Of a DNA stretch of 64,000 bases, positions 1 through 64,000 are shown piece by piece (within the stretch, counting starts at the first letter, position 1; each line of letters starts with the position of its first letter). A model generated the notes under the pieces. The model saw nothing but the letters and a program-made list of their open reading frames with translations, did no database searches and was not told the DNA's origin. Both the position numbers and the translations under genes were made by a program. The stretch is from Candidatus Omnitrophota bacterium (GTDB lineage: Bacteria > Omnitrophota > Gorgyraeia > Gygaellales > Profunditerraquicolaceae), in the NCBI GenBank assembly GCA_016208765.1, contig JACQXK010000001.1, positions 218-64,217 of the forward strand. The letters are read 5' to 3'.

Positions 1-1
1 T

Positions 2-775
2 TCATATTTAGGAAAGTTTCCGGCCCTCTGTGGAATTGATATGAATATAGAGAAGGGTAGCAAAATTGGTATTTTGGGCGCTAATGGTTCAGGAAAATCA
101 ACTCTTTTGCAATTGTTAGACGGGCTTATTTTCTCGCATCAGGGAAATATTAAGTTTCTTGATAAGGATTTAAGCGAGAGGGCGCTGGGCGAAGAAGAAT
201 TTATGCGTTTTTTCCGTTCTAAGGTTGGTTTTGTGTTTCAAAATCCTGAAGTACAGCTGTTTTGTCCGACCGTAGAAGAAGATATCATATTTGGGCCATT
301 GCAGCTTGGTATTGATAAGGCAGAAATTAAAAAACGCTTAGCCAATCTGGTGGATCTGCTTAATATTTCAAATCTGCTGGAGCGGCCGCCTTTTCGCCTA
401 AGTATAGGAGAGAAGCGTAAGGTTGCCATTGCCTCAACCTTAATTATGTCTCCTGATGTTTTAATCTTAGACGAGCCTACGGCAGGGCTTGATCCGTTAA
501 CCAGCCGTCAAATCGTTGATATTATTATTCAGGCAAACCTGGAAGGGAAAACCATAATTACCGCTACTCATGACCTGCACATTGTAGATGAAATAGCCGA
601 TGAAATTTTCGTTTTTAGCAACGAGAAGAGAATCGCGCGTTCCGGAGCTTCAGGAGAAATCCTCTCTGACGGTGAGTTTCTTAAGAAGCATAATCTTGTC
701 CATATCCATTATCATAAACATAAGGATAAGATCCACACCCACCCTCACGAGCACTTAGAGCACCACGTTGAATAG
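2..775 (+). CDS. ECF/CbiO-type ABC transporter ATP-binding protein, 5'-truncated by the window edge, with a His-rich C-terminal tail
   Basis: The reading frame is open from nt 2 (SYLGKFPALCGID precedes the listed Met). It has Walker A GANGSGKST, the EcfA-like NPEVQLFCPTVEEDIIFGP motif, signature LSIGEKRKV and Walker B ILDEPTAGLD. The C-terminal tail is HIHYHKHKDKIHTHPHEHLEHH. Confidence 0.8.
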   Translation, partial: SYLGKFPALCGIDMNIEKGSKIGILGANGSGKSTLLQLLDGLIFSHQGNIKFLDKDLSERALGEEEFMRFFRSKVGFVFQNPEVQLFCPTVEEDIIFGPLQLGIDKAEIKKRLANLVDLLNISNLLERPPFRLSIGEKRKVAIASTLIMSPDVLILDEPTAGLDPLTSRQIVDIIIQANLEGKTIITATHDLHIVDEIADEIFVFSNEKRIARSGASGEILSDGEFLKKHNLVHIHYHKHKDKIHTHPHEHLEHHVE

Positions 776-778
776 CTT

Positions 779-957
779 GGCAACAAAAGTTTCTTTTCGC
801 ACACGAGATTTTTTGCTGTGTGCTGCGGTTTACGGCTCACTCTCGTAACGGCTTTCGCAAAACCTGTGTACTCTCGTTCGCCGTAAATCCTTGCACACTA
901 ATAGTTATAGCTGTACCAAAAAATCTCTGATTGTGTGCTCACAGAAACTTTTGTTGC
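779..957. repeat. ~180-bp intergenic element bounded by a 15/16-nt terminal inverted repeat (GGCAACAAAAGTTTCT ... AGAAACTTTTGTTGC) with nested internal inverted repeats
   Basis: Direct reading: 779-794 is the reverse complement of 943-957. Inner pair: CACACGAGATTTTTT (~816-830) pairs with AAAAAATCTC..TGTGTG (~918-937). Local hairpins: GCACAC..GTGTGC and GGTTTACGGC..GCCGTAAATCC. The element is GC-richer than its surroundings. Confidence 0.4.
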
Positions 958-1039
958 TTTAAATATTAGAATTAAAGCAAAAACTGCTCATCTTCAAAAT
1001 TATATTGACCGACATTGAGGTTGTGCTATTATTTCAGGT

Positions 1040-2221
1040 ATGAATTCAAAAGTATATAAAATCTTCATAGTTGGCATTTTTTTATTATTTCTATCTTTGC
1101 AATTTTCCTTCGCACAGCAGGAGCCAGGCGCGCTTCCTGAATTGTCTGTTTTTTATTCACCGAGTTGTGAAAAATGCATGAAGGCCAAACACGAATTAAT
1201 ACCTGAAATAGAAAAAGAATTTGGCAATAAGGTTAAAGTTAAATATTATGATATTTCTGACATTGAAAATTACAAAATACTGCTAAATTTAAGAGAAAAA
1301 TATAATCCCTCCATTGAAATAGAAGTGCCTGTATTCTTCTTAAACGGTAAATTTATTAATGCTAAAGCTGATTTGTCCAAAAGGCTGCGTGTATTTGTCG
1401 TTGAAGCGCTGGGCTTTTCTCCGGTAGATGGTATAAAAGAACAGGCAGTAGATTTAATCAGGCATTTTAAATCCATAACCCCGTTAGTAATTGTCAGCGC
1501 TGGGCTGGTTGATGGCATAAATCCTTGCGCATTTACTGTAATTGTCTTTTTTATCTCCTTCTTGGCATTGCAAGGATATAGAAGAAGGGACCTGATTGTT
1601 ATTGGTTTGACATTTATTTTCTCAGTATTTTTAACCTATGTTTTGATTGGATTGGGTTTGTTTGGTTTTCTTTACCGTTTGCAAGGGTTCTGGATCGTTA
1701 CCAAAACAATTAATCTTTTGATTGGTATTTTTAGTATCGGGCTGGGAGCGGCAGCGCTATATGATTATTTTAAATTTAAGAAAACCGGTGCTACTGAAGG
1801 GCTTTTATTACAGCTGCCTGCGGGAATAAAAAATCAGATCCATAAAATAATCGGCTTGCATTACCGAAGGACACAGCAAAATGAACAACCTGCCGGGAAT
1901 AATATCCTGGCAGTATTTTCCGGAGCTTTAATCACTGGTTTTTTGGTCTCATTGTTAGAGGCGGTTTGCACCGGGCAAACCTACGTGCCAACTATTGCCT
2001 TTGTGCTAAAAACAACGCATTTAAAACTACAGGCGCTTTTTTACCTTTTGATTTATAATATAATGTTTGTTGTGCCTTTATTTATTATTTTTATTTTTGC
2101 TTTGTTAGGAGTAACCAGCTCTCAGTTTTCAAATTTTTTAAAAAGCCGAATGCTTACAATAAAGATATTAATGAGCATGTTGTTTTTCGGGCTGGGTATA
2201 TTTTTGATCTGGAGGTTGTAA
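1040..2221 (+). CDS. membrane protein: signal peptide + periplasmic thioredoxin-like domain (CxxC) + DsbD/CcdA-like multi-TM domain
   Basis: N-terminal signal sequence; SPSCEKCMKA thioredoxin-type CxxC; polytopic C-terminal part with the conserved Cys motifs INPCAF and AVCTGQ, typical of the CcdA/DsbD transmembrane region. Confidence 0.6.
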   Translation: MNSKVYKIFIVGIFLLFLSLQFSFAQQEPGALPELSVFYSPSCEKCMKAKHELIPEIEKEFGNKVKVKYYDISDIENYKILLNLREKYNPSIEIEVPVFFLNGKFINAKADLSKRLRVFVVEALGFSPVDGIKEQAVDLIRHFKSITPLVIVSAGLVDGINPCAFTVIVFFISFLALQGYRRRDLIVIGLTFIFSVFLTYVLIGLGLFGFLYRLQGFWIVTKTINLLIGIFSIGLGAAALYDYFKFKKTGATEGLLLQLPAGIKNQIHKIIGLHYRRTQQNEQPAGNNILAVFSGALITGFLVSLLEAVCTGQTYVPTIAFVLKTTHLKLQALFYLLIYNIMFVVPLFIIFIFALLGVTSSQFSNFLKSRMLTIKILMSMLFFGLGIFLIWRL

Positions 2222-2634
2222 TGAAAGTTTTCTCGGTTGTATTAACAGGTATCTTAATTTTATCTTCATTTTCCACAGGATGCCTTGCTCAGATGCCGCA
2301 GAAACAGGACCAGCCTCAGGAAAAGCCGAAGCCTCAAGATGCGTTTATCTGGGATTTTGGAAAAATGAAAGAAGGAGAAACTGCAAAACACGAATTTGTC
2401 TTAAAGAATGAATCAGGGAAAATTTTAAATGTTAAAGAAGTGAATACTTCCTGCGGTTGTACGGTGAGCTCGGTGCAGAAAAAGCAACTCGCACCCCAAG
2501 AAAGCACGTTAATTGATGTTACTTTTAACAGTAAAGGTTATTCAGGATTAATTACCCAGTATATTTATGTAAATACTGATAATATTAAAGAACCGGTAAT
2601 CAGGTTTATGATTAAGGCTGAAGTTGTTAAATAA
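2221..2634 (+). CDS. DUF1573-family lipoprotein
   Basis: Lipobox STGC after the signal peptide; SCGCT motif inside a ~100-aa beta-rich domain characteristic of DUF1573. Start overlaps the upstream stop (ATGA). Confidence 0.6.
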   Translation: MKVFSVVLTGILILSSFSTGCLAQMPQKQDQPQEKPKPQDAFIWDFGKMKEGETAKHEFVLKNESGKILNVKEVNTSCGCTVSSVQKKQLAPQESTLIDVTFNSKGYSGLITQYIYVNTDNIKEPVIRFMIKAEVVK

Positions 2635-2649
2635 TAAAGGGGGATTAAA

Positions 2650-3612
2650 ATGTTTTTTCTAAAGTTAAGGATGTATCTTTTGATGGCAATCTTATTTGCG
2701 ATTATTTATGCTGTAATCGTGATGATTGGTTCGTATTTCGGGTTGAGGGATTTTTATTTCTATCTTTTTATATCGGTAGCAATGATGTTTATTCAGTACA
2801 TGATCGGGCCAAAGATTGTAGAGTGGTCCATGCGGGTAAAATATATTAAAAGAGCAGATAATCCCAGGTTGTTTCAGATGGTAGAGAGTTTGGCAATGCG
2901 GGCCCAGATACCGGCTCCGCGGATCGGCATTGCGCAAATCCCCCTTCCAAATGCCTTTGCTTTTGGCCGCAGCATAAAAGACGGCAGGGTCTGCGTTACT
3001 GAGGGGATTTTAGGTTTATTAAACGATGACGAGCTAAAAGCAGTGCTTGGCCACGAATTAAGTCATTTAAAAAACAGGGATGTTTTGACGATCACTCTGC
3101 TTTCAGTAATACCTATGATCATGTATCGTATTGCCTGGCAATTTTTATTTTTTGGCAGAAGGCGTGATTCACGCGGAGGGAATACCGTGCTTATAGGCAT
3201 AGCTGCATTTTTGTTTTATTTTGTAACTAACCTTCTGGTGCTTTATGCTTCGCGGATCAGGGAATATTTTGCTGATAAGGGCTCTGTGCTTTTGGGAAAT
3301 TCTCCGCATGCGCTGGCATCAAGTTTATACAAGCTCGTTTATGGTGCGGCACGGACGAACCGTGATTCTCTAAAAGAAGTAGAGGGGTTAAAAGCGTTTT
3401 TTGTTAATGACCCGTCTTGCGCAATGAAGGACATTAAAGAATTATCACAGCTTGATTTGGATAAAAACGGGACTATTGACCCCGGAGAATTGGCGCAGTT
3501 GAGGTCATCAAAAATTAAATTGGGTTTTGCAGATAAAATGATGGAGCTTCTAAGCACGCACCCAAACATGATCAAGCGCATTAAGCGGCTTTCAGAATAT
3601 AGTGCGGGTTAA
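2650..3612 (+). CDS. htpX: M48 zinc metalloprotease HtpX, with a C-terminal EF-hand-like Ca-binding loop
   Basis: HELSH zinc motif (GHELSHLKNRD), 4 TM segments, C-terminal LSTHPNMIKRIKRL typical of HtpX. Extra segment DLDKNGTIDPGELAQL matches the DxDxNGxIxxxE EF-hand loop. Confidence 0.8.
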   Translation: MFFLKLRMYLLMAILFAIIYAVIVMIGSYFGLRDFYFYLFISVAMMFIQYMIGPKIVEWSMRVKYIKRADNPRLFQMVESLAMRAQIPAPRIGIAQIPLPNAFAFGRSIKDGRVCVTEGILGLLNDDELKAVLGHELSHLKNRDVLTITLLSVIPMIMYRIAWQFLFFGRRRDSRGGNTVLIGIAAFLFYFVTNLLVLYASRIREYFADKGSVLLGNSPHALASSLYKLVYGAARTNRDSLKEVEGLKAFFVNDPSCAMKDIKELSQLDLDKNGTIDPGELAQLRSSKIKLGFADKMMELLSTHPNMIKRIKRLSEYSAG

Positions 3613-3624
3613 TCAGGAGGGGGC

Positions 3625-4506
3625 ATGGAAGAGATATATCATTTAATATTTGAGGCATTACGTGATGGGTTTATTTGGGTAGATATGTCTGGAAGGCTTA
3701 AGAAATTTAATTCTGCTTATCAGCGAATGCTGGGGTATTCTGCTCAAGAATTGCTGAACCTGACTTATATTGATATTACTCCGAAGAAATGGCATGCATT
3801 TGAAGAAAAGATTATTCAGGAGCAGGTAATGCAGCGAGGTTATTCCGATCTTTATGAAAAAGAATATGTTACTAAAGATGGGCGGGTTTTTCCTGTGGAA
3901 TTAATCACATATTTAGATAAAGGCAAAGAAGGAAAGCCCGTGGGTATGTGGGCATTTGTCAGGGATATTTCTGAGCGCAGGAAAATAATAGAAGAACTTT
4001 CTGTTTCCCAGACAAGATGTTTTGACTTGTTTGAGAACGCCAATGATATGATTTATACATTTGATTTAGCAGGGAACTTTACTTCTTTAAATAGGTCTAC
4101 TTGTGATACTTTAGGATATTCTAAAGACGAATTGATTAAGAAGAATATAATGGATGTCCTTTCATTGGAAAGCCGAGGGTTTGCTATAAAGATGCTGCAG
4201 CAGGCAATTGCCGATAAATCAGACTTAAAGGAATTACAGCCTTGGGAGTTTGTGATTGTGCGTAAAGACGGTTCTGAGGTAATTTCAGAAACGCGCACCC
4301 GTTTAATTTGGGAGGAAAAAGAAGTGGTTGGCGTGCAGGGTATCTCACGCGATATTAGCGAGCGTAAAAAATATGAAGAGGATCTGAAGAAAAAGATACA
4401 CGATTTGGAGATTTTTAATAAAATTTCAATTGAGCGTGAGCTTAAGATGATTGAGCTTAAGAAGAAGATAGAAGAGTTAGAATACAAGTTAAAAGTAAAA
4501 TCTTGA
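3625..4506 (+). CDS. tandem PAS-domain sensor protein with C-terminal coiled coil, no recognisable output domain
   Basis: Two PAS-like modules (…GYSAQELLNLTYIDITP… and …GYSKDELIKKNIMDVLS…, each followed by a DISER motif). The C-terminus is heptad-rich KKKIHDLEIF…ELEYKLKVKS. Confidence 0.65.
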   Translation: MEEIYHLIFEALRDGFIWVDMSGRLKKFNSAYQRMLGYSAQELLNLTYIDITPKKWHAFEEKIIQEQVMQRGYSDLYEKEYVTKDGRVFPVELITYLDKGKEGKPVGMWAFVRDISERRKIIEELSVSQTRCFDLFENANDMIYTFDLAGNFTSLNRSTCDTLGYSKDELIKKNIMDVLSLESRGFAIKMLQQAIADKSDLKELQPWEFVIVRKDGSEVISETRTRLIWEEKEVVGVQGISRDISERKKYEEDLKKKIHDLEIFNKISIERELKMIELKKKIEELEYKLKVKS

Positions 4507-4513
4507 TTTTAAA

Positions 4514-4541
4514 GAAAATCCCTCCTGATTTCATCGTTTTT
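4514..4541 (+). terminator. weak rho-independent terminator candidate after the PAS gene
   Basis: GAAAATC-cctcct-GATTTC hairpin followed by ATCGTTTTT. Confidence 0.3.
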
Positions 4542-4556
4542 AACGCCATTCTTGCG

Positions 4557-4585
4557 TTGACATAACCTCAAATCTACTATATAAT
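4557..4585 (+). promoter_or_regulatory. consensus sigma70-type promoter for lysS
   Basis: TTGACA (4557-4562), 17-nt spacer, TATAAT (4580-4585), about 10 nt upstream of the lysS ATG region. Confidence 0.5.
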
Positions 4586-4594
4586 TAAAAAACT

Positions 4595-6055
4595 ATGGAA
4601 TTAAACGAGATCCTCGCACAGAGAAGGGCAAAATTAGAGGCTTTGGAAGCCAAGGGTATAAATCCTTATGGCGCAAGCTGCCTAACAAGCCGTAGTGAAA
4701 TAGGCGGCTTAATTAACAGTTTTAAAGAAGGCGCTCAGGAAGTTGTTAAGGTTAGTGCCAGTGGCAGGATTATGGCTAAACGCTTGCATGGCAAGGTGTT
4801 ATTTATGGATTTACGTGATTCAACCGGTAAAATCCAGCTCTATGTTAAGGCTGATTATGTAGGTAAAGATAAATTTGAGCTTTTTGAACAGATAGATATT
4901 GCTGATACGATCAATGTCAAAGGAGAGCTTTTTAAGACGCACACAGGGGAATTGACTATTAAGGTTGAAGATTTTACTGTGCTTTCAAAGGCTCTGCGGC
5001 CGCTTCCTGAGAAATGGCACGGGCTCAAGGATGTGGAGATGCGTTACCGCCAGAGATACCTTGATTTGATCTGTAATGAAGAGGTTAAGAAAGTATTTTT
5101 GCAGCGTTCAAAGATTATATTGTCCCTGCGTAAGTTTCTTGACGGCCTGGGTTATCTGGAAGTAGAAACTCCGATGATGCATGATATTCCCGGAGGAGCT
5201 GCGGGCAGGCCCTTTAAGACGCATCACAATGAATATGATATGGAGCTGACTTTACGCATTGCCCCTGAGTTGTATTTGAAACGTTTGTTAGTAGGCGGTT
5301 TAGACAAGGTTTATGAGATCAACCGGTCTTTTCGTAATGAAGGCGTGTCTACAAAACATAATCCGGAATTTACGATGCTTGAGGTTTATTGCGCTTATGC
5401 AAATGTTGAGGATATGATGCAGTTAACGGAAAATTTAGTTTCTTCAATTGCCAAAGAGGTTTTGGGCACAACTAAGATTATTTTTGCCGATAAAGAAATA
5501 GATTTAACTCCTCCCTGGCAAAGAAGGTCTTTTGCCCAGATGGTAAAGGACAAATTCAATATTGACCCCAGCGACGATATATCGGTGATGTTGAAAAAAC
5601 TTCAGGAGAAGGGCTTTGCCAAAGAAAGGAACCGGCTTACCCGCTCTCAGATCAATAAAATCATTGAAGAGATTTTAGAGCAGGATATGAGCATGAACCC
5701 GACTTTTGTCACTGATTATTATACCAGCCTTTGCCCTCTGGCAAAGACGCGCCAGGATAATCCTTTGATTTCTGAGCGCTTTGAATTATATGTTGCCGGG
5801 ATGGAAATTGCCAATGCCTATTCAGAGTTAAATAATCCCATTGAGCAACGCAGGCGTTTTGAAGAGGAGATTAAAGAGCTTGATACTCAGGAAAAGAAAG
5901 TTGTGGACGATGATTATGTGCTTGCCCTTGAGCATGGCATGCCTCCTGCCGGCGGGCTTGGGATCGGCATTGACCGTTTGGTGATGTTGTTGACCGGGCA
6001 GCCTTCAATCCGCGACGTGATATTATTTCCATTGCTGAGGCCGGGAAAAGAGTGA
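4595..6055 (+). CDS. lysS: lysine--tRNA ligase (class II)
   Basis: N-terminal OB anticodon-binding domain; class II motifs (FRNEG, GGLGIGIDRLVMLL); length 486 aa. Confidence 0.95.
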   Translation: MELNEILAQRRAKLEALEAKGINPYGASCLTSRSEIGGLINSFKEGAQEVVKVSASGRIMAKRLHGKVLFMDLRDSTGKIQLYVKADYVGKDKFELFEQIDIADTINVKGELFKTHTGELTIKVEDFTVLSKALRPLPEKWHGLKDVEMRYRQRYLDLICNEEVKKVFLQRSKIILSLRKFLDGLGYLEVETPMMHDIPGGAAGRPFKTHHNEYDMELTLRIAPELYLKRLLVGGLDKVYEINRSFRNEGVSTKHNPEFTMLEVYCAYANVEDMMQLTENLVSSIAKEVLGTTKIIFADKEIDLTPPWQRRSFAQMVKDKFNIDPSDDISVMLKKLQEKGFAKERNRLTRSQINKIIEEILEQDMSMNPTFVTDYYTSLCPLAKTRQDNPLISERFELYVAGMEIANAYSELNNPIEQRRRFEEEIKELDTQEKKVVDDDYVLALEHGMPPAGGLGIGIDRLVMLLTGQPSIRDVILFPLLRPGKE

Positions 6056-7242
6056 GAACTGAGTTATTCATAAGCTGGCGGTATCTGGTTACCAAGCGTA
6101 AAGAAAAATTTATTTCTCTTATAAGCGTTATTTCTGTTTTAGGGATCGCTATCGGGGTTACTGCGCTTATAGTGGTAATCGGGGTAATGACCGGTTTTGA
6201 CCAGGACCTGCGGGAAAAAATTGTCGGTAATTTTTCCCATATTACACTTACAAGCTATAAGCCGATTGAGGCTGCTGAATACGATAATTTGGTAAAGAAA
6301 ATCGGCCCTCACGGGCATGTAAAGGGAATCAGCCCTTATGTTCAGGGCCAGATACTGATCAAGGAAGGCAGCCGTTATTTTGCCGTCGGGTTAAAAGGAA
6401 TTGACCCTCTTACCGAAGGGCAGGTCACAAAGATCAATAAATATATTATTGCAGGAAGCCTTGATAATCTGAATGAAGGTTCTATTATTATCGGCAAGGA
6501 ATTGGCTGCTTATTTTGGCCTTGGGTTAAATTCCAGTATTCAGGTTTATTCTCCGACAGGTAAACAACACACTTTAAAAGTAGCCGGTGTTTTTAATTCC
6601 GGGATGTATGATTATGATTTGAATCTGGTGTTTACGCATTTAAAAACAGCACAGGAGATTTTGGGGACCCCCGGACAAATAACCGCAGTGGCAATAAAAT
6701 TGGATAATTTATACCTGGCGGATAATGTAAGAAAATCACTGGCGCAGGATTTAGGCTTTAATTATAATCTCAAGACCTGGATGGAGGCAAACCAGAATTT
6801 CTTTGCTGCGTTAAAGCTGGAGAAACTGGCTATGTTTATTATCCTGACTTTGATTATTTTAGTTGCGTCATTTAATATTATCAGCACCTTGATTGTTTTG
6901 GTGGTTGATAAAACTAAAGATATAGGTATTTTAAGAGCGCTTGGAATGAGTTCTGCCGGTATCCGTCGGATTTTTACTGTTCAAGGATTGTTGATCGGCG
7001 GCACAGGGACATTGCTCGGCGCTGTTGGTGGTTTTGGGCTTTGCGCGCTTCTTGAGAAATACCAGTTTATTAAGCTGCCGCAGGATATTTATTATTTAGA
7101 CCATTTGCCGGTATCTATTCAGTTGTGGCCGGATGTTACCTTAATTGTGCTGGCTGCAATGCTGATAACGTTAGTTTCTACAATTTACCCGGCATATAAG
7201 GCTGCTCGTTTTGAGCCGGTTGAAGCGTTGAGATATGAATGA
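6052..7242 (+). CDS. lolC: lipoprotein-releasing system permease LolC/LolE (FtsX-like)
   Basis: N-terminal TM, large periplasmic loop, C-terminal FtsX 3-TM bundle; translationally coupled to the downstream LolD-like ATPase. Confidence 0.8.
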   Translation: MRTELFISWRYLVTKRKEKFISLISVISVLGIAIGVTALIVVIGVMTGFDQDLREKIVGNFSHITLTSYKPIEAAEYDNLVKKIGPHGHVKGISPYVQGQILIKEGSRYFAVGLKGIDPLTEGQVTKINKYIIAGSLDNLNEGSIIIGKELAAYFGLGLNSSIQVYSPTGKQHTLKVAGVFNSGMYDYDLNLVFTHLKTAQEILGTPGQITAVAIKLDNLYLADNVRKSLAQDLGFNYNLKTWMEANQNFFAALKLEKLAMFIILTLIILVASFNIISTLIVLVVDKTKDIGILRALGMSSAGIRRIFTVQGLLIGGTGTLLGAVGGFGLCALLEKYQFIKLPQDIYYLDHLPVSIQLWPDVTLIVLAAMLITLVSTIYPAYKAARFEPVEALRYE

Positions 7243-7910
7243 TGTTAGAGGCTAAAAATATACATAAAGTTTATAGTAACGGAACAAAGACCCTGCCGGT
7301 TTTAAAAGGGGTAAATTTAAGCATAGAGCAGGGTAAGTTTATTGCTATTGTCGGGCCGTCAGGCGCAGGCAAATCTACGCTTTTACATGTTTTGGGTGGT
7401 TTGGACCATCCTTCAGAAGGAAGCGTGTTTTTTACGGGCAGAGATATTTATAAATTAAAAGATAATGCGCGTTGCGCCCTAAGAAACAAGAACATCGGTT
7501 TTGTCTTTCAGTTTTATCATCTGTTGGCAGAGTTTACCGTTTTAGAAAATGTCGCTCTTCCTAAATTAATTGCTCAAGGCAATGGGCCGAAAGCCATAAT
7601 AGAAGATGCCCTAAAGATGTTGGGCAAAGTTGGTCTTTCAGAAAGATTAGGCCATTTTCCGAGCCAGCTTTCCGGAGGGGAGAAACAAAGGGTTGCAATT
7701 GCGCGGGCGTTAATTAACGCACCTGAGATTTTATTCTGCGACGAGCCAACCGGAAATCTTGATTCTGCAAGCGGTGGTGAAATTATAAATTTGATACGAA
7801 GCATTAATAAAGAAAACCGGATGAGCGTAGTTTTAGTAACACATAATACTGAGTTGGCTAATTCTACTGATAAGGTTTATCATTTGAAGGATGGGGTGTT
7901 GGTTAATTAA
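7239..7910 (+). CDS. lolD: lipoprotein-releasing system ATP-binding protein LolD
   Basis: Walker A GPSGAGKST, LSGGEKQRVAIARAL signature, Walker B LFCDEPTGNLD; overlaps the permease stop. Confidence 0.85.
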   Translation: MMLEAKNIHKVYSNGTKTLPVLKGVNLSIEQGKFIAIVGPSGAGKSTLLHVLGGLDHPSEGSVFFTGRDIYKLKDNARCALRNKNIGFVFQFYHLLAEFTVLENVALPKLIAQGNGPKAIIEDALKMLGKVGLSERLGHFPSQLSGGEKQRVAIARALINAPEILFCDEPTGNLDSASGGEIINLIRSINKENRMSVVLVTHNTELANSTDKVYHLKDGVLVN

Positions 7911-7928
7911 CCAGTTTATGGAGGAATT

Positions 7929-8798
7929 ATGAAAATTTATATCAACGGTAAGTTTTATAGCAAAGAGAATGCAAAAATATCAGTATTTGACCACGGGCTA
8001 TTATATGGAGACGGTGTGTTTGAGGGGATCCGTTCATACAATTGCCTGGTTTTTAAATTGGATGAGCATATTGACCGGCTTTATGAGTCTGCGCATACGA
8101 TTATGCTCAAGATTCCTTTAGCTAAGAAGGAGTTAGCTAAAGCGGTTATCGCAACTTTAAAAGCTAACGCGCTTAGAGATGCTTATATCCGCCTTATTGT
8201 TACAAGAGGCCAGGGAGACCTGGGGCTTGATCCGCGTAAATGCACCGGAAACAGCTCTATTATCATTATTGTAGATAAAATTAAGCTTTATCCGGAGAAA
8301 TTGTATAAAAAAGGCATGGAGATTATTACTGTGGCAACTACCAGGAATTCCCATGAAACTTTGAATCCTCAAATCAAGTGTCTGAATTACTTAAATAACA
8401 TTTTAGCTAAAATTGAGGCGGTGCATTTAGGTTATGAAGAAGCGTTAATGCTTAATGATTCCGGTTATGTTGCTGAATGTACCGGCGATAATGTGTTTAT
8501 TGTCAGTAAAGGAGAACTTTACACGCCGCCGGAGTGCATGGGAGCTTTAAGAGGGGTTACGCGCGACACAGTTTTGGATATTGCTAATGAGCTGCAAATC
8601 CCCAAGCATGAACATGTGTTTAGCCGTCACGAAGTTTATATCGCAGATGAGTGTTTCTTGACCGGGACTGCCGCTGAAATTATTCCGGTGGTAAAAGTTG
8701 ACGGCCGCGTGATTGGTTCCGGCAAGCCGGGAAAAATGACTTTGAATTTAACTAAAAAATTTAAGACACTGACAAAGACAGCGGGGACAAAGTATTAA
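7929..8798 (+). CDS. class IV aminotransferase (branched-chain amino acid / D-amino acid aminotransferase)
   Basis: N-terminal …VFDHGLLYGDGVFEGIRSY…, a class IV PLP fold signature. Confidence 0.8.
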   Translation: MKIYINGKFYSKENAKISVFDHGLLYGDGVFEGIRSYNCLVFKLDEHIDRLYESAHTIMLKIPLAKKELAKAVIATLKANALRDAYIRLIVTRGQGDLGLDPRKCTGNSSIIIIVDKIKLYPEKLYKKGMEIITVATTRNSHETLNPQIKCLNYLNNILAKIEAVHLGYEEALMLNDSGYVAECTGDNVFIVSKGELYTPPECMGALRGVTRDTVLDIANELQIPKHEHVFSRHEVYIADECFLTGTAAEIIPVVKVDGRVIGSGKPGKMTLNLTKKFKTLTKTAGTKY

Positions 8799-8811
8799 GC
8801 AGGAGGAAAAA

Positions 8812-9327
8812 GTGTTTTGTGATATTTGCGGGAAAAATGCCGCAACCGTTCATTTAACCGAAATTATTGATAGCCAGATGAATGAGCTGCATTTATGCGA
8901 GGGGTGCGCGCGCAAAAAATCAGAAGAGATGGAGCAGCAGTTTGGCTTAAGCGATCTTTTGGCAGGGATGGCAGAGTTTGGCAAGCCCGTAAAAGAAAAA
9001 GAAGCTGTGCACGCCAAGTGCGCTAATTGCGGACTGACTTATGCTGATTTTAAGAAAGTCGGCAGGCTCGGTTGCGGAGAATGTTACAATGCGTTTCGTA
9101 AATATCTTGGGCCTTTATTAAAAAGAATACACGGCTCAAGCCAGCATGTTGGCAAGTCGCCTGTAAAGTTAGTTAAAATTGCGAAAAAGAAGGCCGGCGA
9201 TTTACAGGACTTGCGGACAAAATTACAGTTGGCCATTGAGTCCGAGGCTTTTGAAGAGGCTGCTAAAATTCGCGATCAGATCAAAGAGCTTGAGCAGAAA
9301 GAAGAAAATGAAGGAAAGGTGCAATAA
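8812..9327 (+). CDS. mcsA: McsA, protein-arginine kinase activator (zinc ribbons + UVR domain)
   Basis: Two CxxC…CxxC zinc ribbons and a C-terminal UVR motif (FEEAAKIRDQIKELE), collinear with B. subtilis McsA. Confidence 0.75.
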   Translation: MFCDICGKNAATVHLTEIIDSQMNELHLCEGCARKKSEEMEQQFGLSDLLAGMAEFGKPVKEKEAVHAKCANCGLTYADFKKVGRLGCGECYNAFRKYLGPLLKRIHGSSQHVGKSPVKLVKIAKKKAGDLQDLRTKLQLAIESEAFEEAAKIRDQIKELEQKEENEGKVQ

Positions 9328-10377
9328 ATGGAGCTAAATGATTTGTTGAATCACACCAGCGAATGGCTCAAGGGAACCGGGCCGAATTCTGATATTGTAT
9401 TTTCTTCACGCCTGCGCTTTGCCCGCAATCTTGATAAAATACCTTTTCCGCACTGGGCAAATAAAGATCAGGCTGAAGAGGTTTTGGTTGCAATTGAACA
9501 GGCGATAAAAAAAATTGACGCGCTTAAACGTGTTACTATTTTCAGGCTAGCTGAAATGGACAGCGTTGATAAACAATTCCTTGTTGAGCGCCATTTGATG
9601 TCGCTGGATCACGCCCAGAAAACAAACCATAAGGCGGTAGCGATTGATGATGACGAGATGATCGCGATCATGATCAATGAAGAGGACCACATCCGTTTTC
9701 AGGTGATGCAGTCTGGATTTAATCTGTACGAGGCTTGGGAAATTATTAATAAAATTGATGACAGCCTTTCCAAAGAATTGTCTTTTGCTTTTGCCTCTGA
9801 CTGGGGATATTTGACTGCTTGCCCGACGAACGCCGGCACCGGTATGCGCGGATCGGTTATGCTGCATTTACCTGCCTTGGTGATGACGCGGCAGATTGAC
9901 AGGGTATTGGCTGCAATTGCAAAACTTAGCTTTACCACCCGAGGGCTTTATGGTGAAGGCACGCAGGCAACCGGAAATTGTTTCCAGATTTCCAACCAGG
10001 TTTCTTTGGGCCACAGTGAAGACGAGATCATCGGAAACATCAACGGCATCATCCGCCAGATAATTGATCAGGAGAATCAGGCGCGGGAAATTATGGTTTC
10101 AAAAAATAGGGAAGTTCTTGAAGACAGGGTTAACAGGAGCCTGGGGATCTTAAAGAGCGCAAGGATCATCTCAAGCCAGGAAACTATTGAGCTTTTGTCA
10201 ATGGTGCGGCTTGGCTGCGATACGGGGTTAATCAAGGATATTGACCGCCGCAGGGTGAATGAATTGTTTATTACTACTCAGCCTGCGCATCTGCAGAAGA
10301 TTGAAAATAAAAAATTAAGTTCTCAGGAGAGGGATGTTAAAAGGGCAGAACTTATCAGGAGTAAATTAAAATTATAA
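9328..10377 (+). CDS. mcsB: McsB, protein arginine kinase (ATP:guanido phosphotransferase)
   Basis: Phosphagen-kinase active-site motif CPTNAGTGMR; start overlaps the mcsA stop (TAAATG). Confidence 0.9.
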   Translation: MELNDLLNHTSEWLKGTGPNSDIVFSSRLRFARNLDKIPFPHWANKDQAEEVLVAIEQAIKKIDALKRVTIFRLAEMDSVDKQFLVERHLMSLDHAQKTNHKAVAIDDDEMIAIMINEEDHIRFQVMQSGFNLYEAWEIINKIDDSLSKELSFAFASDWGYLTACPTNAGTGMRGSVMLHLPALVMTRQIDRVLAAIAKLSFTTRGLYGEGTQATGNCFQISNQVSLGHSEDEIIGNINGIIRQIIDQENQAREIMVSKNREVLEDRVNRSLGILKSARIISSQETIELLSMVRLGCDTGLIKDIDRRRVNELFITTQPAHLQKIENKKLSSQERDVKRAELIRSKLKL

Positions 10378-10389
10378 TCGGGAGGGGCA

Positions 10390-12816
10390 ATGTTTAGCAG
10401 ATTTACAGAGAGGGCAAGGAAGGTAATTATCTTGGCAAAGGAAGAGGCGCGCCGTTTTAATCATGATTATATCGGGACAGAGCATATTTTATTGGGCCTT
10501 GTTCGTGAGGGAGAAGGCGTGGCTGCTGCTGTTCTACAGAAGATGGGGGTTTCTTTAGAGAATATCCGCCTTGAAATTGAAAAGCTGGTCCAGCCGGGGC
10601 CGGCAACACAAATTATCGGAGATATTCCTTTTACCCCGAGGGCAAAGAAGGCGCTTGAGCTTGCTGCCGAGGAGGCGCGCGCCTTAGGGCATAATTATAT
10701 CGGGACAGAGCATATTTTATTGGGCCTTATACGGGAAGGCGAAGGCATTGCGTCACAGGTATTATTAAATTTAGGGATGGATTTAAATACGGTAAGAAGC
10801 GAAGTGATGGAGTTATTGGGTTCATCATTACCCGGAGGCGCTGCTCCTGTCGGGGCGCAGGCAAAAACAAAGACTCCGGCATTAGATGCTTTTGGCCGCG
10901 ATCTTACTGTGCTTGCCCGCGAAAATAAATTGGATCCGGTAATTGACAGGCATGGTGAAATTGAACGTGTTATCCAGATCTTAAGCCGAAGGACAAAAAA
11001 TAATCCTGTACTTTTGGGTGAGGCAGGCGTGGGAAAGACTGCGATTGTAGAGGGGTTGGCGCAGTCAATTGTTACGGGAAATGTGCCGGAGATATTAAGA
11101 GGTAAGCGTATTGTAGTTTTGGATTTGGCGTTAATGGTAGCCGGTACAAAATACCGTGGCCAGTTTGAAGAACGGATCAAGGCGGTAATGGAGGAAATAA
11201 AGCGTTCACAAGATGTGATCATTTTTATTGATGAGCTGCATACTCTCGTCGGGGCTGGTGCCGCGGAGGGTGCAATTGACGCCTCAAACATCTTGAAACC
11301 GTCATTGTCCCGCGGAGAGATGCAATGCATTGGTGCCACTACCATGGATGAATACAGGAAATACATTGAAAAGGACGCTGCCCTTGAGCGCAGGTTCCAG
11401 ACAATCATGGTTGAGCCTCCGTCGGTGGAACAGACGGTTGAAATATTAAAGGGCCTGCGTGATAGATATGAGGCCCATCATAGGGTTAGTTTTAAAGATG
11501 ATGCTTTAGAGGCGGCGGCAAAATTATCTGATCGTTATATTTCAGGAAGGTTCTTGCCTGATAAAGCAATTGATATTATTGATGAAGCAGGTTCCAGGGC
11601 ACGGCTTAATGTTTTAATCGTGCCTCCTGATATTAAGAAGCTTGAGGAAAAAGTGGAGTCTCTCCGTAAGGAAAAGGAGTCTTTTATTAAGTCTCAGGAT
11701 TTTGAAAAAGCAGCTTCTCTGCGGGACCAGGAAAGGCAGGCGCGACAGGAATTGGAGCAGCTTACCCGCGAATGGAACCAGGCCAAGGATAAAATGCGCC
11801 CTGAGGTTGGAGAAGAAGAGATTGCCAAGATCGTTGCCCAGTGGACAGGTATCCCGATCTTCCGGCTTGAGGAAAAAGAGAGTGAGAAATTATTAAAGAT
11901 TGAAGAAGACCTGCATAAGCGCGTAGTCGGGCAGAATGAGGCAATTGATACAATTGCCCATGCGGTGCGGCGTTCCCGTGCAGGCATGAAAGATCCGCGC
12001 AGGCCTATCGGTTCATTTGTTTTCCTGGGCCCGACGGGCGTAGGTAAAACTTTATTAGCCCGCGCCTTGGCGGAATTTATGTTTGGTGACGAAGATGCCC
12101 TGGTGCAGTTGGATATGTCTGAGTATATGGAAAAATTTAATGTTTCCCGTTTAGTGGGCGCTCCTCCGGGATACGTCGGGTACGAAGAAGGCGGGCAATT
12201 GACTGAAAAGGTGCGCCGCCGTCCGTATTCAGTGATCCTTTTGGATGAAATAGAGAAGGCGCATCCCGATGTATTTAATCTGCTCCTGCAGGTTTTTGAA
12301 GAGGGCCGCCTGACTGACAGCTTTGGCAGGAAAGTTGATTTCCGTAATACAATTATCATTATGACCTCTAATGTCGGGGCTGAGCTTATCCGTAAGACCG
12401 GTTCTCTTGGATTTAAGACGCAGAAAGAAGAGGTCACTTATCAGGATATGAAGGATAAGTTGTTAGAAGAAGTTAAGCGCACATTTAAGCCGGAGTTTAT
12501 CAACCGCATTGATGATATTATTGTTTTCAGGCCGTTGTTAAAAGAAGATTTACAGAGGATCATTAATATTGAGATTGGTTATGTAATTGAGCGTTTGCGC
12601 GACCAGAAAATTGAAATGGAGGTTACGCAGGAAGCAAAGGATTTTCTGATTGAAAAGGGTTTTGATCCGGTATTTGGGGCGCGCCCTTTAAAAAGGACCA
12701 TCCAGAGATTTTTGGAGGACCCTCTTTCTTCGGAGATAATCTCAAAGAGATTTACCGAAGGAAGCAAGATAAAGATTGTCCGTAAAAATGAGGAGCTGGT
12801 TTTTGAAAACGCATGA
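10390..12816 (+). CDS. clpC: ATP-dependent Clp protease ATP-binding subunit ClpC
   Basis: Duplicated Clp_N repeats, two AAA+ modules (GEAGVGKT and GPTGVGKT), mid-domain UVR motif (FEKAASLRDQE). Confidence 0.95.
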   Translation: MFSRFTERARKVIILAKEEARRFNHDYIGTEHILLGLVREGEGVAAAVLQKMGVSLENIRLEIEKLVQPGPATQIIGDIPFTPRAKKALELAAEEARALGHNYIGTEHILLGLIREGEGIASQVLLNLGMDLNTVRSEVMELLGSSLPGGAAPVGAQAKTKTPALDAFGRDLTVLARENKLDPVIDRHGEIERVIQILSRRTKNNPVLLGEAGVGKTAIVEGLAQSIVTGNVPEILRGKRIVVLDLALMVAGTKYRGQFEERIKAVMEEIKRSQDVIIFIDELHTLVGAGAAEGAIDASNILKPSLSRGEMQCIGATTMDEYRKYIEKDAALERRFQTIMVEPPSVEQTVEILKGLRDRYEAHHRVSFKDDALEAAAKLSDRYISGRFLPDKAIDIIDEAGSRARLNVLIVPPDIKKLEEKVESLRKEKESFIKSQDFEKAASLRDQERQARQELEQLTREWNQAKDKMRPEVGEEEIAKIVAQWTGIPIFRLEEKESEKLLKIEEDLHKRVVGQNEAIDTIAHAVRRSRAGMKDPRRPIGSFVFLGPTGVGKTLLARALAEFMFGDEDALVQLDMSEYMEKFNVSRLVGAPPGYVGYEEGGQLTEKVRRRPYSVILLDEIEKAHPDVFNLLLQVFEEGRLTDSFGRKVDFRNTIIIMTSNVGAELIRKTGSLGFKTQKEEVTYQDMKDKLLEEVKRTFKPEFINRIDDIIVFRPLLKEDLQRIINIEIGYVIERLRDQKIEMEVTQEAKDFLIEKGFDPVFGARPLKRTIQRFLEDPLSSEIISKRFTEGSKIKIVRKNEELVFENA

Positions 12817-13598
12817 TTAATGATTTTCTTTCCAATATAGGCAGAAGGACGCTTTCTTTCTTGTATTTTGCAGGTGGATTGGCGAGCCTTAGCGGACAGG
12901 CGATTTATTTAACTTTTGTCCCGCCTTTTCATAAGGGGCGTTTTCTTGAGCAGGTAAAAAAAGCCGGCTGCGACAGTTTACCAATAGTATCTCTGGTGGC
13001 ATTGTTCATCGGTTTTATTTTTGCCTTGCAGACTGCTTATTTTATGCAGCGTATCGGCTCTGAGATGTATATCGCAAGCCTTGTTGCCCTTTCAATTGTC
13101 AGGGAACTCGGCCCGGTGATTACTGCCTTGGTGGTGGCAGGCAGGGTAGGTGCTTCAATTACCGCGGAACTCGGCTCAATGCAGGTTACCGAGCAGATTG
13201 ATGCTTTGGAAACCCTGGCGAGTAATCCCATAAAATATCTGGTAGTGCCTCGTTTTCTGGCATTAAGTATCGTGCTTCCTTTGTTAACTCTTTATGCCGA
13301 TATTATCGGTATCCTGGGAAGTTATATTATTTGTGTTTTTAAACTGGGGATTTCCTCCAGTTTATACCTTCATGTTACATTTGATGCTCTTTTGTATAAG
13401 GATTTGTTTACCGGGTTGTTTAAGACAATTTTCTTCGGGATGCTGATCGCGTTTATCAGCTGTTATGAAGGTTTTAATGTTGAGGGAGGGGCAGAGGGCG
13501 TCGGGCAGGCAACTACGCGTTCAGTGGTTTTTACCTTTATCATGATTATTGCCGCCGATTGTTTCTTTACCGCAATATTTTATTTTATTTTTCCATGA
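12813..13598 (+). CDS. mlaE: MlaE-family ABC permease (phospholipid transport)
   Basis: Polytopic permease with the conserved MlaE region …IVRELGPVITALVVAGRVGASITAELGSMQVTEQIDALE…. Confidence 0.85.
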   Translation: MINDFLSNIGRRTLSFLYFAGGLASLSGQAIYLTFVPPFHKGRFLEQVKKAGCDSLPIVSLVALFIGFIFALQTAYFMQRIGSEMYIASLVALSIVRELGPVITALVVAGRVGASITAELGSMQVTEQIDALETLASNPIKYLVVPRFLALSIVLPLLTLYADIIGILGSYIICVFKLGISSSLYLHVTFDALLYKDLFTGLFKTIFFGMLIAFISCYEGFNVEGGAEGVGQATTRSVVFTFIMIIAADCFFTAIFYFIFP

Positions 13599-14347
13599 TT
13601 GAAATTAATGAATTATATAAATCATTTAACTCGCATCAGGTTTTAAGCGGTTTAAACCTTAAGATCCAGAAAGGCTCAACCTGCGTAATTATCGGCCGTT
13701 CAGGATGCGGGAAGAGTGTTTTACTTAAGCATATCGTCGGAATTCTTAAGCCGGATAGCGGCAGTGTTTTTGTTGACGGTAAAGATGTCACGCATTTAAA
13801 TGACAAAGACCTGAATTCTTTAAGGCTCAGGATAAGCATAGTATTCCAGGGGGGAGCTCTTTTTGATTCGTTAAGCGTAGCGGATAATGTCGGGTTTGGT
13901 TTGATTGAGCACCAGCATATAAGCCGGAAAGAATTGTTGGAACGTGTCAAAGAGTCTTTGGCCTTAGTTGATCTTAAGGGTGTGGAAGATATGATGCCTT
14001 CTTCATTAAGCGGTGGAATGAAAAAGCGCGTATCCCTTGCGCGGGCAATTTGTATAAAGCCGGATCTTATTCTTTATGATGAACCAACTACAGGCGTTGA
14101 TCCGATCACTGCGGACAGCATTAATGAGTTAATCAAGAGCTTGCATGATAAATTAAAAGTAACTGCAGTGGTGGTCACCCATGATATGAAAAGCGCTTAT
14201 CGCGTTGCTGACCGGATCGCCATGATGTATCAGGGCAAGATCATTGCCGAGGGGAATTCTCAGGAAATTCAGCAAACTCAGGACCCGGTGGTGCATCAAT
14301 TTATAAATGGCCTGTCTCAAGGCCCGATTACTGAAAGTTTAGGATAA
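13595..14347 (+). CDS. mlaF: MlaF-family ABC ATP-binding protein
   Basis: Start reassigned to the ATG at 13595 (MIEINELYKSF…), which overlaps the mlaE stop (ATGA). The track ORF 13559 adds 12 hydrophobic residues. Walker A GRSGCGKS, LSGGMKKRVSLARA, Walker B LYDEPTTGVD. Confidence 0.85.
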   Translation: MIEINELYKSFNSHQVLSGLNLKIQKGSTCVIIGRSGCGKSVLLKHIVGILKPDSGSVFVDGKDVTHLNDKDLNSLRLRISIVFQGGALFDSLSVADNVGFGLIEHQHISRKELLERVKESLALVDLKGVEDMMPSSLSGGMKKRVSLARAICIKPDLILYDEPTTGVDPITADSINELIKSLHDKLKVTAVVVTHDMKSAYRVADRIAMMYQGKIIAEGNSQEIQQTQDPVVHQFINGLSQGPITESLG

Positions 14348-14363
14348 TTGACGGAGGATTAAA

Positions 14364-14981
14364 ATGGTATTCGGTAAAACAAAATTAGAATTAAAGGTAG
14401 GGGTTTTTGTCATTGTTGGTTTAGCGATCTTGGTAACCTTTATTTTGTCTATCGGAAAGTTTAAAACCTGGACCGCGGGATATAAAGTCGGATTTATTTT
14501 TAATTTCTCAAACGGCGTCAAGGTTGGAGCGCCCGTGCGTTTTGCCGGAATGGATGTGGGAGAGGTTAAACACATCAGTATTTCTATGCCCAAGGAAACC
14601 GGAGAAAATGCCAAGGTCAAGGTTTTATGCTGGGTGAAAAAGAAGGTTGCTATTCCTGTTGATTCAACTATCTGGGTAAATACCCTTGGTTTGTTAGGAG
14701 AGAAATATATTGAAATAATGCCCGGGCATGATTATCAGCATTGTCTTGTTGCTAACCAGACTTTAGAAGGAGTAGATCCTTTGGCCATGCACGAAGTGGT
14801 GCGCACAGCAAAAAATATTGTTGATAATCTTGATCAGGGTATTGAGAGAATTAATAAAGGAGAAGGGACGATTGGAAAACTTCTTTATGATGATTCGGTA
14901 TATAATGAACTTGATGCATTTATGAAGGATATCCGTAAGAATCCCTGGAAATTATTCTTTAGGGCCAAGGAGAAGAAATAA
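14364..14981 (+). CDS. mlaD: MlaD-family MCE-domain protein
   Basis: Single N-terminal TM helix followed by an MCE fold. Confidence 0.75.
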   Translation: MVFGKTKLELKVGVFVIVGLAILVTFILSIGKFKTWTAGYKVGFIFNFSNGVKVGAPVRFAGMDVGEVKHISISMPKETGENAKVKVLCWVKKKVAIPVDSTIWVNTLGLLGEKYIEIMPGHDYQHCLVANQTLEGVDPLAMHEVVRTAKNIVDNLDQGIERINKGEGTIGKLLYDDSVYNELDAFMKDIRKNPWKLFFRAKEKK

Positions 14982-14983
14982 TA

Positions 14984-16354
14984 GTGAAAATAAAAACTAT
15001 TTTTAGCTGTCAGAATTGCGGGTATCAATCGCCGAAGTGGATAGGAAAATGCCCGGACTGCAACAGTTGGAATTCTTTTGCCGAAGAAGATTTCAGTTCT
15101 TTTGATAATAAGCCTAAAGAAAGAGTTTCTTTATATACTCAGGGTCCGGTTTTACTAAAAGATGTTCAGATAAAAGAAGAAAACCGTTTAAAGACACATA
15201 TCAAGGAGCTGGATAGGGTTTTAGGAGGCGGAGTGGTGCCGGGTTCGGTAGTTTTGATCGGAGGAGACCCTGGAGTCGGAAAGTCAACGATCTCTCTTCA
15301 GGTTTCCAATCACCTGACTAAGCAGGATGTAACGGTGCTTTACGTCAGCGGAGAGGAGTCAGCCGCCCAGACAAAACTAAGGGCAAAACGTTTAGGCAGC
15401 ATTGATTCGGATAAATTATTTATTGTCAATCAAACGGATTTGTCTTTAATCTGCGAATACATCAAAAAGATCAAGCCGCAGGTTGTGGTTATTGATTCTA
15501 TTCAGGTTGTTTTTAACCCGCAGATCAGCTCTTCTCCCGGAAGTGTCAGTCAGGTCAGGGAATGTGCAAGCCTGTTAACGCAGCTGGCAAAAAGTTCCGG
15601 CATTTCGCTTTTTATAATAGGACATGTTACAAAAGAAGGTGCGCTTGCCGGGCCTCGTGTTTTAGAGCATATTGTTGATACGGTGCTTTATTTTGAGGGG
15701 GACCGTTTTTCAATCTACCGTATGCTGCGCGCGGTAAAAAACAGGTTTGGTTCTACAAACGAGATCGGGGTCTTTGAGATGACAGCCTCCGGGCTTAGCG
15801 AAGTAAGCAATCCTTCTGAAATATTCTTGTCAGAAAGGCCCAAGGATGTTTCAGGTTCGGTGGTGGTTTCTGTTTTGGAAGGTACTCGTCCTCTTCTCGT
15901 GGAGATCCAGGCGCTTGTGGCGCGTTCAAGCTTTGGTTATGCCACCAGGCGAGGGCAGGGGTTTGATTTTAACCGGCTGGCTTTATTAATCGCTGTTTTA
16001 GAGAAACGCATGGGCCTTGCGCTTGAGGCCGAGGATATTTTTATTAATGTTGCAGGAGGGATCAAGATTGAGGATCCCAGCGCTGATTTGGCTGTGGCCT
16101 TGGCAATTGCTTCTGCATTTGGGGATAAGACAGTTTTACCCGATACAGTTGTGGTAGGAGAGGTGGGTTTGGCAGGCGAGATTAGAAGTGTGGCGCAGGT
16201 GAGCCTGCGCATCAGCGAAGCCCAGAGGCTGGGGTTTAAAAGGTGTGTTTTGCCAAAGAACAATTATAAAAATTTGCGCCTGGATAAGGGAGAAATTGAA
16301 TTAGTGCCGGTTTCCACGCTTAAAGAGGCATTGGATATTTTACTTGGGAGGTAG
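14984..16354 (+). CDS. radA: DNA repair protein RadA/Sms
   Basis: C4 zinc finger (CQNCGYQ…CPDCNSW), RecA-like Walker A GDPGVGKST, KNRFG motif, Lon-like C-terminal domain. Confidence 0.95.
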   Translation: MKIKTIFSCQNCGYQSPKWIGKCPDCNSWNSFAEEDFSSFDNKPKERVSLYTQGPVLLKDVQIKEENRLKTHIKELDRVLGGGVVPGSVVLIGGDPGVGKSTISLQVSNHLTKQDVTVLYVSGEESAAQTKLRAKRLGSIDSDKLFIVNQTDLSLICEYIKKIKPQVVVIDSIQVVFNPQISSSPGSVSQVRECASLLTQLAKSSGISLFIIGHVTKEGALAGPRVLEHIVDTVLYFEGDRFSIYRMLRAVKNRFGSTNEIGVFEMTASGLSEVSNPSEIFLSERPKDVSGSVVVSVLEGTRPLLVEIQALVARSSFGYATRRGQGFDFNRLALLIAVLEKRMGLALEAEDIFINVAGGIKIEDPSADLAVALAIASAFGDKTVLPDTVVVGEVGLAGEIRSVAQVSLRISEAQRLGFKRCVLPKNNYKNLRLDKGEIELVPVSTLKEALDILLGR

Positions 16355-16358
16355 TTAG

Positions 16359-17339
16359 ATGAATATTTTACTGGTAAGGATTTTATTTGTAGTGGGAAGT
16401 TTAATTATCGGGTATCAGACTGTGTCTGTGGGAGGGTCTGGTTTGATCGGGGCAGGAATAGGCGCGGCTGCCGCTCTTTTAATGATTCTTTTAGAAATTG
16501 GTTTACGCAAAGTTTCGGTTACCGGTTTATCAAGCGCGGTGTTTGGGTTGATCTTAGGTTTGATTATGGCAAAGCTTGTAAGTGATGCATTCAGCCTCTC
16601 ACACATAGATGTAGAGTCTTTAAGTATTATTCGTGTTACCTTGACTTTGATTTTCTGTTATCTGGGTATGGTAATGGCGTTACGCGGTAAGGATGAATTC
16701 AATGTTATTATTCCTTATGTGCGGTTGCGCAGGCAGGATAATCCTGAAGAGATTACCCTGGTTGATACAAGTGTCATTATTGACGGAAGGATTGTGGATA
16801 TTTGTAAAAGTAAATTCCTTTCCGGCAAGATAATTATTCCTAAGTTTGTTTTAAGAGAATTGCAGCAGATTGCCGACTCAACTGACCCGATTAAACGCCA
16901 AAGAGGCAGGCGCGGGCTTGAAATGCTGCATACGGTGCAGAAGGAATCCGGTGTTGATATTACAATCCACGAGGAAGATTTTCCGGAAACAAATGAGGTG
17001 GATGCTAAATTGGTAAAATTAGCCAAGTTGCTCGGAGCAAGTATTCTGACGGTGGATTATAACCTTAACCGCGTAGCCAGTATCCAGGGAGTGAAGGTGT
17101 TAAATATAAATGAACTGGCAAACGCGTTAAAACCGATGGTCTTTCCCGGAGAGAATATGCAGATAAAATTAATCAAAGAAGGCAAAGAGCATAATCAGGC
17201 GATAGGTTATCTTGATGATGGTACAATGGTGGTTGTAGAGGATGCCCGTCGGATGATCGGACAGGAAGTTAAAGTTGCGGTAACTTCTGTTTTACAGACT
17301 CAGGCAGGAAGAATGATTTTTACCAAGCTTGAGAAATAA
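16359..17339 (+). CDS. YacL-like membrane protein with PIN and TRAM domains
   Basis: N-terminal TM helices, PIN domain ([12 protein letters not shown]), C-terminal TRAM-like beta barrel; sits where yacL does in Bacillus synteny. Confidence 0.8.
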
Positions 17340-17341
17340 AA

Positions 17342-18043
17342 ATGAATTTATCGACAATACTGCTTGCGGCAGGCGCAGGCAAAAGATTTAAGTCTAAGGT
17401 TCCAAAGCCGCTTGTAAGCCTTGCCGGGAAGCCTGTTTTTATTTACAGCCTCCAGATATTAAGTAAATTAATCTTTGTCAGAGATATTGTTGTTGTGGTT
17501 AACTCTTATAATGCTTCGGAAGTTGCCCGCGAGATCAAACGCTACCGGATAAAAAAGATCAGGTGTTTGGTTAAAGGTGGAAGGCGCAGGCAGGATTCAG
17601 TGTTATGCGGTTTGAATGCGCTGGATCAAAGTTCTGATTTTGTTTTGATTCATGATTCTGCCCGGCCATTTATTAGCAGTAAAATGGTTTCTGTGGCTGT
17701 AAAAGAAGCTTGTAAAACAGGAGCAGCGATTTTGGGTGTGCCTGTGAAGGCGACTATAAAAGAAATTGTCACCTCTCTCCCGTCGGCTGTCGCCTGTGAA
17801 AAGATTGTAAAAAAGACATTGGATAGAAGCAAGCTTTGGGAGATTCAGACTCCGCAGGTATTTAAGAAGGATGTTATAGTTGAAGCATACCGAAAGTTTG
17901 GCAAAAAAGAAGTTACAGACGATGCCTCTTTGGTTGAAAAACTTGGGAAAGGAGTAGCTGTTGTGCAAGGGGCGTATTCAAACATTAAAATTACGACTCC
18001 GGAGGATTTGCAGATAGCAGGAGCAATTGCTAAAAATTTATGA
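17342..18043 (+). CDS. ispD: 2-C-methyl-D-erythritol 4-phosphate cytidylyltransferase
   Basis: ILLAAGAGKRF N-terminus, IHDSARPF motif. Confidence 0.9.
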   Translation: MNLSTILLAAGAGKRFKSKVPKPLVSLAGKPVFIYSLQILSKLIFVRDIVVVVNSYNASEVAREIKRYRIKKIRCLVKGGRRRQDSVLCGLNALDQSSDFVLIHDSARPFISSKMVSVAVKEACKTGAAILGVPVKATIKEIVTSLPSAVACEKIVKKTLDRSKLWEIQTPQVFKKDVIVEAYRKFGKKEVTDDASLVEKLGKGVAVVQGAYSNIKITTPEDLQIAGAIAKNL

Positions 18044-18522
18044 AATCCCGAATTGGTATTGGTTATGATATCCATCGCTTAGTAGAGGGCCGTAAGTTAT
18101 TCTTAGGCGGTGTTGAAATTCCATTTATTAAGGGGTTGCTGGGCCACTCAGACGGAGATGCTCTTTTGCATTCCATTTGTGATGCGCTTTTAGGGGCATT
18201 ATCAGCTGGAGATATTGGGAGCCATTTTCCGGATACCGACCCAAAGTATCAAGGAGTTTCAAGTGCAATATTATTGGAAAAGGTGGTAGAATTAGTGAAG
18301 ATGCGTAAATTTAGCATAAATAATATTGATACGGTAGTTATTGCGCAAGAGCCGATATTGGCGCCATTTAAAGAAAAGATTGCTCAGAATGTTGCGCAGA
18401 TTTTAAATATTAGTAAAGATTGTGTTAGTGTCAAAGCAAAGACTAATGAGGGTTTGGGCGAGGTTGGTGAAAAGCTTGCTATTGCCTGTTATGCAGTGGC
18501 AGCTTTAGAAGCGGAGGAATAA
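18040..18522 (+). CDS. ispF: 2-C-methyl-D-erythritol 2,4-cyclodiphosphate synthase
   Basis: [10 protein letters not shown]… HSDGDALLH motifs; overlaps the ispD stop. Confidence 0.9.
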
Positions 18523-18523
18523 A

Positions 18524-19207
18524 ATGGAGCTTCTTGTTAAAATCTTAGTAGCATTGCTTATTTTATTTGTAATTAAGGTTAGCTTAATAATTTTATTTTT
18601 TTATAGTGAAATTAGGGCAGCCCAGAAAAGGGATCCTGCTGCAAAAAACTTTTTTGAAGTGCTTTTTCTTTATCCCGGGCTGCACGCATTGATTTATTAT
18701 CGCGTTGCTCATTTGCTGCATAAAATAGGTATGACTTTTTCCGCCCGCTTTATTTCCCAGCTTGCACGTTTCTTCACCGGCATTGAAATACATCCGGGAG
18801 CCCAAATAGGAAAGAATTTCTTTATTGATCACGGGATGGGTGTTGTGATTGGAGAAACTACAATTATCGGTGACAATGTGCTTTTGTATCAGGGGGTGAC
18901 CCTGGGAGGGACTGGGCTTCAGCAAGGCAAACGCCATCCGACTCTGGGTAATAGCGTTGTTATCGGCACAGGTGCCAAGGTATTGGGGAATATTCTTATC
19001 GGTGATAATTCCTATGTCGGGGCAAATGCGGTGGTAATTAAGGATGTCCCTCCGAATTCTACTGTTGTGGGGGTGCCGGGAAGAATCACAAAACAAGAAG
19101 GAAAGAAAATTGATGTGAGCCTTGACCATATTCATGTATTGGATCCTATCATGCAGTCTGTTGAAGAGTTGGAAAAGAGATTAGAAGAGTTAGAAAAACG
19201 CAAATAA
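18524..19207 (+). CDS. cysE: serine O-acetyltransferase
   Basis: DPAA…LYPGLHAL…[10 protein letters not shown]…[12 protein letters not shown] hexapeptide-repeat region nearly collinear with Bacillus CysE. N-terminal 30 aa are hydrophobic, so the true start may be slightly downstream. Confidence 0.9.
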
Positions 19208-19214
19208 TCGTTCC

Positions 19215-20591
19215 ATGCCCATATATATTCAAAATTCCCTTTCAAGAAGAAAAGAGCCTTTTGAGCCAACAAAACCGCCTCAAGTAAATATGTATACTTG
19301 CGGTGTTACTGTTTATGACGATTGCCACATCGGGCATGCGCGCAGTTTGTATATTTTTGATGTCATCAGGAGGTATCTTGTTTACCGCGGATTTAAGGTT
19401 AATTTTGTGCGCAATATTACCGATATTGATGACAAGATCATTAATCGCGCCAATGAATTAAAAGTCAGCTGGGAAGATTTAGTAGCAAAATATATCCAGC
19501 GTTATTATGAGGATATAGAAGTTTTGGGAATTAGCCGCGCAGATTTTGAACCGCGGGCAACAGAAAATATCCCCGATATGATTAAGTATATTCAGGCGTT
19601 GATTGAAAGAGGTTTTGCCTATGAATCCGGCGGGGATGTGTATTTTAATGTGCGTAAATTTTCCGGTTACGGAAAACTTTCCGGGCAGAGCATTGATGCA
19701 ATGGAGTCCGGGACGCGTATTGAGCCGACAGAGCATAAAAAGGATCCGCTGGATTTTGCCCTCTGGAAGAAATCAAAAGAAAACGAGCCTTTTTGGGAGA
19801 GCCCGTGGGGAAATGGCAGGCCGGGGTGGCATATTGAGTGTTCTGTGATGAGTCAGAAATACTTAAAAGTTGATACTCTTGATATTCATGCCGGAGGCAG
19901 GGATTTGATCTTTCCGCATCACGAAAATGAAATTGCGCAGGCAGAGGCATTAACCGGAAAGCCATTTGCCAAATACTGGATTCATCATGGTTTGTTGACC
20001 ATCAATTCCCAGAAAATGTCCAAATCGCTGGGAAACTTTGTGACGATCACAGATTTTTTATCAAAACATCGTTACGCCGATATTTTAAAACTTTTCTTTT
20101 TATCCGCGCATTATTCGCATCCTATAGATTACAGTGAAGAGAAAATTACGGAAGTTAAGCAGGCATTAGAAAGAATATTGATCTTTCTTGATAAGGCACA
20201 GAATCTTGCAGCTTCTAAGAAGGCCGGGCAATTTCAGGATCTTGAAAATCTCAAGCAGGAATTTATTAAGGCAATGGATGATGATTTTAACCTTCCGCAG
20301 GGCCTTGCTGTAATATTTGAATTGGTTAATGCCGGTAATAAAAAACTTGATGATGCCAATTATGCTTTTTGCGCGAGGGCAATTTTGTTGGAGTTGGCTG
20401 GCATTCTTGGTTTGGAACTGCATAGGGAAGCAATGCATGAAGATGTTGATGATTTGATTAATCAGCGTAATGAGGCAAGAAAAAATAAAAATTTTAAAGA
20501 ATCGGATCGGATCAGAAAAGAGCTGGAATTAAAGGGGATTGTATTAGAGGATACAAAAGACGGTAAAACTACCTGGAGAAAAAAGCTTTAG
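19215..20591 (+). CDS. cysS: cysteine--tRNA ligase
   Basis: MYTCGVTVYDDCHIGHA (HIGH), KMSKS, zinc-binding Cys. Confidence 0.95.
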   Translation: MPIYIQNSLSRRKEPFEPTKPPQVNMYTCGVTVYDDCHIGHARSLYIFDVIRRYLVYRGFKVNFVRNITDIDDKIINRANELKVSWEDLVAKYIQRYYEDIEVLGISRADFEPRATENIPDMIKYIQALIERGFAYESGGDVYFNVRKFSGYGKLSGQSIDAMESGTRIEPTEHKKDPLDFALWKKSKENEPFWESPWGNGRPGWHIECSVMSQKYLKVDTLDIHAGGRDLIFPHHENEIAQAEALTGKPFAKYWIHHGLLTINSQKMSKSLGNFVTITDFLSKHRYADILKLFFLSAHYSHPIDYSEEKITEVKQALERILIFLDKAQNLAASKKAGQFQDLENLKQEFIKAMDDDFNLPQGLAVIFELVNAGNKKLDDANYAFCARAILLELAGILGLELHREAMHEDVDDLINQRNEARKNKNFKESDRIRKELELKGIVLEDTKDGKTTWRKKL

Positions 20592-20638
20592 TTTTTTAAC
20601 GTCCTCGCGAGAAACAGGACAAGACACACGTTAAAAAC
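20592..20638. other. perfect 11-bp inverted repeat (GTTTTTAACGT / ACGTTAAAAAC) with a 25-nt loop between cysS and tmk
   Basis: Read directly. No T-tract follows, so it is not a canonical intrinsic terminator. Confidence 0.25.
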
Positions 20639-20642
20639 GGAC

Positions 20643-21272
20643 TTGGTTAATATGAAAGGTAAATTTATTACATTTGAAGGTTCAGAAGGGTGTGGCAAGA
20701 GTACGCAGTCTAAAATGCTGGCTCAGTTTCTTGAAAGCAAGGGCTATTCTGTAGTATACCTGCGCGAGCCCGGCGGCGTAAAGGTTAGCGAGAAGATTCG
20801 CGATCTTCTGCTTGATGCCAAAAATAAAATCAGCCCTGAAGCAGAAACACTTCTTTATATGGCAGCGCGTTCTGAAGTGGTGAATGAAATTATTAAGCCG
20901 GCATTAACAAATGGCAAAATTATAGTTTGCGACCGTTTTTTAGATTCAACCATTGCCTATCAGGGTTATGGTTTGGGCATAGATTTAAAGGCAATAAAAT
21001 TCATTGGTTTATTTGCTACCTGTGGGATCAAACCGGATTTGACTATTCTACTGGATCTTCCCTTAAAGAAAGGTTTGGCGCACAGGAAATTCTGCGAGGA
21101 TCGCATTGAGCAAAGGCCGATGAGCTATCATAGGCGTGTAAGAGACGGCTATTTGAAATTGGCGGCTCAGGAGCCAAAAAGGATCAAGGTTGTTAAGGTT
21201 GAAAAGGAAGTATCAGTAACACAGGATAAAATCAGAAAACTTGTATTAAAAACTATTTTTAGAGGCTCTTAG
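20643..21272 (+). CDS. tmk: thymidylate kinase
   Basis: P-loop FEGSEGCGKST, DRF motif. Confidence 0.9.
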   Translation: MVNMKGKFITFEGSEGCGKSTQSKMLAQFLESKGYSVVYLREPGGVKVSEKIRDLLLDAKNKISPEAETLLYMAARSEVVNEIIKPALTNGKIIVCDRFLDSTIAYQGYGLGIDLKAIKFIGLFATCGIKPDLTILLDLPLKKGLAHRKFCEDRIEQRPMSYHRRVRDGYLKLAAQEPKRIKVVKVEKEVSVTQDKIRKLVLKTIFRGS

Positions 21273-21276
21273 GCAA

Positions 21277-22236
21277 ATGTCTTTTGAAAAAGTTATCGGA
21301 CAGAAAAAAGCAGTTAGTATCCTTAAGGGTTATTTAGAGAATAATTGTCTTGAGGGAGGGTATTTATTTACAGGCCCCGGAGGAGTCGGTAAGAAGTTAA
21401 CTTCCTTGGAATTGGCAAAGGCATTAAACTGCCAGCAGGATTTTGGAGATGCATGTGATAATTGTATTTCCTGTAGAAAGATCACCAATGCACAACATCC
21501 TGATATTCATGTTATTGCCAAAGAAGATGATGAAATAAAGATTGAAGATATACGGAACTTGCAACGGGAAATCGGTTTTCGGCCGTATGAGGGGAAGAAA
21601 AAGTTATTTATTATTGATAATGCGCATAAACTGACTGCAGAGGCTTCCAATGCGCTTTTAAAAGTTTTGGAAGAGCCGCCTAAGAGCAGTTTAATTGTTT
21701 TAATCAGCGATAAGCCGGCACTTTTATTAAGGACCATTGTTTCGCGCTGCAAAGTCCTTAAATTTTCTGCGCTTTTACGCGAAGAAATAAAAGGTATCCT
21801 GGAAGATGAATACAGCGTTGAGAAGGGCCAGGCGCATTTTCTTGCTTATTTTTGTGAAGGAAGCCTTGGCAGGGCATTAAGATTAAAAGATACAGATATT
21901 TTTTCCCGAAAAAACATTGTTATTGATAAATTTATTCTTTCTGAAAAGCCGAGTATAGAAAGTTTATCTCCGCAAAATAAGGCAGAGATACTCTCTGGTA
22001 TTAATATTGCGGCTACATGGTTCAGGGATATTTATCTGTCAAAGGCAGGTATTAGAGAATCTGAGTTAATCCATTATGACCGCCGTCAGGAGATATCTGG
22101 TTTTGCAGAAGTTCTGCCGTATGCGCGCCTAAACCAGATTATTGATTCTCTTTCAAAGGCGGTATTGTATCTGGATCAGAATATTAATACGCGTTTACTT
22201 CTTTATGAATTAGCAGGAAGTATCAACTTGAGGTGA
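21277..22236 (+). CDS. holB: DNA polymerase III delta-prime subunit
   Basis: AAA+ GPGGVGKK P-loop variant, zinc-like C-x2-C…C-x2-C, SRC motif. Confidence 0.85.
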   Translation: MSFEKVIGQKKAVSILKGYLENNCLEGGYLFTGPGGVGKKLTSLELAKALNCQQDFGDACDNCISCRKITNAQHPDIHVIAKEDDEIKIEDIRNLQREIGFRPYEGKKKLFIIDNAHKLTAEASNALLKVLEEPPKSSLIVLISDKPALLLRTIVSRCKVLKFSALLREEIKGILEDEYSVEKGQAHFLAYFCEGSLGRALRLKDTDIFSRKNIVIDKFILSEKPSIESLSPQNKAEILSGINIAATWFRDIYLSKAGIRESELIHYDRRQEISGFAEVLPYARLNQIIDSLSKAVLYLDQNINTRLLLYELAGSINLR

Positions 22237-22240
22237 ATTT

Positions 22241-23032
22241 ATGAAACCAAAGATATGGGTGAGGTTGCGTGATTCCGGCCAGGCGCATGTTTATGAGCCG
22301 GGGAATTTAGAGGTAAAGGAAGGTGATTGCGTAATTGTTGAGCATGACCGCGGCCTTGATTATGGAGTGATCGTTAAACCTAATGAATGCCCTGCGGCTC
22401 TTGAAGCTGAAGCCAAGGAAGAGATTAAGAAGATAGTCCGCAAGGCCACAGAGAGCGACTTAAAACAAATTGAGGAGAACCGCTCAAAGGCAAGGGAAGC
22501 GTTTAGCACCTGTGGAAAAAAGATCTCCGAGCACAAATTGGAAATGAAACTTGTGAAGGCGGAGTATTCTTTTGACCGCAGTAAAATTGTATTTTATTTT
22601 ACTGCCGAGGGCAGGGTTGATTTCAGGAATCTTGTTAAGGATTTAGCAAAGATTTTTAAGGCACGCATTGAGCTGCGCCAGATTGGCGTGCGTGATGAGG
22701 CTCGTCTTTTTGGCGGTTTTGGGCCATGCGGCAGGGAGTTATGTTGTGCAAAATTCCTAAGGGATTTTGAGCCGGTTACCATAAAAATGGCAAAGGAAGA
22801 GGGCCTGTCTTTAAATCCTCCTAAAATTTCCGGGCTTTGCGGAAGGTTGATGTGCTGCCTTTCTTTTGAATATGAAACTTATAAATTGCTTGCCAAGGGG
22901 CTCCCTCATGAGGGAGAACATGTAAATACTCCCCAAGGTAAAGGCAAGGTTTTAAGTGTTAATGTTTTTAAGCGCAGCGCCCATGTTCAGCTTGATGAAG
23001 GCGGGGTAATTGAAGTACCCTATAAACAATAA
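22241..23032 (+). CDS. ricT: PSP1-domain protein RicT/YaaT-like
   Basis: PSP1 C-terminal conserved region (…FGGFGPCGRELCC…LCGRLMCCL…); position after holB matches Bacillus synteny. Confidence 0.8.
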   Translation: MKPKIWVRLRDSGQAHVYEPGNLEVKEGDCVIVEHDRGLDYGVIVKPNECPAALEAEAKEEIKKIVRKATESDLKQIEENRSKAREAFSTCGKKISEHKLEMKLVKAEYSFDRSKIVFYFTAEGRVDFRNLVKDLAKIFKARIELRQIGVRDEARLFGGFGPCGRELCCAKFLRDFEPVTIKMAKEEGLSLNPPKISGLCGRLMCCLSFEYETYKLLAKGLPHEGEHVNTPQGKGKVLSVNVFKRSAHVQLDEGGVIEVPYKQ

Positions 23033-23034
23033 AA

Positions 23035-24528
23035 ATGGCTGATAAATTTTATATAACAACTCCATTGTATTATGTAAATGCCAGTCCGCACATCGGGCAC
23101 TCTTATACATGCATTGCCGCAGATACCTTGGCAAGGCATATGCGCCTTGTCTTAGGAAAAGAGAATGTCTGGTTTCTTACCGGCACCGACGAGCATGGGC
23201 AGAAGATACAAAAGGCAGCTGATGCCCAAGGATTGAGCCCTATTGTTTTTGCCGATAAAACGGTTGAACAATTTAAAAAACTCTGGGATGTTTTAAATAT
23301 TTCCTACAATGATTTTATACGCACAACCGAAGACAGGCATAAAAGAGTAGTGGCGCGCGTTTTGGATATCCTGCATAAAAAAGGTGACATTTATCAGGAT
23401 ACTTATCAGGGTTGGTATTGCACGCCTTGTGAGACTTTTTGGATTGAATCGCAGTTATTAGACGGCAAGTGCCCTGATTGCAAACGCCCGGTTGAGAAAA
23501 TATCAGAAACAAACTATTTTTTCAGATTATCAAAGTATCAGGATTGGCTGGTTGAACATATTAAGAAAAACCCCGGTTTTATAAAGCCTGCCAGCCGTTA
23601 TGAAGAGGTGTCTCGTTTTCTTGAGCTAAATAAATTAAGCGACCTGTGTATTTCCCGGCCGAAGGAGCGTTTAGGGTGGGGCATACCTTTGCCCTTTAGT
23701 CAGGATCATGTAACTTATGTCTGGTTTGACGCTTTGATAAATTATATCAGCGCGGTAGGTGATTTTAATGACGAAGGTAAGTATGTTTCCCGTTGGTGGC
23801 CGGCCGATATGCAGCTTATTGGAAAAGATATCCTAAGACAGCATGCAGTTTATTGGCCGATAATGCTAAAGGCGCTTGATATTGCGCCTCCTAAGTTGAT
23901 CTTTGCCCATGGTTGGTGGATGTTGGGAGAGAGCAAGATGTCAAAATCTCTGGGAAATGTAGTTTCTCCGATACAAATGGCTGAAAAATACGGGACAGAC
24001 CCATATCGTTATTTTCTTTTACGTGATGTGCCGTTTGGGCTGGATGGTAATTTTTCAGAAGGCTCAATTATCAAAAGATATAACAGCGATTTAGCCAATG
24101 ATCTGGGCAATCTTGTTTTTCGCACTTTAACTATGATTGAGAAGTATTTCTCCGGGAATATTCCGGAGATACAGAATGAATTATTGAGCATTCAGGGCAA
24201 GGCTATTAAAGAGAAACTTTTAAATATAAAACAAGCCGTCAGCAAGAATTTGGATGCTTGCGGATTTTCTCAGGCATTAGAGGAGATCTGGGCCCTGATT
24301 AATATGGCTAATAAATATGTAGAAGACACCAAGCCCTGGAACCTTGCAAAAGAAAATAAAACCGCGGAATTAAAGACATTCATTGCGCTTTTGGTTGAGG
24401 TGATCAGAGAAGTAGGCAAAGATTCAGCTTGTTTCATGCCTAAGACAGCACAAGCCATATTTGAGCAAATTGGAACAGCAACTATTAATAAGGCCGGTCC
24501 CTTATTTCCCCGTATTGATACAAAATGA
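23035..24528 (+). CDS. metG: methionine--tRNA ligase (short form)
   Basis: YYVNASPHIGHSYT (HIGH), KMSKS, zinc knuckle CTPCETF…CPDC. Confidence 0.95.
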   Translation: MADKFYITTPLYYVNASPHIGHSYTCIAADTLARHMRLVLGKENVWFLTGTDEHGQKIQKAADAQGLSPIVFADKTVEQFKKLWDVLNISYNDFIRTTEDRHKRVVARVLDILHKKGDIYQDTYQGWYCTPCETFWIESQLLDGKCPDCKRPVEKISETNYFFRLSKYQDWLVEHIKKNPGFIKPASRYEEVSRFLELNKLSDLCISRPKERLGWGIPLPFSQDHVTYVWFDALINYISAVGDFNDEGKYVSRWWPADMQLIGKDILRQHAVYWPIMLKALDIAPPKLIFAHGWWMLGESKMSKSLGNVVSPIQMAEKYGTDPYRYFLLRDVPFGLDGNFSEGSIIKRYNSDLANDLGNLVFRTLTMIEKYFSGNIPEIQNELLSIQGKAIKEKLLNIKQAVSKNLDACGFSQALEEIWALINMANKYVEDTKPWNLAKENKTAELKTFIALLVEVIREVGKDSACFMPKTAQAIFEQIGTATINKAGPLFPRIDTK

Positions 24529-25289
24529 TGTTTATAGATACGCATTGTCATTTAGATTTCCCGGAATTTGATGCTGACCGCGAAGAGATTATACAAAATG
24601 CCAGGTCTTTGGATGTAGGTTATATTATTAATGTCGGCTCAAGCATAGAAGGTTCAGAACGTTCAGTTGAGCTGGCAAGAAAGTATGATTCGGTTTATGC
24701 TGTTGTTGGTGTGCATCCGCACGAGGCAGATACATTTAACGAGCAAATACTCCAGAGGATAAAACAGCTTGCCGGGAATCAAAAGGTTGTGGCAATTGGA
24801 GAGATCGGGTTAGATTATTTCAGGAATTTTTCTTCCAAAGAAGGCCAGCTTAGGATTTTTACCAGCTTGTTGGGCCTTGCCAAAGAATTAAACCTTCCTT
24901 TAGTTATTCATTCGCGCGATGCGCAAGCTGATACACTAAAAATTATTCAGGAATTTCTTCCTTTAAAGGCAGTGGTGCATTGTTTCTCAGGAGGCGTAGA
25001 ATTCCTTAAGGGATGCCTTGACCTTGGTTTTTATGTTTCTTACACCTGCAATATTACTTATAAAAAAGCTCAAACATTAAGGGATTTGGTTAAGGTTACT
25101 CCGCTTGAGCGGATTTTTTTGGAAACCGACGCGCCCTATTTATCGCCTGAGGGAATGCGCGGCAAAAGAAATCATCCTGCTAATGTGCGTATCGTGGCTG
25201 AGGAAGTTGCCCGGATCAAAGAAACGGATCTTGAAAATGTGGCAAGAATTACTACTGAAAATGCTGCGCAATTCTTTGGGCTAAAATGA
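24525..25289 (+). CDS. tatD: TatD-family metal-dependent deoxyribonuclease/hydrolase
   Basis: IDTHCHLDF start, conserved His/Glu/Asp set of TatD/YabD. Confidence 0.9.
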   Translation: MMFIDTHCHLDFPEFDADREEIIQNARSLDVGYIINVGSSIEGSERSVELARKYDSVYAVVGVHPHEADTFNEQILQRIKQLAGNQKVVAIGEIGLDYFRNFSSKEGQLRIFTSLLGLAKELNLPLVIHSRDAQADTLKIIQEFLPLKAVVHCFSGGVEFLKGCLDLGFYVSYTCNITYKKAQTLRDLVKVTPLERIFLETDAPYLSPEGMRGKRNHPANVRIVAEEVARIKETDLENVARITTENAAQFFGLK

Positions 25290-26407
25290 AATCAAGGATT
25301 TCCATAATAAAGTGCCCGAGTTATGATCAAAGCCTGGTCGGAGAATCTGTGCGCAGGTCAGTTGATCTATTAGGGGGCATAACTGCTTTTATTAAACCAG
25401 GGTCAAAGGTTTTAGTGAAGCCGAATTTGTTAATGGCCAAAGAGCCGGAATTCGGTATTGATACTCACCCTGAAGTTATTCGCGCAGTAATTAAGCTTTT
25501 AAAAGAAATAAAATGTAATATTTTGGTCGGAGACGGCCCGAGTGTCTGGGGAAAACAAATTGAGAATGTTGACGAAGTTTATCGGCGTTCCGGAGTTAAG
25601 AAAATATGTGATGAAGAAAAAGTTGAAATGGTTAAATTTGACAAGCGTAAATGGCATGGGCGTTTCCCTCTGACAAGTTATCTGGATGAGTGTGATCACC
25701 TGGTAAATATTCCTAAATTTAAGACGCATGATTTAACTTTGTTAACCGGAGCAATAAAGAATTTATTTGGTTTGGTTTGCGGGACATATAAGACCGAACT
25801 GCATAAAAATCATTTTGAGATAAAAGATTTTTCTAAGGTGCTTGTGGATATTTACGGCTTGGCCCGGCCTTGTTTAACTATCGTTGACGGGATTGTTGCT
25901 ATGGAGGGTGATGGCCCTGCAACAGGAGGAAAACTGCGCAATCTTAATCTGCTGTTGGCAGGAAGTGATTGTGTGGCAATAGATGCAGTTATGTCTAAAA
26001 TTATTGGCGTTGAAGCAAATGATGTTTTTACGATAAAAGAAGCGGGTGAGAGAAAACTCGGAAATGCAAGTATTGAACAAATTGAAATAATAGGTGAACG
26101 GCTTGAAGATTGTCTGGGTAAGCCGTTTTTGCTGCCTTCAACTTCAATTGCCCGCAGGAAGATCCCCCTGCCGGTGGTTAATCTTATTCGCAGGTTAGTC
26201 AAGTATTATCCGTTTGTTTATGAGAAGAATTGTATTCGTTGCCAGGCTTGTATTGATGCTTGCCCTAAAAGTGTAATTAGCATGCAAACATCTTCTATGC
26301 ATTTTGATTATAAGAAATGTATAGCCTGTTTTTGTTGCCAGGAGGCATGCCCTGCTTCTGCAATTAAGGTTAAGAAAAGCCTGGTGGCAAGGCTTATCGG
26401 GCTATAA
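25286..26407 (+). CDS. DUF362-domain protein with C-terminal 2x[4Fe-4S] ferredoxin domain
   Basis: N-terminal DUF362-like region (…VLVKPNLL…); C-terminal CIRCQACIDACP and CIACFCCQEACP cluster motifs. Confidence 0.7.
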   Translation: MKSRISIIKCPSYDQSLVGESVRRSVDLLGGITAFIKPGSKVLVKPNLLMAKEPEFGIDTHPEVIRAVIKLLKEIKCNILVGDGPSVWGKQIENVDEVYRRSGVKKICDEEKVEMVKFDKRKWHGRFPLTSYLDECDHLVNIPKFKTHDLTLLTGAIKNLFGLVCGTYKTELHKNHFEIKDFSKVLVDIYGLARPCLTIVDGIVAMEGDGPATGGKLRNLNLLLAGSDCVAIDAVMSKIIGVEANDVFTIKEAGERKLGNASIEQIEIIGERLEDCLGKPFLLPSTSIARRKIPLPVVNLIRRLVKYYPFVYEKNCIRCQACIDACPKSVISMQTSSMHFDYKKCIACFCCQEACPASAIKVKKSLVARLIGL

Positions 26408-26408
26408 A

Positions 26409-27017
26409 ATGAGCAAGAACTCTGAATTTAGCAAGTTGAGGATTGATTTGGATAATGCCATTACTTATGGAACAAAAATAGAGGCAAAAAGGATTGCAAG
26501 AAAAGGCTTAAAAGAGGCAAAGGATTGCCGGCTGCAAGGAGAAGTTGAATATTTTTTAGGCCAGATTGATTTATTGAATAATAAATTTACCAGCGCCATA
26601 GAACATTTTGATGCGGCAATAAAATATAATCCTAAGGACGGGGCATCCTATAATGACCGAGCTTTATGCATGATAGAACTGGGGATTATGGATGAAGCAA
26701 TACCATATTTTGATAAAGGGATTGAGGTAGAGCCTGATTATGCTACTATTTATCATAACAAGGGTTGGCTTTTGAATAATCTCGGCGAATATACAAAGGC
26801 GATAAAATATTTTCAGAAAGCGCTCCAGCTTGAGCCCGAAAGGGCGGTAACTTATGATAATCTCGCCGATGCAAGGTATAATTTAAATGATTTCTCCGGA
26901 GCCCTTGAGGCTTACCGGAAAGTTTTGAGTCTGCTTAAGCCCGGGCAGTGCCGACAGATCAAGTCGCAGATAAGAAAGAAAATAAAAGAACTGGAAAATA
27001 GAGAGGCTAAGAGATGA
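26409..27017 (+). CDS. TPR-repeat protein
   Basis: Four to five 34-aa TPR-like repeats (…AIEHFDAAIKYNPKD…, …AIKYFQKALQLEPER…). Confidence 0.6.
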   Translation: MSKNSEFSKLRIDLDNAITYGTKIEAKRIARKGLKEAKDCRLQGEVEYFLGQIDLLNNKFTSAIEHFDAAIKYNPKDGASYNDRALCMIELGIMDEAIPYFDKGIEVEPDYATIYHNKGWLLNNLGEYTKAIKYFQKALQLEPERAVTYDNLADARYNLNDFSGALEAYRKVLSLLKPGQCRQIKSQIRKKIKELENREAKR

Positions 27018-28054
27018 GTATCCGTACCATAGAATGGAAGAACAATTGCATAAGAATGATTGACCAGACAAAACTGCCGCAAAAACTGGAATATTTAAAT
27101 ATCAAGGATTTAAAGGCTCTTTGGCAGGCAATCAAACTTTTAAAGGTGCGCGGCGCTCCTGCTTTAGGAGGAGCTGCCGGGCTGGGAGTTTATTTGGGAA
27201 TAAAAGGTTCGCGCGCCACGGGATTTTTGCAGTTTGATAATGAATTAAGAAAAGTTTGTGATTACCTGGCATCAAGCCGCCCAACAGCAAGGAATCTTTT
27301 CTGGGGGCTGGAACGAATGACGCAGGTTTCTCGGGCTAATAAGAATAAAAGCGTTTCTGAAATTAAGAAAATTCTTTTTCAGGAAGCTATGAGGATTATT
27401 GAAGAAGACAGGGTTTCTTGCCGCAAGATAGGAGCTTTTGGCGCAAAGTTATTTTCTGATAATGATTCTGTTTTAACAATTTGTAATACAGGCATACTTG
27501 CTACTATTGATTATGGCACTGCTTTAGGGGTAATTTATCGCGCGCACGAAGAGGGGAAACGCCTTAAAATTTATGCCTGTGAGACGCGGCCGCTTTTACA
27601 GGGCGCTCGCTTAACTACCTGGGAATTAAAAAGAAAAGGCATGGATGTTACCTTGATTTGTGACAACATGGCAGCAGCCTTAATGCAGCAGGGTAAAATT
27701 AAAAAAGTTATTGCCGGAGCAGACAGGATTGCTGCAAACGGAGATACTGCAAATAAAATAGGGACTTCAGGCCTTGCGATCCTGGCAAAGTACCATAAAA
27801 TTCCTTTTTATATCGCAGCTCCGGTTTCTACATTTGATTTAAAGATTAAAAACGGCAAAGAAATCACTATAGAACAAAGGTGTTCGTCTGAGGTAACGGA
27901 TTTATTTTTTAAAAAACCAATTGCGCCAAAAGGAGTCAAAGTATTTAATCCGGCTTTTGACGTTACTCCGAATGCTTTGATCAGTGCTATTATTACAGAC
28001 AAGGGCGTAATCCGGCAGCCATATTTAAAGAATATATGCTCATATCTAAAATAG
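27014..28054 (+). CDS. mtnA: S-methyl-5-thioribose-1-phosphate isomerase (eIF-2B alpha/beta/delta family)
   Basis: VRGAPALGGAAG, CNTGILAT…GTALGVIYRA, CETRPLLQGARLT, GADRIAANGDTANKIGT motifs. Confidence 0.8.
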   Translation: MSIRTIEWKNNCIRMIDQTKLPQKLEYLNIKDLKALWQAIKLLKVRGAPALGGAAGLGVYLGIKGSRATGFLQFDNELRKVCDYLASSRPTARNLFWGLERMTQVSRANKNKSVSEIKKILFQEAMRIIEEDRVSCRKIGAFGAKLFSDNDSVLTICNTGILATIDYGTALGVIYRAHEEGKRLKIYACETRPLLQGARLTTWELKRKGMDVTLICDNMAAALMQQGKIKKVIAGADRIAANGDTANKIGTSGLAILAKYHKIPFYIAAPVSTFDLKIKNGKEITIEQRCSSEVTDLFFKKPIAPKGVKVFNPAFDVTPNALISAIITDKGVIRQPYLKNICSYLK

Positions 28055-28932
28055 GTGAATTTGGGTTAATTGAAAGGTTCCGTCGTAAGATCAAAACAGA
28101 TCCTTCGGTTGTTGTCGGTTCAGGCGATGATTGTGCTGTTCTAAAATTTGATAAAAGGCGTTATCAGCTTTTTACCTGTGATATGCTGGTGGAGGGCATT
28201 GATTTTACAAAGAACACAGACCCTTATTTAATCGGCAGAAAGTCGGTTGCGGTTTCAATCAGCGATATTGCTTCCTGCTGCGGAGAACCGACGCATTGCC
28301 TTGTTTCTTTGGGGCTTCCTGAAAATACAAACTTAAAAACAGCTGACGGTCTTTTTGAAGGAATATTTGGGATTTGCAAAAAATATCATATTAATCTTGT
28401 CGGAGGAGATTTGAGCAGCTCGGAAAAGATTGTTATTGATGTGAGCATGCTTGGACTTGTTGATAAGAATAAACTTACTTTAAGAAGCAAAGCCCAAGAC
28501 GGAGATATTATTTTTGTTACCGGTTCACTGGGAGGTTCTATCCGCGGAAGGCATCTTTGTTTTGAGCCCCGGTTAAAAGAAGCGCGCTTTTTAGCGCATA
28601 ATTTTAAAGTTAATGCTATGATTGATATTTCAGACGGGCTTGTGCAGGATTTGGGGCACATACTTGAACAAAGCAAGGTTGGCGGAGTGATTTATGAGAA
28701 TTTACTTCCGATAAGTAAAGATGCAAACGGGATTAATGAAGCGTTTTATATGGGAGAAGATTTTGAATTGCTCTTTACTTTGCCCAAGGACCAGTCGCGC
28801 AGGCTTTTAGATAAAAGAAAGAGCGGTTTTTATCCTATCGGAGAAATTATCAAGAAAAAATCAGGCTTAACCTTAATTGACAAGAAGGCCAATGAAGTAG
28901 AAGTAAAATCAGGGGGCTTTCGCCACTTTTAA
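28036..28932 (+). CDS. thiL: thiamine-monophosphate kinase
   Basis: MLISKIGEFGLIERF N-terminus, AIR-synthase-related fold; overlaps the mtnA 3' end. Confidence 0.8.
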   Translation: MLISKIGEFGLIERFRRKIKTDPSVVVGSGDDCAVLKFDKRRYQLFTCDMLVEGIDFTKNTDPYLIGRKSVAVSISDIASCCGEPTHCLVSLGLPENTNLKTADGLFEGIFGICKKYHINLVGGDLSSSEKIVIDVSMLGLVDKNKLTLRSKAQDGDIIFVTGSLGGSIRGRHLCFEPRLKEARFLAHNFKVNAMIDISDGLVQDLGHILEQSKVGGVIYENLLPISKDANGINEAFYMGEDFELLFTLPKDQSRRLLDKRKSGFYPIGEIIKKKSGLTLIDKKANEVEVKSGGFRHF

Positions 28933-28933
28933 A

Positions 28934-29404
28934 ATGCAGTTTATTTCAAATTCAGCAAGCGAGACAAAAAATATCGGGAGTATCATTGCAAGGAATCTTC
29001 TTCCCGGAGATATAATTTGCCTTATTGGAGAGCTTGGTTCAGGTAAAACTGTGCTCGCCAAAGGCATTGCTTCCGGATTGAGGATGGGACATAAAAAAGT
29101 AATTAGCCCGTCATTTGTTTTGATCCGCGAGCATCGGCAAGGAAGGCTTCCGATGTATCATTTTGATCTTTACCGGCTTAATCAGCTTAATGATATTTTG
29201 TCGCTCGGGTATGAGGATTATTTGTATGCGCAAGGGGTCAGCGTGATTGAGTGGGCACAGCGTTTGGAGTATCTTTTTCCAAGCCAATGTTTAAAAGTTG
29301 AGTTTTTTTTAAAGCCAGGCAAAAAAAGGGTTTTAAAATTCAGCGCCAAAGGCAACCGCTATAAAAAATTATTGGAGAAGATCCATGAAAATATTGGCAA
29401 TTGA
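28934..29404 (+). CDS. tsaE: tRNA t6A biosynthesis ATPase TsaE (YjeE)
   Basis: P-loop GELGSGKT, SPSF motif. Confidence 0.85.
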   Translation: MQFISNSASETKNIGSIIARNLLPGDIICLIGELGSGKTVLAKGIASGLRMGHKKVISPSFVLIREHRQGRLPMYHFDLYRLNQLNDILSLGYEDYLYAQGVSVIEWAQRLEYLFPSQCLKVEFFLKPGKKRVLKFSAKGNRYKKLLEKIHENIGN

Positions 29405-30059
29405 CACTTCAACAAAATATTTATGTATTGGCGTGTTTTGTGACGGCAAAGTTCATGAATATAACCTTGAAACAGGCCGGGAACTTTCGCGTTTAATCGC
29501 AGTTACCATTGACAGGGTTTTAAAGGCAGTCGGATTAGAGCCGGCTGATATTGGCTATTTTGCTTGCGGCCTTGGGCCGGGGTCTTTTACCGGTATGCGC
29601 GTGGGGGTCTCTTTTATTAAAGGCCTGGCTTGGGTGAATAAAAAGAAAGTAATAGGGATCTCCACTTTGGATATTTTGGCAAAAGGCATAAAAAGCGCAA
29701 ATCAAGATATTGTGCCGGTGATTGACGCAAAAAGAAATCTTTTTTATAGCTGTATTTTTAGTAATGCAAATGGACGGTTAAGAAGAAAAACGCCATATCT
29801 GTTGCTTAATCAGCAGGAGTTGCTAAAGAAAATAAAACCGCAAAGCATAATTCTTGGAGACGGGGTGCCATTATTGGGCAACCATATTTTTGGAGCGATA
29901 AGAGGAGCAGAAATCTTGGACAAAGATTACTGGTATCCTAAGGCCCATAATATTATTGAACTTGCTTTAGAAAAAATTAAAAATAAAAGTTTTAACAGCG
30001 CGTTTGATATAAAGCCTATTTATTTGTATCCCAAAGAATGTCAAATAAGGAATGTCTAA
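29385..30059 (+). CDS. tsaB: tRNA t6A biosynthesis protein TsaB (YeaZ)
   Basis: ILAIDTST N-terminus of the ASKHA-fold Kae1/TsaD paralogue; lacks the metal-binding His pair. Confidence 0.8.
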   Translation: MKILAIDTSTKYLCIGVFCDGKVHEYNLETGRELSRLIAVTIDRVLKAVGLEPADIGYFACGLGPGSFTGMRVGVSFIKGLAWVNKKKVIGISTLDILAKGIKSANQDIVPVIDAKRNLFYSCIFSNANGRLRRKTPYLLLNQQELLKKIKPQSIILGDGVPLLGNHIFGAIRGAEILDKDYWYPKAHNIIELALEKIKNKSFNSAFDIKPIYLYPKECQIRNV

Positions 30060-31179
30060 AGCTATGCATACTCGTTATTACCGTCCTACATGGGCAGAAG
30101 TAAATTTAGCAAATCTCGGGCATAATTTCCGCCAGATTAAAAAGCATCTTAAGCCGGGGGTGAGGGTGCTGGTAACAGTTAAAGCTGATGCTTATGGGCA
30201 TGGCTTGCTGCCTGTAGCCAAAAGGCTTGTGGCTGAAGGAGTTGATTTTTTAGGAGTGGCATCCATTGACGAAGGCATAAAGCTCAGAGAATCCGGGATT
30301 ACCAAGCCTGTTTTAATCCTCGGGGTTATTCTTAAAGAGGACATTGCTCCTGTTTTTAAATACAACCTTACGCCTACTGTTTGTGATTTTGATTTGGCAA
30401 GCGCTTTAAACAAAAGAGCAAGGTCGTCAGGCAGGCCCATGAATATTCATATAAAAGTTGACACCGGTATGGGCCGCATCGGGGTTTTGCATCAGGATGC
30501 GTTTATTTTAATAAAGAGGATCAGTAATCTTAAGCATCTTAAAATTGAAGGACTTTTTACGCATTTTGCTTTTGCCGATATGGATAAAGATTTTACCTTG
30601 CATCAGGCAGGATTATTGGAGAGCTTGGTAAATAAGCTAAAATTAAAGGGGGTAAATATTCCCTTGATTCATGCAGCAAATAGCATGGGGATTATTGATT
30701 GTAAAAGCGCTCATTTTAATATGGTCAGGCCCGGTCTTGTTATTTACGGGCTTTATCCTAAAGAAAATCTTAGCATTCATTTAAAACCGGTATTGAGCCT
30801 AAAGACACGGGTGGTTTATGTTAAAAATGTCCCTGAAAGCTATGGAGTAAGTTACGGGCATGCCTATATAACAAAAACATCCACAAGGATAGTTACCTTG
30901 CCGATTGGCTATGGCGACGGATATCCGCGTAATTTGTCTAATATCGCCCCTGTTTTGATCAGGGGCAGGCGTTTTAAGCTTAGCGGCAGGATTTGCATGG
31001 ATCAGATTATGGTTGATGTTGGCCGTGTTCCGGTACGTGTCGGAGAAGAGGCAGTTTTGATCGGCAGCCAGAGAAGAAACAAGATTACTGCAGAAGAATT
31101 GGCCAGCTTGAGCGGTACTATCCCCTATGAAATAGCCTGCGGTTTAGGCAGCCGAATCCCGAGGGTTTATATTGATTAA
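30052..31179 (+). CDS. alr: alanine racemase
   Basis: RPTWAEVNL N-terminus, PLP-Lys VKADAYGHG; the start may instead be the ATG at 30064. Confidence 0.9.
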   Translation: MSKAMHTRYYRPTWAEVNLANLGHNFRQIKKHLKPGVRVLVTVKADAYGHGLLPVAKRLVAEGVDFLGVASIDEGIKLRESGITKPVLILGVILKEDIAPVFKYNLTPTVCDFDLASALNKRARSSGRPMNIHIKVDTGMGRIGVLHQDAFILIKRISNLKHLKIEGLFTHFAFADMDKDFTLHQAGLLESLVNKLKLKGVNIPLIHAANSMGIIDCKSAHFNMVRPGLVIYGLYPKENLSIHLKPVLSLKTRVVYVKNVPESYGVSYGHAYITKTSTRIVTLPIGYGDGYPRNLSNIAPVLIRGRRFKLSGRICMDQIMVDVGRVPVRVGEEAVLIGSQRRNKITAEELASLSGTIPYEIACGLGSRIPRVYID

Positions 31180-32276
31180 GGAAGTGTTTTTATAAAGTAG
31201 ATTCCTGCTGAAAGCCCGATGATATGGCTGAGCGAAGCGGAGAGTATGGGAGGCAATATCCCTCCTTTTCCGAGCGCGATGCTGATGGCATCAAAAATGT
31301 AGTAAAGAAATCCCACCAGAATTGAAACTCCGATAGAAGATAATCCGGTAGCTTTTCTGCGCATTATTAGTGAAAACGGTATACCCAAAAGAATAATGAT
31401 CAGGTTTGTAAATGGGGCGGCGAACCTTTGATAAAGATCAACCTTTAAATTGCGGATAACACTTGAGGCTCCGCTTTTTGAAAGCCTCCAGATGTAATCT
31501 TCAAGCTGAGGGATGGTCATAAAATCCGGGCGTTGCCTTTGGTTTTGGAAATCACCCGGTTTTTCGGGTATGGACATGATTTCTTCTTCAAAATATGTAG
31601 GTTCCTGAATAACCTGCCCGTTTTTGTCAAAATTATAGGTAATGCACTGATAGAATTTCCATAGTCCATCCGAATAAATTCCTTTATTAGCGACGATTTT
31701 TTTTATCAGATTCTGATGCTCGTCGTGCTCTAAGATGGTGATCCCCTCCATGGTGTTTGTAGCGGCAAAATATCTATTGATAAAAAATAGACGGTTCTTA
31801 ATCCCGTACATAGAAAGGTTGTTGATTACTTCTTGTCGTTTTTGATTTGCCCTGCCTGCTCCATAATCCATTTGTTCACGGATATTTACCAGCTTAGCCT
31901 GCGAGCGGGATATTACTGCATTATTTACATAGAAAACAAAAATACTTATTATTACCCCAAAGACAATCGTGGTTTTTGTGATCTGGAAAACGCTCAGGCC
32001 TGATGAGCGCATTGCGATAATTTCATTATCCTGGTTTAATTTGCCAAACGAATAAAGCGTGCTTAAAAGGCAGGCAAATGGAGAGACTTGTACAAACATG
32101 ACAGGAAGGTTTAGCAGGTAATACTGAGCTAAAATATAAATGGGGATTTTTAATTTCATCAAATCTTCAAGGCGGGTGAGCACGTCAATAATAATGTAAA
32201 GAAAAAGGAAAATAAAAACACAGGAAATAAATATTTTTACAACGGGTTTTAATGTATAGCGGTCTAAGATGCGCAT
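31176..32276 (-). CDS. lptG: LPS export permease LptG (YjgP/YjgQ family)
   Basis: 6-TM permease with a periplasmic beta-jellyroll; paired with its paralogue upstream on the same strand. Confidence 0.8.
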   Translation of the reverse strand: MRILDRYTLKPVVKIFISCVFIFLFLYIIIDVLTRLEDLMKLKIPIYILAQYYLLNLPVMFVQVSPFACLLSTLYSFGKLNQDNEIIAMRSSGLSVFQITKTTIVFGVIISIFVFYVNNAVISRSQAKLVNIREQMDYGAGRANQKRQEVINNLSMYGIKNRLFFINRYFAATNTMEGITILEHDEHQNLIKKIVANKGIYSDGLWKFYQCITYNFDKNGQVIQEPTYFEEEIMSIPEKPGDFQNQRQRPDFMTIPQLEDYIWRLSKSGASSVIRNLKVDLYQRFAAPFTNLIIILLGIPFSLIMRRKATGLSSIGVSILVGFLYYIFDAISIALGKGGILPPILSASLSHIIGLSAGIYFIKTLP

Positions 32277-33364
32277 GTTTTAATCGTTAAAAATGTTCCT
32301 AAGGCTGCGAAAATAGCGTTTGGTATCCACATGGCTAAATGCGGATTAATTTTTGCCTCCATGCCCAAGGCCGCGGCTCCGATAATAAGAGGATAATATA
32401 CAAGGATAATCAGCACCGCTATTCCTATATTAATAGCTTTTTCTCTTCGGCGCGTAATCAAGGCAAGGGGCGCTCCGATAAGTATAAATACAAAACAGGA
32501 CAGTGCAAGGTTGATCTTTTCGTTAATTTGCGTTACAAGAGGGGCAGGGTCAATTCCGTTTTTTTGTAATTTTCTGATTTCCTGCCGAAGCTCCTTGATG
32601 GTCATGTCTTTTGGTTTCTTATCAAGTTTTTCTTTGTTAGTCTGAGAAAGATTTAAATTCATAAAGTATGTTTTGAAATTAAGCTTATAAAAGTTTGTGG
32701 GGTTTTCCAAGTCCGGCTCATCCGAAGTGCCGTCTACAAGTTTTAATTTTATGATTTTCTTTTCGGGGATGGCGATAAATTCACCGCTTCGCGCGACAAT
32801 AGTGCGGGTAGGTTTTCCTTCCTGCGGTTCGTATATACGCACGTTATAAATCTTATTTTTTTTCTGGTCCACACGGTAGATAAAAAGCACGTATTTCTGA
32901 AAAGAATTTATAAAGACACCTTCTTCAAAGGCAGCTGTCGGATTCTTGAGCCCGACCTGAGTCAGTGTCTGCCGGTAGGCATAGTGCGCATAGGCAGAGG
33001 CACGGTCATTAAAGATTATGAGCCCAAGGCTTAAGATCGCCCCGATTACAATAAAAGGAAAAATTAGCTTTATGATATTTACTCCGCTTGAACGTATGGC
33101 AATAACCTCGTTGTCGCTTGAAAGCCTTCCTAATGATAAAAGCACCGCAATTAAGACGGAGATCGGAAGCGCGTAGGTAACAATGTATGGCATCATGAAT
33201 AAGAAAAGTTTTAAAACGCTAAAAATATCTACGCCTTTATTGATTACAAGGTCAGCGATTCTTTTGAGGTTGCCCACCAGGACCATCACAAAGCTTAATA
33301 CCCCTAAAGACAAGAATAGAGGAGTAAGAAATTCCCGAAGAAAATAATTACGTAATGTTTTCAT
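32264..33364 (-). CDS. lptF: LPS export permease LptF (YjgP/YjgQ family)
   Basis: Same family; overlaps the lptG start. Confidence 0.8.
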   Translation of the reverse strand: MKTLRNYFLREFLTPLFLSLGVLSFVMVLVGNLKRIADLVINKGVDIFSVLKLFLFMMPYIVTYALPISVLIAVLLSLGRLSSDNEVIAIRSSGVNIIKLIFPFIVIGAILSLGLIIFNDRASAYAHYAYRQTLTQVGLKNPTAAFEEGVFINSFQKYVLFIYRVDQKKNKIYNVRIYEPQEGKPTRTIVARSGEFIAIPEKKIIKLKLVDGTSDEPDLENPTNFYKLNFKTYFMNLNLSQTNKEKLDKKPKDMTIKELRQEIRKLQKNGIDPAPLVTQINEKINLALSCFVFILIGAPLALITRRREKAINIGIAVLIILVYYPLIIGAAALGMEAKINPHLAMWIPNAIFAALGTFLTIKTCAS

Positions 33365-33367
33365 TGG

Positions 33368-34108
33368 TTAGTTAGCAAGAGTAATGGCGAAGATGACATT
33401 TGCGCCGGACTCTTTTAGGGGCCGGCTGGCTTCAGATGCGGTGGCCCCCGAAGTTAAAACATCATCAATTAGCAGGATATTTTTACCTCGTATATCTCGT
33501 TTATTAGTAAAAGTAAAACAGCCTTTTACATTGTTGAACCTTTGGTTGTGGTCTAATTCTGTCTGCGTGCCGGTATTGCGGCTGCGCAAGATCACGTCAG
33601 TTAAAATATCTTTATTGAATTCATCCGCGATTATTTTTGCCAGAAGATGCGCTTGGTTAAATTCTCTCTCGCGCAGCTTTGTTTCATAAAGGGGCACAGG
33701 GATAATGAAATCAATGTAGCTAATGGGCAGGTTATATTCTTTAATGAAATTTGTCATTAGTTTTCCAAGTCCGTCGGCAAGATGGTCCTTATTTCTATAT
33801 TTAAACTCATGGATTAATTCTTTGATTGTCCCTGTGTAACTGCAGGGGCTAAAGGCCCGGTCAAAATGAAATATTTTTCTCTGGCACTGCCCGCAGGTAT
33901 TTTTAGAATAATTCTTTTTGTCTAATTGCCTTCCGCATGAAGAACAGAAAGGAGGCAGATTTACCAATATGTTCTTGCGGCATGGCCCGCAGATAAAATT
34001 ATCAAGCGCCTTGCCCGGATTATTGCCGGTTGTAAACTTTTTTTTGCAGGCAAGGCAGGTTTTAGGATAAATTAAATCCGTTAAACCATTAAAAATATTG
34101 CGCAGCAT
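33368..34108 (-). CDS. comFC: ComF-family protein (double zinc ribbon + phosphoribosyltransferase)
   Basis: N-terminal C-x2-C…C-x2-C pairs; C-terminal PRTase motif ILLIDDVLTSGAT. Confidence 0.8.
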   Translation of the reverse strand: MLRNIFNGLTDLIYPKTCLACKKKFTTGNNPGKALDNFICGPCRKNILVNLPPFCSSCGRQLDKKNYSKNTCGQCQRKIFHFDRAFSPCSYTGTIKELIHEFKYRNKDHLADGLGKLMTNFIKEYNLPISYIDFIIPVPLYETKLREREFNQAHLLAKIIADEFNKDILTDVILRSRNTGTQTELDHNQRFNNVKGCFTFTNKRDIRGKNILLIDDVLTSGATASEASRPLKESGANVIFAITLAN

Positions 34109-34294
34109 AGGGATATAATAACAATGAAATTATCTTTTGTCAAAATAAATAGAAAGCGGAGATTTCTGGGAGATTTTTTACCTGGTCCTTGACATTTGTC
34201 TTTAAATATGTTAGCCTTAATAGCACGTTATAGTAACTTATGAATATTTATAAGAAGTAATTAATTTTCGGTATAGAAAACGGTTGTGTAAAAT

Positions 34295-34516
34295 ATGGAA
34301 AAAGATAAGTTTCTGACAGTTGATGAGCTTTGCAAATACATCAAGATTCCCAAACCGACAATTTACATGCTGCTTGGCAAAGGGCATATCCCTGCAGCCA
34401 AGATCGGCAGGCAATGGAGGTTCAATAAAGACTCAATTGATGAGTGGATGAGGAAAAAAGAGGAGTATTACACCACAAGAAAAGAACGAAGAAAACGATC
34501 CGTATACAATTCATAA
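34295..34516 (+). CDS. small excisionase-family helix-turn-helix DNA-binding protein
   Basis: LTVDELCKYIKIPKPTIYMLLGKGHIPAAKIGRQWRF matches the excisionase/MerR-like HTH_17 pattern; basic C-terminal tail. Confidence 0.6.
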   Translation: MEKDKFLTVDELCKYIKIPKPTIYMLLGKGHIPAAKIGRQWRFNKDSIDEWMRKKEEYYTTRKERRKRSVYNS

Positions 34517-34595
34517 GCAAACGGAATCATAATTATATAAGTTCTTAAGAGTGTAAAAAGTTGCATAGCCTAAGTAATGGCTCAACAGTGAGTAA

Positions 34596-35834
34596 ATGCG
34601 CAAAAAAAGGATCGTCATTACAGGCATAGGTGTGGTATCTCCGGTTGGCCTCGGGAAAGAAGCTTTCTGGCATAACCTTTGGGAAGGTAAGCCGGGATTC
34701 GGGCCAATCAGTCTTTTTGATACCTCTGACCTTAAGGTTAAGGTCGCAGGCGAGGCCTCTGGATTTAACCCCCAGGAAATATTGGGGAAAAGAGGTTTGA
34801 TTGACCTTGACCGCGCCACGACACTATTATTATCCGCCGCTAAGTTTTGCCTTCAAGATAGCCAAATAGATTTAGCTAATATCAACTCTCCGACTACCGG
34901 TATTTGTATCGGCACTACCTTCGGAAGCCTCAACAGCCTTTCTGAGTTTGACGAACAATCTCTTCAGGAGGGGCCAAATTTTGTTAATGCCTCCAGATTT
35001 CCTAATACCGTAATCAATTCCCCGGCGAGCCGCGCAGCAATCCGTTATGGAATTAAAGGGCCGAATACTACTGTTTCCACAGGTTTCTGCGCCAGCCTTG
35101 ATGCCCTGGAGCACGCGGTTGATACTATTAACGCCGGGCGTGCAGAGAGGATAATTGCTGGCGGGCTTGAAGAGATGTGTATCCAGACCTTTCTTGGTTT
35201 TTACAGGCTCGGGTATCTGTCCGGCCTGAAGAATAACTATGAGCCAACAAGCTGTCCTTTTGACAAGAGAAGGGATGGTATAATTTTCTCCGAGGGGTCT
35301 GGAGTTTTTCTGGTTGAGGAGTTAGATGCTGCGCTTAACCGCAATGCGCATATTTATGCTGAGGTTCTTGGTATTGGTTCTGATTTTGACCCGTTTCGTT
35401 TGCACAAATTTAATCCAAAGGCTCGCGGCATGATAGAGGCGATGCAGTTTGCCTTGGAAGACGCGGGCATTGATACAGGTAAAATTGATTGTATTTTTGC
35501 CAATGCCAATTCAACTCCAGACGGAGATTATGTTGAGGCGAGGGCAATCCGGGAAGTTTTCCAAAAGCAGGCAGATGAAGTTCCGGTAACTGCCGTAAAA
35601 TCTATTACCGGTGAGTCGTTTAGCGCAGGAGGAAGTTTTGCGCTTGCTGCTGCTTTAGGCACTCTTGAAACAGGGCTTATTCCTCCGATAGTTAATTTTG
35701 AACAGGCAGATGCAGCAAGCAGGCTTAATTTTGTAAGTGATTCGGCAAGGATGGATAATGTTGATAAAATTATGATTAATGCCTTTGGTCCGAATGGCGC
35801 AAATAGTTCTGTGGTAATAGGGAGATATTATTAA
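34596..35834 (+). CDS. beta-ketoacyl synthase-like protein with a degenerate catalytic triad (Cys retained, both His lost): CLF-like / non-decarboxylating partner
   Basis: KAS I/II thiolase fold. Active-site Cys present (TGFCASLDALEHA). The HGTGT His box reads ANANSTPDGD (H to N). The KSxxGH box reads KSITGESFSAGG (H to E). Confidence 0.8.
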   Translation: MRKKRIVITGIGVVSPVGLGKEAFWHNLWEGKPGFGPISLFDTSDLKVKVAGEASGFNPQEILGKRGLIDLDRATTLLLSAAKFCLQDSQIDLANINSPTTGICIGTTFGSLNSLSEFDEQSLQEGPNFVNASRFPNTVINSPASRAAIRYGIKGPNTTVSTGFCASLDALEHAVDTINAGRAERIIAGGLEEMCIQTFLGFYRLGYLSGLKNNYEPTSCPFDKRRDGIIFSEGSGVFLVEELDAALNRNAHIYAEVLGIGSDFDPFRLHKFNPKARGMIEAMQFALEDAGIDTGKIDCIFANANSTPDGDYVEARAIREVFQKQADEVPVTAVKSITGESFSAGGSFALAAALGTLETGLIPPIVNFEQADAASRLNFVSDSARMDNVDKIMINAFGPNGANSSVVIGRYY

Positions 35835-35835
35835 G

Positions 35836-36273
35836 ATGGCTTATCTTAATATTGAGCAGATAATGCAAAGTATTTCGCAAAGGTTCCCGATGTTGTTTGT
35901 TGACAGGATCATTGAGCTTGAGCCGGGAAAGCAGGTTACAGCGATAAAAAATGTAACGATGAATGAACAATTTTTTTCAGGGCACTTTCCGGATGCCCCT
36001 ATTATGCCCGGGACATTGATTGTTGAAGCAATGGCGCAGGTCTCAACTTTTCTTTTTTATAATCCCGAGGACCCTCATAAAAAACTTGATTTCTTTTTGG
36101 GTGTAATTAAAGATGCCCGTTTTTTTAGGCCTGTAGTTCCCGGTGACAAAATAAAGATTGTTGCCCAGAGTATCCGGCTGGCAGAAGATAGCGCATACGT
36201 TAAGGCAAGCGCAGTTGTTGAGGATGCAAAGGTTTGTGAGGCAGAGCTTGTATTCGTGCGGAGAAAGAAATGA
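35836..36273 (+). CDS. fabZ: FabZ-like 3-hydroxyacyl-ACP dehydratase (hotdog fold)
   Basis: …FFSGHFPDAPIMPGTLIVEAMAQV… catalytic His and hotdog motif. Confidence 0.85.
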   Translation: MAYLNIEQIMQSISQRFPMLFVDRIIELEPGKQVTAIKNVTMNEQFFSGHFPDAPIMPGTLIVEAMAQVSTFLFYNPEDPHKKLDFFLGVIKDARFFRPVVPGDKIKIVAQSIRLAEDSAYVKASAVVEDAKVCEAELVFVRRKK

Positions 36274-37481
36274 AAAGAATTGTTATTACCGGCCTTGGGG
36301 CGGTTACTTCTATCGGATTGGGATGGAAAGATTTCTGGGTTAACCTTTTAGAAGGAAGATCCGGTATTTCAAAGATAACGGTTTTTGATACATCAAGGCA
36401 CGTAACTCACGTGGGAGGCGAGGTAAAAAGTTTTCGCCCGGAAGATTTTATTCCAAGGGCAAAAATAAAATATATCGGCAGGGCTTCGCAATTGGCGATT
36501 GCCGCGACTAAAATGGCATTGGCTGATGCAAAACTGGAAAAAGAGCTTTATTCTGAGGTGAGGACTTCGGTTTGCCTTGGTACGACTATGGGAGAGATCA
36601 GGTCGGTGGAAACCGCGGATCATTCCTGGATTAATTCAAGTAAAGATAAGCATCAGATTGACCCTTTTGAGGTTTACCGTTCTTCGGTAAATAATATCCC
36701 CTCAAATGTAGCCATTGCGTTTCACTTAAAAGGAAGGAACCGTATTTTTACCACTGCCTGTGCATCAGGAAATTACGCTATTGGCTACGGGTTTGATCTT
36801 TTGCGTTCAGGAAAAACAGACCTTGTTGTTGCAGGAGGCGCAGATGCACTTTCTTGGATTGCCTTTACCGGTTTTAATAAAGTGAGCGCCACTGCTCCAG
36901 AAAGATGCCAGCCTTTTGACAAAAATAGATTAGGCATGATCCCCGGAGAGGGCTCGGGTGTGTTAGTGCTTGAGGATTTGGATTCTGCGCTTTTGCGGGG
37001 TGCGCCTATTTATGCAGAAATCTTAGGCTATGGTTTAAGCTGTGATGCCAATCATATGACCAATCCAAATCCCGAGGGGGTTGCTGCTTGCATGCGCAAT
37101 GCCATGCTTGATGCCGGAATAAAACCAAGAGATGTTGATTATATCAGCGCGCATGGCACTGGAACTATTTTTAATGATAGGACAGAGAGTGCTGCTATTA
37201 ACGAGGTTTTTGGCAAGCGTTCGGTAAAGGTGAGCTCAATTAAGTCTATGCTGGGCCATACCATGGGAGCGGCCTCGGCAATTGAGGCAATTGCCTGCTG
37301 CCTTGCCTTAAAAGACCAGGTGCTTCCTCCGACGATAAATTATGAAACTCCGGATCCGGAATGTGATATAGATTGTATTCCTAATGCCGCCAGAAAACAA
37401 AAAGTGGATGTGGTTTTGAACAATGGTTTTGCTTTTGGCGGGAATAATGCTTGTGTCGTGTTAAAAAGATTTACAACTTGA
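36270..37481 (+). CDS. beta-ketoacyl-ACP synthase II-like (catalytically complete)
   Basis: Cys (TACASGNYAIGYG), His (ISAHGTGT), Lys/His (KSMLGHTMGAAS), C-terminal NNGFAFGGNNACVVL. Confidence 0.85.
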   Translation: MKRIVITGLGAVTSIGLGWKDFWVNLLEGRSGISKITVFDTSRHVTHVGGEVKSFRPEDFIPRAKIKYIGRASQLAIAATKMALADAKLEKELYSEVRTSVCLGTTMGEIRSVETADHSWINSSKDKHQIDPFEVYRSSVNNIPSNVAIAFHLKGRNRIFTTACASGNYAIGYGFDLLRSGKTDLVVAGGADALSWIAFTGFNKVSATAPERCQPFDKNRLGMIPGEGSGVLVLEDLDSALLRGAPIYAEILGYGLSCDANHMTNPNPEGVAACMRNAMLDAGIKPRDVDYISAHGTGTIFNDRTESAAINEVFGKRSVKVSSIKSMLGHTMGAASAIEAIACCLALKDQVLPPTINYETPDPECDIDCIPNAARKQKVDVVLNNGFAFGGNNACVVLKRFTT

Positions 37482-37494
37482 AAAGGAGGAAGCG

Positions 37495-37746
37495 ATGTTA
37501 GAGAATTTAGAAATGGAATTTAAGGAGATGTTATCAAAATTAACCGGGCTTGAACCAACTGAAATCGGCGACGAGGATGATTTGTTTAAAGACCTGGGGA
37601 TTGATTCTTTAAAGGTTATTGAGATTGCCACGCAAATTGAACGTAACTACAAAGTTGTGGTAAAAGACAGCCAGTTGGCGCGCCTGCGTACAGTAAAAGA
37701 CGCGGTAACTTTTTTAAGGGACCTTTTGGAGAAAAAGAATGCCTAA
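37495..37746 (+). CDS. acyl carrier protein
   Basis: LGIDSLKVIEIATQIE phosphopantetheine attachment site (DSL). Confidence 0.8.
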   Translation: MLENLEMEFKEMLSKLTGLEPTEIGDEDDLFKDLGIDSLKVIEIATQIERNYKVVVKDSQLARLRTVKDAVTFLRDLLEKKNA

Positions 37747-39049
37747 GGAAAAAAGAATTGCCATTACCGGTATAGGCCCGCTTGCATCCATTGGCACGGG
37801 CCGTAAAGAATTGTGGCAGAATTTGCTCGCCGGTAAAACTAATATTAAACTTGATGAAGCTTATATTGGAGACGAGCTTTGGGATAAATATCATTTTCAC
37901 AAGGTTGACAATTTTGATATTTCCCGTTTCGGCCTTGACAGGGGCGCTTTGGATTGGATCAAAGACTGGAAGCAGGGTGATGAAATAAAGGATTTATTAT
38001 ATTTGTTAGCCGTGATCAAGCTTGCTATTGATGACAGTGGGTTAGTGTATAATCCAGATGCTGAAAGTGATTTCGGTTTGGTTTTAGCTCATGAAAATAT
38101 GGCGCTGATCCCGTTTTTATTTAAGGTCAGCGAAACTGCGTATAATCTCATGAGCGATAAATCAAAACAGCTTACAAAAAAGAAGTTTTACGACGAGGTT
38201 TATCGTCTTTGTCTTAAGGCTGGTTATGATGTTCAGCCGTTTATGACCTTGTTTCATGTGGCAAAAGTGTTTAATGTCAGGCAGCATTCTTTATTTATTT
38301 GTAATGCCTGTGCTTCGGGATTGTATGCTTTGGAAACCGCCAGTGAAATGATACATAGTAATCAGAATTCTTCGGTGATTGTTGCGGCTTCGGATTTTCC
38401 GGATATTTACAAGTATTTATGGTTTAGGGACCTGGGAATTTATTCTAAAGATGGGATTTGCCGGCCATTTTCCAAAGATAGTAACGGCCTTGTTTTTGGA
38501 GACGGCGGAGTCGCAATTGTTATGGAAGATATGGAACATGCAAAAAAACGCAATGCTCCCATATATGGTGAATATTTGGGCGGTGGTTTTGCTCTTGAAG
38601 GTTGGCAGGTCACTGTGCCAAAAGTCGGTAGTGATTCTTATCAGAACGCGATGTTAAAGGCCTTGGAGCAGAGCAAGGTAAAGAGAGAAGATATAGATTT
38701 GCTCTGCCCGCACGGAGTAGGCTCGCATGTTATTGATTATTATGAATCAAAGGCAATTACTGAGATTTTCGGAGACAACCCTAAAAAACCATTAATTACT
38801 GCTTTTAAGCCTTACGTCGGGCACAACTTGGGAGGCAGCGCTTTACTTGAAGCGGCGATTTTGCTGCTTTGTTTGAGTAATGACACGGTTTTACCCGCTC
38901 TTAATTCCAGCAATTCTAATCCCGCCTATAAAATCCAACTTGTTCAGCAAACAGCAAAAACCAGGCTTAAAACTGTAATGAAAGCTTGTGCTGCCTTTGC
39001 CGGATTCAATTCCGCAGTGGTGTTTGGGAAGGGTGATAGCCTTGTGTAG
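37739..39049 (+). CDS. divergent beta-ketoacyl synthase with Cys-His-His triad and an ~80-aa N-terminal insertion
   Basis: ICNACASGLYALETA (Cys), LCPHGVGSH (His), KPYVGHNLGGSA (His). The insertion between the first conserved block and the Cys loop has no clear family match. Confidence 0.75.
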   Translation: MPKEKRIAITGIGPLASIGTGRKELWQNLLAGKTNIKLDEAYIGDELWDKYHFHKVDNFDISRFGLDRGALDWIKDWKQGDEIKDLLYLLAVIKLAIDDSGLVYNPDAESDFGLVLAHENMALIPFLFKVSETAYNLMSDKSKQLTKKKFYDEVYRLCLKAGYDVQPFMTLFHVAKVFNVRQHSLFICNACASGLYALETASEMIHSNQNSSVIVAASDFPDIYKYLWFRDLGIYSKDGICRPFSKDSNGLVFGDGGVAIVMEDMEHAKKRNAPIYGEYLGGGFALEGWQVTVPKVGSDSYQNAMLKALEQSKVKREDIDLLCPHGVGSHVIDYYESKAITEIFGDNPKKPLITAFKPYVGHNLGGSALLEAAILLLCLSNDTVLPALNSSNSNPAYKIQLVQQTAKTRLKTVMKACAAFAGFNSAVVFGKGDSLV

Positions 39050-39092
39050 CACATTTTATACCAGCGAGTTACATCCCTGAAGAAAATCTGTC

Positions 39093-39120
39093 TTGACTCC
39101 TGAAAATTACATGTTATATT
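39093..39120 (+). promoter_or_regulatory. sigma70-like promoter candidate upstream of the secreted repeat protein / RHS operon
   Basis: TTGACT (39093-39098), 16-nt spacer, TATATT (39115-39120). Confidence 0.35.
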
Positions 39121-39179
39121 GAAATCAGATTTTGCCACGGAGAGAAAGCAGATTCTCTTAATAAGGAAAGGCTGAAATC

Positions 39180-40466
39180 GTGATATTAAAGGCTAAGCCA
39201 ACAAAGGTTTTGATTATAACTTTGGCTTTAGCCTTATTTTTTTGTCTTTTTACTGCTTCTGCGTTTGCCGGCGCTCTTTCTATCCCCATGGTCGGCCCCT
39301 CAGCAGGCGGCTGCACTGCTAACTACCAGCAAATCTTCACCACTACCTTTAATGACTTAAGCGGCTGGCAGCATGTTAACTATGTCTACTTTGTAATTAA
39401 CACTACTGCTTCTGGCTCCAGCTGTTTTTATGGCTACTACAATCAGAATACCAACAAGCTCTATATTAAAAATGATGCAGGTAATGCTTGGTTAGGTGGA
39501 TTTGCTCCCGGCTCAAACAATCTAATTGAAAACTCTTATGTTAAGCTAAACTGCGCTCAAACTACAGTCTCAGGCTCAGGACAGACTATGTTTGTAAACT
39601 GGGCAGTAACTTTTAAGCCTCCTTTTGTCGGTACAAAAAATATGTATCTTTATGTCAGGGACGACTCTAATGCTTATCAGCCTCTTACTAAAAGAGGCAC
39701 CTGGACTATTCCTAACCATACCCCAACAATAGTATCAGTTATTCCTAATCAGGGAACCTCTCAACCTGAGCAAGCCTTAACCTTTACCACTATTTACCTT
39801 GATACTGATACCTGGATTAATATTAAGTATGTCTATTTCCGAATTAGCCCCTCTCTTACAGGTTTGACTAATTGCTTCTATGGCTACTATGACCAGGATA
39901 ACAACAAGCTCTACCTAAGAAATGACACTAACACAGCCTGGCTTGGAGGCTACACCCCCGGCTCAAACTATACTATTGAAAACTCTTATGCTAAATTAGA
40001 CTGCTCTAAGACAATTGTTACAGGAAATTCCGATACCTTAAGCATTAACTGGCAGATTATCCCTAAAACCACCTTTACCGGCACAAAGAACCTCTATCTT
40101 TATGTCAGAGATAACAATAATGCCTACCAAGGCTGGTTACAGAAGGGGACATGGAGTATTGATAATACAGATACTACTCCGCCGCAGATTACCCAGCTTA
40201 GCCCTGTGGATGCAAGCCGTATTTATGAAAATGCTTCTGTTGTTATTAAGCCAACAATAACTGATAACAATCAGTCTGCAGTTACTTATCAATTTTCTGT
40301 TGATGGAGTAGTTAAACAGGTTTGGTCAAGTAGTGCTACTTATAATTGGGTAAGTCCTTTAGCAGGTGCGCATACTATTAAGGCAGAAGCAAAGGATGAG
40401 GCCGGGCAGTCTATCAAAAGTGCTGAGGTATTTATCTTAAGAAAACCCATGGAAGTTGCAAATTAA
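39180..40466 (+). CDS. secreted protein with two tandem ~150-aa beta-rich repeats and a C-terminal Ig-like domain
   Basis: Signal peptide ending SAFAGA. Repeat 1 (…NYVYFVINTTASGSSCFYGYYNQNTNKLYIKNDAGNAWLGGFAPGSN…NMYLYVRDDSNAYQ…GTWTI) and repeat 2 (…KYVYFRISPSL…CFYGYYDQDNNKLYLRNDTNTAWLGGYTPGSN…NLYLYVRDNNNAYQ…GTWSI) are clearly homologous. GTG start; 6-nt gap to the RHS gene. Confidence 0.6.
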   Translation: MILKAKPTKVLIITLALALFFCLFTASAFAGALSIPMVGPSAGGCTANYQQIFTTTFNDLSGWQHVNYVYFVINTTASGSSCFYGYYNQNTNKLYIKNDAGNAWLGGFAPGSNNLIENSYVKLNCAQTTVSGSGQTMFVNWAVTFKPPFVGTKNMYLYVRDDSNAYQPLTKRGTWTIPNHTPTIVSVIPNQGTSQPEQALTFTTIYLDTDTWINIKYVYFRISPSLTGLTNCFYGYYDQDNNKLYLRNDTNTAWLGGYTPGSNYTIENSYAKLDCSKTIVTGNSDTLSINWQIIPKTTFTGTKNLYLYVRDNNNAYQGWLQKGTWSIDNTDTTPPQITQLSPVDASRIYENASVVIKPTITDNNQSAVTYQFSVDGVVKQVWSSSATYNWVSPLAGAHTIKAEAKDEAGQSIKSAEVFILRKPMEVAN

Positions 40467-40472
40467 CCATAT

Positions 40473-43400
40473 ATGAAAAAGTCAATCATCAAAATTCTTT
40501 CTTTGGCTTTAATCATTACGCACTTATTTACAATTTGTTTAAGGGATGTTTCCTTTGCTGCTGGGTCAAGCACAACTACTTCTAACACAAGTACAACTAA
40601 TTCTGGCGCAAGTACAACTAAAAGCACAACAACTTCTATCCAATCGCAGTCTAAGTCAACAAGCAGCGACACTAAAACCAAGAGCCCTGCTCTTAGTTCA
40701 GCCAAATCAATGAGCCTATCCGCAGCAAGCAGTTCTTCGTCTCCACAAATGAGCACAAGTTTTAACACTTCAGTTTTAAAATCTTTTCAGAGCGATCCCT
40801 TTACCGGAAGAGCATCGTTTTCCGTTTCTATAAGTGTTCCGGTAGGCCGGAAAGGTATTCAGCCTAATATTGCGCTCACCTATGCCTCAGGTTCAGGTAA
40901 CGGCATATTAGGCGTAGGTTGGAGCTTAGAGTTAGGTTCTATTCAGCGTTCCACTAAACGCGGTACTCCAAAATATGATTCTACGGATACTTTTATTTTT
41001 AACTCCTTAGGCTCAAATCAGGAATTAGTTAATATTGGCGGTAATGAATACCGTACTAAAATTGAAGGCAGTTTCTCAAAGTTTACTTTTGACGGCACAA
41101 GCTGGGTAATCACTGATAAAGGTGGCACAAAATACTACTTTGGGCAAGATGAGGCTTCAAGACAGATAAATTCTAAGGGAATATTTTCATGGAATTTAAA
41201 TAAGGTTGTTGATCTGCAGACGAATTTTCTTGAAATAGAATATTTTGTTGATCAGGGCCAGATATACCCAGTTAAGGTTAAATATACAGGTAATCAATCC
41301 CAGAATCTTGAGCCTTTATGTGAAGTTCATTTTGTTTTCACTGATCGCGCTGACTATTCTTTTAATTACCGCAGCGGCTCAAAAGTTGTAACTGCAAAAA
41401 GGCTTACTGAAATTAAGTCTAAATTTCGCAGCAATATAATAAATCAGTACAAAATAGAGTATCTTGAAGAACAAAATGCAAGGCCGCTTTCCTTAATAAA
41501 GCAAATTACACTGTTTGATGCATCTTCAAACAATTCTTATCCTCCGGTAGTATTTACTTATCAGGAATTAAACCCCAGTTTTACTGATATTCAGCAATTG
41601 CCGATCTTACGCCGCAGTGATGATCCTTTAAGGAATTCCGAGGAGTACAGTTTTTTCCGGTATCAAAGCGAGAACAAAGTATTTAGCACTATGCTTGATA
41701 TAAATTCAGATGGATTGGTTGACTGGATACAGCGTAAAAACAATTCTCCGTATACAAATTACTCTGTTTTGTTAAATAACGGCTCAGGGTTTAATGAGCC
41801 TCTTGGCTGGGGGCCTTTATTGGGAGATTTAGCAGAAGGGGCAGTTGAATGGAGCAATGACGGTTTATACCGGGATTTAGGAGTTTTAGATATTAATGGC
41901 GACAGCCTTGCTGACAGGGTTTATTATAAAATTAATGATCCAAGATACCAGGTTCAGCTAAATACAGGGTTAGGCTTTGATAATTTTTATACTTATTTTA
42001 GCCAGTTGTATGGCGGCGGAGAAGCATATGATTGTATAACAGGAATTTCTTCAAATGGGATCAGGTCTGAAACAATGGACATAAATGGTGACGGTTTTGC
42101 TGACAAAGTAATGGCAACAAGAAATGGCTCTCCGTATAATTCCATGGATGTGCAGCTAAATAACGGCTCCTCTTTTGGCCAGATAATAAAATGGCCGGTT
42201 TCATGGGAAGACAGTAGGCTTACATCAGAGGGGTGGAATTATCTAAGGGCATCCTCGGGTAATACAACCTTACTTACAATCTTAGATATTAACGGTGACG
42301 GTTTGCCAGACAGAGTGATGCGAAAATATGATGCGCCTTATACTGGTTTTGATGTCCAGCTTAATAATGGCAGTGGATTTGATAAGCCTGTGGTTTGGGG
42401 GCCGCTACTTTATAACTGCGGGCCAGAAGCATCTTCTCCAGAGTGGAGCGATAACGGCCTTTATAAAAGATTAGCCCTTATTGATATGAATGGAGACGGC
42501 CTGCCTGACAGGGTGCATTATGAAGATGGAGATAATAAATATGAGGTGCAATTAAATAACGGCCATGGTTTTGAAGCTACTTATGTGTATTGGACAAATA
42601 TTGGCTCCCGTGGACAGGAATTTGATTGTATCACAGGTTATTCTGTTGGCCCGTATGGTGTGCGCGCTGACGTATTTGATATTAATGGTGACGGCCTGCC
42701 GGATAAGCTTACCAATAAAATAACAGGCGCTCCTTATGATTATGTGGAAGCCAGATTAAATAATAATCCTGTGCCTGCAGGTTATCTTAAGGAAATCTCA
42801 AACGGCATCGGAGGCTCAGTAGCAGTTACCTACAAGCCATATAAAGGTAAGGATAACTCAACTTACGACCCACAAAAACTCTTACCGTTTTGTGTCTGGG
42901 TGGTTGATTCTATTACTCAAAACTCAGGTTTTGAACAGCCGATAAATACCCATAGTTTTAAATACGACTCTGGATTTTTTGATTTTAAGGATCGCGAATT
43001 CCGCGGCTTTGGCTATGCAAAAACCACTGATTCCGAAGGTACTTCCAGCGAAAGCTATTTTAAACAGGACAGCATCTTTAAAGCAAGGCCATATAAACAG
43101 GAAGTAAAAGATAAAGACAACAAGCTTTATTCAAAAACAGAAAACACCTGGCAAAGTGTTGAGCTTTATCCCGGAGTTAACTTGCCATATCTAGTTCAAA
43201 CTGATAATTATGTTTATGATCCTGATAATTCCGACAATTACAAACAAACCCGCGTAAAATACGAATATGATTCTTATGGTAATCCTAAAAAAGTCATCTC
43301 TGAAGGTGAGGTTAATGTAATTGGCGATGAGAAGACCCAGGTTACGGAATATATTTATAATACTACTGATTGGATTATCTCTTGCCCTAAATCTACTACA

Positions 43401-46400
43401 CTTTTAGATAAGAACCAAACTAAAGTTTCTGAAAAGCGCTTCTACTACGATAATCATGCCAGCCTTGATGAAATCCCGGCAAAAGGAATACTAAGCAAGG
43501 AAGAAAGCTACCTCAAGGATCCAATTAAAAATACCCAAAAGTATATATCATCAAGCTATGCTTATGACAGTTATGGTAATTTAACCAGCTCAACTGATGC
43601 CTTGGGTAGGATCACCTCAATTGTCTATGACACAGTGCAGTTTTCCTATCCAGTGCAAACAACCAATGCCTTAGGTAAAAGCGTAAAAACTGTTTATTAC
43701 GGAATTAACGATTCTCTACAAGATGCAATTACTGGCTCAGGTTTACCCGGCCAGGTAAAATTCACCGAAGATTACAATACTCAAAAAAATTATAATATCT
43801 ATGATTCTTTGGGTAGAATTACTAAGGCTATCGGCCCGCTTGATTCGGAGGACTCTCCAGGAGCAATCTACGAATATGATTTATCAAGCCAGCCGATTAA
43901 AGTTGTCAGAAAAGTTAAGGTTGATTATTCCGCTCAACCTGCGTATCTTACAAGTTATTCTTTTTATGATGGCTTGGGCCGTGTGATTGAAGATAAAACT
44001 CCTGCTGAAAATAATCCCATAAATAATCAGCCCCGCCAGATAATCTCAGGCCTTGTAAGATATGATTCCCGCTGCCAGATTAAGGAGAAGTACTTGCCTT
44101 ATTTTGTGGATGCCTCAGCAAACTACGAATCTCCTGTATATAATACTCCGCACTCAAGTTTTATTTACGATGCTTTAGGCCGCCTCACCCAAAGCATTAA
44201 CCCGGATTTAACCAGCTCTAGTGTTTTATACGGAGTTTGGTTCAAGGCCACTACTGATGAAAATAACCACTCTAAGGGTTATTATTTTGATTCCTATGGA
44301 AAAATTACCAAAGTAGAAGAGCATAACAGTGGTCAGATTTATACCACTAAATATGAATATGACACATTAGGTAATCTTATTAAGCTTACAGATAATCAGA
44401 ATAATGTTACCCAGATTTGGTATGATTCACTATGTAGGAAAATAAAGATGTCAGATCCAGATATGGGTATCTGGCTGTATGAATATGATGCCTTGGGGAA
44501 TCTTATCAAGCAAACCGATGCCAAGAATCAGGTTTTGGAATTCCACTATGATTCTTTAAATAGGCTGACTAACAAGCTTAACTCAAGTAACCCAAGCAAC
44601 CCAATAACCCTGGTAACTTACTCTTACGACGACCCCGGCAAAGACCATTGCCTTGGCCGTCTTTCCAAAATAACTGATCTATCCGGCTCAACTGATTTTT
44701 ACTATGACAAATTAGGTAGAGAAGTTAAATCCACAAAAACTATTACAGGCTCAGGTACTTATACTGTTGAGCGCATCTATGATGCTTTAGACAGATTACT
44801 CACTCTTAAATACCCCGACTCTACACTCATAACCTACAGCTATAATCCTCAAGGAATTGAAAAGGTGCAGGGACTGTCCCCGCAGGGGACTGTCCCTTAT
44901 ATTCTAAATATTGATTACTCTCCCACAGGCCAACTGCTCAAGGTGCAATATGGCAATGGCACTCAAACAAACTACGCTTATGAGCCTAATACCCTAAGGC
45001 TAAATAATATCGTTACCCAATCACCAAGCGGTAAAATCCAGGACCTAAGCTATCAGTTTGATAATACCGGTAACATCAGGAACATAGTTGATGCAGTAAA
45101 CACCGCTACTCAAAGTTTTGTTTATGATGACCTAAGCCGTCTTATTCAAGCAAACGGCTCTTATGGTGCGCTTACTTACTCTTATGATTCCATAGGAAAC
45201 ATGATTAATAAAGAAGGTGTTAATTTAACTTATGGCAAAGGCGGTAAGCTTCCTCATGCTGTTACTCAATACGGAAATGACTTGTCTATTGATTATGATG
45301 CAAATGGAAACATGATTACAAAAGGCGACCTATCTCTAATCTATGATGCAGAAAACCGCCTCAAAGAAGCTCAAAGAGCTCCTCCACAACCGGTAACTAT
45401 CAGTATCACCCTAAAGCCGGGATGGAATTTCCTCTCGCTTCCAATAATCCCTCAGGATACTAAAGTAAACTCAGTTTTGGCTCAAATCTCCGGAAAGTAC
45501 TCTCAAATATCCCGCTATAGCCCTAATACCAAAACCTTTGAGCATAATGTTGCTAATACTAAGTTTGATCAGTTCACTGATTTTGAATACGGCAAGGGCT
45601 ATCAAATCTATATTACAAGTACAACAGATGTTGACTTAAATATTACCGGCACACTACCATTAACTACTCAAAACATCGGTCTTGTTACAGGAGAGAACTT
45701 GATCTTTTGCCCAAAGACAACCGAGACTACAGTAGAAGCAGCGCTATTTCCTTTAAAGCTTGATACAGATTATTCTAAGGTTGTTTACTATAACAAATTC
45801 TTAAATAAGTTTGAAGAATACTCAAGCATAAAACAGGAATTTACGACCCTAAAACCCGGAACCAGCTATTATCTTTACTGTTTAAAAGATACTACTCTAA
45901 CTGTATCCGGCTCTCAACAACCACCAGTTAGTTTTACTTATGATGGCGACGGAGGAAGAGTGAGAAAGGGACTGTCCCCGCAGGGGACTGTCCCTGAACA
46001 ATGGACCACCTACATCGGCTCCCTCTACGAAATTAACTCTGACGGCACTACTACTAAACATATTTTCTCCGGCTCAAACCGTATTGCCTCGTCATTGCGA
46101 AACGCCGCAGGCGTTGAAGCAATCTCGTATTTCCATAGTGATCATTTAGGAAGCTCTAATATTATCACTGACTCAAGTGGCAAGCAGATAGGCTTTACTG
46201 AATTTACTCCTTATGGCTCAACCTTTAAACAAACAGGAACCTTTGATCCAAAATACAAATTCACCGGCAAAGAGCTTGATTCTTCCACTGGATTATATTA
46301 TTATGGTGCCAGGTATTATGATCCGCTCTTTGGCAGATTCATTACTCCAGACACCATCGTCCAAGCTCCCTATGATCCACAGAGTTTAAACCGATATTCT

Positions 46401-47330
46401 TACTGTCGAAACAACCCGATAAATCTGGTTGACCCTACCGGACACTCGTGGAAGAGTTTTTGGAAAAAGTTCGGTGGTGCCATAGCTTCGGTGGTAGTGG
46501 GAATAGTGGTAGGAGTATTTACTGCTGGTATTGGAACCGCCTTTTACACTTCAATGATGGGTGGTAGTGCGTTTTGGGGTGGGGTATTAAGTGCTGCGAC
46601 TACTGGTGCACTAGCAGGTGCCGCTGCCGGAGGTGTAGGTGGCGCCTTCTATGGGCAGAATATAGGTCAATCAATGTTAATGGGGGCGGCGTTTGGCGCC
46701 CTTAGCGGGGCGGTCTTTGGTGGCATGATCAGCAAGGTTGGTGGACCTGATTGGAATTGGAAGGTTGGGCTTGAAAGGGTTGGATTATCTGCCATTGCCG
46801 GTGGAGGTATATCCGAGTTGGCAGGGGGATCTTTTGAGAATGGGGCGATGTTCGCCGGCGCTATTGCGGGAGCAGATTTTCTATATAGGGGTATCGTAAG
46901 TACTAAGCCTGCAGGAAAGAATGTAGGTGCCTCTATGAAAACAGCACAAGATAATGGCTTGCCAAAGTTGGATGCCAATGGTAAAGCTCTTATGGTGGAT
47001 AATAAGCCTGTAGTTATAAATACTCCGAAATATAGTAATGTCGGGTTTGGGTCAAGAGTTGGTGATATTAGCCTGGGGAATGGTCTCACTGGAGAAACAG
47101 GGCCTGTTATGAGTGGTTTAGGCCGGTTTGTTCCCGGTTTCCAAAGGTTTTCCCTTGCTCATGATATAACAGGTGATTTTTTAAGTAGAACCTTTGGCGG
47201 CACAGTCAATGCCGCTGCCTTTAATTTTGAAACAATGCCTGTGCTATATGGGCTTAATGCAGCGGGGTCGCTAATCAATGATAGCCCAGGTATGATTGGG
47301 TACTATGAAGAAAGTTGGAATGATAGATAA
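40473..47330 (+). CDS. giant secreted SpvB/FG-GAP/RHS-repeat polymorphic toxin (TcB-TcC 'BC'-like) with a glycine-zipper-rich C-terminal tip
   Basis: Layout: signal peptide; S/T-rich linker; SpvB-type N-terminal domain (…SFSVSISVPVGRKGIQPNIALTYASGSGNGILGVGWSL…); seven DINGDGLPD-type FG-GAP repeats; many YD repeats; an inserted ~185-aa domain (45381-45930); RHS core (YFHSDHLGSSNII…GARYYDPLFGRFITPD…NPINLVDPTGHSW); a ~290-aa tip starting about 46447 with GxxxG-rich hydrophobic segments. Confidence 0.9.
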   Translation: MKKSIIKILSLALIITHLFTICLRDVSFAAGSSTTTSNTSTTNSGASTTKSTTTSIQSQSKSTSSDTKTKSPALSSAKSMSLSAASSSSSPQMSTSFNTSVLKSFQSDPFTGRASFSVSISVPVGRKGIQPNIALTYASGSGNGILGVGWSLELGSIQRSTKRGTPKYDSTDTFIFNSLGSNQELVNIGGNEYRTKIEGSFSKFTFDGTSWVITDKGGTKYYFGQDEASRQINSKGIFSWNLNKVVDLQTNFLEIEYFVDQGQIYPVKVKYTGNQSQNLEPLCEVHFVFTDRADYSFNYRSGSKVVTAKRLTEIKSKFRSNIINQYKIEYLEEQNARPLSLIKQITLFDASSNNSYPPVVFTYQELNPSFTDIQQLPILRRSDDPLRNSEEYSFFRYQSENKVFSTMLDINSDGLVDWIQRKNNSPYTNYSVLLNNGSGFNEPLGWGPLLGDLAEGAVEWSNDGLYRDLGVLDINGDSLADRVYYKINDPRYQVQLNTGLGFDNFYTYFSQLYGGGEAYDCITGISSNGIRSETMDINGDGFADKVMATRNGSPYNSMDVQLNNGSSFGQIIKWPVSWEDSRLTSEGWNYLRASSGNTTLLTILDINGDGLPDRVMRKYDAPYTGFDVQLNNGSGFDKPVVWGPLLYNCGPEASSPEWSDNGLYKRLALIDMNGDGLPDRVHYEDGDNKYEVQLNNGHGFEATYVYWTNIGSRGQEFDCITGYSVGPYGVRADVFDINGDGLPDKLTNKITGAPYDYVEARLNNNPVPAGYLKEISNGIGGSVAVTYKPYKGKDNSTYDPQKLLPFCVWVVDSITQNSGFEQPINTHSFKYDSGFFDFKDREFRGFGYAKTTDSEGTSSESYFKQDSIFKARPYKQEVKDKDNKLYSKTENTWQSVELYPGVNLPYLVQTDNYVYDPDNSDNYKQTRVKYEYDSYGNPKKVISEGEVNVIGDEKTQVTEYIYNTTDWIISCPKSTTLLDKNQTKVSEKRFYYDNHASLDEIPAKGILSKEESYLKDPIKNTQKYISSSYAYDSYGNLTSSTDALGRITSIVYDTVQFSYPVQTTNALGKSVKTVYYGINDSLQDAITGSGLPGQVKFTEDYNTQKNYNIYDSLGRITKAIGPLDSEDSPGAIYEYDLSSQPIKVVRKVKVDYSAQPAYLTSYSFYDGLGRVIEDKTPAENNPINNQPRQIISGLVRYDSRCQIKEKYLPYFVDASANYESPVYNTPHSSFIYDALGRLTQSINPDLTSSSVLYGVWFKATTDENNHSKGYYFDSYGKITKVEEHNSGQIYTTKYEYDTLGNLIKLTDNQNNVTQIWYDSLCRKIKMSDPDMGIWLYEYDALGNLIKQTDAKNQVLEFHYDSLNRLTNKLNSSNPSNPITLVTYSYDDPGKDHCLGRLSKITDLSGSTDFYYDKLGREVKSTKTITGSGTYTVERIYDALDRLLTLKYPDSTLITYSYNPQGIEKVQGLSPQGTVPYILNIDYSPTGQLLKVQYGNGTQTNYAYEPNTLRLNNIVTQSPSGKIQDLSYQFDNTGNIRNIVDAVNTATQSFVYDDLSRLIQANGSYGALTYSYDSIGNMINKEGVNLTYGKGGKLPHAVTQYGNDLSIDYDANGNMITKGDLSLIYDAENRLKEAQRAPPQPVTISITLKPGWNFLSLPIIPQDTKVNSVLAQISGKYSQISRYSPNTKTFEHNVANTKFDQFTDFEYGKGYQIYITSTTDVDLNITGTLPLTTQNIGLVTGENLIFCPKTTETTVEAALFPLKLDTDYSKVVYYNKFLNKFEEYSSIKQEFTTLKPGTSYYLYCLKDTTLTVSGSQQPPVSFTYDGDGGRVRKGLSPQGTVPEQWTTYIGSLYEINSDGTTTKHIFSGSNRIASSLRNAAGVEAISYFHSDHLGSSNIITDSSGKQIGFTEFTPYGSTFKQTGTFDPKYKFTGKELDSSTGLYYYGARYYDPLFGRFITPDTIVQAPYDPQSLNRYSYCRNNPINLVDPTGHSWKSFWKKFGGAIASVVVGIVVGVFTAGIGTAFYTSMMGGSAFWGGVLSAATTGALAGAAAGGVGGAFYGQNIGQSMLMGAAFGALSGAVFGGMISKVGGPDWNWKVGLERVGLSAIAGGGISELAGGSFENGAMFAGAIAGADFLYRGIVSTKPAGKNVGASMKTAQDNGLPKLDANGKALMVDNKPVVINTPKYSNVGFGSRVGDISLGNGLTGETGPVMSGLGRFVPGFQRFSLAHDITGDFLSRTFGGTVNAAAFNFETMPVLYGLNAAGSLINDSPGMIGYYEESWNDR
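44870..44896 (+). repeat. 27-nt GC-rich tandem-palindrome insert GGGACTGTCCCCGCAGGGGACTGTCCC inside the RHS ORF (copy 1)
   Basis: Read directly. Each half, GGGACTGTCCC, is palindromic around a central base. About 74% GC in an AT-rich gene. In-frame, encoding GLSPQGTVP. Confidence 0.7.
45969..45995 (+). repeat. identical 27-nt GC-rich tandem-palindrome insert inside the RHS ORF (copy 2)
   Basis: 27/27 identical to 44870-44896, same reading frame (GLSPQGTVP), 1.1 kb downstream, immediately 5' of the block that is duplicated at 49038. Confidence 0.7.
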
Positions 47331-47343
47331 TATGGGAGATTTT

Positions 47344-47949
47344 ATGAGAATAGTAGTCTTAATCGTGATACTGCTTGTATCTTTTAGTCAGAGTTCTTAC
47401 GCCGGGTTGTTTAAATTTGACCCCGAGGCGAAATTTAAAGAAGCTGATTATATGATTAGTATAGATCGGCATATTGCAGCGGATAAGCTGATAAGTGAGG
47501 TTATAGCTTATTGCAAAAAGAAAAATGATGAGGCTTGTCTAGCGAAAGCCTTCTTTTATTATGGGAAGTTGTTAATGGCAGAAATTCCAGATGGATATGA
47601 TCGTGAGAAGAATAGTGCACGTAGGCCAGGAGGCAGCTATGTAGACGACAGCGTGACTGTAGGAAATATTGATCAAAAAGCCATGGAGTACTTTGACAAA
47701 GCACTATACTTAGCAAAGAAACACGGTCTAAATGATGCTGCCTCTGCTATATACATCAAGATTGGTATCTTGCAATACACGCGTTTTAAGGATAGTACTG
47801 CGGCTTGTGAGAGTTTTGATCGCAGCTTGGAGTATTACTTGCTATTTAAAAAGGACAATCCGAACACAACGGTCATAATACCAAAGGGGTTTGATAGTTT
47901 TGAAGAATATATAGCGCAGGCGAAGCGCGAAGCGGGGTGTCAGAAATAG
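47344..47949 (+). CDS. candidate cognate immunity protein (signal peptide + ~180-aa soluble domain) for the RHS tip
   Basis: Lies immediately 3' of the RHS stop. GGGAGA RBS 5 nt before the ATG at 47344 (alternative ATG at 47332; the track start 47296 overlaps the RHS gene). MRIVVLIVILLVSFSQSSYAG signal sequence. Confidence 0.45.
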   Translation: MRIVVLIVILLVSFSQSSYAGLFKFDPEAKFKEADYMISIDRHIAADKLISEVIAYCKKKNDEACLAKAFFYYGKLLMAEIPDGYDREKNSARRPGGSYVDDSVTVGNIDQKAMEYFDKALYLAKKHGLNDAASAIYIKIGILQYTRFKDSTAACESFDRSLEYYLLFKKDNPNTTVIIPKGFDSFEEYIAQAKREAGCQK

Positions 47950-48096
47950 AGCGGCTTGAGAGATATGGGATTAGCACAAATTGTGCGGATTTTGCGGTGG
48001 GGACAACTCATGAAGCGCTAAGTCCACAAGGCAAATAAAATTACGCGAGATAGTATAGGCAATTTTTTTTACACGAATGCATAAGTTGGAGGAAAA

Positions 48097-48891
48097 ATGA
48101 GTAAAACACAATATTATGATTCAACTATAGAATCACCGCCTGCTACTATGGATCAATATTATGCGGATGTAGGTGAGAGAATAATAGTTAGAGAAATTAG
48201 GAAATATGGTAAAAATCTGAAAGTTTTAGATGTAGGCTGCGGAGAAGGAATGTTGGGTTCTTTTCTTTTGGACGATAATCAAGTTTATGGTGTAGAAATC
48301 TTTGAAGAAAAAGTTAAAAGATGTTGTGAAAAGGGAATTAATGCAAAATTGGTTAGGGATAATGATCCAATACCATATATGGATTCTTGTTTTGATGTAG
48401 TTACTTGTTGTCAAGTTTTGGAACATCTGTTGAATCCATTTTACATGGTTGAAGAAATGCATAGAGTTTTAAAAAATGATGGTTTGCTGGTAGTTACAGT
48501 TCCTAATATATATGATTTAATAACAAGAGTTAGGTTTCCTTTTGGGATTTGGACGAAAATCCAATTTGGCGCAAATCTTGGACACATAAGATTCTATTCT
48601 AAGAAAACATTAATAAAATTGATCAAAGAAGAAGGATTTGTAATACAGAAATGTATATCATATGGTTTTATAGTTTACTTGCAAAAACCTGTAGCTTTAT
48701 TAGCTTATGGTTTAGCATTTGTTGTGAATCCGTTATGGTTTGTAAAAAATAGAGGGGGATTAAAGCTTAGGAAACAACAGATTTATCAGAATATTAACAT
48801 TTTTCTAACTAAAATCTTGGGTTTTACATCTTTTGGTGCTGATTTAATGATAATAGCAAAAAAGCAAACAAAATTCTCCATTTCTGTCTAA
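48097..48891 (+). CDS. class I SAM-dependent methyltransferase with C-terminal hydrophobic segment
   Basis: Motif I VLDVGCGEGMLG, acidic loop after beta2 (VYGVEI), motif II region DVVTCCQVLEHL; GGAGG RBS upstream. Confidence 0.7.
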   Translation: MSKTQYYDSTIESPPATMDQYYADVGERIIVREIRKYGKNLKVLDVGCGEGMLGSFLLDDNQVYGVEIFEEKVKRCCEKGINAKLVRDNDPIPYMDSCFDVVTCCQVLEHLLNPFYMVEEMHRVLKNDGLLVVTVPNIYDLITRVRFPFGIWTKIQFGANLGHIRFYSKKTLIKLIKEEGFVIQKCISYGFIVYLQKPVALLAYGLAFVVNPLWFVKNRGGLKLRKQQIYQNINIFLTKILGFTSFGADLMIIAKKQTKFSISV

Positions 48892-49036
48892 AATTTGCTT
48901 AACTTACATTACTATAAGAAGTTAGATAAATCTGTTTGTTAGGTACGAACGTAAAATTAAGGGTTCTATTTTTCTGGATGGGAATTACGGGCGGAAATTC
49001 CTGGGACACAACACTTAACTTTAAGAAGCAACTTCC

Positions 49037-49100
49037 ACCACCTACATCGGCTCCCTCTACGAAGTCAACTCTGACGGCACCACTACTAAACACATCTTCA
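49037..49100 (+). other. orphan RHS gene fragment (recombination scar) homologous to 46005-46070 of the main RHS gene
   Basis: CCACCTACATCGGCTCCCTCTACGAA is 26/26 identical to 46006-46031, followed by about 85% identity for ~40 nt. It encodes TTYIGSLYEVNSDGTTTKHIF, preceded by an in-frame TAA, then diverges (RNQDAFHNHL, stop). Confidence 0.6.
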
Positions 49101-49255
49101 GAAACCAAGACGCTTTCCATAACCATTTGTAACTTAATTACTCCCACAACAAATCCTTTGGTCGGAATTAGATAAGGATTAAAATTAATTTGACAACAAG
49201 TAATTTATAGGTTATAGTTTATATGTGATATAGATTATAACTTATATTAAATGAC

Positions 49256-49969
49256 ATGGATAAAAAATTACGAAAGATTCAATTAGAAGTTTTAAGGTTA
49301 TTCTCAAATAAGGCAAAGAAGTTTGCTCTTTCTGGGGGTACTGCGCTTGAGCTATGTTATTTGCACCATCGTTTTTCCTCTGATTTGGATTTCTTCTCTC
49401 CGAAATATGACATTAAGGAAATTGAAAACCTGATTGCTTTTTTTGAAGAGAAGCTTAAAACAAAAATTAAACTTGAAGCAGATTTTGCCATTGCTGAAAA
49501 AGCCAGGGTGAGGTTTTACACCGTGTAATTAAAAGGACAGAAGAGGCCGCTGAAGCCTGATTTTGGTGAAGATGTTTTAATAAAAAGCCCTGAAATAAAG
49601 AAAACCGGAGGCATAAGGGCTTATTGCGCTAAGAATATTTATTTTCAGAAGATTGTTGCAATAACAGGAACGCAATTTGAATTTGACCGGATAGGAAGGC
49701 GGGTTTTGCAAGGTAGGCAGGCGGCCAGAGATGTCTATGATATTTATATGCTTTCAAAGAAAATAATGCCTTTGCATTTATTCCTAATAACAATTCCTGA
49801 ACAGTTTCGGCGCGGGATGGTGCATTGGTATAGATCGTTTTCTCGTAATGAACTGAAGTTAGAGTTGCTTGATCTTGACATTTCCGACAAGAATTTTGAT
49901 TCGCAGGAAATGATCCAATATTTGGAAGATGAAATAAAATTGTTTGTGAAAGAAGGAATCAAGAAATGA
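49256..49969 (+). pseudogene. AbiEii/DUF1814-family nucleotidyltransferase gene interrupted by an in-frame TAA (49526-49528)
   Basis: Track ORFs 49256-49528 and 49706-49969 are in the same frame, and the frame between them is open except for the single TAA. N-terminal …ALSGGTALELCYLHHRFSSDLDFFSP… is the NTase motif of this family. C-terminal …GRQAARDVYDIYML… continues the family. Confidence 0.6.
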
Positions 49970-50472
49970 AGATTGAAAAGTATTTTTGGAATCTTAATGA
50001 AACTGCATTAAATGAAACCATGAAAATCATTAAAAAACCATCACATCCTAAATTCGCCTCGGTTATGGTTAATTTTCTTTCAAGGTGCGATAAGCCCAAA
50101 GAGCTATTTTCTGTCCTTTCTAGACGAGAATTTGTTGAAAATTGGCCCCAGATTAGGAGATATTGGGTTAAAGTAGAACTGCAATCCGAGTTTAGAGATT
50201 GGTGGGAAACTATTTTTGAACAGTTGATGGAAGAACGAATGCAAAAACAAGTTAGGCCAAAAGGTACGGCCCCGATTTTCTTAAAGGCAATCGGAGTTCA
50301 AATTAGGAAGGCAAGGCTCGGTAAAAGACTGAGCCAAAAAGATTTGTCTCTTATTATCGGAATAAAACAACCTGAAATATCTAAAATAGAAGACGGAAAG
50401 AAGAATATTACGATTGTTACCTTGGCTAAATTTTGCAAGGTATTGAATATTAGTAAAATAAGCATAGAATAA
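49966..50472 (+). CDS. HTH-XRE (Cro/C1-type) DNA-binding protein with ~100-aa N-terminal unknown domain, coupled to the NTase pseudogene
   Basis: C-terminal IRKARLGKRLSQKDLSLIIGIKQPEISKIEDGKKNITIVTLAKFCKVLNI is a classical XRE helix-turn-helix; ATGA overlap with the upstream ORF. Confidence 0.6.
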   Translation: MKIEKYFWNLNETALNETMKIIKKPSHPKFASVMVNFLSRCDKPKELFSVLSRREFVENWPQIRRYWVKVELQSEFRDWWETIFEQLMEERMQKQVRPKGTAPIFLKAIGVQIRKARLGKRLSQKDLSLIIGIKQPEISKIEDGKKNITIVTLAKFCKVLNISKISIE

Positions 50473-50492
50473 AAGAGGTTTTTGTTAATTAA

Positions 50493-51838
50493 ATGGAAAA
50501 ATACGATTACGACGCGATAATTATTGGAGCAGGGATTGGCGGGTTGGTCTGCGGCTGCTATCTGGCTAAGGCCGGCCTTAAGACGCTGATTGTGGAAAAG
50601 AACGCCCAGCCCGGCGGCTACTGTACTTCTTTCACCCGAAATGGATTCAGGTTTGATGCTTGTGCGCATTCGCTGGGGAGCTTGCGGGATGGTGGAATTC
50701 TAAAGGTGATATTGAAGGAATTAGATTTAGAGAATAGAATAGAATTTAAAAGAAGTAATCCTCAGGATACTATCATTACTATTGATGGTAAAATATCTTT
50801 TTGGAATGATTTAGGTAAAACAAAGCAAGAATTTTCTAGTAAATTTACTGATGAAAGAGCTAACATAGATAAGTTCTTTGATTTTATTGTTAATTGTGAT
50901 GCCGTGTCGTTTAATTCACTCAAGAAATCAACATTCTTAGATGTGTTAAACAAATACTTTAATAATGAGAAATTAAAATCAGTTTTATCATTGCCTGTTC
51001 TTGGGAATGCCGGATTGTCTGCTTCTAAAGCTTCAGCTTTTACAGCCATCGCTTTATTCAAAGAGTTTATGTTTGATGGAGGATATTATCCGGGAAGTAG
51101 CATGCAACAGCGTTTGTTAATAAAATAAAATTAAAAGATGACCGTGTTGATGGAGTAGAAATAAATGGCAGATATTTTAAATCTGGAAAGTATATAGTTT
51201 CTGATGTTGATGCAACTCAAACTTTCTTGGATTTGGTAGGTGAGAGGGTAATAGGAAAAGATAGTAAACAGAAATTAGCTTTATTAAAACCAGCTCATTC
51301 TATTCTTGTTTTATATCTTGGTACAGATGGAAAATTAAGCAACATGCCTATTGGTACCAACGTTTGGGCTATGCCTAATTATGATATTGAGAAGATGTAT
51401 TGTCTTGTAGATGATGGTGTAGTTGATGATTTAGATTGTTATTTATTGAGGTTAATGCCTGATAAGAAGAGTATGGTCATGCTTGTTAATGCTCCTTTTA
51501 AAGATAGTGATTTTTGGAGAGAAAACAAACAAAGGCTGATTGATAATTTTATAGAAAAGATTAAATTTGTAATTCCAGATATAAGAGAACGAATTGTATT
51601 TAAAGATGCAGCTACTCCTGCAACACTTTATAGATGGACATTAAACTATCATGGTTCTGCTTATGGTTGGGAAGGCGCTCCATCTCAGTTTCTGGTTAAC
51701 AGTTTTTCTCAGAATACTTTTATTGAAGGTTTGTATTTAACTGGTCATTGGGCAACTTTGGTGCAGGGAATTTCAGGAGTTACAAGATTGGGGAGAGATA
51801 CAGCTAGAATTATTATAAATAAAAGTAGAAGAAAATGA
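50493..51838 (+). pseudogene. CrtI/phytoene-desaturase-family FAD-dependent oxidoreductase split by a frameshift near 51105-51125
   Basis: N-terminal Rossmann YDAIIIGAGIGGLVCGCYLAKAG…EKNAQPGGYCTSF. The +1 frame continues without a stop (…FVNKIKLKDDRVDGVEINGRYFKSGKYIVSDVDATQTF…) into track ORF 51227-51838 (…GSAYGWEGAPSQF…). The shift lies in an A-rich run. Confidence 0.6.
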
Positions 51839-53928
51839 ATTTATTTGCAATAGCGGGTCTTTCTTGCGCGTTTTTTTGTTTAATACTATCTTTTATAGCT
51901 TTGATATTTGGAAAGGCTAAGATTCATAGGATCTTAGCCTTTTTTAATATTGCTGTTGCTGTGTGGGGGTTTGGTTTGTTTATGGTAGGAATTGCTTTTA
52001 ATGAAAAGCAAGCTATATTTGGTTGGAAATATGCACACATAGGGGGCATGTTTGTTTCAGTTCTTTTCTTTCACCTTGTTTGTTCATTTTGTGAAATAAA
52101 CAGGAGGTCATTATTACTATTTGGGTATTTTCAGGCTTTCGTCTTTAACTGGATTAGTTGGTTCCCCGATAAGTTAATAACTAATACTCGTTATGCGTAT
52201 GGGCTTTATTATAATGACACTACCTTCTTCTTTTTATTAGCAGCTTTATCGTATGTAATCTTAGTAATTGCTAGTTTTATTGAATTATTTAACTTTCTAA
52301 AGAAAGCTATTGGAAATAAGCGTTTGCAGGCAAAATATTTGATATTTAGTTTCTTTGTTGGGTTTTTAGGAGGTACGTCGACTTTCTTGCCTGAATTTAG
52401 AATAGATCTTTTTTATCCAGCAGGAGCTTTTGGTGTCGCTCTTTATGCTATAACTGGAACATATGTTATCCTTCGATATCGTCTTTTAGACTTGAATGTT
52501 GCCTTTACCCGGGCTGGCATATTTGGCGTTGTTTATGCTTTAGTTTTGGGAGTGCCTTTCTGGCTTGGCTATAAATACAACCAATGGCAATATTCTACGT
52601 GGATCATGCTAATCTTGGCTACGTCTGGGCCGTTTATTTACAGTTATTTGCGACGGCATGCAGAAGACATCATCCTTAAAGATCAACGCCGCTATCAGCA
52701 GGCGTTGCGCGAGCTTGCTGAAACCATGACTCACATCCGCTCTTTAGACGCATTGATCCAGATTATTACCACAACCATGGTTAACGCGGTTAAAGTGAAT
52801 TTTGCCGCGATGTATGTTAAGGAAGAAGAGAGCAATTCTTATGTTTTAAAAAGCTGTAATCCTCAGGATGTGCAGGATAAGTTTCCTGAAAATTTAGCCG
52901 TTGATTCAGCGTTTGTAAAATTTATTTCTGCCGAACAAAGGCTTGTAACCTGTGATGAAATTAAACATAAGCCGGATATTCTTTTGGAATGCGGTTTATT
53001 TATTCCGTGTTTTATGGAAAATGACCTTTTGGCATTTATCGCCTTGGGGACAAAACCAAACAGCCAGATGTTTACTACCGACGACATTCTTGTTTTTGAA
53101 ACCGTGTCTTACTCAGCAAGCCTTGCCATTGAGAACTGCCGTTTTTGGAGAGAGATTGAAGATAAACAAAGAAAGGCCCGCCTGCAAGAGATGGATACTT
53201 ATTCTTATTCTCTGGCGCATGAAATTGATAATCCCGTGCACATTATCCTTAATGAAACCACTTTAATTAAAGATTATCTTTTAAAGAATATCACAAATCC
53301 TCAGGAATACAAAGAAGCTGAAAGCGCGTGCGGTTTTACTATTGAGGCTGCCCGCAGAGTGGCTGGGATGGTTAAGGCTATCCGCGATTTTGGTTCGCCG
53401 GTAACCGGAAAGGCGCTGGCTTTAAAAATTGATGATGTTGTGGAGAGTTTTTTCAAGCTTTATTACCCTCAGTTTAAAGATAAGGCGATTGTTTTTGAGA
53501 AAACTTTTTCCGGGGATTTAGGTTTTATCCGCGGGATAAAGCCGGAATTGATGCAGGTATTGGTTATTTTAGCGAATAATTCTATTCATGCCATGCGAGA
53601 GGCTGAGTTAAAGAAGATCACGCTTAAAGTTGAACCGGTAAATCACGACAGGATCAGGATTATTTTCTCGGATACAGGTTATGGGATCAAGAAAGAAAAC
53701 TTAGAAATTATATTTTTGCCCTTTACTACTACCAAGGCCTCAAGTGAAGGCACAGGTATGGGCCTTTATAATGCAAAGAAAATTATTGAACGCCATAAAG
53801 GAAAAATATCTGCGCAATCTGATGGAAAAGGGCAGGGAGCCTGTTTTGTAATTGAGCTTCCCAAGGCGCTGGATGTTACAGAAGAGGAGTTCATAAGAGA
53901 GGGCCAGAAAGAAAAGAGATTGATTTGA
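51835..53928 (+). CDS. sensor histidine kinase: N-terminal 6-7 TM domain, GAF-like domain, HisKA and HATPase_c
   Basis: Polytopic N-terminus (~270 aa), GAF-like region (…IQIITTTMVNAVKVNFAAMYV…), H-box YSYSLAHEIDNPVH, and N/G1/G2 boxes (…NNSIHAM…DTGYGI…GTGMGLY…). Confidence 0.85.
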   Translation: MNLFAIAGLSCAFFCLILSFIALIFGKAKIHRILAFFNIAVAVWGFGLFMVGIAFNEKQAIFGWKYAHIGGMFVSVLFFHLVCSFCEINRRSLLLFGYFQAFVFNWISWFPDKLITNTRYAYGLYYNDTTFFFLLAALSYVILVIASFIELFNFLKKAIGNKRLQAKYLIFSFFVGFLGGTSTFLPEFRIDLFYPAGAFGVALYAITGTYVILRYRLLDLNVAFTRAGIFGVVYALVLGVPFWLGYKYNQWQYSTWIMLILATSGPFIYSYLRRHAEDIILKDQRRYQQALRELAETMTHIRSLDALIQIITTTMVNAVKVNFAAMYVKEEESNSYVLKSCNPQDVQDKFPENLAVDSAFVKFISAEQRLVTCDEIKHKPDILLECGLFIPCFMENDLLAFIALGTKPNSQMFTTDDILVFETVSYSASLAIENCRFWREIEDKQRKARLQEMDTYSYSLAHEIDNPVHIILNETTLIKDYLLKNITNPQEYKEAESACGFTIEAARRVAGMVKAIRDFGSPVTGKALALKIDDVVESFFKLYYPQFKDKAIVFEKTFSGDLGFIRGIKPELMQVLVILANNSIHAMREAELKKITLKVEPVNHDRIRIIFSDTGYGIKKENLEIIFLPFTTTKASSEGTGMGLYNAKKIIERHKGKISAQSDGKGQGACFVIELPKALDVTEEEFIREGQKEKRLI

Positions 53929-53931
53929 TCC

Positions 53932-53960
53932 TTGACAATCCAAGATTGCAATGTTATACT
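53932..53960 (+). promoter_or_regulatory. consensus sigma70 promoter for the abiEi-abiEii operon
   Basis: TTGACA (53932-53937), 17-nt spacer, TATACT (53955-53960). Confidence 0.55.
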
Positions 53961-53971
53961 TATTTCTGTAA

Positions 53972-53989
53972 GTAATCATTTATGATTAC
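53972..53989. promoter_or_regulatory. perfect palindrome GTAATCAT-tt-ATGATTAC between the -10 element and the abiEi start: candidate autoregulatory operator
   Basis: Read directly. AbiEi-type antitoxins are known to autorepress through inverted repeats in their promoters. Confidence 0.45.
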
Positions 53990-53999
53990 ATAGAGAAAT

Positions 54000-54638
54000 A
54001 TGAACTATACTCAATTTAGGCAAAAGTTTCAGGATGTCCCGCTAATCTTAAGCAAGAGCTTGTCTTTAAGCGGACTCGGGGATAAGCAAATGCAAAATCA
54101 GCTTATCCGTTGGCAGCAAAGGCGCCTCGTGATTAAGCTTAAGCGCGGATTGTATTTATTAAATGAAAGCGACCGTAAAGTTAACCCCAGCCGTTTTTAT
54201 ATCGCCAATCAACTGTATTCTCCTTCTTATGTCAGCCTTGAGTCAGCTTTGAGTTTCTACGAGCTTATCCCAGAGCGTGTTTTTGACATTACAAGTATTG
54301 CCACCAAGAAAACATCACGCTTTAAAAATGAGCTTGGGCTCTTTGTTTATCAACATATCAAGCCTGGTTGTTTTAGGGGATTTAAAGTGATTAAGGAAAA
54401 AGGTTCAGGTGGATTTTTGATTGCAGATCCGGAGAAGGCTTTGGTAGATTTTCTTTACCTGAATAGAAATAAGTTTAAGAGAAATGCAATAGGATTATTT
54501 AGGGATTCTTATCGTTTTCAGAATTTAGAGATTTTAAGCCCAAGAAAAATAAAATTCTTCGCCGGTATTTTTAATAACGATGAACTTGTTAAAGTAGCCG
54601 GAGAATTTTGTGCCTTTTTGCGCCAGGAGAAGGAATAA
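54000..54638 (+). CDS. abiEi: AbiEi-family type IV antitoxin / transcriptional regulator
   Basis: N-terminal AbiEi_4-like wHTH region (…LSKSLSLSGLGDKQMQNQLIRWQQRRLVIKLKRGLYLL…). Its stop overlaps the downstream NTase ATG (TAATG). Confidence 0.7.
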   Translation: MNYTQFRQKFQDVPLILSKSLSLSGLGDKQMQNQLIRWQQRRLVIKLKRGLYLLNESDRKVNPSRFYIANQLYSPSYVSLESALSFYELIPERVFDITSIATKKTSRFKNELGLFVYQHIKPGCFRGFKVIKEKGSGGFLIADPEKALVDFLYLNRNKFKRNAIGLFRDSYRFQNLEILSPRKIKFFAGIFNNDELVKVAGEFCAFLRQEKE

Positions 54639-55441
54639 TGTTGGATATTTTAAAGCAACAGCTTGGTGAAAATTTAGGCCCTGAAGAAAAATTAAACAGG
54701 GCGAGAGAATTTTTGCAGATTATCATCCTGAAGGTTATGTATGACAAGAATATTCTTAATAACCTTGCTTTCGTGGGAGGGACTGCTTTGAGGATACTTT
54801 ATAATTTAAAGCGTTTCTCCGAGGATCTTGATTTTTCGCTCATTAATAAGAAAAAGTATGATTTCAATTCAGTGAGCAGCGAGATAATCAAGGGTTTAAA
54901 ACTTTACGGTTTTGAGGCTGAGCCTGCGGTTAAGGCGGATAAAACCGTGCAATCTTCCATGCTAAAGTTCTCCGGCTTGTTAAAAGAGCTGGGAATATCT
55001 GCCCTTGGAAAACAAAAACTCGCTATTAAGATTGAAGTTGACGCAAACCCTCCGGCAGGGTGGCATATTCAGAATACCGTGGTAAACAAATCGTATATGT
55101 TTAATGTCGTACATTTTGATCTTTCTTCTTTGTATGCTACGAAATTGCATGCCTGTTTTTACAGAAAATTTACCAAAGGAAGAGATTTTTATGATTTTAT
55201 CTGGTATTTATCAAATAAGATAAAGCCGAATTTTACTTTTTTAAATAACGCAATTATACAAACAAGCGGTCATTTTTCAAAAATAAACGAACAAAATTTC
55301 AAAGCATTTTTGCTTGATAAAATCAGCGGAGTAGATTTTAATGCTGCAAGAAGAGATGTAGGGCGTTTTCTGGAAGATAAAGAAGAGCTAAAGCTGATTG
55401 ATTTAAAAATAATCCGTCAGGCCATAGAATCAGCGATATAA
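54638..55441 (+). CDS. abiEii: AbiEii-family nucleotidyltransferase toxin (DUF1814)
   Basis: Start set to ATG 54638 (MLDILKQQ…), coupled to the abiEi stop and preceded by AGGAGAAGGA. NTase motif AFVGGTALRILYNLKRFSEDLDFSL. Confidence 0.8.
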   Translation: MLDILKQQLGENLGPEEKLNRAREFLQIIILKVMYDKNILNNLAFVGGTALRILYNLKRFSEDLDFSLINKKKYDFNSVSSEIIKGLKLYGFEAEPAVKADKTVQSSMLKFSGLLKELGISALGKQKLAIKIEVDANPPAGWHIQNTVVNKSYMFNVVHFDLSSLYATKLHACFYRKFTKGRDFYDFIWYLSNKIKPNFTFLNNAIIQTSGHFSKINEQNFKAFLLDKISGVDFNAARRDVGRFLEDKEELKLIDLKIIRQAIESAI

Positions 55442-55459
55442 TTAATCGGAGGTAACAAG

Positions 55460-55852
55460 ATGAGCGATACAGCTTTAAAATTACTGGTGGTTGATGATGA
55501 GGAAGGTATAGTTGATTTTACTACAAGGATATATACCCGCAAGGGTTTTATTACCTTTGGGGCTACCGACGGGATAAAGGCGGTGGAGATATTTGAGAAA
55601 GAAAGACCCGATATCAGCCTAATTGACGTGCATATGCCTTATTCGCCGATTGACGGGATTGAGACTTTGAAGCGGATCAAAAATATTGATAAGAATGCGA
55701 TTTGTATTATGGTTACTCGTATTACCGAGCAGGATACAGTAGATGTTGCGCGCGGGTTTGGCGCAGATGCCTATGTGCTTAAGCCTCTTGAAATGGAAGA
55801 CTTGGACAAAGTAATTTCAGATGTAATTAAAAAGGTCCAGGAGGCTAAATAA
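55460..55852 (+). CDS. single-domain response regulator (CheY-like receiver)
   Basis: LLVVDDEE acidic pocket, phospho-acceptor in SLIDVHMP, conserved T/K (…MVTRI…YVLKP). Confidence 0.8.
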   Translation: MSDTALKLLVVDDEEGIVDFTTRIYTRKGFITFGATDGIKAVEIFEKERPDISLIDVHMPYSPIDGIETLKRIKNIDKNAICIMVTRITEQDTVDVARGFGADAYVLKPLEMEDLDKVISDVIKKVQEAK

Positions 55853-56644
55853 ATGGCCAATCCGCTTCCTGATGAAAAAGAGCTATATAAAAGAATTTAC
55901 AGAGAACGTATTTCTATGGATCCGCAGGTGTGGGATCTTTTGTACAATCGGGTTGGCGATGATATTACTACAATCAATCTTTTGTGCCAATTGCATCTGT
56001 GTGATTGTCAGCCGATCCCTGTGCAGGAGGCAAGAAAAATCCTTACTTACACCCGCCATATTAAAGAGCTGCTTTCTCGCATTACAAATATTTATGACGA
56101 TAATAAGAAAGTTTTTCCTGTGTTTGTCGGAACAGTTCCGCTGCATCCGGTTTTGCGAGAAATGTTTACCCATTATATAGGAAATGATGTTTATATGATC
56201 AATCTGATCGTTGAAGACGCCACTGATCCTATGCAGCCTGAACCGCTTTCTGTTGCCTCTACCCAGAAAATCCTTAATCATACTCGGAGTATCCGCGATT
56301 TTATGGATAAGCTCAGGCAGGCTACAATGCCGGGAGGAGATTATTCCTTTGAAGATGACCAGCAGGAGAAAAAAGAAAAACCAGGACTTGAATTAGAATT
56401 AACTAAAGAAGCTGTGCTTGCGCGTATTCGCAAGCTTTTTGCCCAGGAATTTAAATTTCCAGAAGAGAATATCCAAATGGAAACTCATTTTGCAAATAAT
56501 TTACAGCTTGATTCAGTTGACGCGATACGGGTGGTAATGATTCTTGAGGAAGGCTTTGGTTTTGAAATTCCCGACGATGATTATGAGGGGGTCGTTACGG
56601 TTGGCCAGGCAGTGGATTATGTGTTAAAAAGATTAAAAGGATAG
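55853..56644 (+). CDS. unknown two-module N-terminal domain fused to a C-terminal acyl-carrier-protein-like domain
   Basis: Internal ~45-aa duplication (…ITTINLLCQLHLCDCQPIPVQEARKILTYTRHIKELLSRI… and …VYMINLIVEDATDPMQPEPLSVASTQKILNHTRSIRDFMDKL…). C-terminal …FANNLQLDSVDAIRVVMILEEGFGFEIPDDDYEGVVTVGQAVDYV… is a canonical ACP four-helix signature with Ser in DSV. The ATG abuts the response-regulator stop. Confidence 0.6.
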   Translation: MANPLPDEKELYKRIYRERISMDPQVWDLLYNRVGDDITTINLLCQLHLCDCQPIPVQEARKILTYTRHIKELLSRITNIYDDNKKVFPVFVGTVPLHPVLREMFTHYIGNDVYMINLIVEDATDPMQPEPLSVASTQKILNHTRSIRDFMDKLRQATMPGGDYSFEDDQQEKKEKPGLELELTKEAVLARIRKLFAQEFKFPEENIQMETHFANNLQLDSVDAIRVVMILEEGFGFEIPDDDYEGVVTVGQAVDYVLKRLKG

Positions 56645-56663
56645 ATAAAAAGGACTAATAAAA

Positions 56664-57236
56664 ATGGAAAAAGAAAACTTAACTGAATTAAAGCAAAAAT
56701 TACACGCGCTTTTAAACAAGGAAGCCTTAAAAAGAGGAAAATTCATTTTATCAAGCGGCAAAGAAAGTAATTATTATCTTGATGGAAGGGTAATTACTCT
56801 AACTCCGGAAGGCGCATATTTGGTCGGAAGTATTATTTTAGAAATGACTAATCAGGATAAACTGGATGCAATCGGCGGCCCGACGCTGGGAGCAGACCCG
56901 ATTGTAGGTTCAATTGCCTGCCTGGCTCATTTAAAGAATATTCCTCTTAAAACATTTATTGTGCGTAAAGCTGCTAAAGAGCATGGTACTCAGCGTCAGG
57001 TTGAAGGGCCTGCTTTAAAAGAAAAAGCCCGCGTAGTTTTGGTTGATGATGTGGCTACTACTGGCAAAGCCTTGATTGAGGCCAAACAGGCGCTTGATAA
57101 AATTGGCGTTATAGCAGAGAAAGCGATTGTGATTGTTGATCGTAATGAAGGCGGCGCAGAGAACTTAGCCAAAGCCGGCCTTAAGTTAGAATCAATCTTT
57201 AAAATAGAAGACTTTGGATTATCTGCTGTAAAATAA
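56664..57236 (+). CDS. pyrE: orotate phosphoribosyltransferase
   Basis: PRPP-binding motif VVLVDDVATTGKA. Confidence 0.85.
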   Translation: MEKENLTELKQKLHALLNKEALKRGKFILSSGKESNYYLDGRVITLTPEGAYLVGSIILEMTNQDKLDAIGGPTLGADPIVGSIACLAHLKNIPLKTFIVRKAAKEHGTQRQVEGPALKEKARVVLVDDVATTGKALIEAKQALDKIGVIAEKAIVIVDRNEGGAENLAKAGLKLESIFKIEDFGLSAVK

Positions 57237-57239
57237 CCA

Positions 57240-58487
57240 ATGGAACAAAATAAAAAAATTATCATTATAGGCGGGGGGCCGGCGGGGATGATGGCAGCTA
57301 TTCGTGCTGGCCAATTGCACCAGCAGGTGGTTCTTCTTGAGAAAAATGCAGGTCTTGGAAGAAAGCTTCTTTTAAGCGGCAAAGGAAGATGCAATTTAAC
57401 AAACGCCTGCAGTTTAGATGAATTCCTGGGGCACTTTTCCAAGAATGGCCAGTTTTTAAGGGATGCTTTTAAGAAATTCTTCAATCAGGATTTAATGAAT
57501 TTTTTTGAAGAAAGAGGCCTACCTGTAAAAGTTGAAAGGCAGATGCGCGTGTTTCCTGTGTCCGACAGGTCAGCCAGCATCCTTGATGTTCTGGAAAAAG
57601 AATTGATTAAGAATAATGTAGAGATAATTTTTAAAGCCAAAATAAAGAGTTTATCTGCCGTAGACAACAAGGTTAAAGGTTTATACTTGGCTGATGGCCA
57701 ATTTCTTCCGGCTGATAAAATAATTCTTGCCACCGGAGGCGTTTCTTTTTCGCTTACCGGGTCTACAGGAGATGGTTTTGAATTCTCCCGTAAACTGGGG
57801 CATACGGTTACTGCGTTTTCTCCGGGATTAGTGCCGTTAAAGACCGCAGATAAATTTGTTAAGAACCTTGAAGGCCTGACCCTAAAAAATGTTTTGATCA
57901 GGTTTTGTGACGGGAAAAGAGAAATTGTTTCGGATGTCGGAGAATTGTTATTTACTTTTTTCGGGATTTCCGGCCCCTTGGTTTTAGCTTTAAGCGGCAA
58001 AGTTGTTAATTGGTTGAAAGAAAATAAAAAAGTTCATGTTGAAATTGATTTGAAGCCCGGGTTATCAGAAGAGCAATTGAATAACCGCTTATTGCGTGAA
58101 TTTAGCAGTAATCCGAGGAAAAATATTAAAAATGTGCTAAAGGGTTTTTTGCCTTTGAGGATGGTTGATGTTTTTCTTGAAATTGCAAAAATTAATCCCG
58201 AGATCAGGGTAAATCAAATTAGCCGACAGGCTCGGGAGGGAATAACTAACCATTTAAAGGCTTTCCGGCTTGATATTGCCGGTTCGCTTCCTATTGAAGA
58301 GGCAATGGTTACCCAGGGTGGAGTTTTTTTAAAGGAGATTGACCCGCGCACTATGGAGTCGCGAAAGATAGATGGGTTATATTTTGCCGGTGAGATGATT
58401 GATGTTGACGCGGATACCGGAGGGTTTAATTTGCAGGCGGCATTTTCTACCGGTTATTTGGCAGGAGAAAGCGCTGCATTATCATGA
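57240..58487 (+). CDS. HI0933/BaiN-family NAD(P)/FAD-dependent flavoprotein
   Basis: GGGPAGMMAA dinucleotide-binding motif; family-typical C-terminus …GEMIDVDADTGGFNLQAAFSTG…. Confidence 0.8.
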   Translation: MEQNKKIIIIGGGPAGMMAAIRAGQLHQQVVLLEKNAGLGRKLLLSGKGRCNLTNACSLDEFLGHFSKNGQFLRDAFKKFFNQDLMNFFEERGLPVKVERQMRVFPVSDRSASILDVLEKELIKNNVEIIFKAKIKSLSAVDNKVKGLYLADGQFLPADKIILATGGVSFSLTGSTGDGFEFSRKLGHTVTAFSPGLVPLKTADKFVKNLEGLTLKNVLIRFCDGKREIVSDVGELLFTFFGISGPLVLALSGKVVNWLKENKKVHVEIDLKPGLSEEQLNNRLLREFSSNPRKNIKNVLKGFLPLRMVDVFLEIAKINPEIRVNQISRQAREGITNHLKAFRLDIAGSLPIEEAMVTQGGVFLKEIDPRTMESRKIDGLYFAGEMIDVDADTGGFNLQAAFSTGYLAGESAALS

Positions 58488-59848
58488 GAAAAATATATTT
58501 AGCAAGTGATTCAAAGGCGCGCAGAAAACTTTTTCGTATTTTTGGCTTAAAATTCCAGGTAATTCCAAGCAGGATTAAAGAGAAAGTGCTGACCGGAAAG
58601 TTATCTTTTGCCGCTTTAGCCAAACATAACGCATTGTTAAAAGCTAAAGCAGTCAGTCAGAAAATAAAAAGCGGAGTTGTTGTTGCCGCTGATACAATAA
58701 TTGTGCAGGATGGAAAGATTTTTGGAAAGCCAAACTCATTAAAAGATGCTAACTCAATGCTTAAAAAGCTTTCTAAAAAACCGCAGCAGCTTTATACTGG
58801 TTTAGTAGTGATTGATAAAGACAGCTCAAGAATAAAAACTTCAGTTGAAAAGACAAAAATTTACATGGATAAAATAAGCGACTCTGAAATAAGAAATTAT
58901 TTTAAGAATGTTTCCCCTCTGGATAAGGCAGGAAGTTTTGATATTCAGGGACAGGGGGCATTTTTTATCCGGCGGATTGAAGGTTGTTTTTATAATGTGG
59001 TGGGTTTGCCGCTACGTCGGTTGTATCTTATGTTCAAGGATTTAGGGATAAAGGTGTTTATGTTACTGGTTTGCGGCGCGGGGTTCGCGGCGTGCGTTTT
59101 TATTTCTGGATGCTCTACTGAATATAATGTTGTTACAGGGCAGGAAGAAACCTATTATTATTCTACTGATAGCGAGGAGAAAATGGGCCAGGCAATTGCC
59201 AAGCAGGTTGAAAAAGAATACAAAATGACTAATGACCCTTTGGTGCAAAAGCGGGTTGAAGATATTGGTAAGAAAATTGCTGCAGTTTGTGACAGAAAAG
59301 AAATTGATTATAAATTTAATGTGATAGAAGACGAAGAAGTAAATGCTGTTTCGCTTCCCGGCGGGTATGTTTATGTGAATAAGGGGCTGGTTGATAAGGT
59401 TGCTAATGACGACGAGCTGGCCGGAGTCCTGGCGCATGAAGTCGGGCATATTGTGGCGCGCCACAGCATAAAAAAATTACAGGCGATCCAGGGTTATTCA
59501 ATTTTGCGTATTTTGGTGGCGGCTGTGCCTTCAGGAGAAGCTGGAAGCGCAGGGCAAGCAGCAGATGCGGCATTTACCGAGGTAATGCTTGGTTATTCAA
59601 GAGAGGATGAGCTTTTAGCAGATCAATTGGCTGTCCGTTATTCCAAGGCAGCCGGGTATAATCCACATGCAATGATAGATTTTTTGAAAAAGCTTGAAGA
59701 AATAAATCGCCGAAAGCCTTTGCGGCCGAGGTCATATTATAAAACTCACCCTTATGTTCCTGATCGCATCAGGGTTGTGAAACAGGAATTGGGAGAGAAA
59801 ATAGGTTTTGACGACTATATAAATATTGAACAGACACCGCATAAATAA
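58484..59848 (+). CDS. maf: Maf-like nucleotide pyrophosphatase domain fused in-frame to an M48-family zinc-peptidase lipoprotein (possible internal start at 59060)
   Basis: Residues 1-192 are Maf (…LASDSKARRKLF…VVAADTII…GLPLRRLYLMFKDLGI). With no stop, the frame runs into MLLVCGAGFAACVFISGC, a lipoprotein signal with a lipobox whose ATG at 59060 is preceded by AAGGTG. An M48 domain with HEVGH follows (…LAHEVGHIVARH…). Confidence 0.55.
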   Translation: MRKIYLASDSKARRKLFRIFGLKFQVIPSRIKEKVLTGKLSFAALAKHNALLKAKAVSQKIKSGVVVAADTIIVQDGKIFGKPNSLKDANSMLKKLSKKPQQLYTGLVVIDKDSSRIKTSVEKTKIYMDKISDSEIRNYFKNVSPLDKAGSFDIQGQGAFFIRRIEGCFYNVVGLPLRRLYLMFKDLGIKVFMLLVCGAGFAACVFISGCSTEYNVVTGQEETYYYSTDSEEKMGQAIAKQVEKEYKMTNDPLVQKRVEDIGKKIAAVCDRKEIDYKFNVIEDEEVNAVSLPGGYVYVNKGLVDKVANDDELAGVLAHEVGHIVARHSIKKLQAIQGYSILRILVAAVPSGEAGSAGQAADAAFTEVMLGYSREDELLADQLAVRYSKAAGYNPHAMIDFLKKLEEINRRKPLRPRSYYKTHPYVPDRIRVVKQELGEKIGFDDYINIEQTPHK

Positions 59849-60896
59849 AGTAATATTTTTAATTGTCTTGGGCGTGGTGATGTTTTCCGGGTGTGCCTTT
59901 AGACAGAATGAGGAAGCTAGCATGAAAAGTCCTTTTGGAGTTTTGGAATTCTTACATTGGAGCCATGATTGGAATAAATGCAAATATTGTGATAAAAAAG
60001 ATCTTGAAAAATCAGTGAAACTTATGCGCGAAGCTGGAGTTGGTATTGTGCGCATGGATTTTTTGTGGGGAGATATTGAGCCGCAGCAGGGAAAATTTGA
60101 TTTTGCTAAATACGACGGAATTGTAAGTTTACTGCGTAAAAATAAAATTGAAATATTGGGTATTTTAAATTATAGCACTGATTGGGCATCGTCATGCGGT
60201 AAGTGGAATTGTCCGCCGAAGGATAATGCTTTGTTTGTTAATTATGCCCAGAAAGTAGTTGCCCGTTATAAAGGAAAAGTAAAATATTGGGAAGTCTGGA
60301 ATGAGCCTGATTCTCCGACCTATTGGATGCCGCAGGATGGGTTAAAGAGTTATTGCAAACTTTTAAAGGAAGTTTACATTGCTGCTAAAAAGATTGACCC
60401 AAAGTGTAAAATCCTAAACGGCGGGCTTGCCGAGGGGCCAAGCAGGGTAAATCTGCTTTATGACAACGGCGCAAGAGATTATTTTGATATTTTAAATATT
60501 CATATTTTTGAATCACCTTTAAACAGGAACCCTCTTCCGGCATTCAAGGCTTATATAAAATTAGCGCAAAAGATTATGGAAAGAAATGGCGATGAAAATA
60601 AGAAGATTTGGATAACTGAAATCGGCTGCCCAGGAGTGAAAAAAGGCATAAAGGTGAATAATTGGTGGCTGGGGGATAACCCTGATGAGGCTCAACAGGC
60701 AGAATTAGTTGCGCAAGTTTATACGGAGCTTATTAAGGAAAGAAGCCTTGAAAAGGTTTTCTGGGCGTTTTTTAGGGATTGTAAAGGGCATTGGGGCACA
60801 GGGGTGGATTATTTTGGGTTGGTGCGCTGGGATTTAAGCAAAAAACCTGCCTTTAATGCCTACAAGAAATGTTATAAAGATTTCTTGAAAGAGTAA
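59826..60896 (+). CDS. lipoprotein glycoside hydrolase, TIM-barrel (GH5/GH39-like clan A)
   Basis: Signal peptide/lipobox VMFSGCAF; acid/base WEVWNEPD; nucleophile region IWITEIGCPG. Confidence 0.65.
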   Translation: MNRHRINKVIFLIVLGVVMFSGCAFRQNEEASMKSPFGVLEFLHWSHDWNKCKYCDKKDLEKSVKLMREAGVGIVRMDFLWGDIEPQQGKFDFAKYDGIVSLLRKNKIEILGILNYSTDWASSCGKWNCPPKDNALFVNYAQKVVARYKGKVKYWEVWNEPDSPTYWMPQDGLKSYCKLLKEVYIAAKKIDPKCKILNGGLAEGPSRVNLLYDNGARDYFDILNIHIFESPLNRNPLPAFKAYIKLAQKIMERNGDENKKIWITEIGCPGVKKGIKVNNWWLGDNPDEAQQAELVAQVYTELIKERSLEKVFWAFFRDCKGHWGTGVDYFGLVRWDLSKKPAFNAYKKCYKDFLKE

Positions 60897-61112
60897 GGAA
60901 ATGTGTTATACTATAAAAAGTTGAGTTATTACAATTTGGGTGCCGGAATATCTTGATTTTGGAGGAGTCAAGATAAGCCACGTTAAGTAAATTTTCGTCC
61001 GGATTGACTTTAAAATGGTCAGTTCGGATTTTTTTATTTGTTAAAGAAAAAGATTTAAAAAGCCTAAATGAGTGAATATTTTGGTTAAATTATTCTAAGA
61101 AAGGAAGAAGAA

Positions 61113-62165
61113 ATGGTAAAGAAGATCTTATCTTGGGCGTTAGTAATCAGCTTTTGTTTCCAGCAAACCAGTTTTGCACAGATGGCTTTGGAATTAAATT
61201 TGGCAAGCCACTTTGCAAAAACACAGCCTGCTATCATTACAGACGTATTCCGTCCTGTGCATTTAAGGTATTTCTCTTATGACACTCTGCATAATAAGTT
61301 TAATATCATGCTTGATAAAGGCGATGCTAAAAACCTTCCCTCTCAAGAACTCCAGAATACCGGTAAAGATCTGTTAAGCTATTTCTTGGTAGGTGTAACC
61401 CTTCCTAATGAAGCTTTTTGGGTAAACTTGCGCCCTGATGCAGAAGATCAGGTAATTGATGAACTTTTAGCCCGCACTGATGTTGGTAAAATTATGCTTG
61501 AAGCAGACCTTCAGCTTAAAAAAGATACCTCTCTTTATACCTCTCCGCAAACACCCCAAGGCAAAGAATACTGGAGAAGGCTTTATAAAAAAGCAGAAGA
61601 GCTTTTTGGTTCTGATAATATCACTATTCCTACATTAACCCGTCCCTGGATTGTGCCGGGTGAAATTATTGTACGCGAGTCAAAAGACGGTTCTGCCTAT
61701 ATTTACAAGGCAACACTTAAAGTAATGCTTGAGCAGGATCATTTAAAGAACTCTGCAACTTATTCATTCAAAGACCCAAGGCAAAAAGAGCTGAATGAAT
61801 ATTCAAGTCAACTTATCCGTGAATTAATTATTTCTAATTTAACCAAAGAAGTAAATAGCTCTAAAAAATACGCAGAGCTTCGCCAGGTCTTTTATTCCTT
61901 AATTCTATCCAGGTGGTTTAAATCAAGGTTTGTTGGTAAAGCAGGAACCTACGCTTCCATGATCAACAAGAAAGATTTAACCAGCCTTAGCTCAAAAACC
62001 AATTGGTCAAAGCTTACCTATATAAGCGCCTACAAGAAGTCTTTTGCTGAAGGTGAATATAATATTAAGGAACCGGTTACTACTCCTTCGGGACAGGTAA
62101 TCAGAAGCTATTTTAGCGGTGGACTTGCTTTGGCGAACATGCTTCCCGGAGATGGATATGTTTAG
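61113..62165 (+). CDS. secreted hypothetical protein
   Basis: Signal peptide ending FAQMA; no recognisable catalytic motifs. Confidence 0.5.
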   Translation: MVKKILSWALVISFCFQQTSFAQMALELNLASHFAKTQPAIITDVFRPVHLRYFSYDTLHNKFNIMLDKGDAKNLPSQELQNTGKDLLSYFLVGVTLPNEAFWVNLRPDAEDQVIDELLARTDVGKIMLEADLQLKKDTSLYTSPQTPQGKEYWRRLYKKAEELFGSDNITIPTLTRPWIVPGEIIVRESKDGSAYIYKATLKVMLEQDHLKNSATYSFKDPRQKELNEYSSQLIRELIISNLTKEVNSSKKYAELRQVFYSLILSRWFKSRFVGKAGTYASMINKKDLTSLSSKTNWSKLTYISAYKKSFAEGEYNIKEPVTTPSGQVIRSYFSGGLALANMLPGDGYV

Positions 62166-64000
62166 TATTTCAGGGACTCCGGATGGAGTTGTTAGTTCAG
62201 CTGTTGTGGCAAGCAGTCCACAATTTACACAGTCCGCAGCCAGTTCCGCATTGAAAAAAGCAAAAAGCGGAAAAGATTTCGTTCATCTCTTTGGCCCCGG
62301 CTTAGCCTCTCCTAACACAAAAAGCACAGCGGAATTGAAAGAGCTATTGGGAGGCAAGGGTGAAGGCCTACTTTCAATGTCACTATTAGGATTGCCGGTT
62401 CCTCCGGGATTCACTATTGATACAAGGGTTTGCGAAGAATATTTAAAAACAGGGGAAATCCCACAATATATCAAAGAAGCAATTTTATGGGGATTGCGTG
62501 AACTTGAGAAAAAAACAGGTAAAAAGTTTGGCGATCCGGATAATCCGCTTTTTCTCTCGGGCCGTTCCGGAGCACGTATGTCTATGCCCGGAATGATGGA
62601 AACCGTATTAAACATCGGCTTAACCCTAATAACAATAAACGGCATGGTTAAGAAAACAAAAAACGAAAGATTTGTCTATGATGCTTATCGCCGCTTAATC
62701 ATGATGTATGCTGATGTGGTTATGGAAAAGGCTGAGGGTATTGAACCGGAAAAGGGCAAAGAAATCAGGGCTCAGCTTGAGTATATCATGGAAACAATGA
62801 AGCAGGAAAATAATTACAAAAAAGACACCGATTTTAGCGATAAGGACCTAAAATTGCTCTGTGGTTTGTTTAAGGTCAAGATCAGTGAAGTGTTTAAAAA
62901 GGATTTCCCTGATGATCCGTACGAACAACTCTGGGGAGTTGTTGGTGCGGTCTTTAAGAGTTGGAACGGAAAACGCGCGGTTGCATACCGTAATATCGAA
63001 AAAATTCCTCATCACTGGGGAACCGCGGTCAATATTCAGGCAATGGCTTTTGGAAATACAGGAGATAAATCTGCAACTGGCGTTGCATTTACCCGCAATC
63101 CGGCGAATGGTGATAATAAATTCTACGGAGAATGGTTGCCAAATGCACAAGGTGAAGATGTAGTCGCCGGGATCCGCACACCTTGGGCTCTAAATGAACA
63201 CTCAAAAAATGATGCAAATAGAGACCTTCCTACCCTTGAAGAAACAATGCCAGAGATCTATTCGCAATTACTAGAAATTAGAGAAGCTGTGGAAAAAAGG
63301 GATCCTAAAAAATTTGATATGCAGGATATTGAATTTACCATTGAAGATGGAGTACTTTATATGCTGCAGACCCGCGATGGAAAACGCAATGGCCCGGCAG
63401 CAGTAAAAATGGCCTTAGATATGTTGCGTGATGGCAAGATTTCAAAGAAGCAAGCAATTAAGCGCGTTAAGCCTGAACAGCTTCTGGAGATGTTGCTTCC
63501 AATTCTTGATCCGGACGCAGAGAAAAAGGTTGAAAAAATAGGAAAAGGTTTACCCGCAGGTCCCGGAGGAGCAGTTGGTCAAATCGTTTTTGACCCAGAT
63601 CGGGCCGAAGAGTTGGCAAAACAGGGCCAAAAAGTAATCCTTGTGCGCGAAGAAACCAGCCCCGAAGATATTCATGGCATGAAACCGGCTCAGGCGATTT
63701 TAACTGCTAAAGGAGGCATGACCTCTCATGCTGCTCTGGTTTGCCGTGGTTGGGGAAAATGCTGTGTTGTCGGTATTTCTGGTATGGAAATTGATTTTAA
63801 AAAGAGAACGGTTCGCCTCGACGACAAAGTCTTGAAAGAAGGCGACTGGGTTAGTGTGAATGGAACAAAAGGCCTTGTTTATGAAGGCAAACTTGAGACG
63901 AAAGATCCGGATCCAAATAATGAAGATTTTTTTGAATATCTGAAGTTATGCCGTTCGGTAAAAAAACTGGGTATCCGTGCTAATGTTGAAAGTTTACAAG
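62158..64000 (+). CDS. ppdK: pyruvate, phosphate dikinase (3'-partial; start uncertain)
   Basis: …LLGGKGEGLLSMSLLGLPVPPGFTI… ATP-grasp N-terminus; central phosphohistidine domain (…TAKGGMTSHAALVCRGWGKCCVVG…). The frame is open to the window end. Candidate starts are the ATG at 62158, overlapping the upstream stop, or the TTG at 62251, giving MKKAKSGKDFVHLFG. Confidence 0.85.
   Translation, partial: MFSISGTPDGVVSSAVVASSPQFTQSAASSALKKAKSGKDFVHLFGPGLASPNTKSTAELKELLGGKGEGLLSMSLLGLPVPPGFTIDTRVCEEYLKTGEIPQYIKEAILWGLRELEKKTGKKFGDPDNPLFLSGRSGARMSMPGMMETVLNIGLTLITINGMVKKTKNERFVYDAYRRLIMMYADVVMEKAEGIEPEKGKEIRAQLEYIMETMKQENNYKKDTDFSDKDLKLLCGLFKVKISEVFKKDFPDDPYEQLWGVVGAVFKSWNGKRAVAYRNIEKIPHHWGTAVNIQAMAFGNTGDKSATGVAFTRNPANGDNKFYGEWLPNAQGEDVVAGIRTPWALNEHSKNDANRDLPTLEETMPEIYSQLLEIREAVEKRDPKKFDMQDIEFTIEDGVLYMLQTRDGKRNGPAAVKMALDMLRDGKISKKQAIKRVKPEQLLEMLLPILDPDAEKKVEKIGKGLPAGPGGAVGQIVFDPDRAEELAKQGQKVILVREETSPEDIHGMKPAQAILTAKGGMTSHAALVCRGWGKCCVVGISGMEIDFKKRTVRLDDKVLKEGDWVSVNGTKGLVYEGKLETKDPDPNNEDFFEYLKLCRSVKKLGIRANVESLQ

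Follow-up and report, generated by a model that had tools for sequence, protein, structure and literature searches.

A ketosynthase cassette of Omnitrophota appears to form the heart of a longer operon akin to the putative anammox 'ladderane' cluster

Sequence comparison indicates that five biosynthetic genes (KS1, FabZ, KS2, ACP and KS3) in a 64-kb stretch of a Candidatus Omnitrophota MAG, the whole of which we call the window, are the core of a larger operon of ~12 kb that is widely conserved in Omnitrophota and Elusimicrobiota. The operon's relatives include the anammox gene cluster putatively ascribed to 'ladderane' synthesis, a kinship absent from an earlier, sequence-only reading of the same DNA. 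We propose, with a probability of roughly 0.65, that the operon is a radical-SAM-less relative of the anammox 'Cluster I' and of the Desulfotalea-type FabF-paralogue clusters, and that its biosynthetic core forms a specialised KS/CLF-type fatty-acid/polyketide module for a (poly)unsaturated acyl chain. Our most plausible guess for the product is still, as in the sequence-only reading, an unsaturated or polyene acyl chain, which had already been put forward in 2009 for related clusters.

The five genes and a preceding HTH gene all lie on the + strand at exactly the positions given earlier, and Pfam and NCBIfam uphold the original domain calls: an HTH_17/excisionase-family protein, three proteins with N- and C-terminal ketoacyl-synt domains, a FabA/FabZ protein and a PP-binding protein. 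Packing from KS1 to KS3 is tight, as the successive gaps or overlaps are only +1, -4, +13 and -8 nt. Profile searches of the ORFs found no acyltransferase, ketoreductase (KR) or enoyl reductase (ER), an absence first remarked for the cassette and now extended to the entire window. The cassette can no longer be called minimal, being only the core of a conserved unit with a flavoprotein, a 7TM-GAF kinase and mostly a KR, which runs downstream to about 56.6 kb of the window and is interrupted by an insertion.

The KS1 and KS2 ketosynthases

KS1 (34596..35834, + strand) and KS2 (36270..37481, + strand) are specific relatives of the amxFabFmut/amxFabF2 pair of Brocadia fulgida, which crystallises as a KS/CLF-like heterodimer, amxFabFhet (PDB 9S5H/9S5I; bioRxiv 10.64898/2026.05.19.726425); we take 9s5h to be this heterodimer because its residue numbering agrees with the residues named in the preprint. 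The best PDB match of KS1, a CLF-like ketosynthase homologue of the amxFabFmut family, was 9s5h_C (E=4e-100; the top FabF reached 7e-69), and that of KS2, an active elongating ketosynthase of the amxFabF2 family, was 9s5h_B (E=3e-143), followed by Iga11 (6kxd_A, 1.6e-106) and FabF (6e-97). KS1 and anammox amxFabFmut form a clade with 95% NJ bootstrap; the clade of KS2 with amxFabF2 reaches 47% only, and the topology of the KS2 subtree resembles that of the KS1 subtree. The KS1 tunnel motif FPNTV (F135/T138/V139) is conserved, and five of six tunnel positions in KS2 are the same as in amxFabF2.

Residue columns were read from an alignment of 113 sequences with B. subtilis FabF as the anchor; in KS1 the catalytic columns read F/N/K/E/P. 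All three triad residues are gone, because Phe replaces the Cys (STG-F-CAS) in addition to the His-to-Asn (ANANST) and His-to-Glu (TGES) changes; the Lys is retained and the gate Phe has become Pro. The sequence-only reading had recognised the loss of both His residues, neither of which re-alignment restores, but was mistaken in assigning KS1 an active-site Cys: the Cys lies one residue after the catalytic column, at a position that varies across the family (C/T/P/I/V/A/S). The Glu at the second His column is invariant throughout the KS1 family, anammox included. KS2, by the same alignment, has the complete Cys-His-Lys-His-Phe set, in line with the catalytic completeness that had been attributed to it. 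These residues support the view of KS1 as a catalytically dead, chain-length-factor-like partner of KS2, and the nearest solved structure, 9S5H, is exactly such a dead-plus-active heterodimer. KS2 would be expected to pair with KS1 as a heterodimer; on a sequence-based charge proxy for the interface, even the reference amxFabFmut has no positive score. KS1 has a dN/dS of 0.071.

The KS1 residues also bear on whether this could be a cluster for aryl polyenes (APE) or a type II PKS cluster of the classical aromatic kind, which we consider very improbable. The catalytic column of aromatic CLFs is typically Gln, whereas that of KS1 is Phe; KS1 and KS2 cluster with the anammox pair and not elsewhere, and there is no cyclase or aromatase. 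APE clusters have accessory families, namely an adenylating starter enzyme, a thioesterase, an acyl/glycosyl-transferase, a LolA-like protein and an MMPL exporter, none of which occurs among the Pfam matches of the window ORFs or of related loci L083-L087, a set separate from the 80 metagenome loci considered below. The resemblance that remains lies in a precomputed ApeI-like Pfam match on FabZ and in the gene complement: an ACP accompanies a hotdog dehydratase and three KS-fold proteins (KS, CLF and third KS), which recalls ApeO/ApeC/ApeR (PMC8358021).

The remaining core genes and their conservation

The FabZ-type 3-hydroxyacyl-ACP dehydratase (35836..36273, + strand; PF07977, E=2e-27) scores 153 against NF000582, over the cut-off of 113, and has both catalytic residues, His50 and Glu64. 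Its signature residues are amxFabZ-like. The tunnel 'Gly' position (His+21), usually Gly in canonical FabZ according to the paper cited, is Thr in the window and Ile in 30 of 40 FabZ relatives from such modules and in the anammox locus L065, while the canonical FabZs that we fetched have Ala (4/5) or Cys; Phe takes the place of the basic residue in the ACP patch. Both amxFabZ signature substitutions occur in the window protein and its family. The dedicated acyl carrier protein (37495..37746, + strand; 83 aa; PF00550, E=4e-15) has the DSL serine, scores 42.6 against TIGR00517, under the 70.45 cut-off, and is 100% identical in amino acids to that of L086 although dS is 0.44. Overall, PDB searches place neither FabZ nor ACP nearer to amxFabZ/amxACP than to canonical proteins.

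KS3 (37739..39049, + strand) is an active ketosynthase of a distinct, Omnitrophota-dominated subfamily, with a clade bootstrap of 100%, a dN/dS of 0.034 and a score that fails the NCBIfam fabF equivalog cut-off. The full triad described earlier is borne out, the Cys-His-Lys-His-Phe set being complete in the 113-sequence alignment, but the ~80-aa N-terminal insertion is not: KS3 exceeds FabF by a net ~26 aa, through three insertions (~8, 5 and 12 aa) that lie within the helix-loop-helix lid or ahead of it, and the lid is enlarged and positively charged. Its AF2 model (pLDDT 90.5) finds its best fold matches in Iga11 and then FabF. There are 668 homologues with E<=1e-30, the best 120 of which span 426-455 aa, nearly all 430-436.

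The 73-aa HTH_17/excisionase-family DNA-binding protein (34295..34516, + strand; PF12728, E=1.2e-17; TIGR01764, E=8e-19) is probably the transcriptional regulator of the operon. A homologue lies directly upstream of KS1 in L003, L085, L088 and eight of 15 informative metagenome loci, the gene has a dN/dS of 0.02 (versus L088), no integrase lies near it and flanking synteny is conserved. All intact genes, the dead KS1 included, are under strong purifying selection, with dN/dS values of 0 to 0.14 versus relatives.

Conservation was counted across 80 KS3-anchored metagenome loci, with informative loci as denominators. KS1, FabZ, KS2 and ACP are all present in 20/22, a KR adjoins KS1 in 17/19 and a flavoprotein gene adjoins KS3 in 34/45, with KS3 followed in relatives by a CrtI-like flavoprotein, then a 7TM-GAF histidine kinase, then a response regulator. 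The kinase orthologue follows KS3 or the flavoprotein in every one of 23 informative loci, as well as in L001 and L083-L087.

It could be argued that these genes are plain housekeeping type II FAS, the organism's only fabF, fabZ and acpP, with KS2/KS1 replacing FabH and KS3 acting as general elongase. FabZ passes the equivalog NF000582, KS2 passes the FabF subfamily model NF005589, the anammox heterodimer is able to start synthesis via acetoacetyl-ACP, the cassette sits amid core genes of conserved synteny (tsaBE, alr, lptFG, comF), and the window holds no further fab gene. However, KS2 (441.5 against TIGR03150, cut-off 493.75), KS3 and ACP fall under the fabF and acpP equivalog cut-offs, and FabZ has neither the canonical tunnel Gly/Ala nor the basic ACP-patch residue. 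A CrtI-like flavoprotein and a sensor kinase moreover accompany the module, which mostly has its own KR; ordinary acpP-fabF pairs occur in other Omnitrophota MAGs (L021, L022, L036), and the homologous anammox cluster exists alongside a canonical FabF. We accordingly judge housekeeping synthesis a poor candidate, and the original view of the module as specialised rather than canonical FAS is reinforced by the scores of KS2 and ACP and the signature residues of FabZ.

The downstream half of the operon and its disruption

The sequence-only reading had correctly placed comF upstream and an RHS toxin downstream, but the toxin island is no mere neighbour; it is an insertion that splits the operon between KS3 and the flavoprotein gene. 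At the DNA level the flanks of L086 and L087 are 85-89% identical to the window and join position 39030 straight to 49182, delimiting a 10.15-kb insertion at 39031..49181, and KS3, flavoprotein and kinase are contiguous in L001. Pfam matches identify an Ig-like secreted protein (39180-40466) and an RHS/YD toxin (40473-47330) within the island, followed by a 217-aa ORF and a methyltransferase (48097-48891); an orphan RHS tip, detected as a repeat, lies at about 49037-49099. Beyond it lie a degraded AbiEii gene and an HTH_3 antitoxin-like gene (49256..50472, + strand), a small mobile toxin-antitoxin pair found at the same spot in close relatives: by blastn the segment matches L086 2070-3345 and L087 1406-2681 at 84% identity, and an AbiEii that is split into 90- and 87-aa ORFs in the window is intact there at 237 aa.

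The CrtI/phytoene-desaturase-family flavoprotein gene (50493..51838, + strand) is homologous to the anammox Cluster I 'PDH': the L084 orthologue matches the PDH of the Brocadiaceae locus L065 at 33% identity and 256 bits, and the L087 orthologue scores 75 bits against CrtI (4dgk). The window copy is broken near 51104-51116, where a 58-nt deletion shifts the frame and only ORFs of 211 and 203 aa are left. Gaps of 44 nt and 14 nt appear against L087, a stop codon stands at 51126, and tblastn with intact orthologues (L083, L084, L085) switches frame at about 51110. The 58-nt deletion could be a MAG assembly error.

The sensor histidine kinase (51835..53928, + strand; 697 aa; dN/dS 0.14) has HisKA_7TM, GAF and HATPase_c domains by Pfam. 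Between it and the response regulator sits a 1.5-kb AbiE-type toxin-antitoxin insertion (53931..55431, + strand), made up of a 212-aa ORF and a 277-aa AbiEii (PF08843, E=1.7e-26), which is not in L086, where the two genes adjoin. The receiver-only response regulator (55460..55852, + strand; 130 aa; PF00072, E=4e-21; dN/dS 0.068) holds an equal position in L086, L085 and several metagenome loci. It is followed by a 263-aa protein (55853..56644, + strand) with a C-terminal AcpP-like carrier domain with a DSV serine (PF00550, E=4e-10), which scores 64 against NF002150 (cut-off 66), has two copies of an ~80-aa domain, a repeat detected via an 87-aa protein of L085, and has orthologues in L086 and L142 (dN/dS 0.055).

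This damage invites the reading that the operon is a decaying remnant, non-functional here as a unit and with its KS genes heading for loss: the 10.15-kb insertion, the frameshifting deletion, the split AbiEii and the AbiE insertion all fit it, as does the missing KR. Against this, the five biosynthetic ORFs, kinase, response regulator and ACP-fusion protein are intact under the purifying selection described above, and the deletion may be artefactual. An adjacent flavoprotein gene is also naturally missing in 11/45 related loci, so that this gene is dispensable for some versions of the operon. We therefore hold decay of the whole unit to be unlikely. Any product made here would nonetheless miss the flavoprotein step, as the RHS island separates KS3 from the frameshifted gene.

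Related clusters and a working model

Anammox 'Cluster I' (KustE3603-3608) encodes amxACP, amxFabZ, amxFabF2, amxFabFmut, a phytoene-dehydrogenase homologue and a B12 radical-SAM protein; the K. stuttgartiensis pair shows malonyl-ACP decarboxylation and acetoacetyl-ACP formation in vitro only when co-expressed, with no elongation past C4 by the anammox heterodimer (bioRxiv 10.64898/2026.05.19.726425). The Omnitrophota operon shares the active KS beside a triad-less paralogue with the same His-to-Asn, His-to-Glu and FPNTV features, a dehydratase that has a bulky side chain where the tunnel Gly would be and lacks the basic residue of the ACP patch, a dedicated ACP, the CrtI-like flavoprotein (33% identity between orthologues) and the lack of an ER in the cluster. 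It differs in its third ketosynthase subfamily, KS3, the 7TM-GAF histidine kinase and response regulator that always accompany it, its usual in-cluster KR, the order of the pair (KS1 then KS2, versus FabF2 then FabFmut in the Brocadiaceae locus) and the dead-subunit catalytic column (Phe or Met, versus Val or Thr in anammox), and its host is not an anammox bacterium. It also has no B12 radical-SAM gene. Both anammox loci examined have such a gene, as does a Desulfobacteraceae cluster, whereas it is absent from the window and from all related loci (0/80).

This absence makes ladderane synthesis unlikely, and with the further evidence we see scarcely any prospect that genuine ladderane lipids are made by this non-anammox bacterium, even though homologues of 5/6 Cluster I gene families (ACP, FabZ, FabF2, FabFmut, PDH) occur and antiSMASH tags such clusters 'ladderane' in Omnitrophota MAGs. 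Ladderanes are reported from anammox bacteria only, and Desulfotalea, with an even more similar cluster, produces none (PMC2649909). Anaerobic polyunsaturated fatty acids or hydrocarbons have been proposed for the FabF-paralogue clusters of the Desulfotalea/Geobacter/Pelobacter type (Rattray et al. 2009, PMC2649909), which, like the window's operon, have no tie to ladderanes. Their Desulfobacteraceae representative, L007, pairs active with dead FabF paralogues from the clades seen here and also has FabZ, ACP and KR. It departs from the window in having several KS pairs and five radical-SAM genes, two of which carry a B12 domain; in the stretch of L007 examined, no gene is of the KS3 type and none matches the 7TM kinase.

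The ishigamide Iga10-13/16 system (KS Iga11/CLF Iga12; PDB 6KXD) is built on a comparable KS/CLF heterodimer plan that includes KR, DH and ACP and lacks an ER, and Iga11 ranks second among the sequence matches of KS2 and first among the fold matches of KS3. The CLF-like subunit of the window, however, belongs to another clade (the amxFabFmut family), amide-forming and tailoring genes are absent, this particular window has no KR, and the host is an Omnitrophota member rather than an actinomycete. AntiSMASH 'ladderane'-type BGCs, expressed and of unknown function, have been reported from Omnitrophota and eight other lineages in the Cariaco Basin (bioRxiv 10.1101/2022.12.20.521206) and are probably the same kind of locus. 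Such reports give the cluster-type label only, with no gene-level anatomy or distinction of KS1, KS2 and KS3, and are silent on the kinase linkage and the radical-SAM absence.

Our working model for the Omnitrophota proteins begins with a KS2/KS1 heterodimer in which KS1 would give tunnel walls through its FPNTV motif and no chemistry. The pair would self-prime from malonyl-ACP on the dedicated ACP and then extend short chains, each beta-keto group being reduced by the ketoreductase encoded beside KS1 in most relatives; in the window genome FabG would need to supply this activity in trans. The amxFabZ-like dehydratase would then dehydrate the product, KS3, as a separate active ketosynthase with an enlarged lid, could take over priming or later elongation, and the CrtI-like flavoprotein may add or isomerise double bonds. 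Since no enoyl reductase is encoded, the product would most likely be a (poly)unsaturated or polyenoic acyl chain. The 7TM-GAF kinase, response regulator and HTH protein presumably make expression responsive to a membrane or lipid cue. With no KR in the window and a broken flavoprotein gene, the pathway of this genome may have changed or be in decay. The Omnitrophota operon as a family is kin to already known clusters, and it probably builds an unusual unsaturated fatty chain.

Gene content and classification of the cassette

All six genes of the cassette lie on the + strand where the sequence-only reading had placed them, as an ORF listing reproduced, and its domain calls were upheld by Pfam and NCBIfam. 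They comprise an HTH gene of the HTH_17/excisionase family (34295-34516), KS1 (34596-35834), FabZ (35836-36273), KS2 (36270-37481), a PP-binding ACP (37495-37746) and KS3 (37739-39049), with ketoacyl-synt N and C domains in each of the three KS proteins. As the five biosynthetic genes are spaced by only +1, -4, +13 and -8 nt, their co-transcription is almost certain. The described lack of AT, KR and ER also proved correct: both ketoreductase (KR) and enoyl reductase (ER) are absent from the window, and its Pfam matches include no acyltransferase. Likewise, no thioesterase was found among the Pfam matches of the window ORFs.

The cassette might simply represent housekeeping FAS II, with the sole fabF, fabZ and acpP copies of this genome, although this explanation is disfavoured. 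On the TIGR03150 fabF model KS2, KS1 and KS3 scored 441.5, 331.6 and 181.3 respectively, all under the equivalog cut-off of 493.75, while the ACP scored 42.6 on TIGR00517 acpP against a cut-off of 70.45; KS2, KS3 and the ACP therefore fall short of the NCBIfam equivalog level for canonical FAS II. FabZ is borderline, with 152.7 against a cut-off of 155.15 on TIGR01750 and 153.2 against 113 on NF000582. No fabD, fabG, fabH, fabI or radical-SAM genes were seen among the Pfam-scanned window ORFs of at least 110 aa, and in the same scan the ORFs upstream of the cassette were housekeeping only (aminoacyl-tRNA synthetases, ClpC/McsAB, MlaDEF, IspDF, TsaBE, Alr, LptFG and ComF). Finally, in a neighbor-joining (NJ) tree of the KS proteins (408 columns, 100 bootstraps) the KS1, KS2 and KS3 clades all stood apart from the 77 canonical FabFs included.

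Within the upstream region, a UVR-motif protein, an ATP:guanido phosphotransferase and a ClpC-type AAA+ protein are encoded in a row at 8812-12816. This mcsA-mcsB-clpC arrangement, here in an Omnitrophota genome, is best known from Firmicutes.

A KS/CLF-like pair, an unusual dehydratase and a third KS

The active sites were compared in an alignment of 113 KS sequences, comprising the three window proteins, the KSs of related loci, the canonical FabFs of the fetched genomes, B. subtilis FabF and both chains of PDB 9S5H. The catalytic triad of KS1 is wholly lost (Phe/Asn/Glu) and its gate Phe is replaced by Pro, while the Lys is kept. The His-to-Asn and His-to-Glu losses proposed for this protein were right, neither His being kept on realignment, whereas its supposed active-site Cys is not one: the catalytic column holds Phe (STG-F-CAS), and the Cys in question is the next residue, which is variable across the family. 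Glu at the second His column is invariant in all KS1-family members examined, the anammox proteins included. KS2 and KS3 had been read as catalytically complete, and each indeed carries the full Cys-His-Lys-His-Phe set.

A triad-less subunit beside an intact KS is the hallmark of amxFabFhet, the amxFabF2/amxFabFmut heterodimer encoded by Cluster I, the putative ladderane gene cluster of anammox bacteria. The same combination is present here, with F/N/E and a kept K in KS1 and C/H/K/H/F in KS2; in the dead subunit of amxFabFhet the changes are Cys to V/T, His to N/C and His to E (bioRxiv 10.64898/2026.05.19.726425). The best PDB sequence match of KS1 was 9s5h_C (E=4e-100, 339 bits), compared with 7e-69 and 236 bits for the top FabF, and that of KS2 was 9s5h_B (E=3e-143, 481 bits), followed by the ishigamide KS Iga11 (1.6e-106) and FabF (6e-97, 329 bits). 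A literature search on the code 9S5H returned no paper citing it. However, with numbering anchored on the KS Cys (165) and the Phe of FPNTV (135), chain B has H298, H335, F394, A110, A164, F203 and M337, as the 2026 preprint states for B. fulgida amxFabF2, and chain C has the T138 and V139 stated for B. fulgida amxFabFmut. The sole mismatch among the named residues is I112, where chain B has Glu. This fit of residue numbers ties 9S5H to the B. fulgida amxFabF2/amxFabFmut work.

In K. stuttgartiensis amxFabF2 and amxFabFmut are each inactive alone, co-purify as a heterodimer, and jointly catalyze malonyl-ACP decarboxylation and acetoacetyl-ACP formation, and crosslinking assays with the B. fulgida proteins show that dead-subunit residues tune chain-length preference (bioRxiv 10.64898/2026.05.19.726425). 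In our NJ tree KS1 and the anammox amxFabFmut proteins form one clade (95% bootstrap), and the KS2-type partners, amxFabF2 among them, form a clade recovered at 47%. Moreover, KS1 keeps the amxFabFmut tunnel residues as the motif FPNTV, and KS2 matches amxFabF2 at five of its six tunnel positions. Together with the purifying selection acting on the dead subunit, this homology and tunnel conservation lead us to infer that KS1 and KS2 would form a physical heterodimer. The amxFabFhet interface is reported to be electrostatically asymmetric (bioRxiv 10.64898/2026.05.19.726425). As a proxy for this asymmetry we took the summed charge of residues 110-140 (helix-loop-helix) and 196-206 (interacting helix), which gave a mean of -3.2 for KS2-type proteins versus +0.3 for canonical FabFs. 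The reference amxFabFmut itself was not positive on this measure, which makes the proxy uninformative.

For the dehydratase, the published amxFabZ signature is twofold: the tunnel Gly gives way to a bulky residue, and Arg/Lys of the ACP patch to a hydrophobic one. Both changes recur in the window FabZ. At the tunnel position (His+21) it has Thr71, where 30 of 40 module relatives and the Brocadiaceae locus L065 have Ile and the fetched canonical FabZs have Ala (4/5) or Cys. The basic residue of the ACP patch is replaced by Phe, and is non-basic, nearly always hydrophobic, in 40 of 42 relatives. In overall similarity, as judged from PDB searches, the window FabZ is no nearer to amxFabZ than to canonical FabZ.

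The N-terminal insertion of about 80 aa ascribed to KS3 shrinks to a real surplus over FabF of ~26 residues, made up of three insertions of ~8, 5 and 12 aa, the latter two of which lie in the helix-loop-helix lid. An AlphaFold model built with 32 homologues (pLDDT 90.5) shows an ordinary KAS fold with an additional lid helix, and its top PDB fold match is Iga11, followed by FabF proteins. KS3 proteins form a separate clade with 100% bootstrap support, and of the 668 homologues at E<=1e-30 all those with a source name are labeled Omnitrophota. The lid region (residues ~110-178) has a net charge of +3 to +4 in KS3, compared with -1 to -6 in KS2-type proteins (-2 in the window KS2) and ~0 in canonical FabFs. 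This opposition of charge raises the possibility that KS3 pairs with KS2 or KS1 instead of with itself.

Extent, conservation and interruption of the operon

The bounds given to the cassette were too narrow. The neighborhoods of KS1 and KS3 homologues run beyond KS3 into genes for a CrtI/phytoene-desaturase-family flavoprotein of ~470 aa, a histidine kinase of ~700 aa (HisKA_7TM, GAF, HATPase_c) and receiver-only response regulators. This downstream set is present in the related loci L001, L083-L087 and L088, with the KS3, flavoprotein and kinase genes contiguous in L001. The window's own counterparts, assigned from Pfam and the relatives, lie 11 kb further along: a frameshifted CrtI-like flavoprotein gene (50493-51838), a 7TM-GAF histidine kinase (51835-53928), a receiver-only response regulator (55460-55852) and a 263-aa protein in which an unassigned ~80-aa domain, present twice, is fused to an AcpP-like carrier domain (55853-56644). 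The gene for this protein directly follows the response regulator gene, an unusual place for a carrier protein given that the locus is a two-component one. L086 and L142 conserve the 263-aa protein, whereas L085 has small separate genes in its place.

When compared at the DNA level with L086 and L087, two close relatives (85-89% identity), the window proved to contain two insertions. One, of 10.15 kb (39031-49181), carries the genes of an Ig-like protein, an RHS toxin and a methyltransferase as well as a 217-aa ORF and an orphan RHS tip; the other is an AbiE toxin-antitoxin module (53931-55431). Neither boundary shows target-site duplications, a seeming 16-nt overlap of blastn coordinates being no true repeat. 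A promoter scan placed a good promoter-like site at the head of the larger island (39093-39120) and detected no sigma-70-like + strand site ahead of the HTH gene, while a terminator scan found none after KS3; searches of the entire window for Rfam families and tRNAs gave no matches. Relative to L086 and L087, 58 nt (44 + 14) are missing from the flavoprotein gene near 51104-51116, which shifts the frame and leaves two ORFs (211 and 203 aa) in place of the 468 aa encoded by relatives. The gene is intact in L001 and L083-L087, and the deletion seen here could be an assembly artefact.

Several further features of the interrupted region are worth recording. Divergence from L086 and L087 is far greater in the flavoprotein gene and the sensor-encoding 5' half of the kinase gene (50670-52475) than in their flanks: no blastn match spans this segment, and the flavoprotein gene has an overall nucleotide identity of ~59%, against 85-89% for the flanks. 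Such mosaic divergence suggests allelic replacement by recombination. AbiE-type modules fill different intergenic gaps of the operon among close relatives (49256-49969 and 54000-55441 in the window, 2142-5139 in L086), one window copy being split into two ORFs and the other lying intact between kinase and regulator, and these gaps seem to serve as landing sites for mobile defense or addiction genes.

Within the larger island, a 63-nt stretch at the end of the RHS core (46005-46067, encoding TTYIGSLYEINSDGTTTKHIF) has a 92%-identical copy 3 kb downstream at 49037-49099, outside the main ORF, which looks like an orphan RHS tip left over from toxin-cassette swapping. The RHS gene also contains a perfect, internally repetitive 29-nt direct repeat (AGGGACTGTCCCCGCAGGGGACTGTCCCT) at 44869-44897 and 45967-45995, 1,098 nt apart, with both copies encoding GLSPQGTVP. 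The secreted Ig-like protein heading the island (39180-40466), for which Pfam gave only a weak Big_7 match, has an internal duplication of ~450 nt (39423-39574 versus 39873-40024, 71%; 39624-39679 versus 40074-40129, 75%). GC skew is positive almost throughout the window (cumulative to 5.08), with nearly all long ORFs on the + strand, and dips only inside the RHS island (44-46 kb, -0.12), which fits a foreign origin for that segment.

The operon is strongly conserved. A KS3-anchored metagenome scan yielded 80 loci and, with counts restricted to those long enough to be informative, KS1, FabZ, KS2 and ACP lay upstream of KS3 in 20 of 22 loci, a short-chain dehydrogenase KR adjoined KS1 in 17 of 19, the flavoprotein adjoined KS3 in 34 of 45, an HTH_17 gene lay upstream in 8 of 15, and the 7TM-GAF kinase was found within 5.5 kb downstream in all 23. 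Both the window and the loci nearest to it (L090, L001 and L088) fall in the KR-less minority. Purifying selection acts on every intact gene of the operon, as shown by Nei-Gojobori dN/dS values against L086 for the ACP (0), KS3 (0.034), kinase (0.137), response regulator (0.068) and 263-aa protein (0.055), and against L088 for KS1 (0.071), FabZ (0.083) and the HTH gene (0.020). For KS1 this value, despite a dead active site, indicates strong constraint, as for a structural partner. Separately, the Omnitrophota-type contig L083 has, immediately upstream of its main module, another set that is more divergent (5470-9809, = L149). This set reads KS1-like, KR, ACP, dehydratase (DH) and KS2-like with an interrupting GIY-YIG gene, so the module has been duplicated at least once.

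Relation to Cluster I and a model for the module

Cluster I comprises amxACP, amxFabZ, amxFabF2, amxFabFmut, the phytoene-dehydrogenase homologue PDH and a B12 radical-SAM enzyme, and the Brocadiaceae locus L065 shows its gene order of FabZ, KS2-type, KS1-type, PDH and B12 radical-SAM; the anammox MAG L051 reads B12 radical-SAM, KS2-type, KS1-type. The PDH-like flavoprotein has a counterpart in the window, though a frameshifted one. Its L084 orthologue matches the L065 PDH with 256 bits and 33% identity, while the L087 orthologue matches the CrtI structure 4dgk with only 75 bits. The cobalamin radical-SAM enzyme, in contrast, has no counterpart among window ORFs of at least 110 aa or in the 80 related loci (0/80 by tblastn with the L065 protein), and was found in L065, L051 and L007. 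The Omnitrophota/Elusimicrobiota form thus differs from Cluster I in lacking the radical-SAM gene and in having an additional KS3 subfamily and an obligatory sensor kinase, as well as in its host, here an Omnitrophota MAG as opposed to the anammox planctomycetes.

A KS1-family gene beside a KS2-type gene was also seen in Nitrospirota (L002), Acidobacteriota (L005/L006), a non-anammox Planctomycetia MAG (L003) and Desulfobacteraceae (L007, with five radical-SAM genes, two of them with B12 domains). These came from a search of genome contigs with KS1-alignment patterns in which one of the two patterns was the generic VITGxG, so that canonical FabF genes made up most of the 80 loci and only L001-L007, L051 and L065 were informative. 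Such clusters were previously described as 'rare but not unique', occurring in Desulfotalea, Geobacter and Pelobacter, with an anaerobic polyunsaturated-lipid pathway proposed for them; polyunsaturated hydrocarbons, but not ladderanes, have been found in Desulfotalea (Rattray et al. 2009, PMC2649909). A literature search on Omnitrophota fatty-acid synthesis gave nothing useful; antiSMASH surveys have reported expressed 'ladderane' BGCs of unassigned function in Omnitrophota MAGs (bioRxiv 10.1101/2022.12.20.521206).

Other known cluster types were also considered. Highly reducing (polyene) type II PKSs combine KS/CLF, ACP, KR and DH without an ER; of these, the window has a KS/CLF-like pair, ACP and DH but no KR, which lies beside KS1 in most relatives, and it has no ER. 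The CLF of aromatic type II PKSs typically has Gln at the Cys position. An aromatic minimal type II PKS is unlikely, the KS1 column holding Phe and the window containing no cyclase families. Aryl-polyene (APE) clusters carry an ApeH-type adenylating enzyme, a thioesterase, LolA-like and MMPL export genes and acyl/glycosyl-transferases alongside ApeO/C/R, and none of these accessory families occurs in the window or the Pfam-annotated related loci. A cispentacin/coronafacic-acid type II PKS-like system was similarly set aside, with AmcF, AmcE and AmcB matches far under cut-offs and no AmcH-type adenylating enzyme.

We propose a model in which KS2 and KS1 would work on the dedicated ACP as a heterodimer of the KS/CLF-like kind, able to self-prime from malonyl-ACP. 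Each round would be processed by the amxFabZ-like dehydratase together with a KR, which here would have to be supplied in trans. As no ER is encoded, double bonds would likely be retained in the chain. KS3 may serve a priming step or another chain-length range, and the flavoprotein may carry out a desaturation or isomerization, a step that would be lost in this genome, with expression presumably controlled by the kinase, the regulator and the HTH protein. More speculatively, and with a probability we would put at roughly one in four, the KS/CLF-like pair, amxFabZ-like dehydratase, ACP and CrtI-like flavoprotein may constitute an ancient, portable 'unsaturated-chain' module common to Omnitrophota, Elusimicrobiota, Nitrospirota, Acidobacteriota, Desulfobacterota and Planctomycetota, on top of which anammox ladderane synthesis added radical-SAM chemistry. 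In this scenario the Omnitrophota 7TM-GAF kinase would sense the lipid product of the module or the membrane state, so that the operon would be a self-regulating circuit for membrane lipids or a lipid signal, with a product of an as yet undescribed class.

How ladderanes are synthesized has long been an unsolved problem. Ladderanes have been reported from anammox bacteria only (bioRxiv 10.64898/2026.05.19.726425; 10.1101/2022.12.20.521206). [quoted passage not shown] Similar non-anammox clusters have been known since 2009 (PMC2649909), and antiSMASH calls in Omnitrophota are also on record (bioRxiv 10.1101/2022.12.20.521206). The window and ~90 related loci show that most of the Cluster I set, namely the KS/CLF-like pair, a FabZ with the amxFabZ signature, the ACP and a PDH-like flavoprotein, exists as a strongly conserved, purifying-selected operon in bacteria without the radical-SAM enzymes, which contradicts the claim of uniqueness. 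Cluster I can accordingly be divided into a part likely making a generic unsaturated precursor and a part that could make the cyclobutanes, and the related loci offer many natural variants for heterologous reconstitution, in which the KR and the flavoprotein may each be present or missing and a third KS is added. For the Omnitrophota themselves, a widespread and uncultured phylum, the operon points to an uncharacterized product, either lipid or polyene, that is subject to two-component control.

Follow-up and report, generated by a model that had tools for sequence, protein, structure and literature searches.

The locus described here encodes a new toxin family within a familiar system and is not a new kind of system. 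In the window, i.e., the whole 64-kb stretch of DNA that was analysed, a gene for an RHS protein is followed by a gene for a small exported protein (Table 1). We give about an even chance to the reading that the two form a polymorphic-toxin cassette of the 'TcdB/TcaC' class, in which a Sec-exported, single-chain, TcB-TcC-like RHS cocoon would carry a membrane-inserting, envelope-acting cargo and the small protein would be the cognate exported immunity protein. The 'TcdB/TcaC' class was described by Zhang, Aravind et al. in 2012, and its members share a common layout of signal peptide, SpvB domain, integrin-like β-propeller, RHS repeats, variable C-terminal toxin, and adjacent immunity gene (PMC3482391). 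The protein from the window possesses a signal peptide, an SpvB domain, and an FG-GAP propeller, RHS/YD repeats ending in a core, a variable C-terminal domain that is exchanged among relatives and also occurs in stand-alone cassettes, and, judged by adjacency and co-inheritance, a candidate immunity gene next to it. The first-pass annotation had recognized that TcB and TcC parts are combined in one chain, which the domain architecture bears out, but by calling the protein 'stand-alone' as if this were unusual it overstated the case, as the layout is that of the 2012 class (PMC3482391). If this reading is true, the cargo has the look of an integral membrane protein and not of a soluble enzyme, and it would be neutralized by exported proteins of at least three unrelated families. 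It would then be a second example beside Tse5, apparently unrelated to it in sequence, of a cocoon that stores and releases a hydrophobic membrane-active cargo, in this case on the 'TcdB/TcaC' route, which depends on Sec, does not use TcA, and is poorly understood.

Table 1. Features of the toxin locus, with positions in the window (aa, residues of the toxin)
Feature	Position	Strand	Basis
Possible operon partner, secreted 428-aa protein	39180..40466	+	ORF; stop 6 nt before toxin start
Sec-type signal peptide of toxin, aa 1-29	40473..40559	+	By eye from translation
Ser/Thr-rich low-complexity linker of toxin, aa 30-104	40560-40784	+	Translation
SpvB domain, aa 109-261	40797..41255	+	Pfam PF03534, E 9.8e-23
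FG-GAP β-propeller (six DxNxDGxxD motifs) and TcdB_toxin_midN, aa ~400-871	41670..43085	+	Pfam, motif positions
RHS/YD-repeat shell, aa 872-1635	43086..45377	+	RHS_repeat 3.5e-31, YD_repeat_2x, RHS_core
Domain of ~190 aa inserted in shell directly ahead of core, aa 1636-1826	45378..45950	+	
Shell end and RHS-associated core, predicted aspartyl autoprotease	45951..46445	+	TIGR03696
Tip start: basic stretch, then very hydrophobic TM-like helix (AIASVVVGIVVGVFTAGIGTAF), aa 1992-2036	46446..46580	+	
Four-helix glycine-zipper module, aa 2037-2142	46581..46898	+	
Loop and 'HD' module, aa 2143-2285	46899..47327	+	pLDDT, conservation
Immunity candidate, exported 201-aa helical protein (family I)	47344..47949	+	

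Toxin Gene and RHS Cocoon

The ATG-start ORF 40473..47330 (+) encodes the 2285-aa protein that had been proposed at the outset. An alternative gene caller places the start at M93 (P0022, 100% identical); the long start is preferred because the homologous toxins of loci L007 and L008 retain an equivalent signal peptide and low-complexity linker. In the toxin, SpvB, FG-GAP_3, TcdB_toxin_midN, RHS_repeat, YD_repeat_2x, and Rhs_assc_core all score above their curated Pfam or NCBIfam cut-offs. The SpvB region matches TcdB1, YenB, and SpvB chains in the PDB and is followed by FG-GAP_3 (aa 536-613) and TcdB_toxin_midN (aa 729-871, 2.9e-22). Six clear DxNxD[GS]xxD propeller motifs are present, at aa 409, 473, 536, 605, 671, and 736, instead of the seven FG-GAP repeats counted initially. 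The shell matches PDB sequences of TcdB2-TccC3, Rhs, and Tse5 shells, with RHS_repeat scoring 107 bits, and what had been described as dozens of YD repeats amounts to 22 YDxxG-like motifs and 30 YD dipeptides.

The Rhs_assc_core (TIGR03696) spans aa 1911-1991 (E 2.5e-25, 88.8 bits), and the motif DPTGHSW, named before as its end, occupies aa 1987-1993. With residue roles in the RHS core protease taken from PMC9935623, alignment to TccC3 predicts R1947 (nt 46311), D1960 (46350), and D1987 (46431) as catalytic residues. All three are intact, so the Asp pair whose loss had been named as a ground for abandoning the toxin reading is in place, and cleavage is therefore predicted between H1991 and S1992. 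The predicted product starts with S1992 at nt 46446, one base before the formerly assigned, out-of-frame tip start at 46447. On the strength of these sequence features, the protease is expected to release the 294-aa cargo S1992-R2285, which would stay within the shell.

The domain inserted ahead of the core has no match in a Pfam search and belongs to no known family, and it recurs at the same position with 38% identity in the toxins of L008 and L020. It may serve at the surface or in receptor binding. In other tip carriers, PT-HINT or Laminin_G_3/CBM60/fn3 domains occupy a late position in the RHS region, before the core.

The Cargo Family and Its Cassettes

Searches with the tip retrieve 1148, 298, and 33 cluster representatives at E<=1e-3, 1e-10, and 1e-30, respectively. 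RHS repeats occur in all 26 long tip carriers, FG-GAP together with TcdB_midN in 14, and SpvB in 10 of them, and neither PAAR, VgrG, LXG, nor TPS is found in these carriers among the 25 listed of 31 matched families. Immediately ahead of the tip, 70 members with N-terminal sequence display NNPxxxxDPxG[HYF]. The cargo belongs to a widespread unnamed family whose members occur exclusively behind RHS cores. Those carriers that are assigned to a genome belong to MAGs of Planctomycetota and Omnitrophota, and other members come mostly from metagenome assemblies. If the toxin reading is true, these RHS-delivered domains make up a large toxin family that has no name so far, comprising at least ~300 clusters at 50% identity; it deserves a profile-HMM entry because its members are now annotated as 'hypothetical' or truncated by gene callers.

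Locus L001 encodes a full toxin with a divergent tip subtype and, behind it, an orphan cassette that is 90.5% identical to the core region of the main gene over its first 369 nt. Orphan tip cassettes are also present in L002-L006, and by their sequence such tip-plus-immunity cassettes with a 5' core appear recombination-ready.

Predicted Structure of the Cargo

The AF2 model of the tip has a mean pLDDT of 79.8 and a pTM of 0.71. The start of the tip, which includes the TM-like helix with a 19-residue hydropathy peak of 2.17, has pLDDT <50 in both models. In the glycine-zipper module, helices 1 and 2 are uncharged, rich in Gly, Ala, and Ser, and 23 residues long each, and helices 3 and 4 carry conserved R, E, and Y residues. 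Gly makes up 24-25% of tip residues 1-150, and the tip contains 12 GxxxG motifs. The former description of the tip as glycine-zipper-rich therefore applies to its first half only, residues ~150-292 forming a different, non-hydrophobic conserved module. As previously stated, the tip contains no recognized motif: profile and PDB searches match it to no known toxin family, Foldseek of the model against the PDB yields no significant match (best E 2.4), and the Pfam glycine-zipper families (Gly-zipper_YMGG, _Omp, and _OmpA) do not reach their gathering thresholds (Gly-zipper_YMGG 18.9 vs 28.9 bits; Gly-zipper_Omp 16.2 vs 25).

Composition and predicted fold suggest that the tip may insert into membranes and depolarize them. 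The term 'membrane protein' is used by analogy, since the model has no significant Foldseek match in the PDB and its resemblance to Tim22 comes without sequence support. A sequence relationship to Tim17/Tim22/Tim23 (PRAT) proteins was considered and rejected, as hhalign comparisons with Tim17, with Tim22, and with a Tim22 profile built from 39 sequences reach a probability <1% and a score of 11, equal to column-shuffled controls. The PRAT motif [GA]x2[FY]x10Rx3Dx6[GAS]Gx3G, present in both positive controls, occurs in 0 of 165 tip relatives, and Pfam Tim17 is absent among the families listed for 118 scanned relatives. The resemblance in fold is treated as an analogy reflecting, at most, a very remote or convergent relationship. 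It is most improbable that the four-helix module is a true counterpart, in prokaryotes, of the Tim17/Tim22 fold, i.e., a portable self-inserting membrane unit with a lateral cavity that the toxin would place in the membrane of a rival to conduct ions or to pass the His-Asp module. The Tim17 family has no pinpointed prokaryotic relative (PMC5072337), and such an evolutionary or mechanistic link, if true, would therefore inform how the import machinery of mitochondria arose.

The second half of the tip is predicted with pLDDT 84-97 across most of its length. It contains conserved GETGP, PG, N, and M-P motifs and an H2230-D2231 pair (nt 47160-47165) that is invariant in 141 of 141 aligned relatives. 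In nearly all members the helical and HD halves co-occur, and divergent members still keep HD and MPxAxxYT motifs. A few relatives end in alternative, unrelated C-terminal sequences, and in P0137 an RlpA/DPBB lytic-transglycosylase-like domain (Pfam 4.9e-10, NCBIfam 9.5e-10) replaces the HD module, suggesting that the helices may serve to carry or anchor and not to kill. Both the invariant His-Asp pair and the C-terminal module, which is well folded and not hydrophobic, recall an active site more than part of a pore. It is therefore possible, although we regard it as the lesser prospect, that the tip is a membrane-anchored periplasmic enzyme, its His-Asp module being catalytic on a substrate in the envelope, on the outer side of the cytoplasmic membrane, e.g., a lipid-linked cell-wall precursor, phospholipid, or peptidoglycan, and its glycine-zipper helices serving only as anchor or for delivery. 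The conserved N, P, and M positions near the invariant pair, the high pLDDT of this non-hydrophobic module, the RlpA/DPBB domain behind the same helical module, and the unrelated ends of other relatives would agree with an enzyme. However, the HD module has no match in Pfam, the PDB, or enzyme families and folds, two residues are insufficient to define an active site, both halves behave as one unit by their co-occurrence, and the pTM suggests one packed domain. The tip is thus more than the glycine-zipper ionophore suggested earlier, since the separate HD module and the domain swap in P0137 keep an enzyme or carrier role live. The invariant pair offers a simple handle to tell a pore from an enzyme mechanism.

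A further proposal, which seems unlikely to us, takes the glycine-zipper half as a pre-toxin or translocation module, as in DUF637/PT637 of CdiA or the N-terminal glycine zipper of Tde1, that carries the HD module into the target cytoplasm to act there. DUF637/PT637 (PF04830, CdiA-type T5SS) is the only named family outside the glycine zippers that recurs among the relatives, with sub-threshold matches in 13 of 118 (best 5.5e-5). In P0164 and P0153 the match covers profile positions 88-166 of 168, i.e., the C-terminal half of the profile, and lies inside the stretch that corresponds to the helical half of the tip. Translocation of Tde1 depends on a glycine zipper (PMC10240207), and the alternative C-terminal ends of a few relatives would also fit this proposal. 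In contrast, none of the 118 relatives reaches the Pfam cut-off of 26.6 bits, the tip from the window has no DUF637 match at E<=1, the long carriers are all RHS proteins without TPS/FHA context, and the HD module is unlike any nuclease or other cytoplasmic toxin. Distant relatives possess CxxC or Cx7C pairs in the tip loop, which suggests an oxidizing, extracytoplasmic location, and the immunity candidates are all exported and none is cytoplasmic.

The Downstream Gene as Immunity Candidate

A GGGAGA Shine-Dalgarno-like site lies 5 nt upstream of the ORF 47344-47949. By eye, the N-terminus of the encoded protein resembles a signal peptide (MRIVVLIVILLVSFSQSSYA/G), and searches of Pfam and NCBIfam assign no family to the protein, TPR appearing only faintly. 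An exported protein is encoded directly downstream in 13 of 14 loci found through the tip (family I in 8, family II in 3, and family III in 2), and in all four loci found through the 47344 protein a tip lies directly upstream. The three families are mutually unrelated and consist of exported soluble proteins or lipoproteins, two Cys residues are conserved in family I, and all downstream proteins start with signal-peptide or lipobox-like sequences as judged by eye. By this conserved synteny, which includes the orphan cassettes, the 47344 protein is a strong immunity candidate. The signal-peptide immunity gene of the first-pass annotation is hence present with conserved adjacency, its protective role being predicted.

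Pore-forming toxins usually have integral-membrane immunity proteins, those of CDI ionophores are membrane proteins, and that of Tse5 is embedded in the membrane, whereas the candidates at loci of the type described here are exported and either soluble or lipoproteins. Enzyme toxins acting in the periplasm usually have exported immunity proteins that are soluble or lipoproteins, and the exported nature of all downstream proteins thus counts in favor of an enzymatic tip. In the 'TcdB/TcaC' survey, lipoprotein or secreted immunity is exceptional, in contrast to the tip family studied here, where it is the rule; the two-helix Tox-WTIP is the sole pore-forming domain catalogued there, and a keyword look-up in it does not find the C-terminal domain from the window (PMC3482391).

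In the membrane-insertion reading favored here, the cargo would leave the shell after delivery into a neighboring diderm bacterium, and the TM-like helix and the four-helix bundle would enter the cytoplasmic membrane from the periplasmic side, so that the target cell would die as its membrane loses integrity or potential. The His-Asp module would remain at the periplasmic face, where it would be essential for activity and would be the surface bound by the periplasmic or lipoprotein immunity protein in sibling cells.

It is very unlikely that the protein is no toxin at all but a surface or adhesion RHS protein similar to teneurins or SGS1, with helices that anchor it or are non-lethal and with an export or assembly factor encoded downstream. 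Mosquito SGS1 (PDB 8FJP) has a Tc-like shell with receptor-type domains outside and ~230 aa of predicted TM helices inside (PMC9935623), and in the toxin reading it is a precedent for a hydrophobic cargo stored in such a shell. Hydrophobic C-terminal helices without a proven toxic role are thus known behind another RHS core, and the lectin-, CBM-, and fn3-type decorations of related shells would suit adhesion. SGS1, itself eukaryotic, has an intact aspartyl-protease site like the toxin studied here, and a HMMER alignment to SGS1 runs from the core into the glycine-zipper region (aa 1889-2098); the tip alone has no SGS1 match, and the extension into the tip is therefore probably composition-driven. 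Arguing against a non-toxin role, the protease triad is intact, whereas the last Asp is missing in teneurins (PMC9935623), tips are polymorphic with subtypes swapping via orphan cassettes, and three unrelated small exported families at the same position fit immunity and not a conserved assembly factor.

Comparison with Known Cocoons and Delivery

The TcB-TcC cocoon of Tc complexes (TcdB2-TccC3, PDB 4O9X and 6H6E; YenB/YenC2) has the same SpvB domain, propeller, RHS shell, and core with Arg, Asp, and Asp, and R1947, D1960, and D1987 align with the catalytic positions of TccC3. The cargo of 294 aa is of typical size, given that 97.9% of TcC cargoes comprise 201-400 aa (PMC7861908). In contrast to the Tc cocoon, the toxin from the window is naturally a single chain, carries a Sec signal peptide, and has no tcA gene nearby; its cargo is a hydrophobic helical domain instead of a soluble enzyme, and the immunity-like gene beside it implies that the target is bacterial. 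A true Tc-type or host-directed toxin, with a TcA-like injector or another secretion partner encoded elsewhere and a eukaryotic target, is quite unlikely. The best PDB sequence match is TcdB2-TccC3 (1.4e-35), orphan tcC genes away from tcA and tcB are known (PMC7861908), and the view is confined to 64 kb of the genome. However, as had been noted from the start, the window encodes no TcA-sized protein, the next largest ORFs having 808 and 697 aa; none is found within 10 kb in L007, L008, and L009 either, and the sole other large gene within 10 kb in L001 codes for a second RHS toxin and not for a TcA. The Sec signal peptide also speaks against a Tc-type toxin, as Tc subunits are not known to have one. 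Moreover, polymorphic toxins directed by bacteria against bacteria are typically marked by orphan cassettes and by a conserved exported protein encoded next to the toxin (PMC3482391).

Tse5 of Pseudomonas aeruginosa is an Rhs cocoon with a hydrophobic pore-forming C-terminal domain whose release needs the Asp protease (PMC10684867), and it depolarizes cells from the periplasmic side (PMC10684867, PMC9637101). Unlike the toxin described here, it is a T6SS effector without SpvB or propeller region. Searches of PDB sequences with the tip and its profile, in a set that may lack Tse5-CT, find nothing related and no similarity to the Tse5 tip. Nor does the locus resemble those of T6SS Rhs effectors of the Tse5 or RhsA type, as the toxin has no PAAR or VgrG match in Pfam or NCBIfam. 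In a Pfam census of 58 ORFs of the window, the 25 listed of 127 matched families are all housekeeping, with no PAAR or VgrG among those, and none of the unidentified ORFs in the window is conspicuous as VgrG-sized. Precedents for a depolarizing tip with glycine zippers or helices are EsxX, TelE, and the CDI ionophores. Glycine-zipper toxins (EsxX, TelE, and Tse4/Ssp6-type) as well as CDI ionophores are polymorphic toxins whose C-terminal domains are likewise helical and Gly/Ala-rich and dissipate the membrane potential. They differ in T7SS, T6SS, or T5SS delivery, in lacking a His-Asp module, and in having no detectable homology to the tip.

Export across the outer membrane of the producer and entry into the target would proceed without TcA or T6SS; the inserted shell domain may take part, as may the secreted Ig-like protein encoded next to the toxin. 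In this region, the best sigma-70-like site, at 39093-39120, is not statistically significant. The 428-aa neighbor consists of a signal peptide, two internal repeats of ~150 aa, and a C-terminal Ig-like domain (Big_7, 22.4 bits, below threshold). An analogous secreted protein of 377 aa is encoded at the Planctomycetia MAG locus L008, and its C-terminal domain is 38% identical over 93 aa.

Toxin Chain and RHS Core

The TcB and TcC parts, which the first-pass annotation had assigned to a single chain, are indeed united in the toxin, where SpvB, FG-GAP/TcdB_toxin_midN, RHS/YD, and RHS core segments all match their profiles above the curated thresholds (table below). Instead of the seven FG-GAP repeats claimed there, six clear DxNxD[GS]xxD propeller motifs are counted, and 22 YDxxG-like motifs are present. 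In PDB sequence searches, the closest solved structure is the TcdB2-TccC3 fusion (E 1.4e-35), and further matches comprise YenB/YenC2, T6SS Rhs shells including Tse5, teneurins, and mosquito SGS1. The N-terminus consists of a signal-peptide-like sequence followed by a Ser/Thr-rich linker. Both are lost in the public gene call of the same protein (P0022, 100% identical), which begins at M93 (nt 40749), but they are retained in the homologues of locus L007 and of the Planctomycetia MAG locus L008, and the long start is therefore preferred. With signal peptide, SpvB, integrin-like propeller, and RHS, the layout is that of the "TcdB/TcaC" export class defined in 2012 (PMC3482391).

Coordinates of the features discussed (nt, window positions; aa, toxin residues; model, residues of the tip model, where protein residue = model residue + 1993)
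Feature	Position	Remarks
Beta-ketoacyl-synthase genes	nt 34596-39049	three genes, just upstream of the toxin operon
145-aa ORF	nt 35836-36273	among the beta-ketoacyl-synthase genes
83-aa ORF	nt 37495-37746	among the beta-ketoacyl-synthase genes
428-aa secreted protein	nt 39180-40466	stops 6 nt before the toxin
Toxin	nt 40473..47330 (+)	ORF confirmed; product 2285 aa
SpvB domain	aa 109-261	profile match above curated threshold
FG-GAP repeats and TcdB_toxin_midN	aa ~400-871	profile matches above curated thresholds
RHS/YD repeats	between midN and core	profile matches above curated thresholds
Shell insert	aa 1636-1826, nt 45378-45950	~190 aa, no known family; just before the RHS core
RHS-associated core	aa 1911-1991	profile match above curated threshold
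Predicted freed cargo	nt 46446-47327	294 aa
Start of the tip	model 1-43	low confidence; contains a very hydrophobic TM-like stretch, hydropathy peak 2.17
Four helices	model 44-66, 71-93, 103-123, 128-149	AlphaFold2
Loop	model 150-207	Cys pair often present in distant relatives
Helical HD module	model 208-289	not hydrophobic
Immunity candidate	nt 47344-47949	201 aa; Shine-Dalgarno-like site
Low-GC stretch	nt 48000-52000	GC 0.33-0.35 vs ~0.40 elsewhere
AbiEii-like toxin gene	nt 49256-49969	in-frame stop Q91*

Tc-type RHS cores require one Arg and two Asp residues (PMC9935623). Alignment to TccC3 places all three in the toxin core (R1947, D1960, and D1987), and the catalytic Asp pair, whose absence would have spoken against the earlier reading, is thus present. 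By analogy with TccC3, which is cleaved one residue past the Gly of DPxG, a cut is predicted at H1991|S1992. The size of the cargo that would be freed, the tip, is normal, as 97.9% of TcC cargoes comprise 201-400 aa (PMC7861908).

The Tip Family and Its Carriers

As had been suspected, the tip belongs to no recognised family: no match above threshold was obtained in Pfam, NCBIfam, or PDB sequences, the sole trace being Gly-zipper_YMGG with 18.9 bits vs a cut-off of 28.9, and NCBIfam holds no model for the tip family. A word-index search, which returned 21 relatives, suggested a rare family, but this was overturned when 1.84 billion cluster representatives were searched exhaustively with a profile; 1148 relatives were found at E<=1e-3, of which 298 reached E<=1e-10 and 33 reached E<=1e-30. 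A metagenome scan added nine loci, mostly short. Many family members in databases start at internal Met codons within the glycine-zipper region, and the family consequently appears as many small "hypothetical proteins".

All 26 long carriers scanned possess RHS repeats, 14 of them FG-GAP and TcdB_midN, and 10 SpvB, while PAAR, VgrG, LXG, and TPS are absent from the matches listed for these carriers (25 of 31 matched families). The core end NNPxxxxDPxG[HYF] directly precedes the tip in 70 members for which N-terminal sequence is available. Full-length carriers with a named organism come from Planctomycetales, Planctomycetia, and Omnitrophota MAGs, and the Planctomycetia protein is 41.6% identical to the toxin over its whole length. 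Homology of the tip to SGS1 was considered and rejected; the core alignment extends into the glycine-zipper region, yet the tip alone gives no match, and the resemblance is probably composition-driven.

Predicted Structure and Possible Action of the Tip

An AlphaFold2 model of the tip, built with 118 relatives in the alignment, reaches a mean pLDDT of 79.8 and a pTM of 0.71, residues 44-290 being confident. Helices 1 and 2 are uncharged and consist of 52-70% Gly/Ala/Ser, whereas helices 3 and 4 bear the conserved residues R109 (89% conserved), E122, and Y145 (model numbering). The glycine zipper that was said to dominate the tip is real; what had been overlooked is the second, non-hydrophobic helical module, in which H237 and D238 (H2230 and D2231 of the protein) are invariant in 100% of 141 aligned relatives.

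The predicted fold appears to resemble that of Tim22. The yeast Tim17 and Tim22 query sequences are identical to PDB chains 8e1m_A and 6lo8_A. In hhalign, the four-helix profile aligned to Tim17, Tim22, and a 39-sequence Tim22 profile with a probability of <1%, and the score of 11 was no better than those of 20 column-shuffled controls. The PRAT motif was found in both positive controls and in none of 165 tip relatives. Homology to Tim17/Tim22 is therefore rejected and the likeness is retained only as a fold analogy, in line with a published warning that the glycine zipper is all that bacterial matches have in common with Tim17 profiles (PMC5072337). Only one other named family, DUF637 (the PT637 pre-toxin domain of CdiA-type toxins; PMC3482391), recurs among the relatives; 13 of 118 match it, always below threshold. 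For P0164 and P0153, the two that were examined, the match falls inside the helical half. That this half is a translocation module supplying a cytoplasmic effector seems improbable.

A freely combining helical N-half was also considered and rejected, as most "alternative" C-terminal ends retain the HD and MP motifs. Truly different ends are few, for example that of P0137 (538 aa), in which the four-helix module is followed by an RlpA/DPBB lytic-transglycosylase-like domain and the His-Asp module is replaced. From this it seems that the helical module may bear effectors that act in the periplasm. The domain of P0137, the absolute invariance of the His-Asp pair, and candidate immunity proteins that are soluble and exported also favour the main rival explanation, namely that the His-Asp module acts as an enzyme for which the helices serve as an anchor; we consider this possible, though rather unlikely. 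Scanned alone against Pfam at E<=1, the HD module gave nothing meaningful, and neither did the shell insert nor the upstream 428-aa protein.

The reading we favour, in which the tip is a toxin that inserts into membranes, acts on the envelope, and is neutralised in the periplasm, has in our judgement about an even chance of being correct. The RHS core would cleave its own chain, the hydrophobic cargo would be kept in the shell, and the tip helices would then enter the cytoplasmic membrane of the target, whose integrity would be lost. Storage of hydrophobic cargo in the shell has been described for Tse5 (PMC10684867) and SGS1 (PMC9935623).

The Immunity Candidate and Cassette Synteny

The gene predicted directly after the toxin is confirmed, and its product has a signal-peptide-like N-terminus. 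No named family was found for this 47344 protein in Pfam or NCBIfam; it has 15 relatives, each about 200 aa long. The tip lies directly upstream in all four loci reached via the 47344 protein, and conversely an exported protein lies directly downstream of the tip in 13 of 14 distinct loci reached via the tip. These proteins are homologues of the 47344 protein, some with a lipobox, in eight loci (family I), lipoproteins of 220-240 aa in three (family II), and lipoproteins of ~130 aa in two (family III); in the remaining locus a transposase-like gene takes their place. Two Cys residues are kept in all three aligned family I members, which fits a possible periplasmic disulfide.

In locus L001 (1575-12003), two tip subtypes occur in tandem. 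The main toxin, a full-length SpvB/RHS protein of 2395 aa with a divergent "AGPHDW"-type tip, is accompanied by a 101-aa lipoprotein; next come a Y1 transposase and then the orphan cassette P0007, which is paired with a family II lipoprotein. Over its first 369 nt, this cassette is 90.5% identical to the core region of the main gene. An orphan cassette sharing core sequence with the main gene is the classical Rhs layout for recombinational tip swapping. Tip synteny and this arrangement make a toxin with its cognate exported immunity protein the best-supported reading, the 47344 protein being the candidate for the latter role. The locus is very probably a polymorphic RHS toxin-immunity cassette; a non-toxic surface protein is extremely improbable. 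Another orphan tip cassette, P0001 (L005 1035-3886 and a 12.3-kb ENA contig), adjoins two or three tyrosine recombinase genes, a resolvase, and an HNH endonuclease, and cassettes of this type may travel on integrative elements.

Scaffold and system logic are already known, and Tse5 is a precedent for an Rhs cocoon with membrane-active cargo. Novelty lies in a cargo family without named homologue, in the two-module tip architecture with its predicted Tim22-like fold, and in the pairing of the tip with at least three families of exported candidate immunity proteins; the system is not categorically new.

Delivery and Neighbouring Genes

The window is an ordinary chromosomal context with tRNA synthetases, LptF/G, MlaE, and a KS/ACP cluster, and the presence of Lpt and Mla genes indicates an envelope of diderm type. 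The reported lack of a TcA-like gene holds, as no TcA-sized ORF and no T6SS gene turned up either in the window or at distances of up to 10 kb in loci L007, L008, and L009, and the sole other large gene of L001 encodes a second RHS toxin. A TcA-dependent toxin directed against eukaryotes appears highly improbable.

Within the secreted 428-aa protein, a repeat of ~150 aa occurs twice and an Ig-like domain forms the C-terminus; the protein may act as an accessory partner or bind a receptor. Its secreted fn3/Ig counterpart in L008 occupies the same position, with 38% identity across the final 93 aa. The shell insert recurs at the same position, with 38% identity, in the toxins of L008 and of a further locus, L020, and other carriers possess PT-HINT, Laminin_G_3, CBM60, or fn3 domains in the late RHS region ahead of the core, apparently a hot spot for domains of this decorating kind. 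We infer that these extra domains and the 428-aa protein might contribute to delivery.

Promoter and terminator scans gave counts not above the shuffled expectation, and no rRNA, tRNA, or Rfam matches were obtained. The low-GC stretch directly after the candidate immunity gene contains a SAM methyltransferase, a broken AbiEii gene, and an HTH gene, and seems to be a short variable or mobile segment beside the toxin cassette. An intact version of the AbiEii-like gene (237 aa) lies on a 4.7-kb Logan contig with 99.88% identity that comes from an independent read set (L010, SRR12113402). PP-binding is matched by two ORFs of the window, and the 145-aa and 83-aa ORFs upstream of the toxin operon may be these carrier proteins; the beta-ketoacyl-synthase cluster may represent a specialised lipid or polyketide pathway, unrelated to the toxin finding.

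Follow-up and report, generated by a model that had tools for sequence, protein, structure and literature searches.

The two identical GC-rich 27-mers carried by a large RHS toxin gene of Candidatus Omnitrophota are probably passenger insertions of a REP-type repeat that is linked to RAYT transposases, dispersed among many loci and not specific to RHS genes, judging from their sequence, fold and distribution. In the mechanism proposed here, folded single-stranded hairpins would be cut and rejoined by RAYT/TnpA-REP, scattering copies through the genome, and copies would be kept at positions that tolerate nine more residues rich in Gly, Pro and Ser, for example in the beta-hairpin turns of an RHS shell. 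The history of this RHS gene would then include two 27-mer passenger insertions and one insertion from a different palindrome family, and the two copies would delimit no cassette. The original prediction had offered a tiny in-frame mobile palindrome as one of its readings, and this idea gains support in substance from the REP-type behaviour of the element and its linkage to RAYT transposases.

Sequence and fold of the paired repeats

Within the window, meaning the whole 64-kb stretch of DNA analysed, GGGACTGTCCCCGCAGGGGACTGTCCC occurs as exactly two perfect copies, both on the forward strand (Table 1), and 100 shuffles yielded no match. The 27/27 identity that had been claimed for the two copies stood, as did the position of copy 1, whereas copy 2 had been placed one base off. 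Each copy contains 20 G or C bases out of 27 (74%) and consists of two GGGAC-T-GTCCC palindromes joined by CGCAG, as first described, and the identity extends one base further on each side to give a 29-mer (AGGG...CCCT), in which an A·T pair closes the stem. The start-to-start distance is 1098 nt, equivalent to 366 codons, and both copies are read in the same frame of the host ORF, which confirmed that each encodes GLSPQGTVP; the peptide at copy 2 is flanked by 'YDGDGGRVRK' and 'EQWTTYIGSLYE'. Since the 27-mer amounts to nine codons and is free of stop codons in all six frames, its insertion within a gene never truncates the protein.

Table 1. Positions of the repeats and of associated features in the 64-kb window
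Feature	Position	Strand	Sequence, product or domains
REP-type doublet (mini-REPIN), copy 1	29-mer 44869-44897; 27-mer core 44870-44896	+	AGGGACTGTCCCCGCAGGGGACTGTCCCT; GLSPQGTVP, residues 1467-1475 of the RHS protein
REP-type doublet (mini-REPIN), copy 2	29-mer 45967-45995; 27-mer core 45968-45994	+	29-mer identical to copy 1; GLSPQGTVP, residues 1833-1841
Host gene, fused TcB/TcC-like polymorphic toxin (SpvB/TcdB/RHS)	40473-47330	+	2285 aa; Pfam PF03534, PF12256, PF05593, PF13517
Type-B palindromic insert, another family, in frame	46093-46123	+	CATTGCGA-AACGCC-GCA-GGCGTT-GAAGCAAT, encoding SLRNAAGVEAIS
Orphan core fragment	49037-49099		

Neither a further nor a decayed copy was found in the 64 kb, in agreement with the initial observation that a third one is missing, and the half-site matches with one or two mismatches at 8664, 23992 and 31114 are at chance level. 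No Rfam family matched the region 44700-46300. The heptamer CCGCAGG was observed 20 times in the window against 4.1 expected. Cryptic elements were rejected as the source of this excess, as a palindromic context exists at three RHS sites only and the rest are mostly CCG-CAG-G (Pro-Gln) codon pairs.

The two 27-mers are the strongest GC-rich hairpins of the whole window. As single-stranded DNA, the 29-mer forms a 13-bp hairpin whose 6+6 bp stem is interrupted by one conserved T·T mismatch and ends in a triloop of the GNA type, GCA, closed by C·G, the basal stem being GGGAC/GTCCC. The predicted stability of the DNA hairpin is -12.8 kcal/mol for copy 1 (z -4.8) and -13.1 kcal/mol for copy 2, a level reached by none of 200 shuffles, and the RNA form was calculated at -22.5 kcal/mol. 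A compensatory pair, in which GGG...CCC is changed to GGT...ACC, was present at four other loci (L054, L066, L067 and L081). Moreover, stem pairing continues past the core for a mean of 2.9-4.2 nt, compared to 0.15-0.43 nt in the control.

The 29-nt element is a short imperfect palindrome that forms a stem-loop, as REPs of about 20-40 nt do, and it follows the REPIN layout of two inverted units of 12-13 nt separated by a short spacer (3 nt here, 5 nt in the P0123 loci considered below) and forming one hairpin overall. The 27-mer amounts to a minimal REPIN, with two 13-nt palindromes of the form GGGGAC-W-GTCCCC placed head to head. Only 6 of the 67 low-GC copies have the tag that defines the GTAG-tagged REP superfamily. 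As the four bases directly 5' of GGACTG..., low-GC copies have ATAG, AAAG, GTAG, ACAG or GCAG, high-GC copies have CCGG, TTGG or GTGG, and the copies of the window have GCAG and AAAG. The lack of a consistent GTAG tag argues against the REP reading, and so does the presence of two copies in 64 kb, both of them in one gene.

Dispersal across genomes and RAYT-type neighbours

The same 27-mer core was found at a minimum of 119 genome loci (at least five phyla), where about one chance match is expected, and at 40 metagenome loci. The hosts among the matches listed belong to Omnitrophota, Planctomycetota, Acidobacteriota/Aminicenantes, Actinomycetota and Pseudomonadota, a cultured Pseudoduganella isolate included, and the GC content of the host genomes ranges from 36 to 74%. 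Copies were observed between genes, in tandem arrays (with a period of 42-46 nt in gammaproteobacterial MAGs) and in frame within many unrelated genes. For example, the Omnitrophica locus L058 has the element in the rpmF-plsX gap, at the C-terminal end of plsX, where it is in frame, and in the gap from fabH to fabD. In-frame copies also occur in genes for an aminoacyl-tRNA synthetase and a dTDP-glucose dehydratase and in other RHS genes, one of which carries three (L140), and 22 half-sites were counted in a single ORF. Among the matches listed, at least 12 loci come from one gammaproteobacterial assembly (CAVPYY01), at least six each from CAVRXC01 and DASTVB01, and at least 1-3 from each Omnitrophota MAG. 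Viral contigs gave no match to the 27-mer, and a phage vector is thus not indicated.

An assembly artefact had been named at the outset as an outcome that would undo the observation. The rival considered here is an artefact of assembly or sequencing, for instance adapter or chimeric sequence that entered twice. A GC-rich, palindromic and perfectly identical sequence within an AT-rich gene could raise this suspicion, and short-read assemblies do break in the RHS region, where Logan contigs begin inside the gene. Nevertheless, assemblies made with many different pipelines and technologies (MEGAHIT, SPAdes and long-read MFD MAGs) contain the motif, as does the cultured isolate, diverged or decayed versions occupy the same codon positions in homologues, and the motif is always in frame in long ORFs, which reduces the probability of an artefact to a nearly negligible level.

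Coding copies are biased with respect to reading frame. Of 67 non-redundant low-GC copies, 34 are intragenic, and the frame that encodes G[LQ]SP[QA]GTVP accounts for 24 of these 34 (P = 1e-5). This bias, and the fact that many RHS homologues contain the peptide in the invariable form GLSP-x-GTVP, would fit a peptide selected in RHS proteins as a linker, protease site or glycosylation site, with the DNA palindrome being incidental. Such selection is, however, highly improbable, since the conservation is at the DNA level (27/27, third codon positions included, across the whole GC range given above), the same DNA is also found in noncoding settings and its copies cover both orientations and all six frames, the majority of RHS homologues are devoid of the motif, and the copies at L172 have decayed by ordinary point mutation. 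No synonymous recoding of GLSPQGTVP was seen among homologues.

RAYT/TnpA-REP proteins are HUH single-tyrosine transposases related to the TnpA of IS200/IS605. It has been reported that TnpA-REP processes folded single-stranded REPs with a bulge (PMC8266576). Using E. coli RayT as a phmmer query, ORF matches were obtained in 6 of the 119 listed loci, against about 0.2-0.65 expected under the assumption of 1-3 RAYT genes per 4-Mb genome (probability of six or more, ~1e-7 to 6e-5). All six RAYT-like ORFs match PF01797, the HUH motif and catalytic Tyr of the matched ORFs align with those of RayT, and the protein of L067 exceeds the cut-off of the NCBIfam family REP_Tyr_transpos, PF01797 and NF047646 being the families by which RAYTs are recognised. 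The RAYT gene has the 27-mer or its half-sites on both sides at L011 (Planctomycetota), L064 and L067 (Actinomycetota), and three copies of the 27-mer lie just upstream of a RAYT-type gene at L047.

The REPtron arrangement, a RAYT flanked by the same repeat, was found in other lineages and not in that of the window. Among the loci examined, no RAYT flanked by the 27-mer itself was detected in Omnitrophota or other low-GC lineages, and the 64-kb window holds no RAYT gene. The RAYT-like ORFs of the low-GC metagenome loci L154 and L150 were rejected as partners because their flanks are not the 27-mer. A 10-locus ORF 'family' near the motif, suggested by all-against-all clustering, was also discarded, since it came from spuriously translating a different GC-rich repeat of one gammaproteobacterial MAG.

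In the Planctomycetota clade, a protein 85% identical to the Planctomycetota RAYT (P0123) occupies a conserved locus, between DUF202 and A2M genes, with GGGGACWGTCCCC doublets on both sides in six contigs. Around relatives with 77% and 64% identity, the repeats are GGGGACATCCCC and GGGGACATTCTGC...GCAGAATGTCCCC, respectively; the flanking repeat changes with RAYT divergence, which indicates that REP and RAYT vary together in this clade. The Omnitrophota RAYT is single-copy and syntenic, and the flanking REPs of the examined representatives are longer than the 27-mer, beginning with GGGAC and finishing with GTCCC, the only parts in common with it. Based on these comparisons, we infer that a RAYT moved the copies of the window and that the resident Omnitrophota enzyme would be able to move the 27-mer, its own REPs sharing just the basal stem with it. 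The two RAYT types flanked by the 27-mer are only 26-31% identical to each other and the REP is already altered at 77% identity; therefore, one strict pairing of enzyme and hairpin cannot explain the identity of the 27-mer across phyla.

The inserts in the host RHS gene

The host protein comprises a signal/Ser-Thr-rich N-terminus followed by SpvB, FG-GAP and TcdB_toxin_midN regions, an RHS/YD shell and a Gly-zipper-like C-terminal region. Its closest homologues are RHS proteins with 62-65% identity, mostly named Candidatus Omnitrophota, and most RHS homologues have neither insert. The original description of the motifs as replacing a few residues was imprecise, as comparison with homologues revealed net insertions of about 9-12 residues in loops. 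At the site of copy 1, most homologues have a short loop, and P0003 and P0027 carry a LamG-like insert of ~200 aa at the same loop. At the site of copy 2, 9-12 residues are missing in most homologues, while P0021, P0019 and P0020 have variant or decayed versions. In the structure model, copy 1 is placed at a beta-hairpin tip (E162-170/E173-183 of the modelled segment) and copy 2 in loop 536-543, the least confident part of the shell (pLDDT 75-85), so that the model places the nine added Gly/Pro/Ser-rich residues in a loop or at a hairpin turn.

About 100 nt downstream of copy 2 lies a third palindromic insert, which we call type B (Table 1) and which has the C(GCA)G loop in common with the 27-mer. 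Its fold is less stable (-9.7 kcal/mol, z -2.3), and the encoded residues were modelled as a beta-hairpin turn (578-582). Relatives with the same outer arms and co-varying inner stems were found at L010, L017, L046, L055 and L061, and at L010 a 27-mer is nested within a type-B element. The bases CGTC, the tag of the CGTC-tagged REP superfamily (PMC3733652), directly precede CATTGCGA in the copy of the window, and the same holds for 5 of 9 collected copies. At the same site, the homologues P0024 and P0035 have SLRGSEATEAIS, and P0019 (GLSPQGTIP) and P0021 have a 27-mer derivative.

The original prediction also considered the 27-mers as RHS recombination or cassette-exchange signals. On this view they would either delimit an exchangeable 1.1-kb module, made up of YD repeats and the inserted domain, or guide the replacement of the C-terminal toxin. 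Perfect 29-bp direct repeats in frame would be suitable for this purpose, given that RecA-mediated deletion between copies spaced by 366 codons would preserve the frame. In addition, several other RHS genes have two or three copies of the motif (L140, L154 and P0024), and copy 2 lies close to the block that recurs in the orphan at 49037, as had been claimed, 10 nt upstream of it. However, no base of the element is found in the orphan, motif positions vary from one RHS gene to another, and most copies lie outside RHS genes, in unrelated genes and intergenic DNA; the repeat is not confined to RHS loci at the borders of a variable segment. A common dispersed repeat was the very result that had been foreseen as speaking against a recombination signal. 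Moreover, the segment between the copies, which was to be checked for variability or absence, showed no such pattern: its YD part is kept in 35 of 35 aligned homologues, whether or not the motif is present. The inserted domain is found in about 18 homologues without either 27-mer and is missing from P0019-P0021, which have the site-2 motif. As this domain varies independently of the 27-mers, they are not the bounds of a cassette, and we consider a role in RHS exchange very unlikely.

In the known orphan/core recombination of RHS genes, the C-terminal toxin is displaced at the conserved PxxxxDPxGL core. The toxin gene of the window is similar in having a downstream orphan core fragment, but the 27-mers are off the core/toxin junction, absent from the orphan and not RHS-specific.

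A further, unlikely reading is that the hairpins were exapted as signals and kept for pausing of the ribosome or RNA polymerase at domain boundaries, for protection of the mRNA from 3'-exonucleases or for replication pausing. The very stable RNA hairpin is consistent with this proposal, and roles in termination and in stabilising mRNA have been ascribed to REPs elsewhere (PMC3733652). Neither copy departs from the family consensus even though the site-2 insertion is common to diverged homologues, and the element together with the next 12 nt on its 3' side matches L173 at 41 of 44 positions despite differing neighbour codons. Recent re-insertion or gene conversion would, however, produce the same pattern of conservation, the inserts are found at many different loops without positional logic across genes, and the L172 copies decay freely. 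Passenger insertion of a REP-type element is the reading that we retain for the two copies. Within it, the single orientation and frame of all copies found in YD-repeat regions could mean that they were spread by gene conversion among RHS genes and not by independent transposition.

Relation to known repeats and significance

The REP/REPIN-RAYT systems of E. coli, Pseudomonas and Stenotrophomonas (PMC3116915, PMC8266576) resemble the present case in their GC-rich imperfect palindromes, single-stranded DNA hairpins with a conserved mismatch, close inverted doublets, many dispersed loci, tandem clusters in some genomes, adjoining Y1_Tnp/RAYT genes and a repeat that changes with the RAYT sequence, as seen here in the Planctomycetota clade. 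The 27-mer doublet is nonetheless far more compact than classical REPs (27-29 nt with a 3-nt spacer) and has no consistent GTAG tag. Furthermore, classical REPs are mostly extragenic and lineage-specific, whereas about half of the low-GC copies of the 27-mer are intragenic and identical sequences exist in several phyla.

Opitutus terrae and other species likewise carry REPs, of the GTAG/CGTC type, in frame in functional genes (Di Nocera et al., 2013; PMC3733652). These REPs are singletons or dimers, sometimes two per gene, with dimer partners 1-3 bp apart, tRNA synthetases among the hosts and a PVC-group organism as carrier. They differ from the 27-mer in sequence, and RHS genes are not listed among their hosts. 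As for the tags, the type-B insert has CGTC, while the 27-mer has neither GTAG nor CGTC consistently. Rickettsia palindromic elements (RPE, via PMC3733652) are also inserted in frame in coding genes, lie on the protein surface and leave the proteins functional, but they measure ~100-150 nt, are confined to Rickettsia and are not reported to be linked to a RAYT, in contrast to a 27-nt element that occurs in many phyla and is linked to RAYTs.

From these likenesses, the 27-mer is assigned to the known REP/REPIN class, in its intragenic kind, with a sequence new to the literature searched. That literature contained only unrelated primer matches to it, and it was not found in the text and supplements of the REP catalogue (PMC3733652). 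The original impression of an undescribed phenomenon therefore holds for the sequence but not for the kind of insertion, since intragenic in-frame REPs and closely spaced REP dimers are known from Opitutus terrae, Rickettsia and others (PMC3733652).

A more far-reaching interpretation, to which we give a low probability, is that the 27-mer represents a distinct, horizontally spreading 'protein-decorating' mini-REPIN. It would be a hairpin of nine codons, free of stops, with a favoured frame for the self-complementary peptide G(L/Q)SP(Q/A)GTVP, which extends beta-hairpins. The element would have remained intact across at least five phyla independently of any single RAYT clade and would be largely intragenic in compact Omnitrophota genomes. 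In RHS toxins, the identical in-frame copies at hairpin turns would additionally act as portable microhomologies and make it easier for segments of the shell to be deleted, duplicated or exchanged without loss of frame.

For annotation purposes, the palindromes should be regarded as probable passenger REP insertions and not as RHS machinery, and GLSPQGTVP not as a toxin motif. The insertion sites show where large beta-shell proteins have permissive loops, a map that could aid the engineering of Tc/RHS cocoons. Besides, the 27-mer may provide a clean case of a REP family that is small and stop-free enough for an intragenic life in the streamlined genomes of uncultured Omnitrophota. Overall, the occurrence of the same 27-mer beside only distantly related RAYTs in several phyla is at odds with the notion of lineage-specific, vertically inherited REP-RAYT pairs.

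The paired 27-mers and their hairpin

Exactly two occurrences of GGGACTGTCCCCGCAGGGGACTGTCCC lie in the window and none in shuffled sequences, which bore out the original observation of two identical in-frame 27-mers within the RHS gene, both encoding GLSPQGTVP in the frame of the host ORF; copy 1 lies where it had been placed and copy 2 one base away. The perfect identity of the copies covers 29 nt (AGGG...CCCT), and the spacing between them is 1098 nt, or 366 codons. No further copies, intact or decayed, were found within the 64-kb window, of which the two 27-mers are the strongest GC-rich hairpins. The host toxin comprises SpvB, FG-GAP, TcdB_toxin_midN, RHS repeats and a Gly-zipper-like C-terminus, and its best homologues (62-65% identity) are mostly labelled Omnitrophota. 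Directly upstream, a 428-aa ORF carries an internal 450-nt tandem duplication (71-75% identity) and has a weak Big_7 Ig-like match.

Features of the RHS region and related element copies (window coordinates unless a locus is named)
Feature	Position	Strand	Description
27-mer copy 1	44870-44896	+	exact match to GGGACTGTCCCCGCAGGGGACTGTCCC
27-mer copy 2	45968-45994	+	exact match to GGGACTGTCCCCGCAGGGGACTGTCCC
Type-B palindromic insert	46093-46123	+	in frame, ~100 nt downstream of copy 2
Host ORF	40473-47330	+	2285 aa, fused TcB/TcC-like toxin
Tandem duplication in 428-aa ORF	39423-39574 / 39873-40024 and 39624-39679 / 40074-40129		
Inserted domain	45381-45929		183 aa, beta-rich, in RHS shell (PPQPVTISITLKPGWNFLSLP...)
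Orphan RHS-core remnant	49037-49099		63 nt (TTYIGSLYEVNSDGTTTKHIF), 92% identical to 46005-46067
Copies with extra flanking complementarity	L154 4422, 6047, 7470; L110 2502; L029 6325; further loci		

As a single strand, the 27-mer folds back on itself: two 6-bp helices around a T·T mismatch make up a 13-bp stem, with a GCA triloop at its tip. Among DNA mini-hairpins, C(GNA)G triloops stand out for exceptional stability. The folding energies of the two copies as DNA (-12.8 and -13.1 kcal/mol) and of the 27-mer as RNA (about -22.5 kcal/mol) are far beyond those of shuffled controls, and none of the six reading frames contains a stop codon. Outer-stem variants of the GGT...ACC type are compensatory changes and complementarity reaches past the 27-mer core, which together show that what is conserved is the hairpin. 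Many copies, even within ORFs, have extra complementary flanks that vary from copy to copy, as in an ORF where the 27-mer lies between AGAAATGG and CCATTTCT, and the mean flanking extension in low-GC loci was 4.2 nt versus 0.15 in the control. The pattern looks as though the neighbouring target had been copied in inverted form on insertion, or as though the palindromes had grown by template switching.

The type-B palindrome reads CATTGCGA-AACGCC-GCA-GGCGTT-GAAGCAAT, encodes SLRNAAGVEAIS and is directly preceded by CGTC (46089-46092). It belongs to a family other than that of the 27-mer, with the C(GCA)G loop common to both, and its general form is CATTGCGA-[stem]-CCGCAGG-[stem']-GAAGCAAT, in which the outer arms are kept and the inner stems co-vary. 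These outer arms also occur in Omnitrophota and Planctomycetota loci, and at one locus (L010) a 27-mer is nested within a type-B palindrome. The heptamer CCGCAGG is found 20 times in the window versus 4.1 expected from shuffles (e.g., at 7078, 15476, 17852, and 20295); no palindromic context was seen at its sites outside the RHS gene, most sites are CCG-CAG-G (Pro-Gln) codon pairs, and the excess is probably a codon-context effect.

Insertion sites in RHS homologues

The host protein was aligned with 35 homologues, most of which have only a short loop at the position of copy 1 and lack 9-12 residues at that of copy 2. Variant or decayed versions of the 27-mer occupy the copy-2 site in the homologues P0021 (GLSPTGTVPEQW), P0019, and P0020, and P0019 has one at the copy-1 site too. 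The type-B site is occupied in homologues by the type-B peptide (SLRGSEATEAIS) or by a derivative of the 27-mer. At the DNA level, ordinary mutational decay of the copies was observed in one locus (L172) and a loop-only variant in another (L173). Moreover, two homologues (P0003 and P0027) carry a ~200-aa LamG/Laminin_G_3-like domain in the loop equivalent to 44868-44897, which shows how readily the YD shell accepts insertions at the copy-1 loop. In the AlphaFold model (residues 1300-1999, pLDDT 92), copy 1 forms a beta-hairpin tip, the type-B insert a hairpin turn, and copy 2 the shell loop with the lowest confidence.

The 27-mers had also been proposed to act as a recombination signal bounding an exchangeable cassette. 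Every one of the 35 homologues has the YD stretch that the copies enclose, the inserted domain occurs in about 18 homologues without either 27-mer, and homologues with the copy-2 motif are without this domain. The orphan remnant, from which no ORF continues, corresponds to a block starting 10 nt after the end of copy 2 in the main gene and has no element sequence in common. With a YD segment that is invariably present, an independent inserted domain and a dispersed repeat, the cassette reading was rejected. The inserted domain itself had no significant Pfam match and was modelled with high confidence; roughly one in two close homologues carries it, the others lacking it.

Further along the window (49256-49969), the coding sequence of an AbiEii-family toxin is broken into ORFs of 90 and 87 aa. 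A Logan contig that is near-identical to the window, ungapped over 800 nt with only a handful of mismatches, carries this gene intact at 237 aa (L175, 2539-3252) and has the same HTH gene after it; what the window shows is a pseudogene or else a difference between strains.

Dispersal across genomes

An exact-match scan with the 23-nt core, using a single genome per species, returned at least 119 loci where about one was expected by chance. The matches listed include Omnitrophota, Planctomycetota, Acidobacteriota/Aminicenantes, Actinomycetota, and Pseudomonadota, with locus GC from 36% to 74%, and one host is a cultured Pseudoduganella isolate. In GC-rich gammaproteobacterial MAGs the element forms tandem arrays with a period of 42-46 nt, and in an Omnitrophica locus (L058) copies lie in the rpmF/plsX gap, in frame in the plsX C-terminus, and in the fabH/fabD gap. 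A metagenome scan favouring AT-rich flanks added 40 loci, with in-frame copies in aminoacyl-tRNA synthetase (twice), dTDP-glucose dehydratase, and other RHS genes, one of which (L140) has three. The scans reveal a dispersed repeat not specific to RHS genes, an outcome that had been named beforehand as refuting the original reading. One metagenomic ORF (L129, 1964-3655, at least 564 aa) contains 22 half-sites as singletons and doublets, and its protein is heavily decorated with GLSP/GTVP peptides.

Among 67 non-redundant copies from loci below 50% GC, 34 are located well within ORFs that are 200 aa or longer, and 23 fall between genes. The G(L/Q)SP(Q/A)GTVP frame is used by 24 of the 34 intragenic copies (P = 1e-5), a bias that points to translation and to selection against the Cys/Arg-rich frames.

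REP/REPIN-like class and linkage to RAYT genes

The 27-mer fits the REP/REPIN class in being a mismatch-containing palindromic hairpin, arranged as an inverted doublet, dispersed across genomes, and found beside genes of RAYTs, the HUH tyrosine transposases of REP elements, all of which supports the earlier suggestion of a mobile palindrome. Unlike GTAG-tagged REPs, it carries no consistent GTAG tag. REPs lying in frame inside genes, and dimers there whose units are 1-2 bp apart, are known especially from Opitutus terrae of the PVC superphylum, and Rickettsia has in-frame intragenic palindromes of its own, the RPEs (PMC3733652); the 27-mer sequence was not found in that article or in a full-text literature search.

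Searching all ORFs of the 119 loci listed with E. coli RayT gave six matches, the same six that had grouped together in an all-against-all comparison. All six matched PF01797, one (from L067) scored above the NCBIfam cut-off for REP-associated tyrosine transposases, and the HUH motif and catalytic tyrosine line up with RayT. Six RAYT genes in the 0.86 Mb around the element compare with about 0.2-0.65 expected, assuming 1-3 RAYT genes per 4-Mb genome. The 27-mer or its half-sites lie on both sides of the RAYT gene in L011 (Planctomycetota) and in L064 and L067 (Actinomycetota), and L047 has three copies just upstream of it. A protein 85% identical to the L011 enzyme (P0123) is encoded in a DUF202, RAYT, alpha-2-macroglobulin locus conserved on six contigs, bordered on both sides by GGGGACWGTCCCC doublets. 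The flanks are GGGGACATCCCC in a relative at 77% identity and GGGGACATTCTGC...GCAGAATGTCCCC in one at 64%, so that the repeat diverges along with the enzyme, a pattern described for REP-RAYT pairs (PMC8266576).

The exact 27-mer, including loop and mismatch, is common to phyla whose flanked RAYTs are only 26-31% identical, at odds with a simple REP-RAYT pairing. In YD-repeat regions every copy has one orientation and frame. Additionally, copy 2 together with the next 12 nt on its 3' side matches L173 at 41/44 positions even though neighbouring codons differ, a similarity in sequence that suggests gene conversion, re-insertion or DNA-level constraint.

In Omnitrophota, the repeats beside RAYT genes are longer hairpins that start with GGGAC and end with GTCCC(C); their basal stem is that of the 27-mer, though none of them is a 27-mer. 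Because these flanks differ, we infer, rather than observe, mobilisation of the 27-mer by that enzyme, and the argument has its chief gap here. Conserved RAYT neighbourhoods recur in many samples (L162-L167, L177-L184, L186, L188-L191), the DUF202 type being from Planctomycetota and the sigma-70 and DUF192 types from Omnitrophota. The Omnitrophota RAYT is single-copy, ~160 aa long and set in conserved neighbourhoods, either between a sigma-70 factor and an H+-PPase or beside DUF192. Such arrangements fit domesticated transposases that are kept vertically and in single copy.
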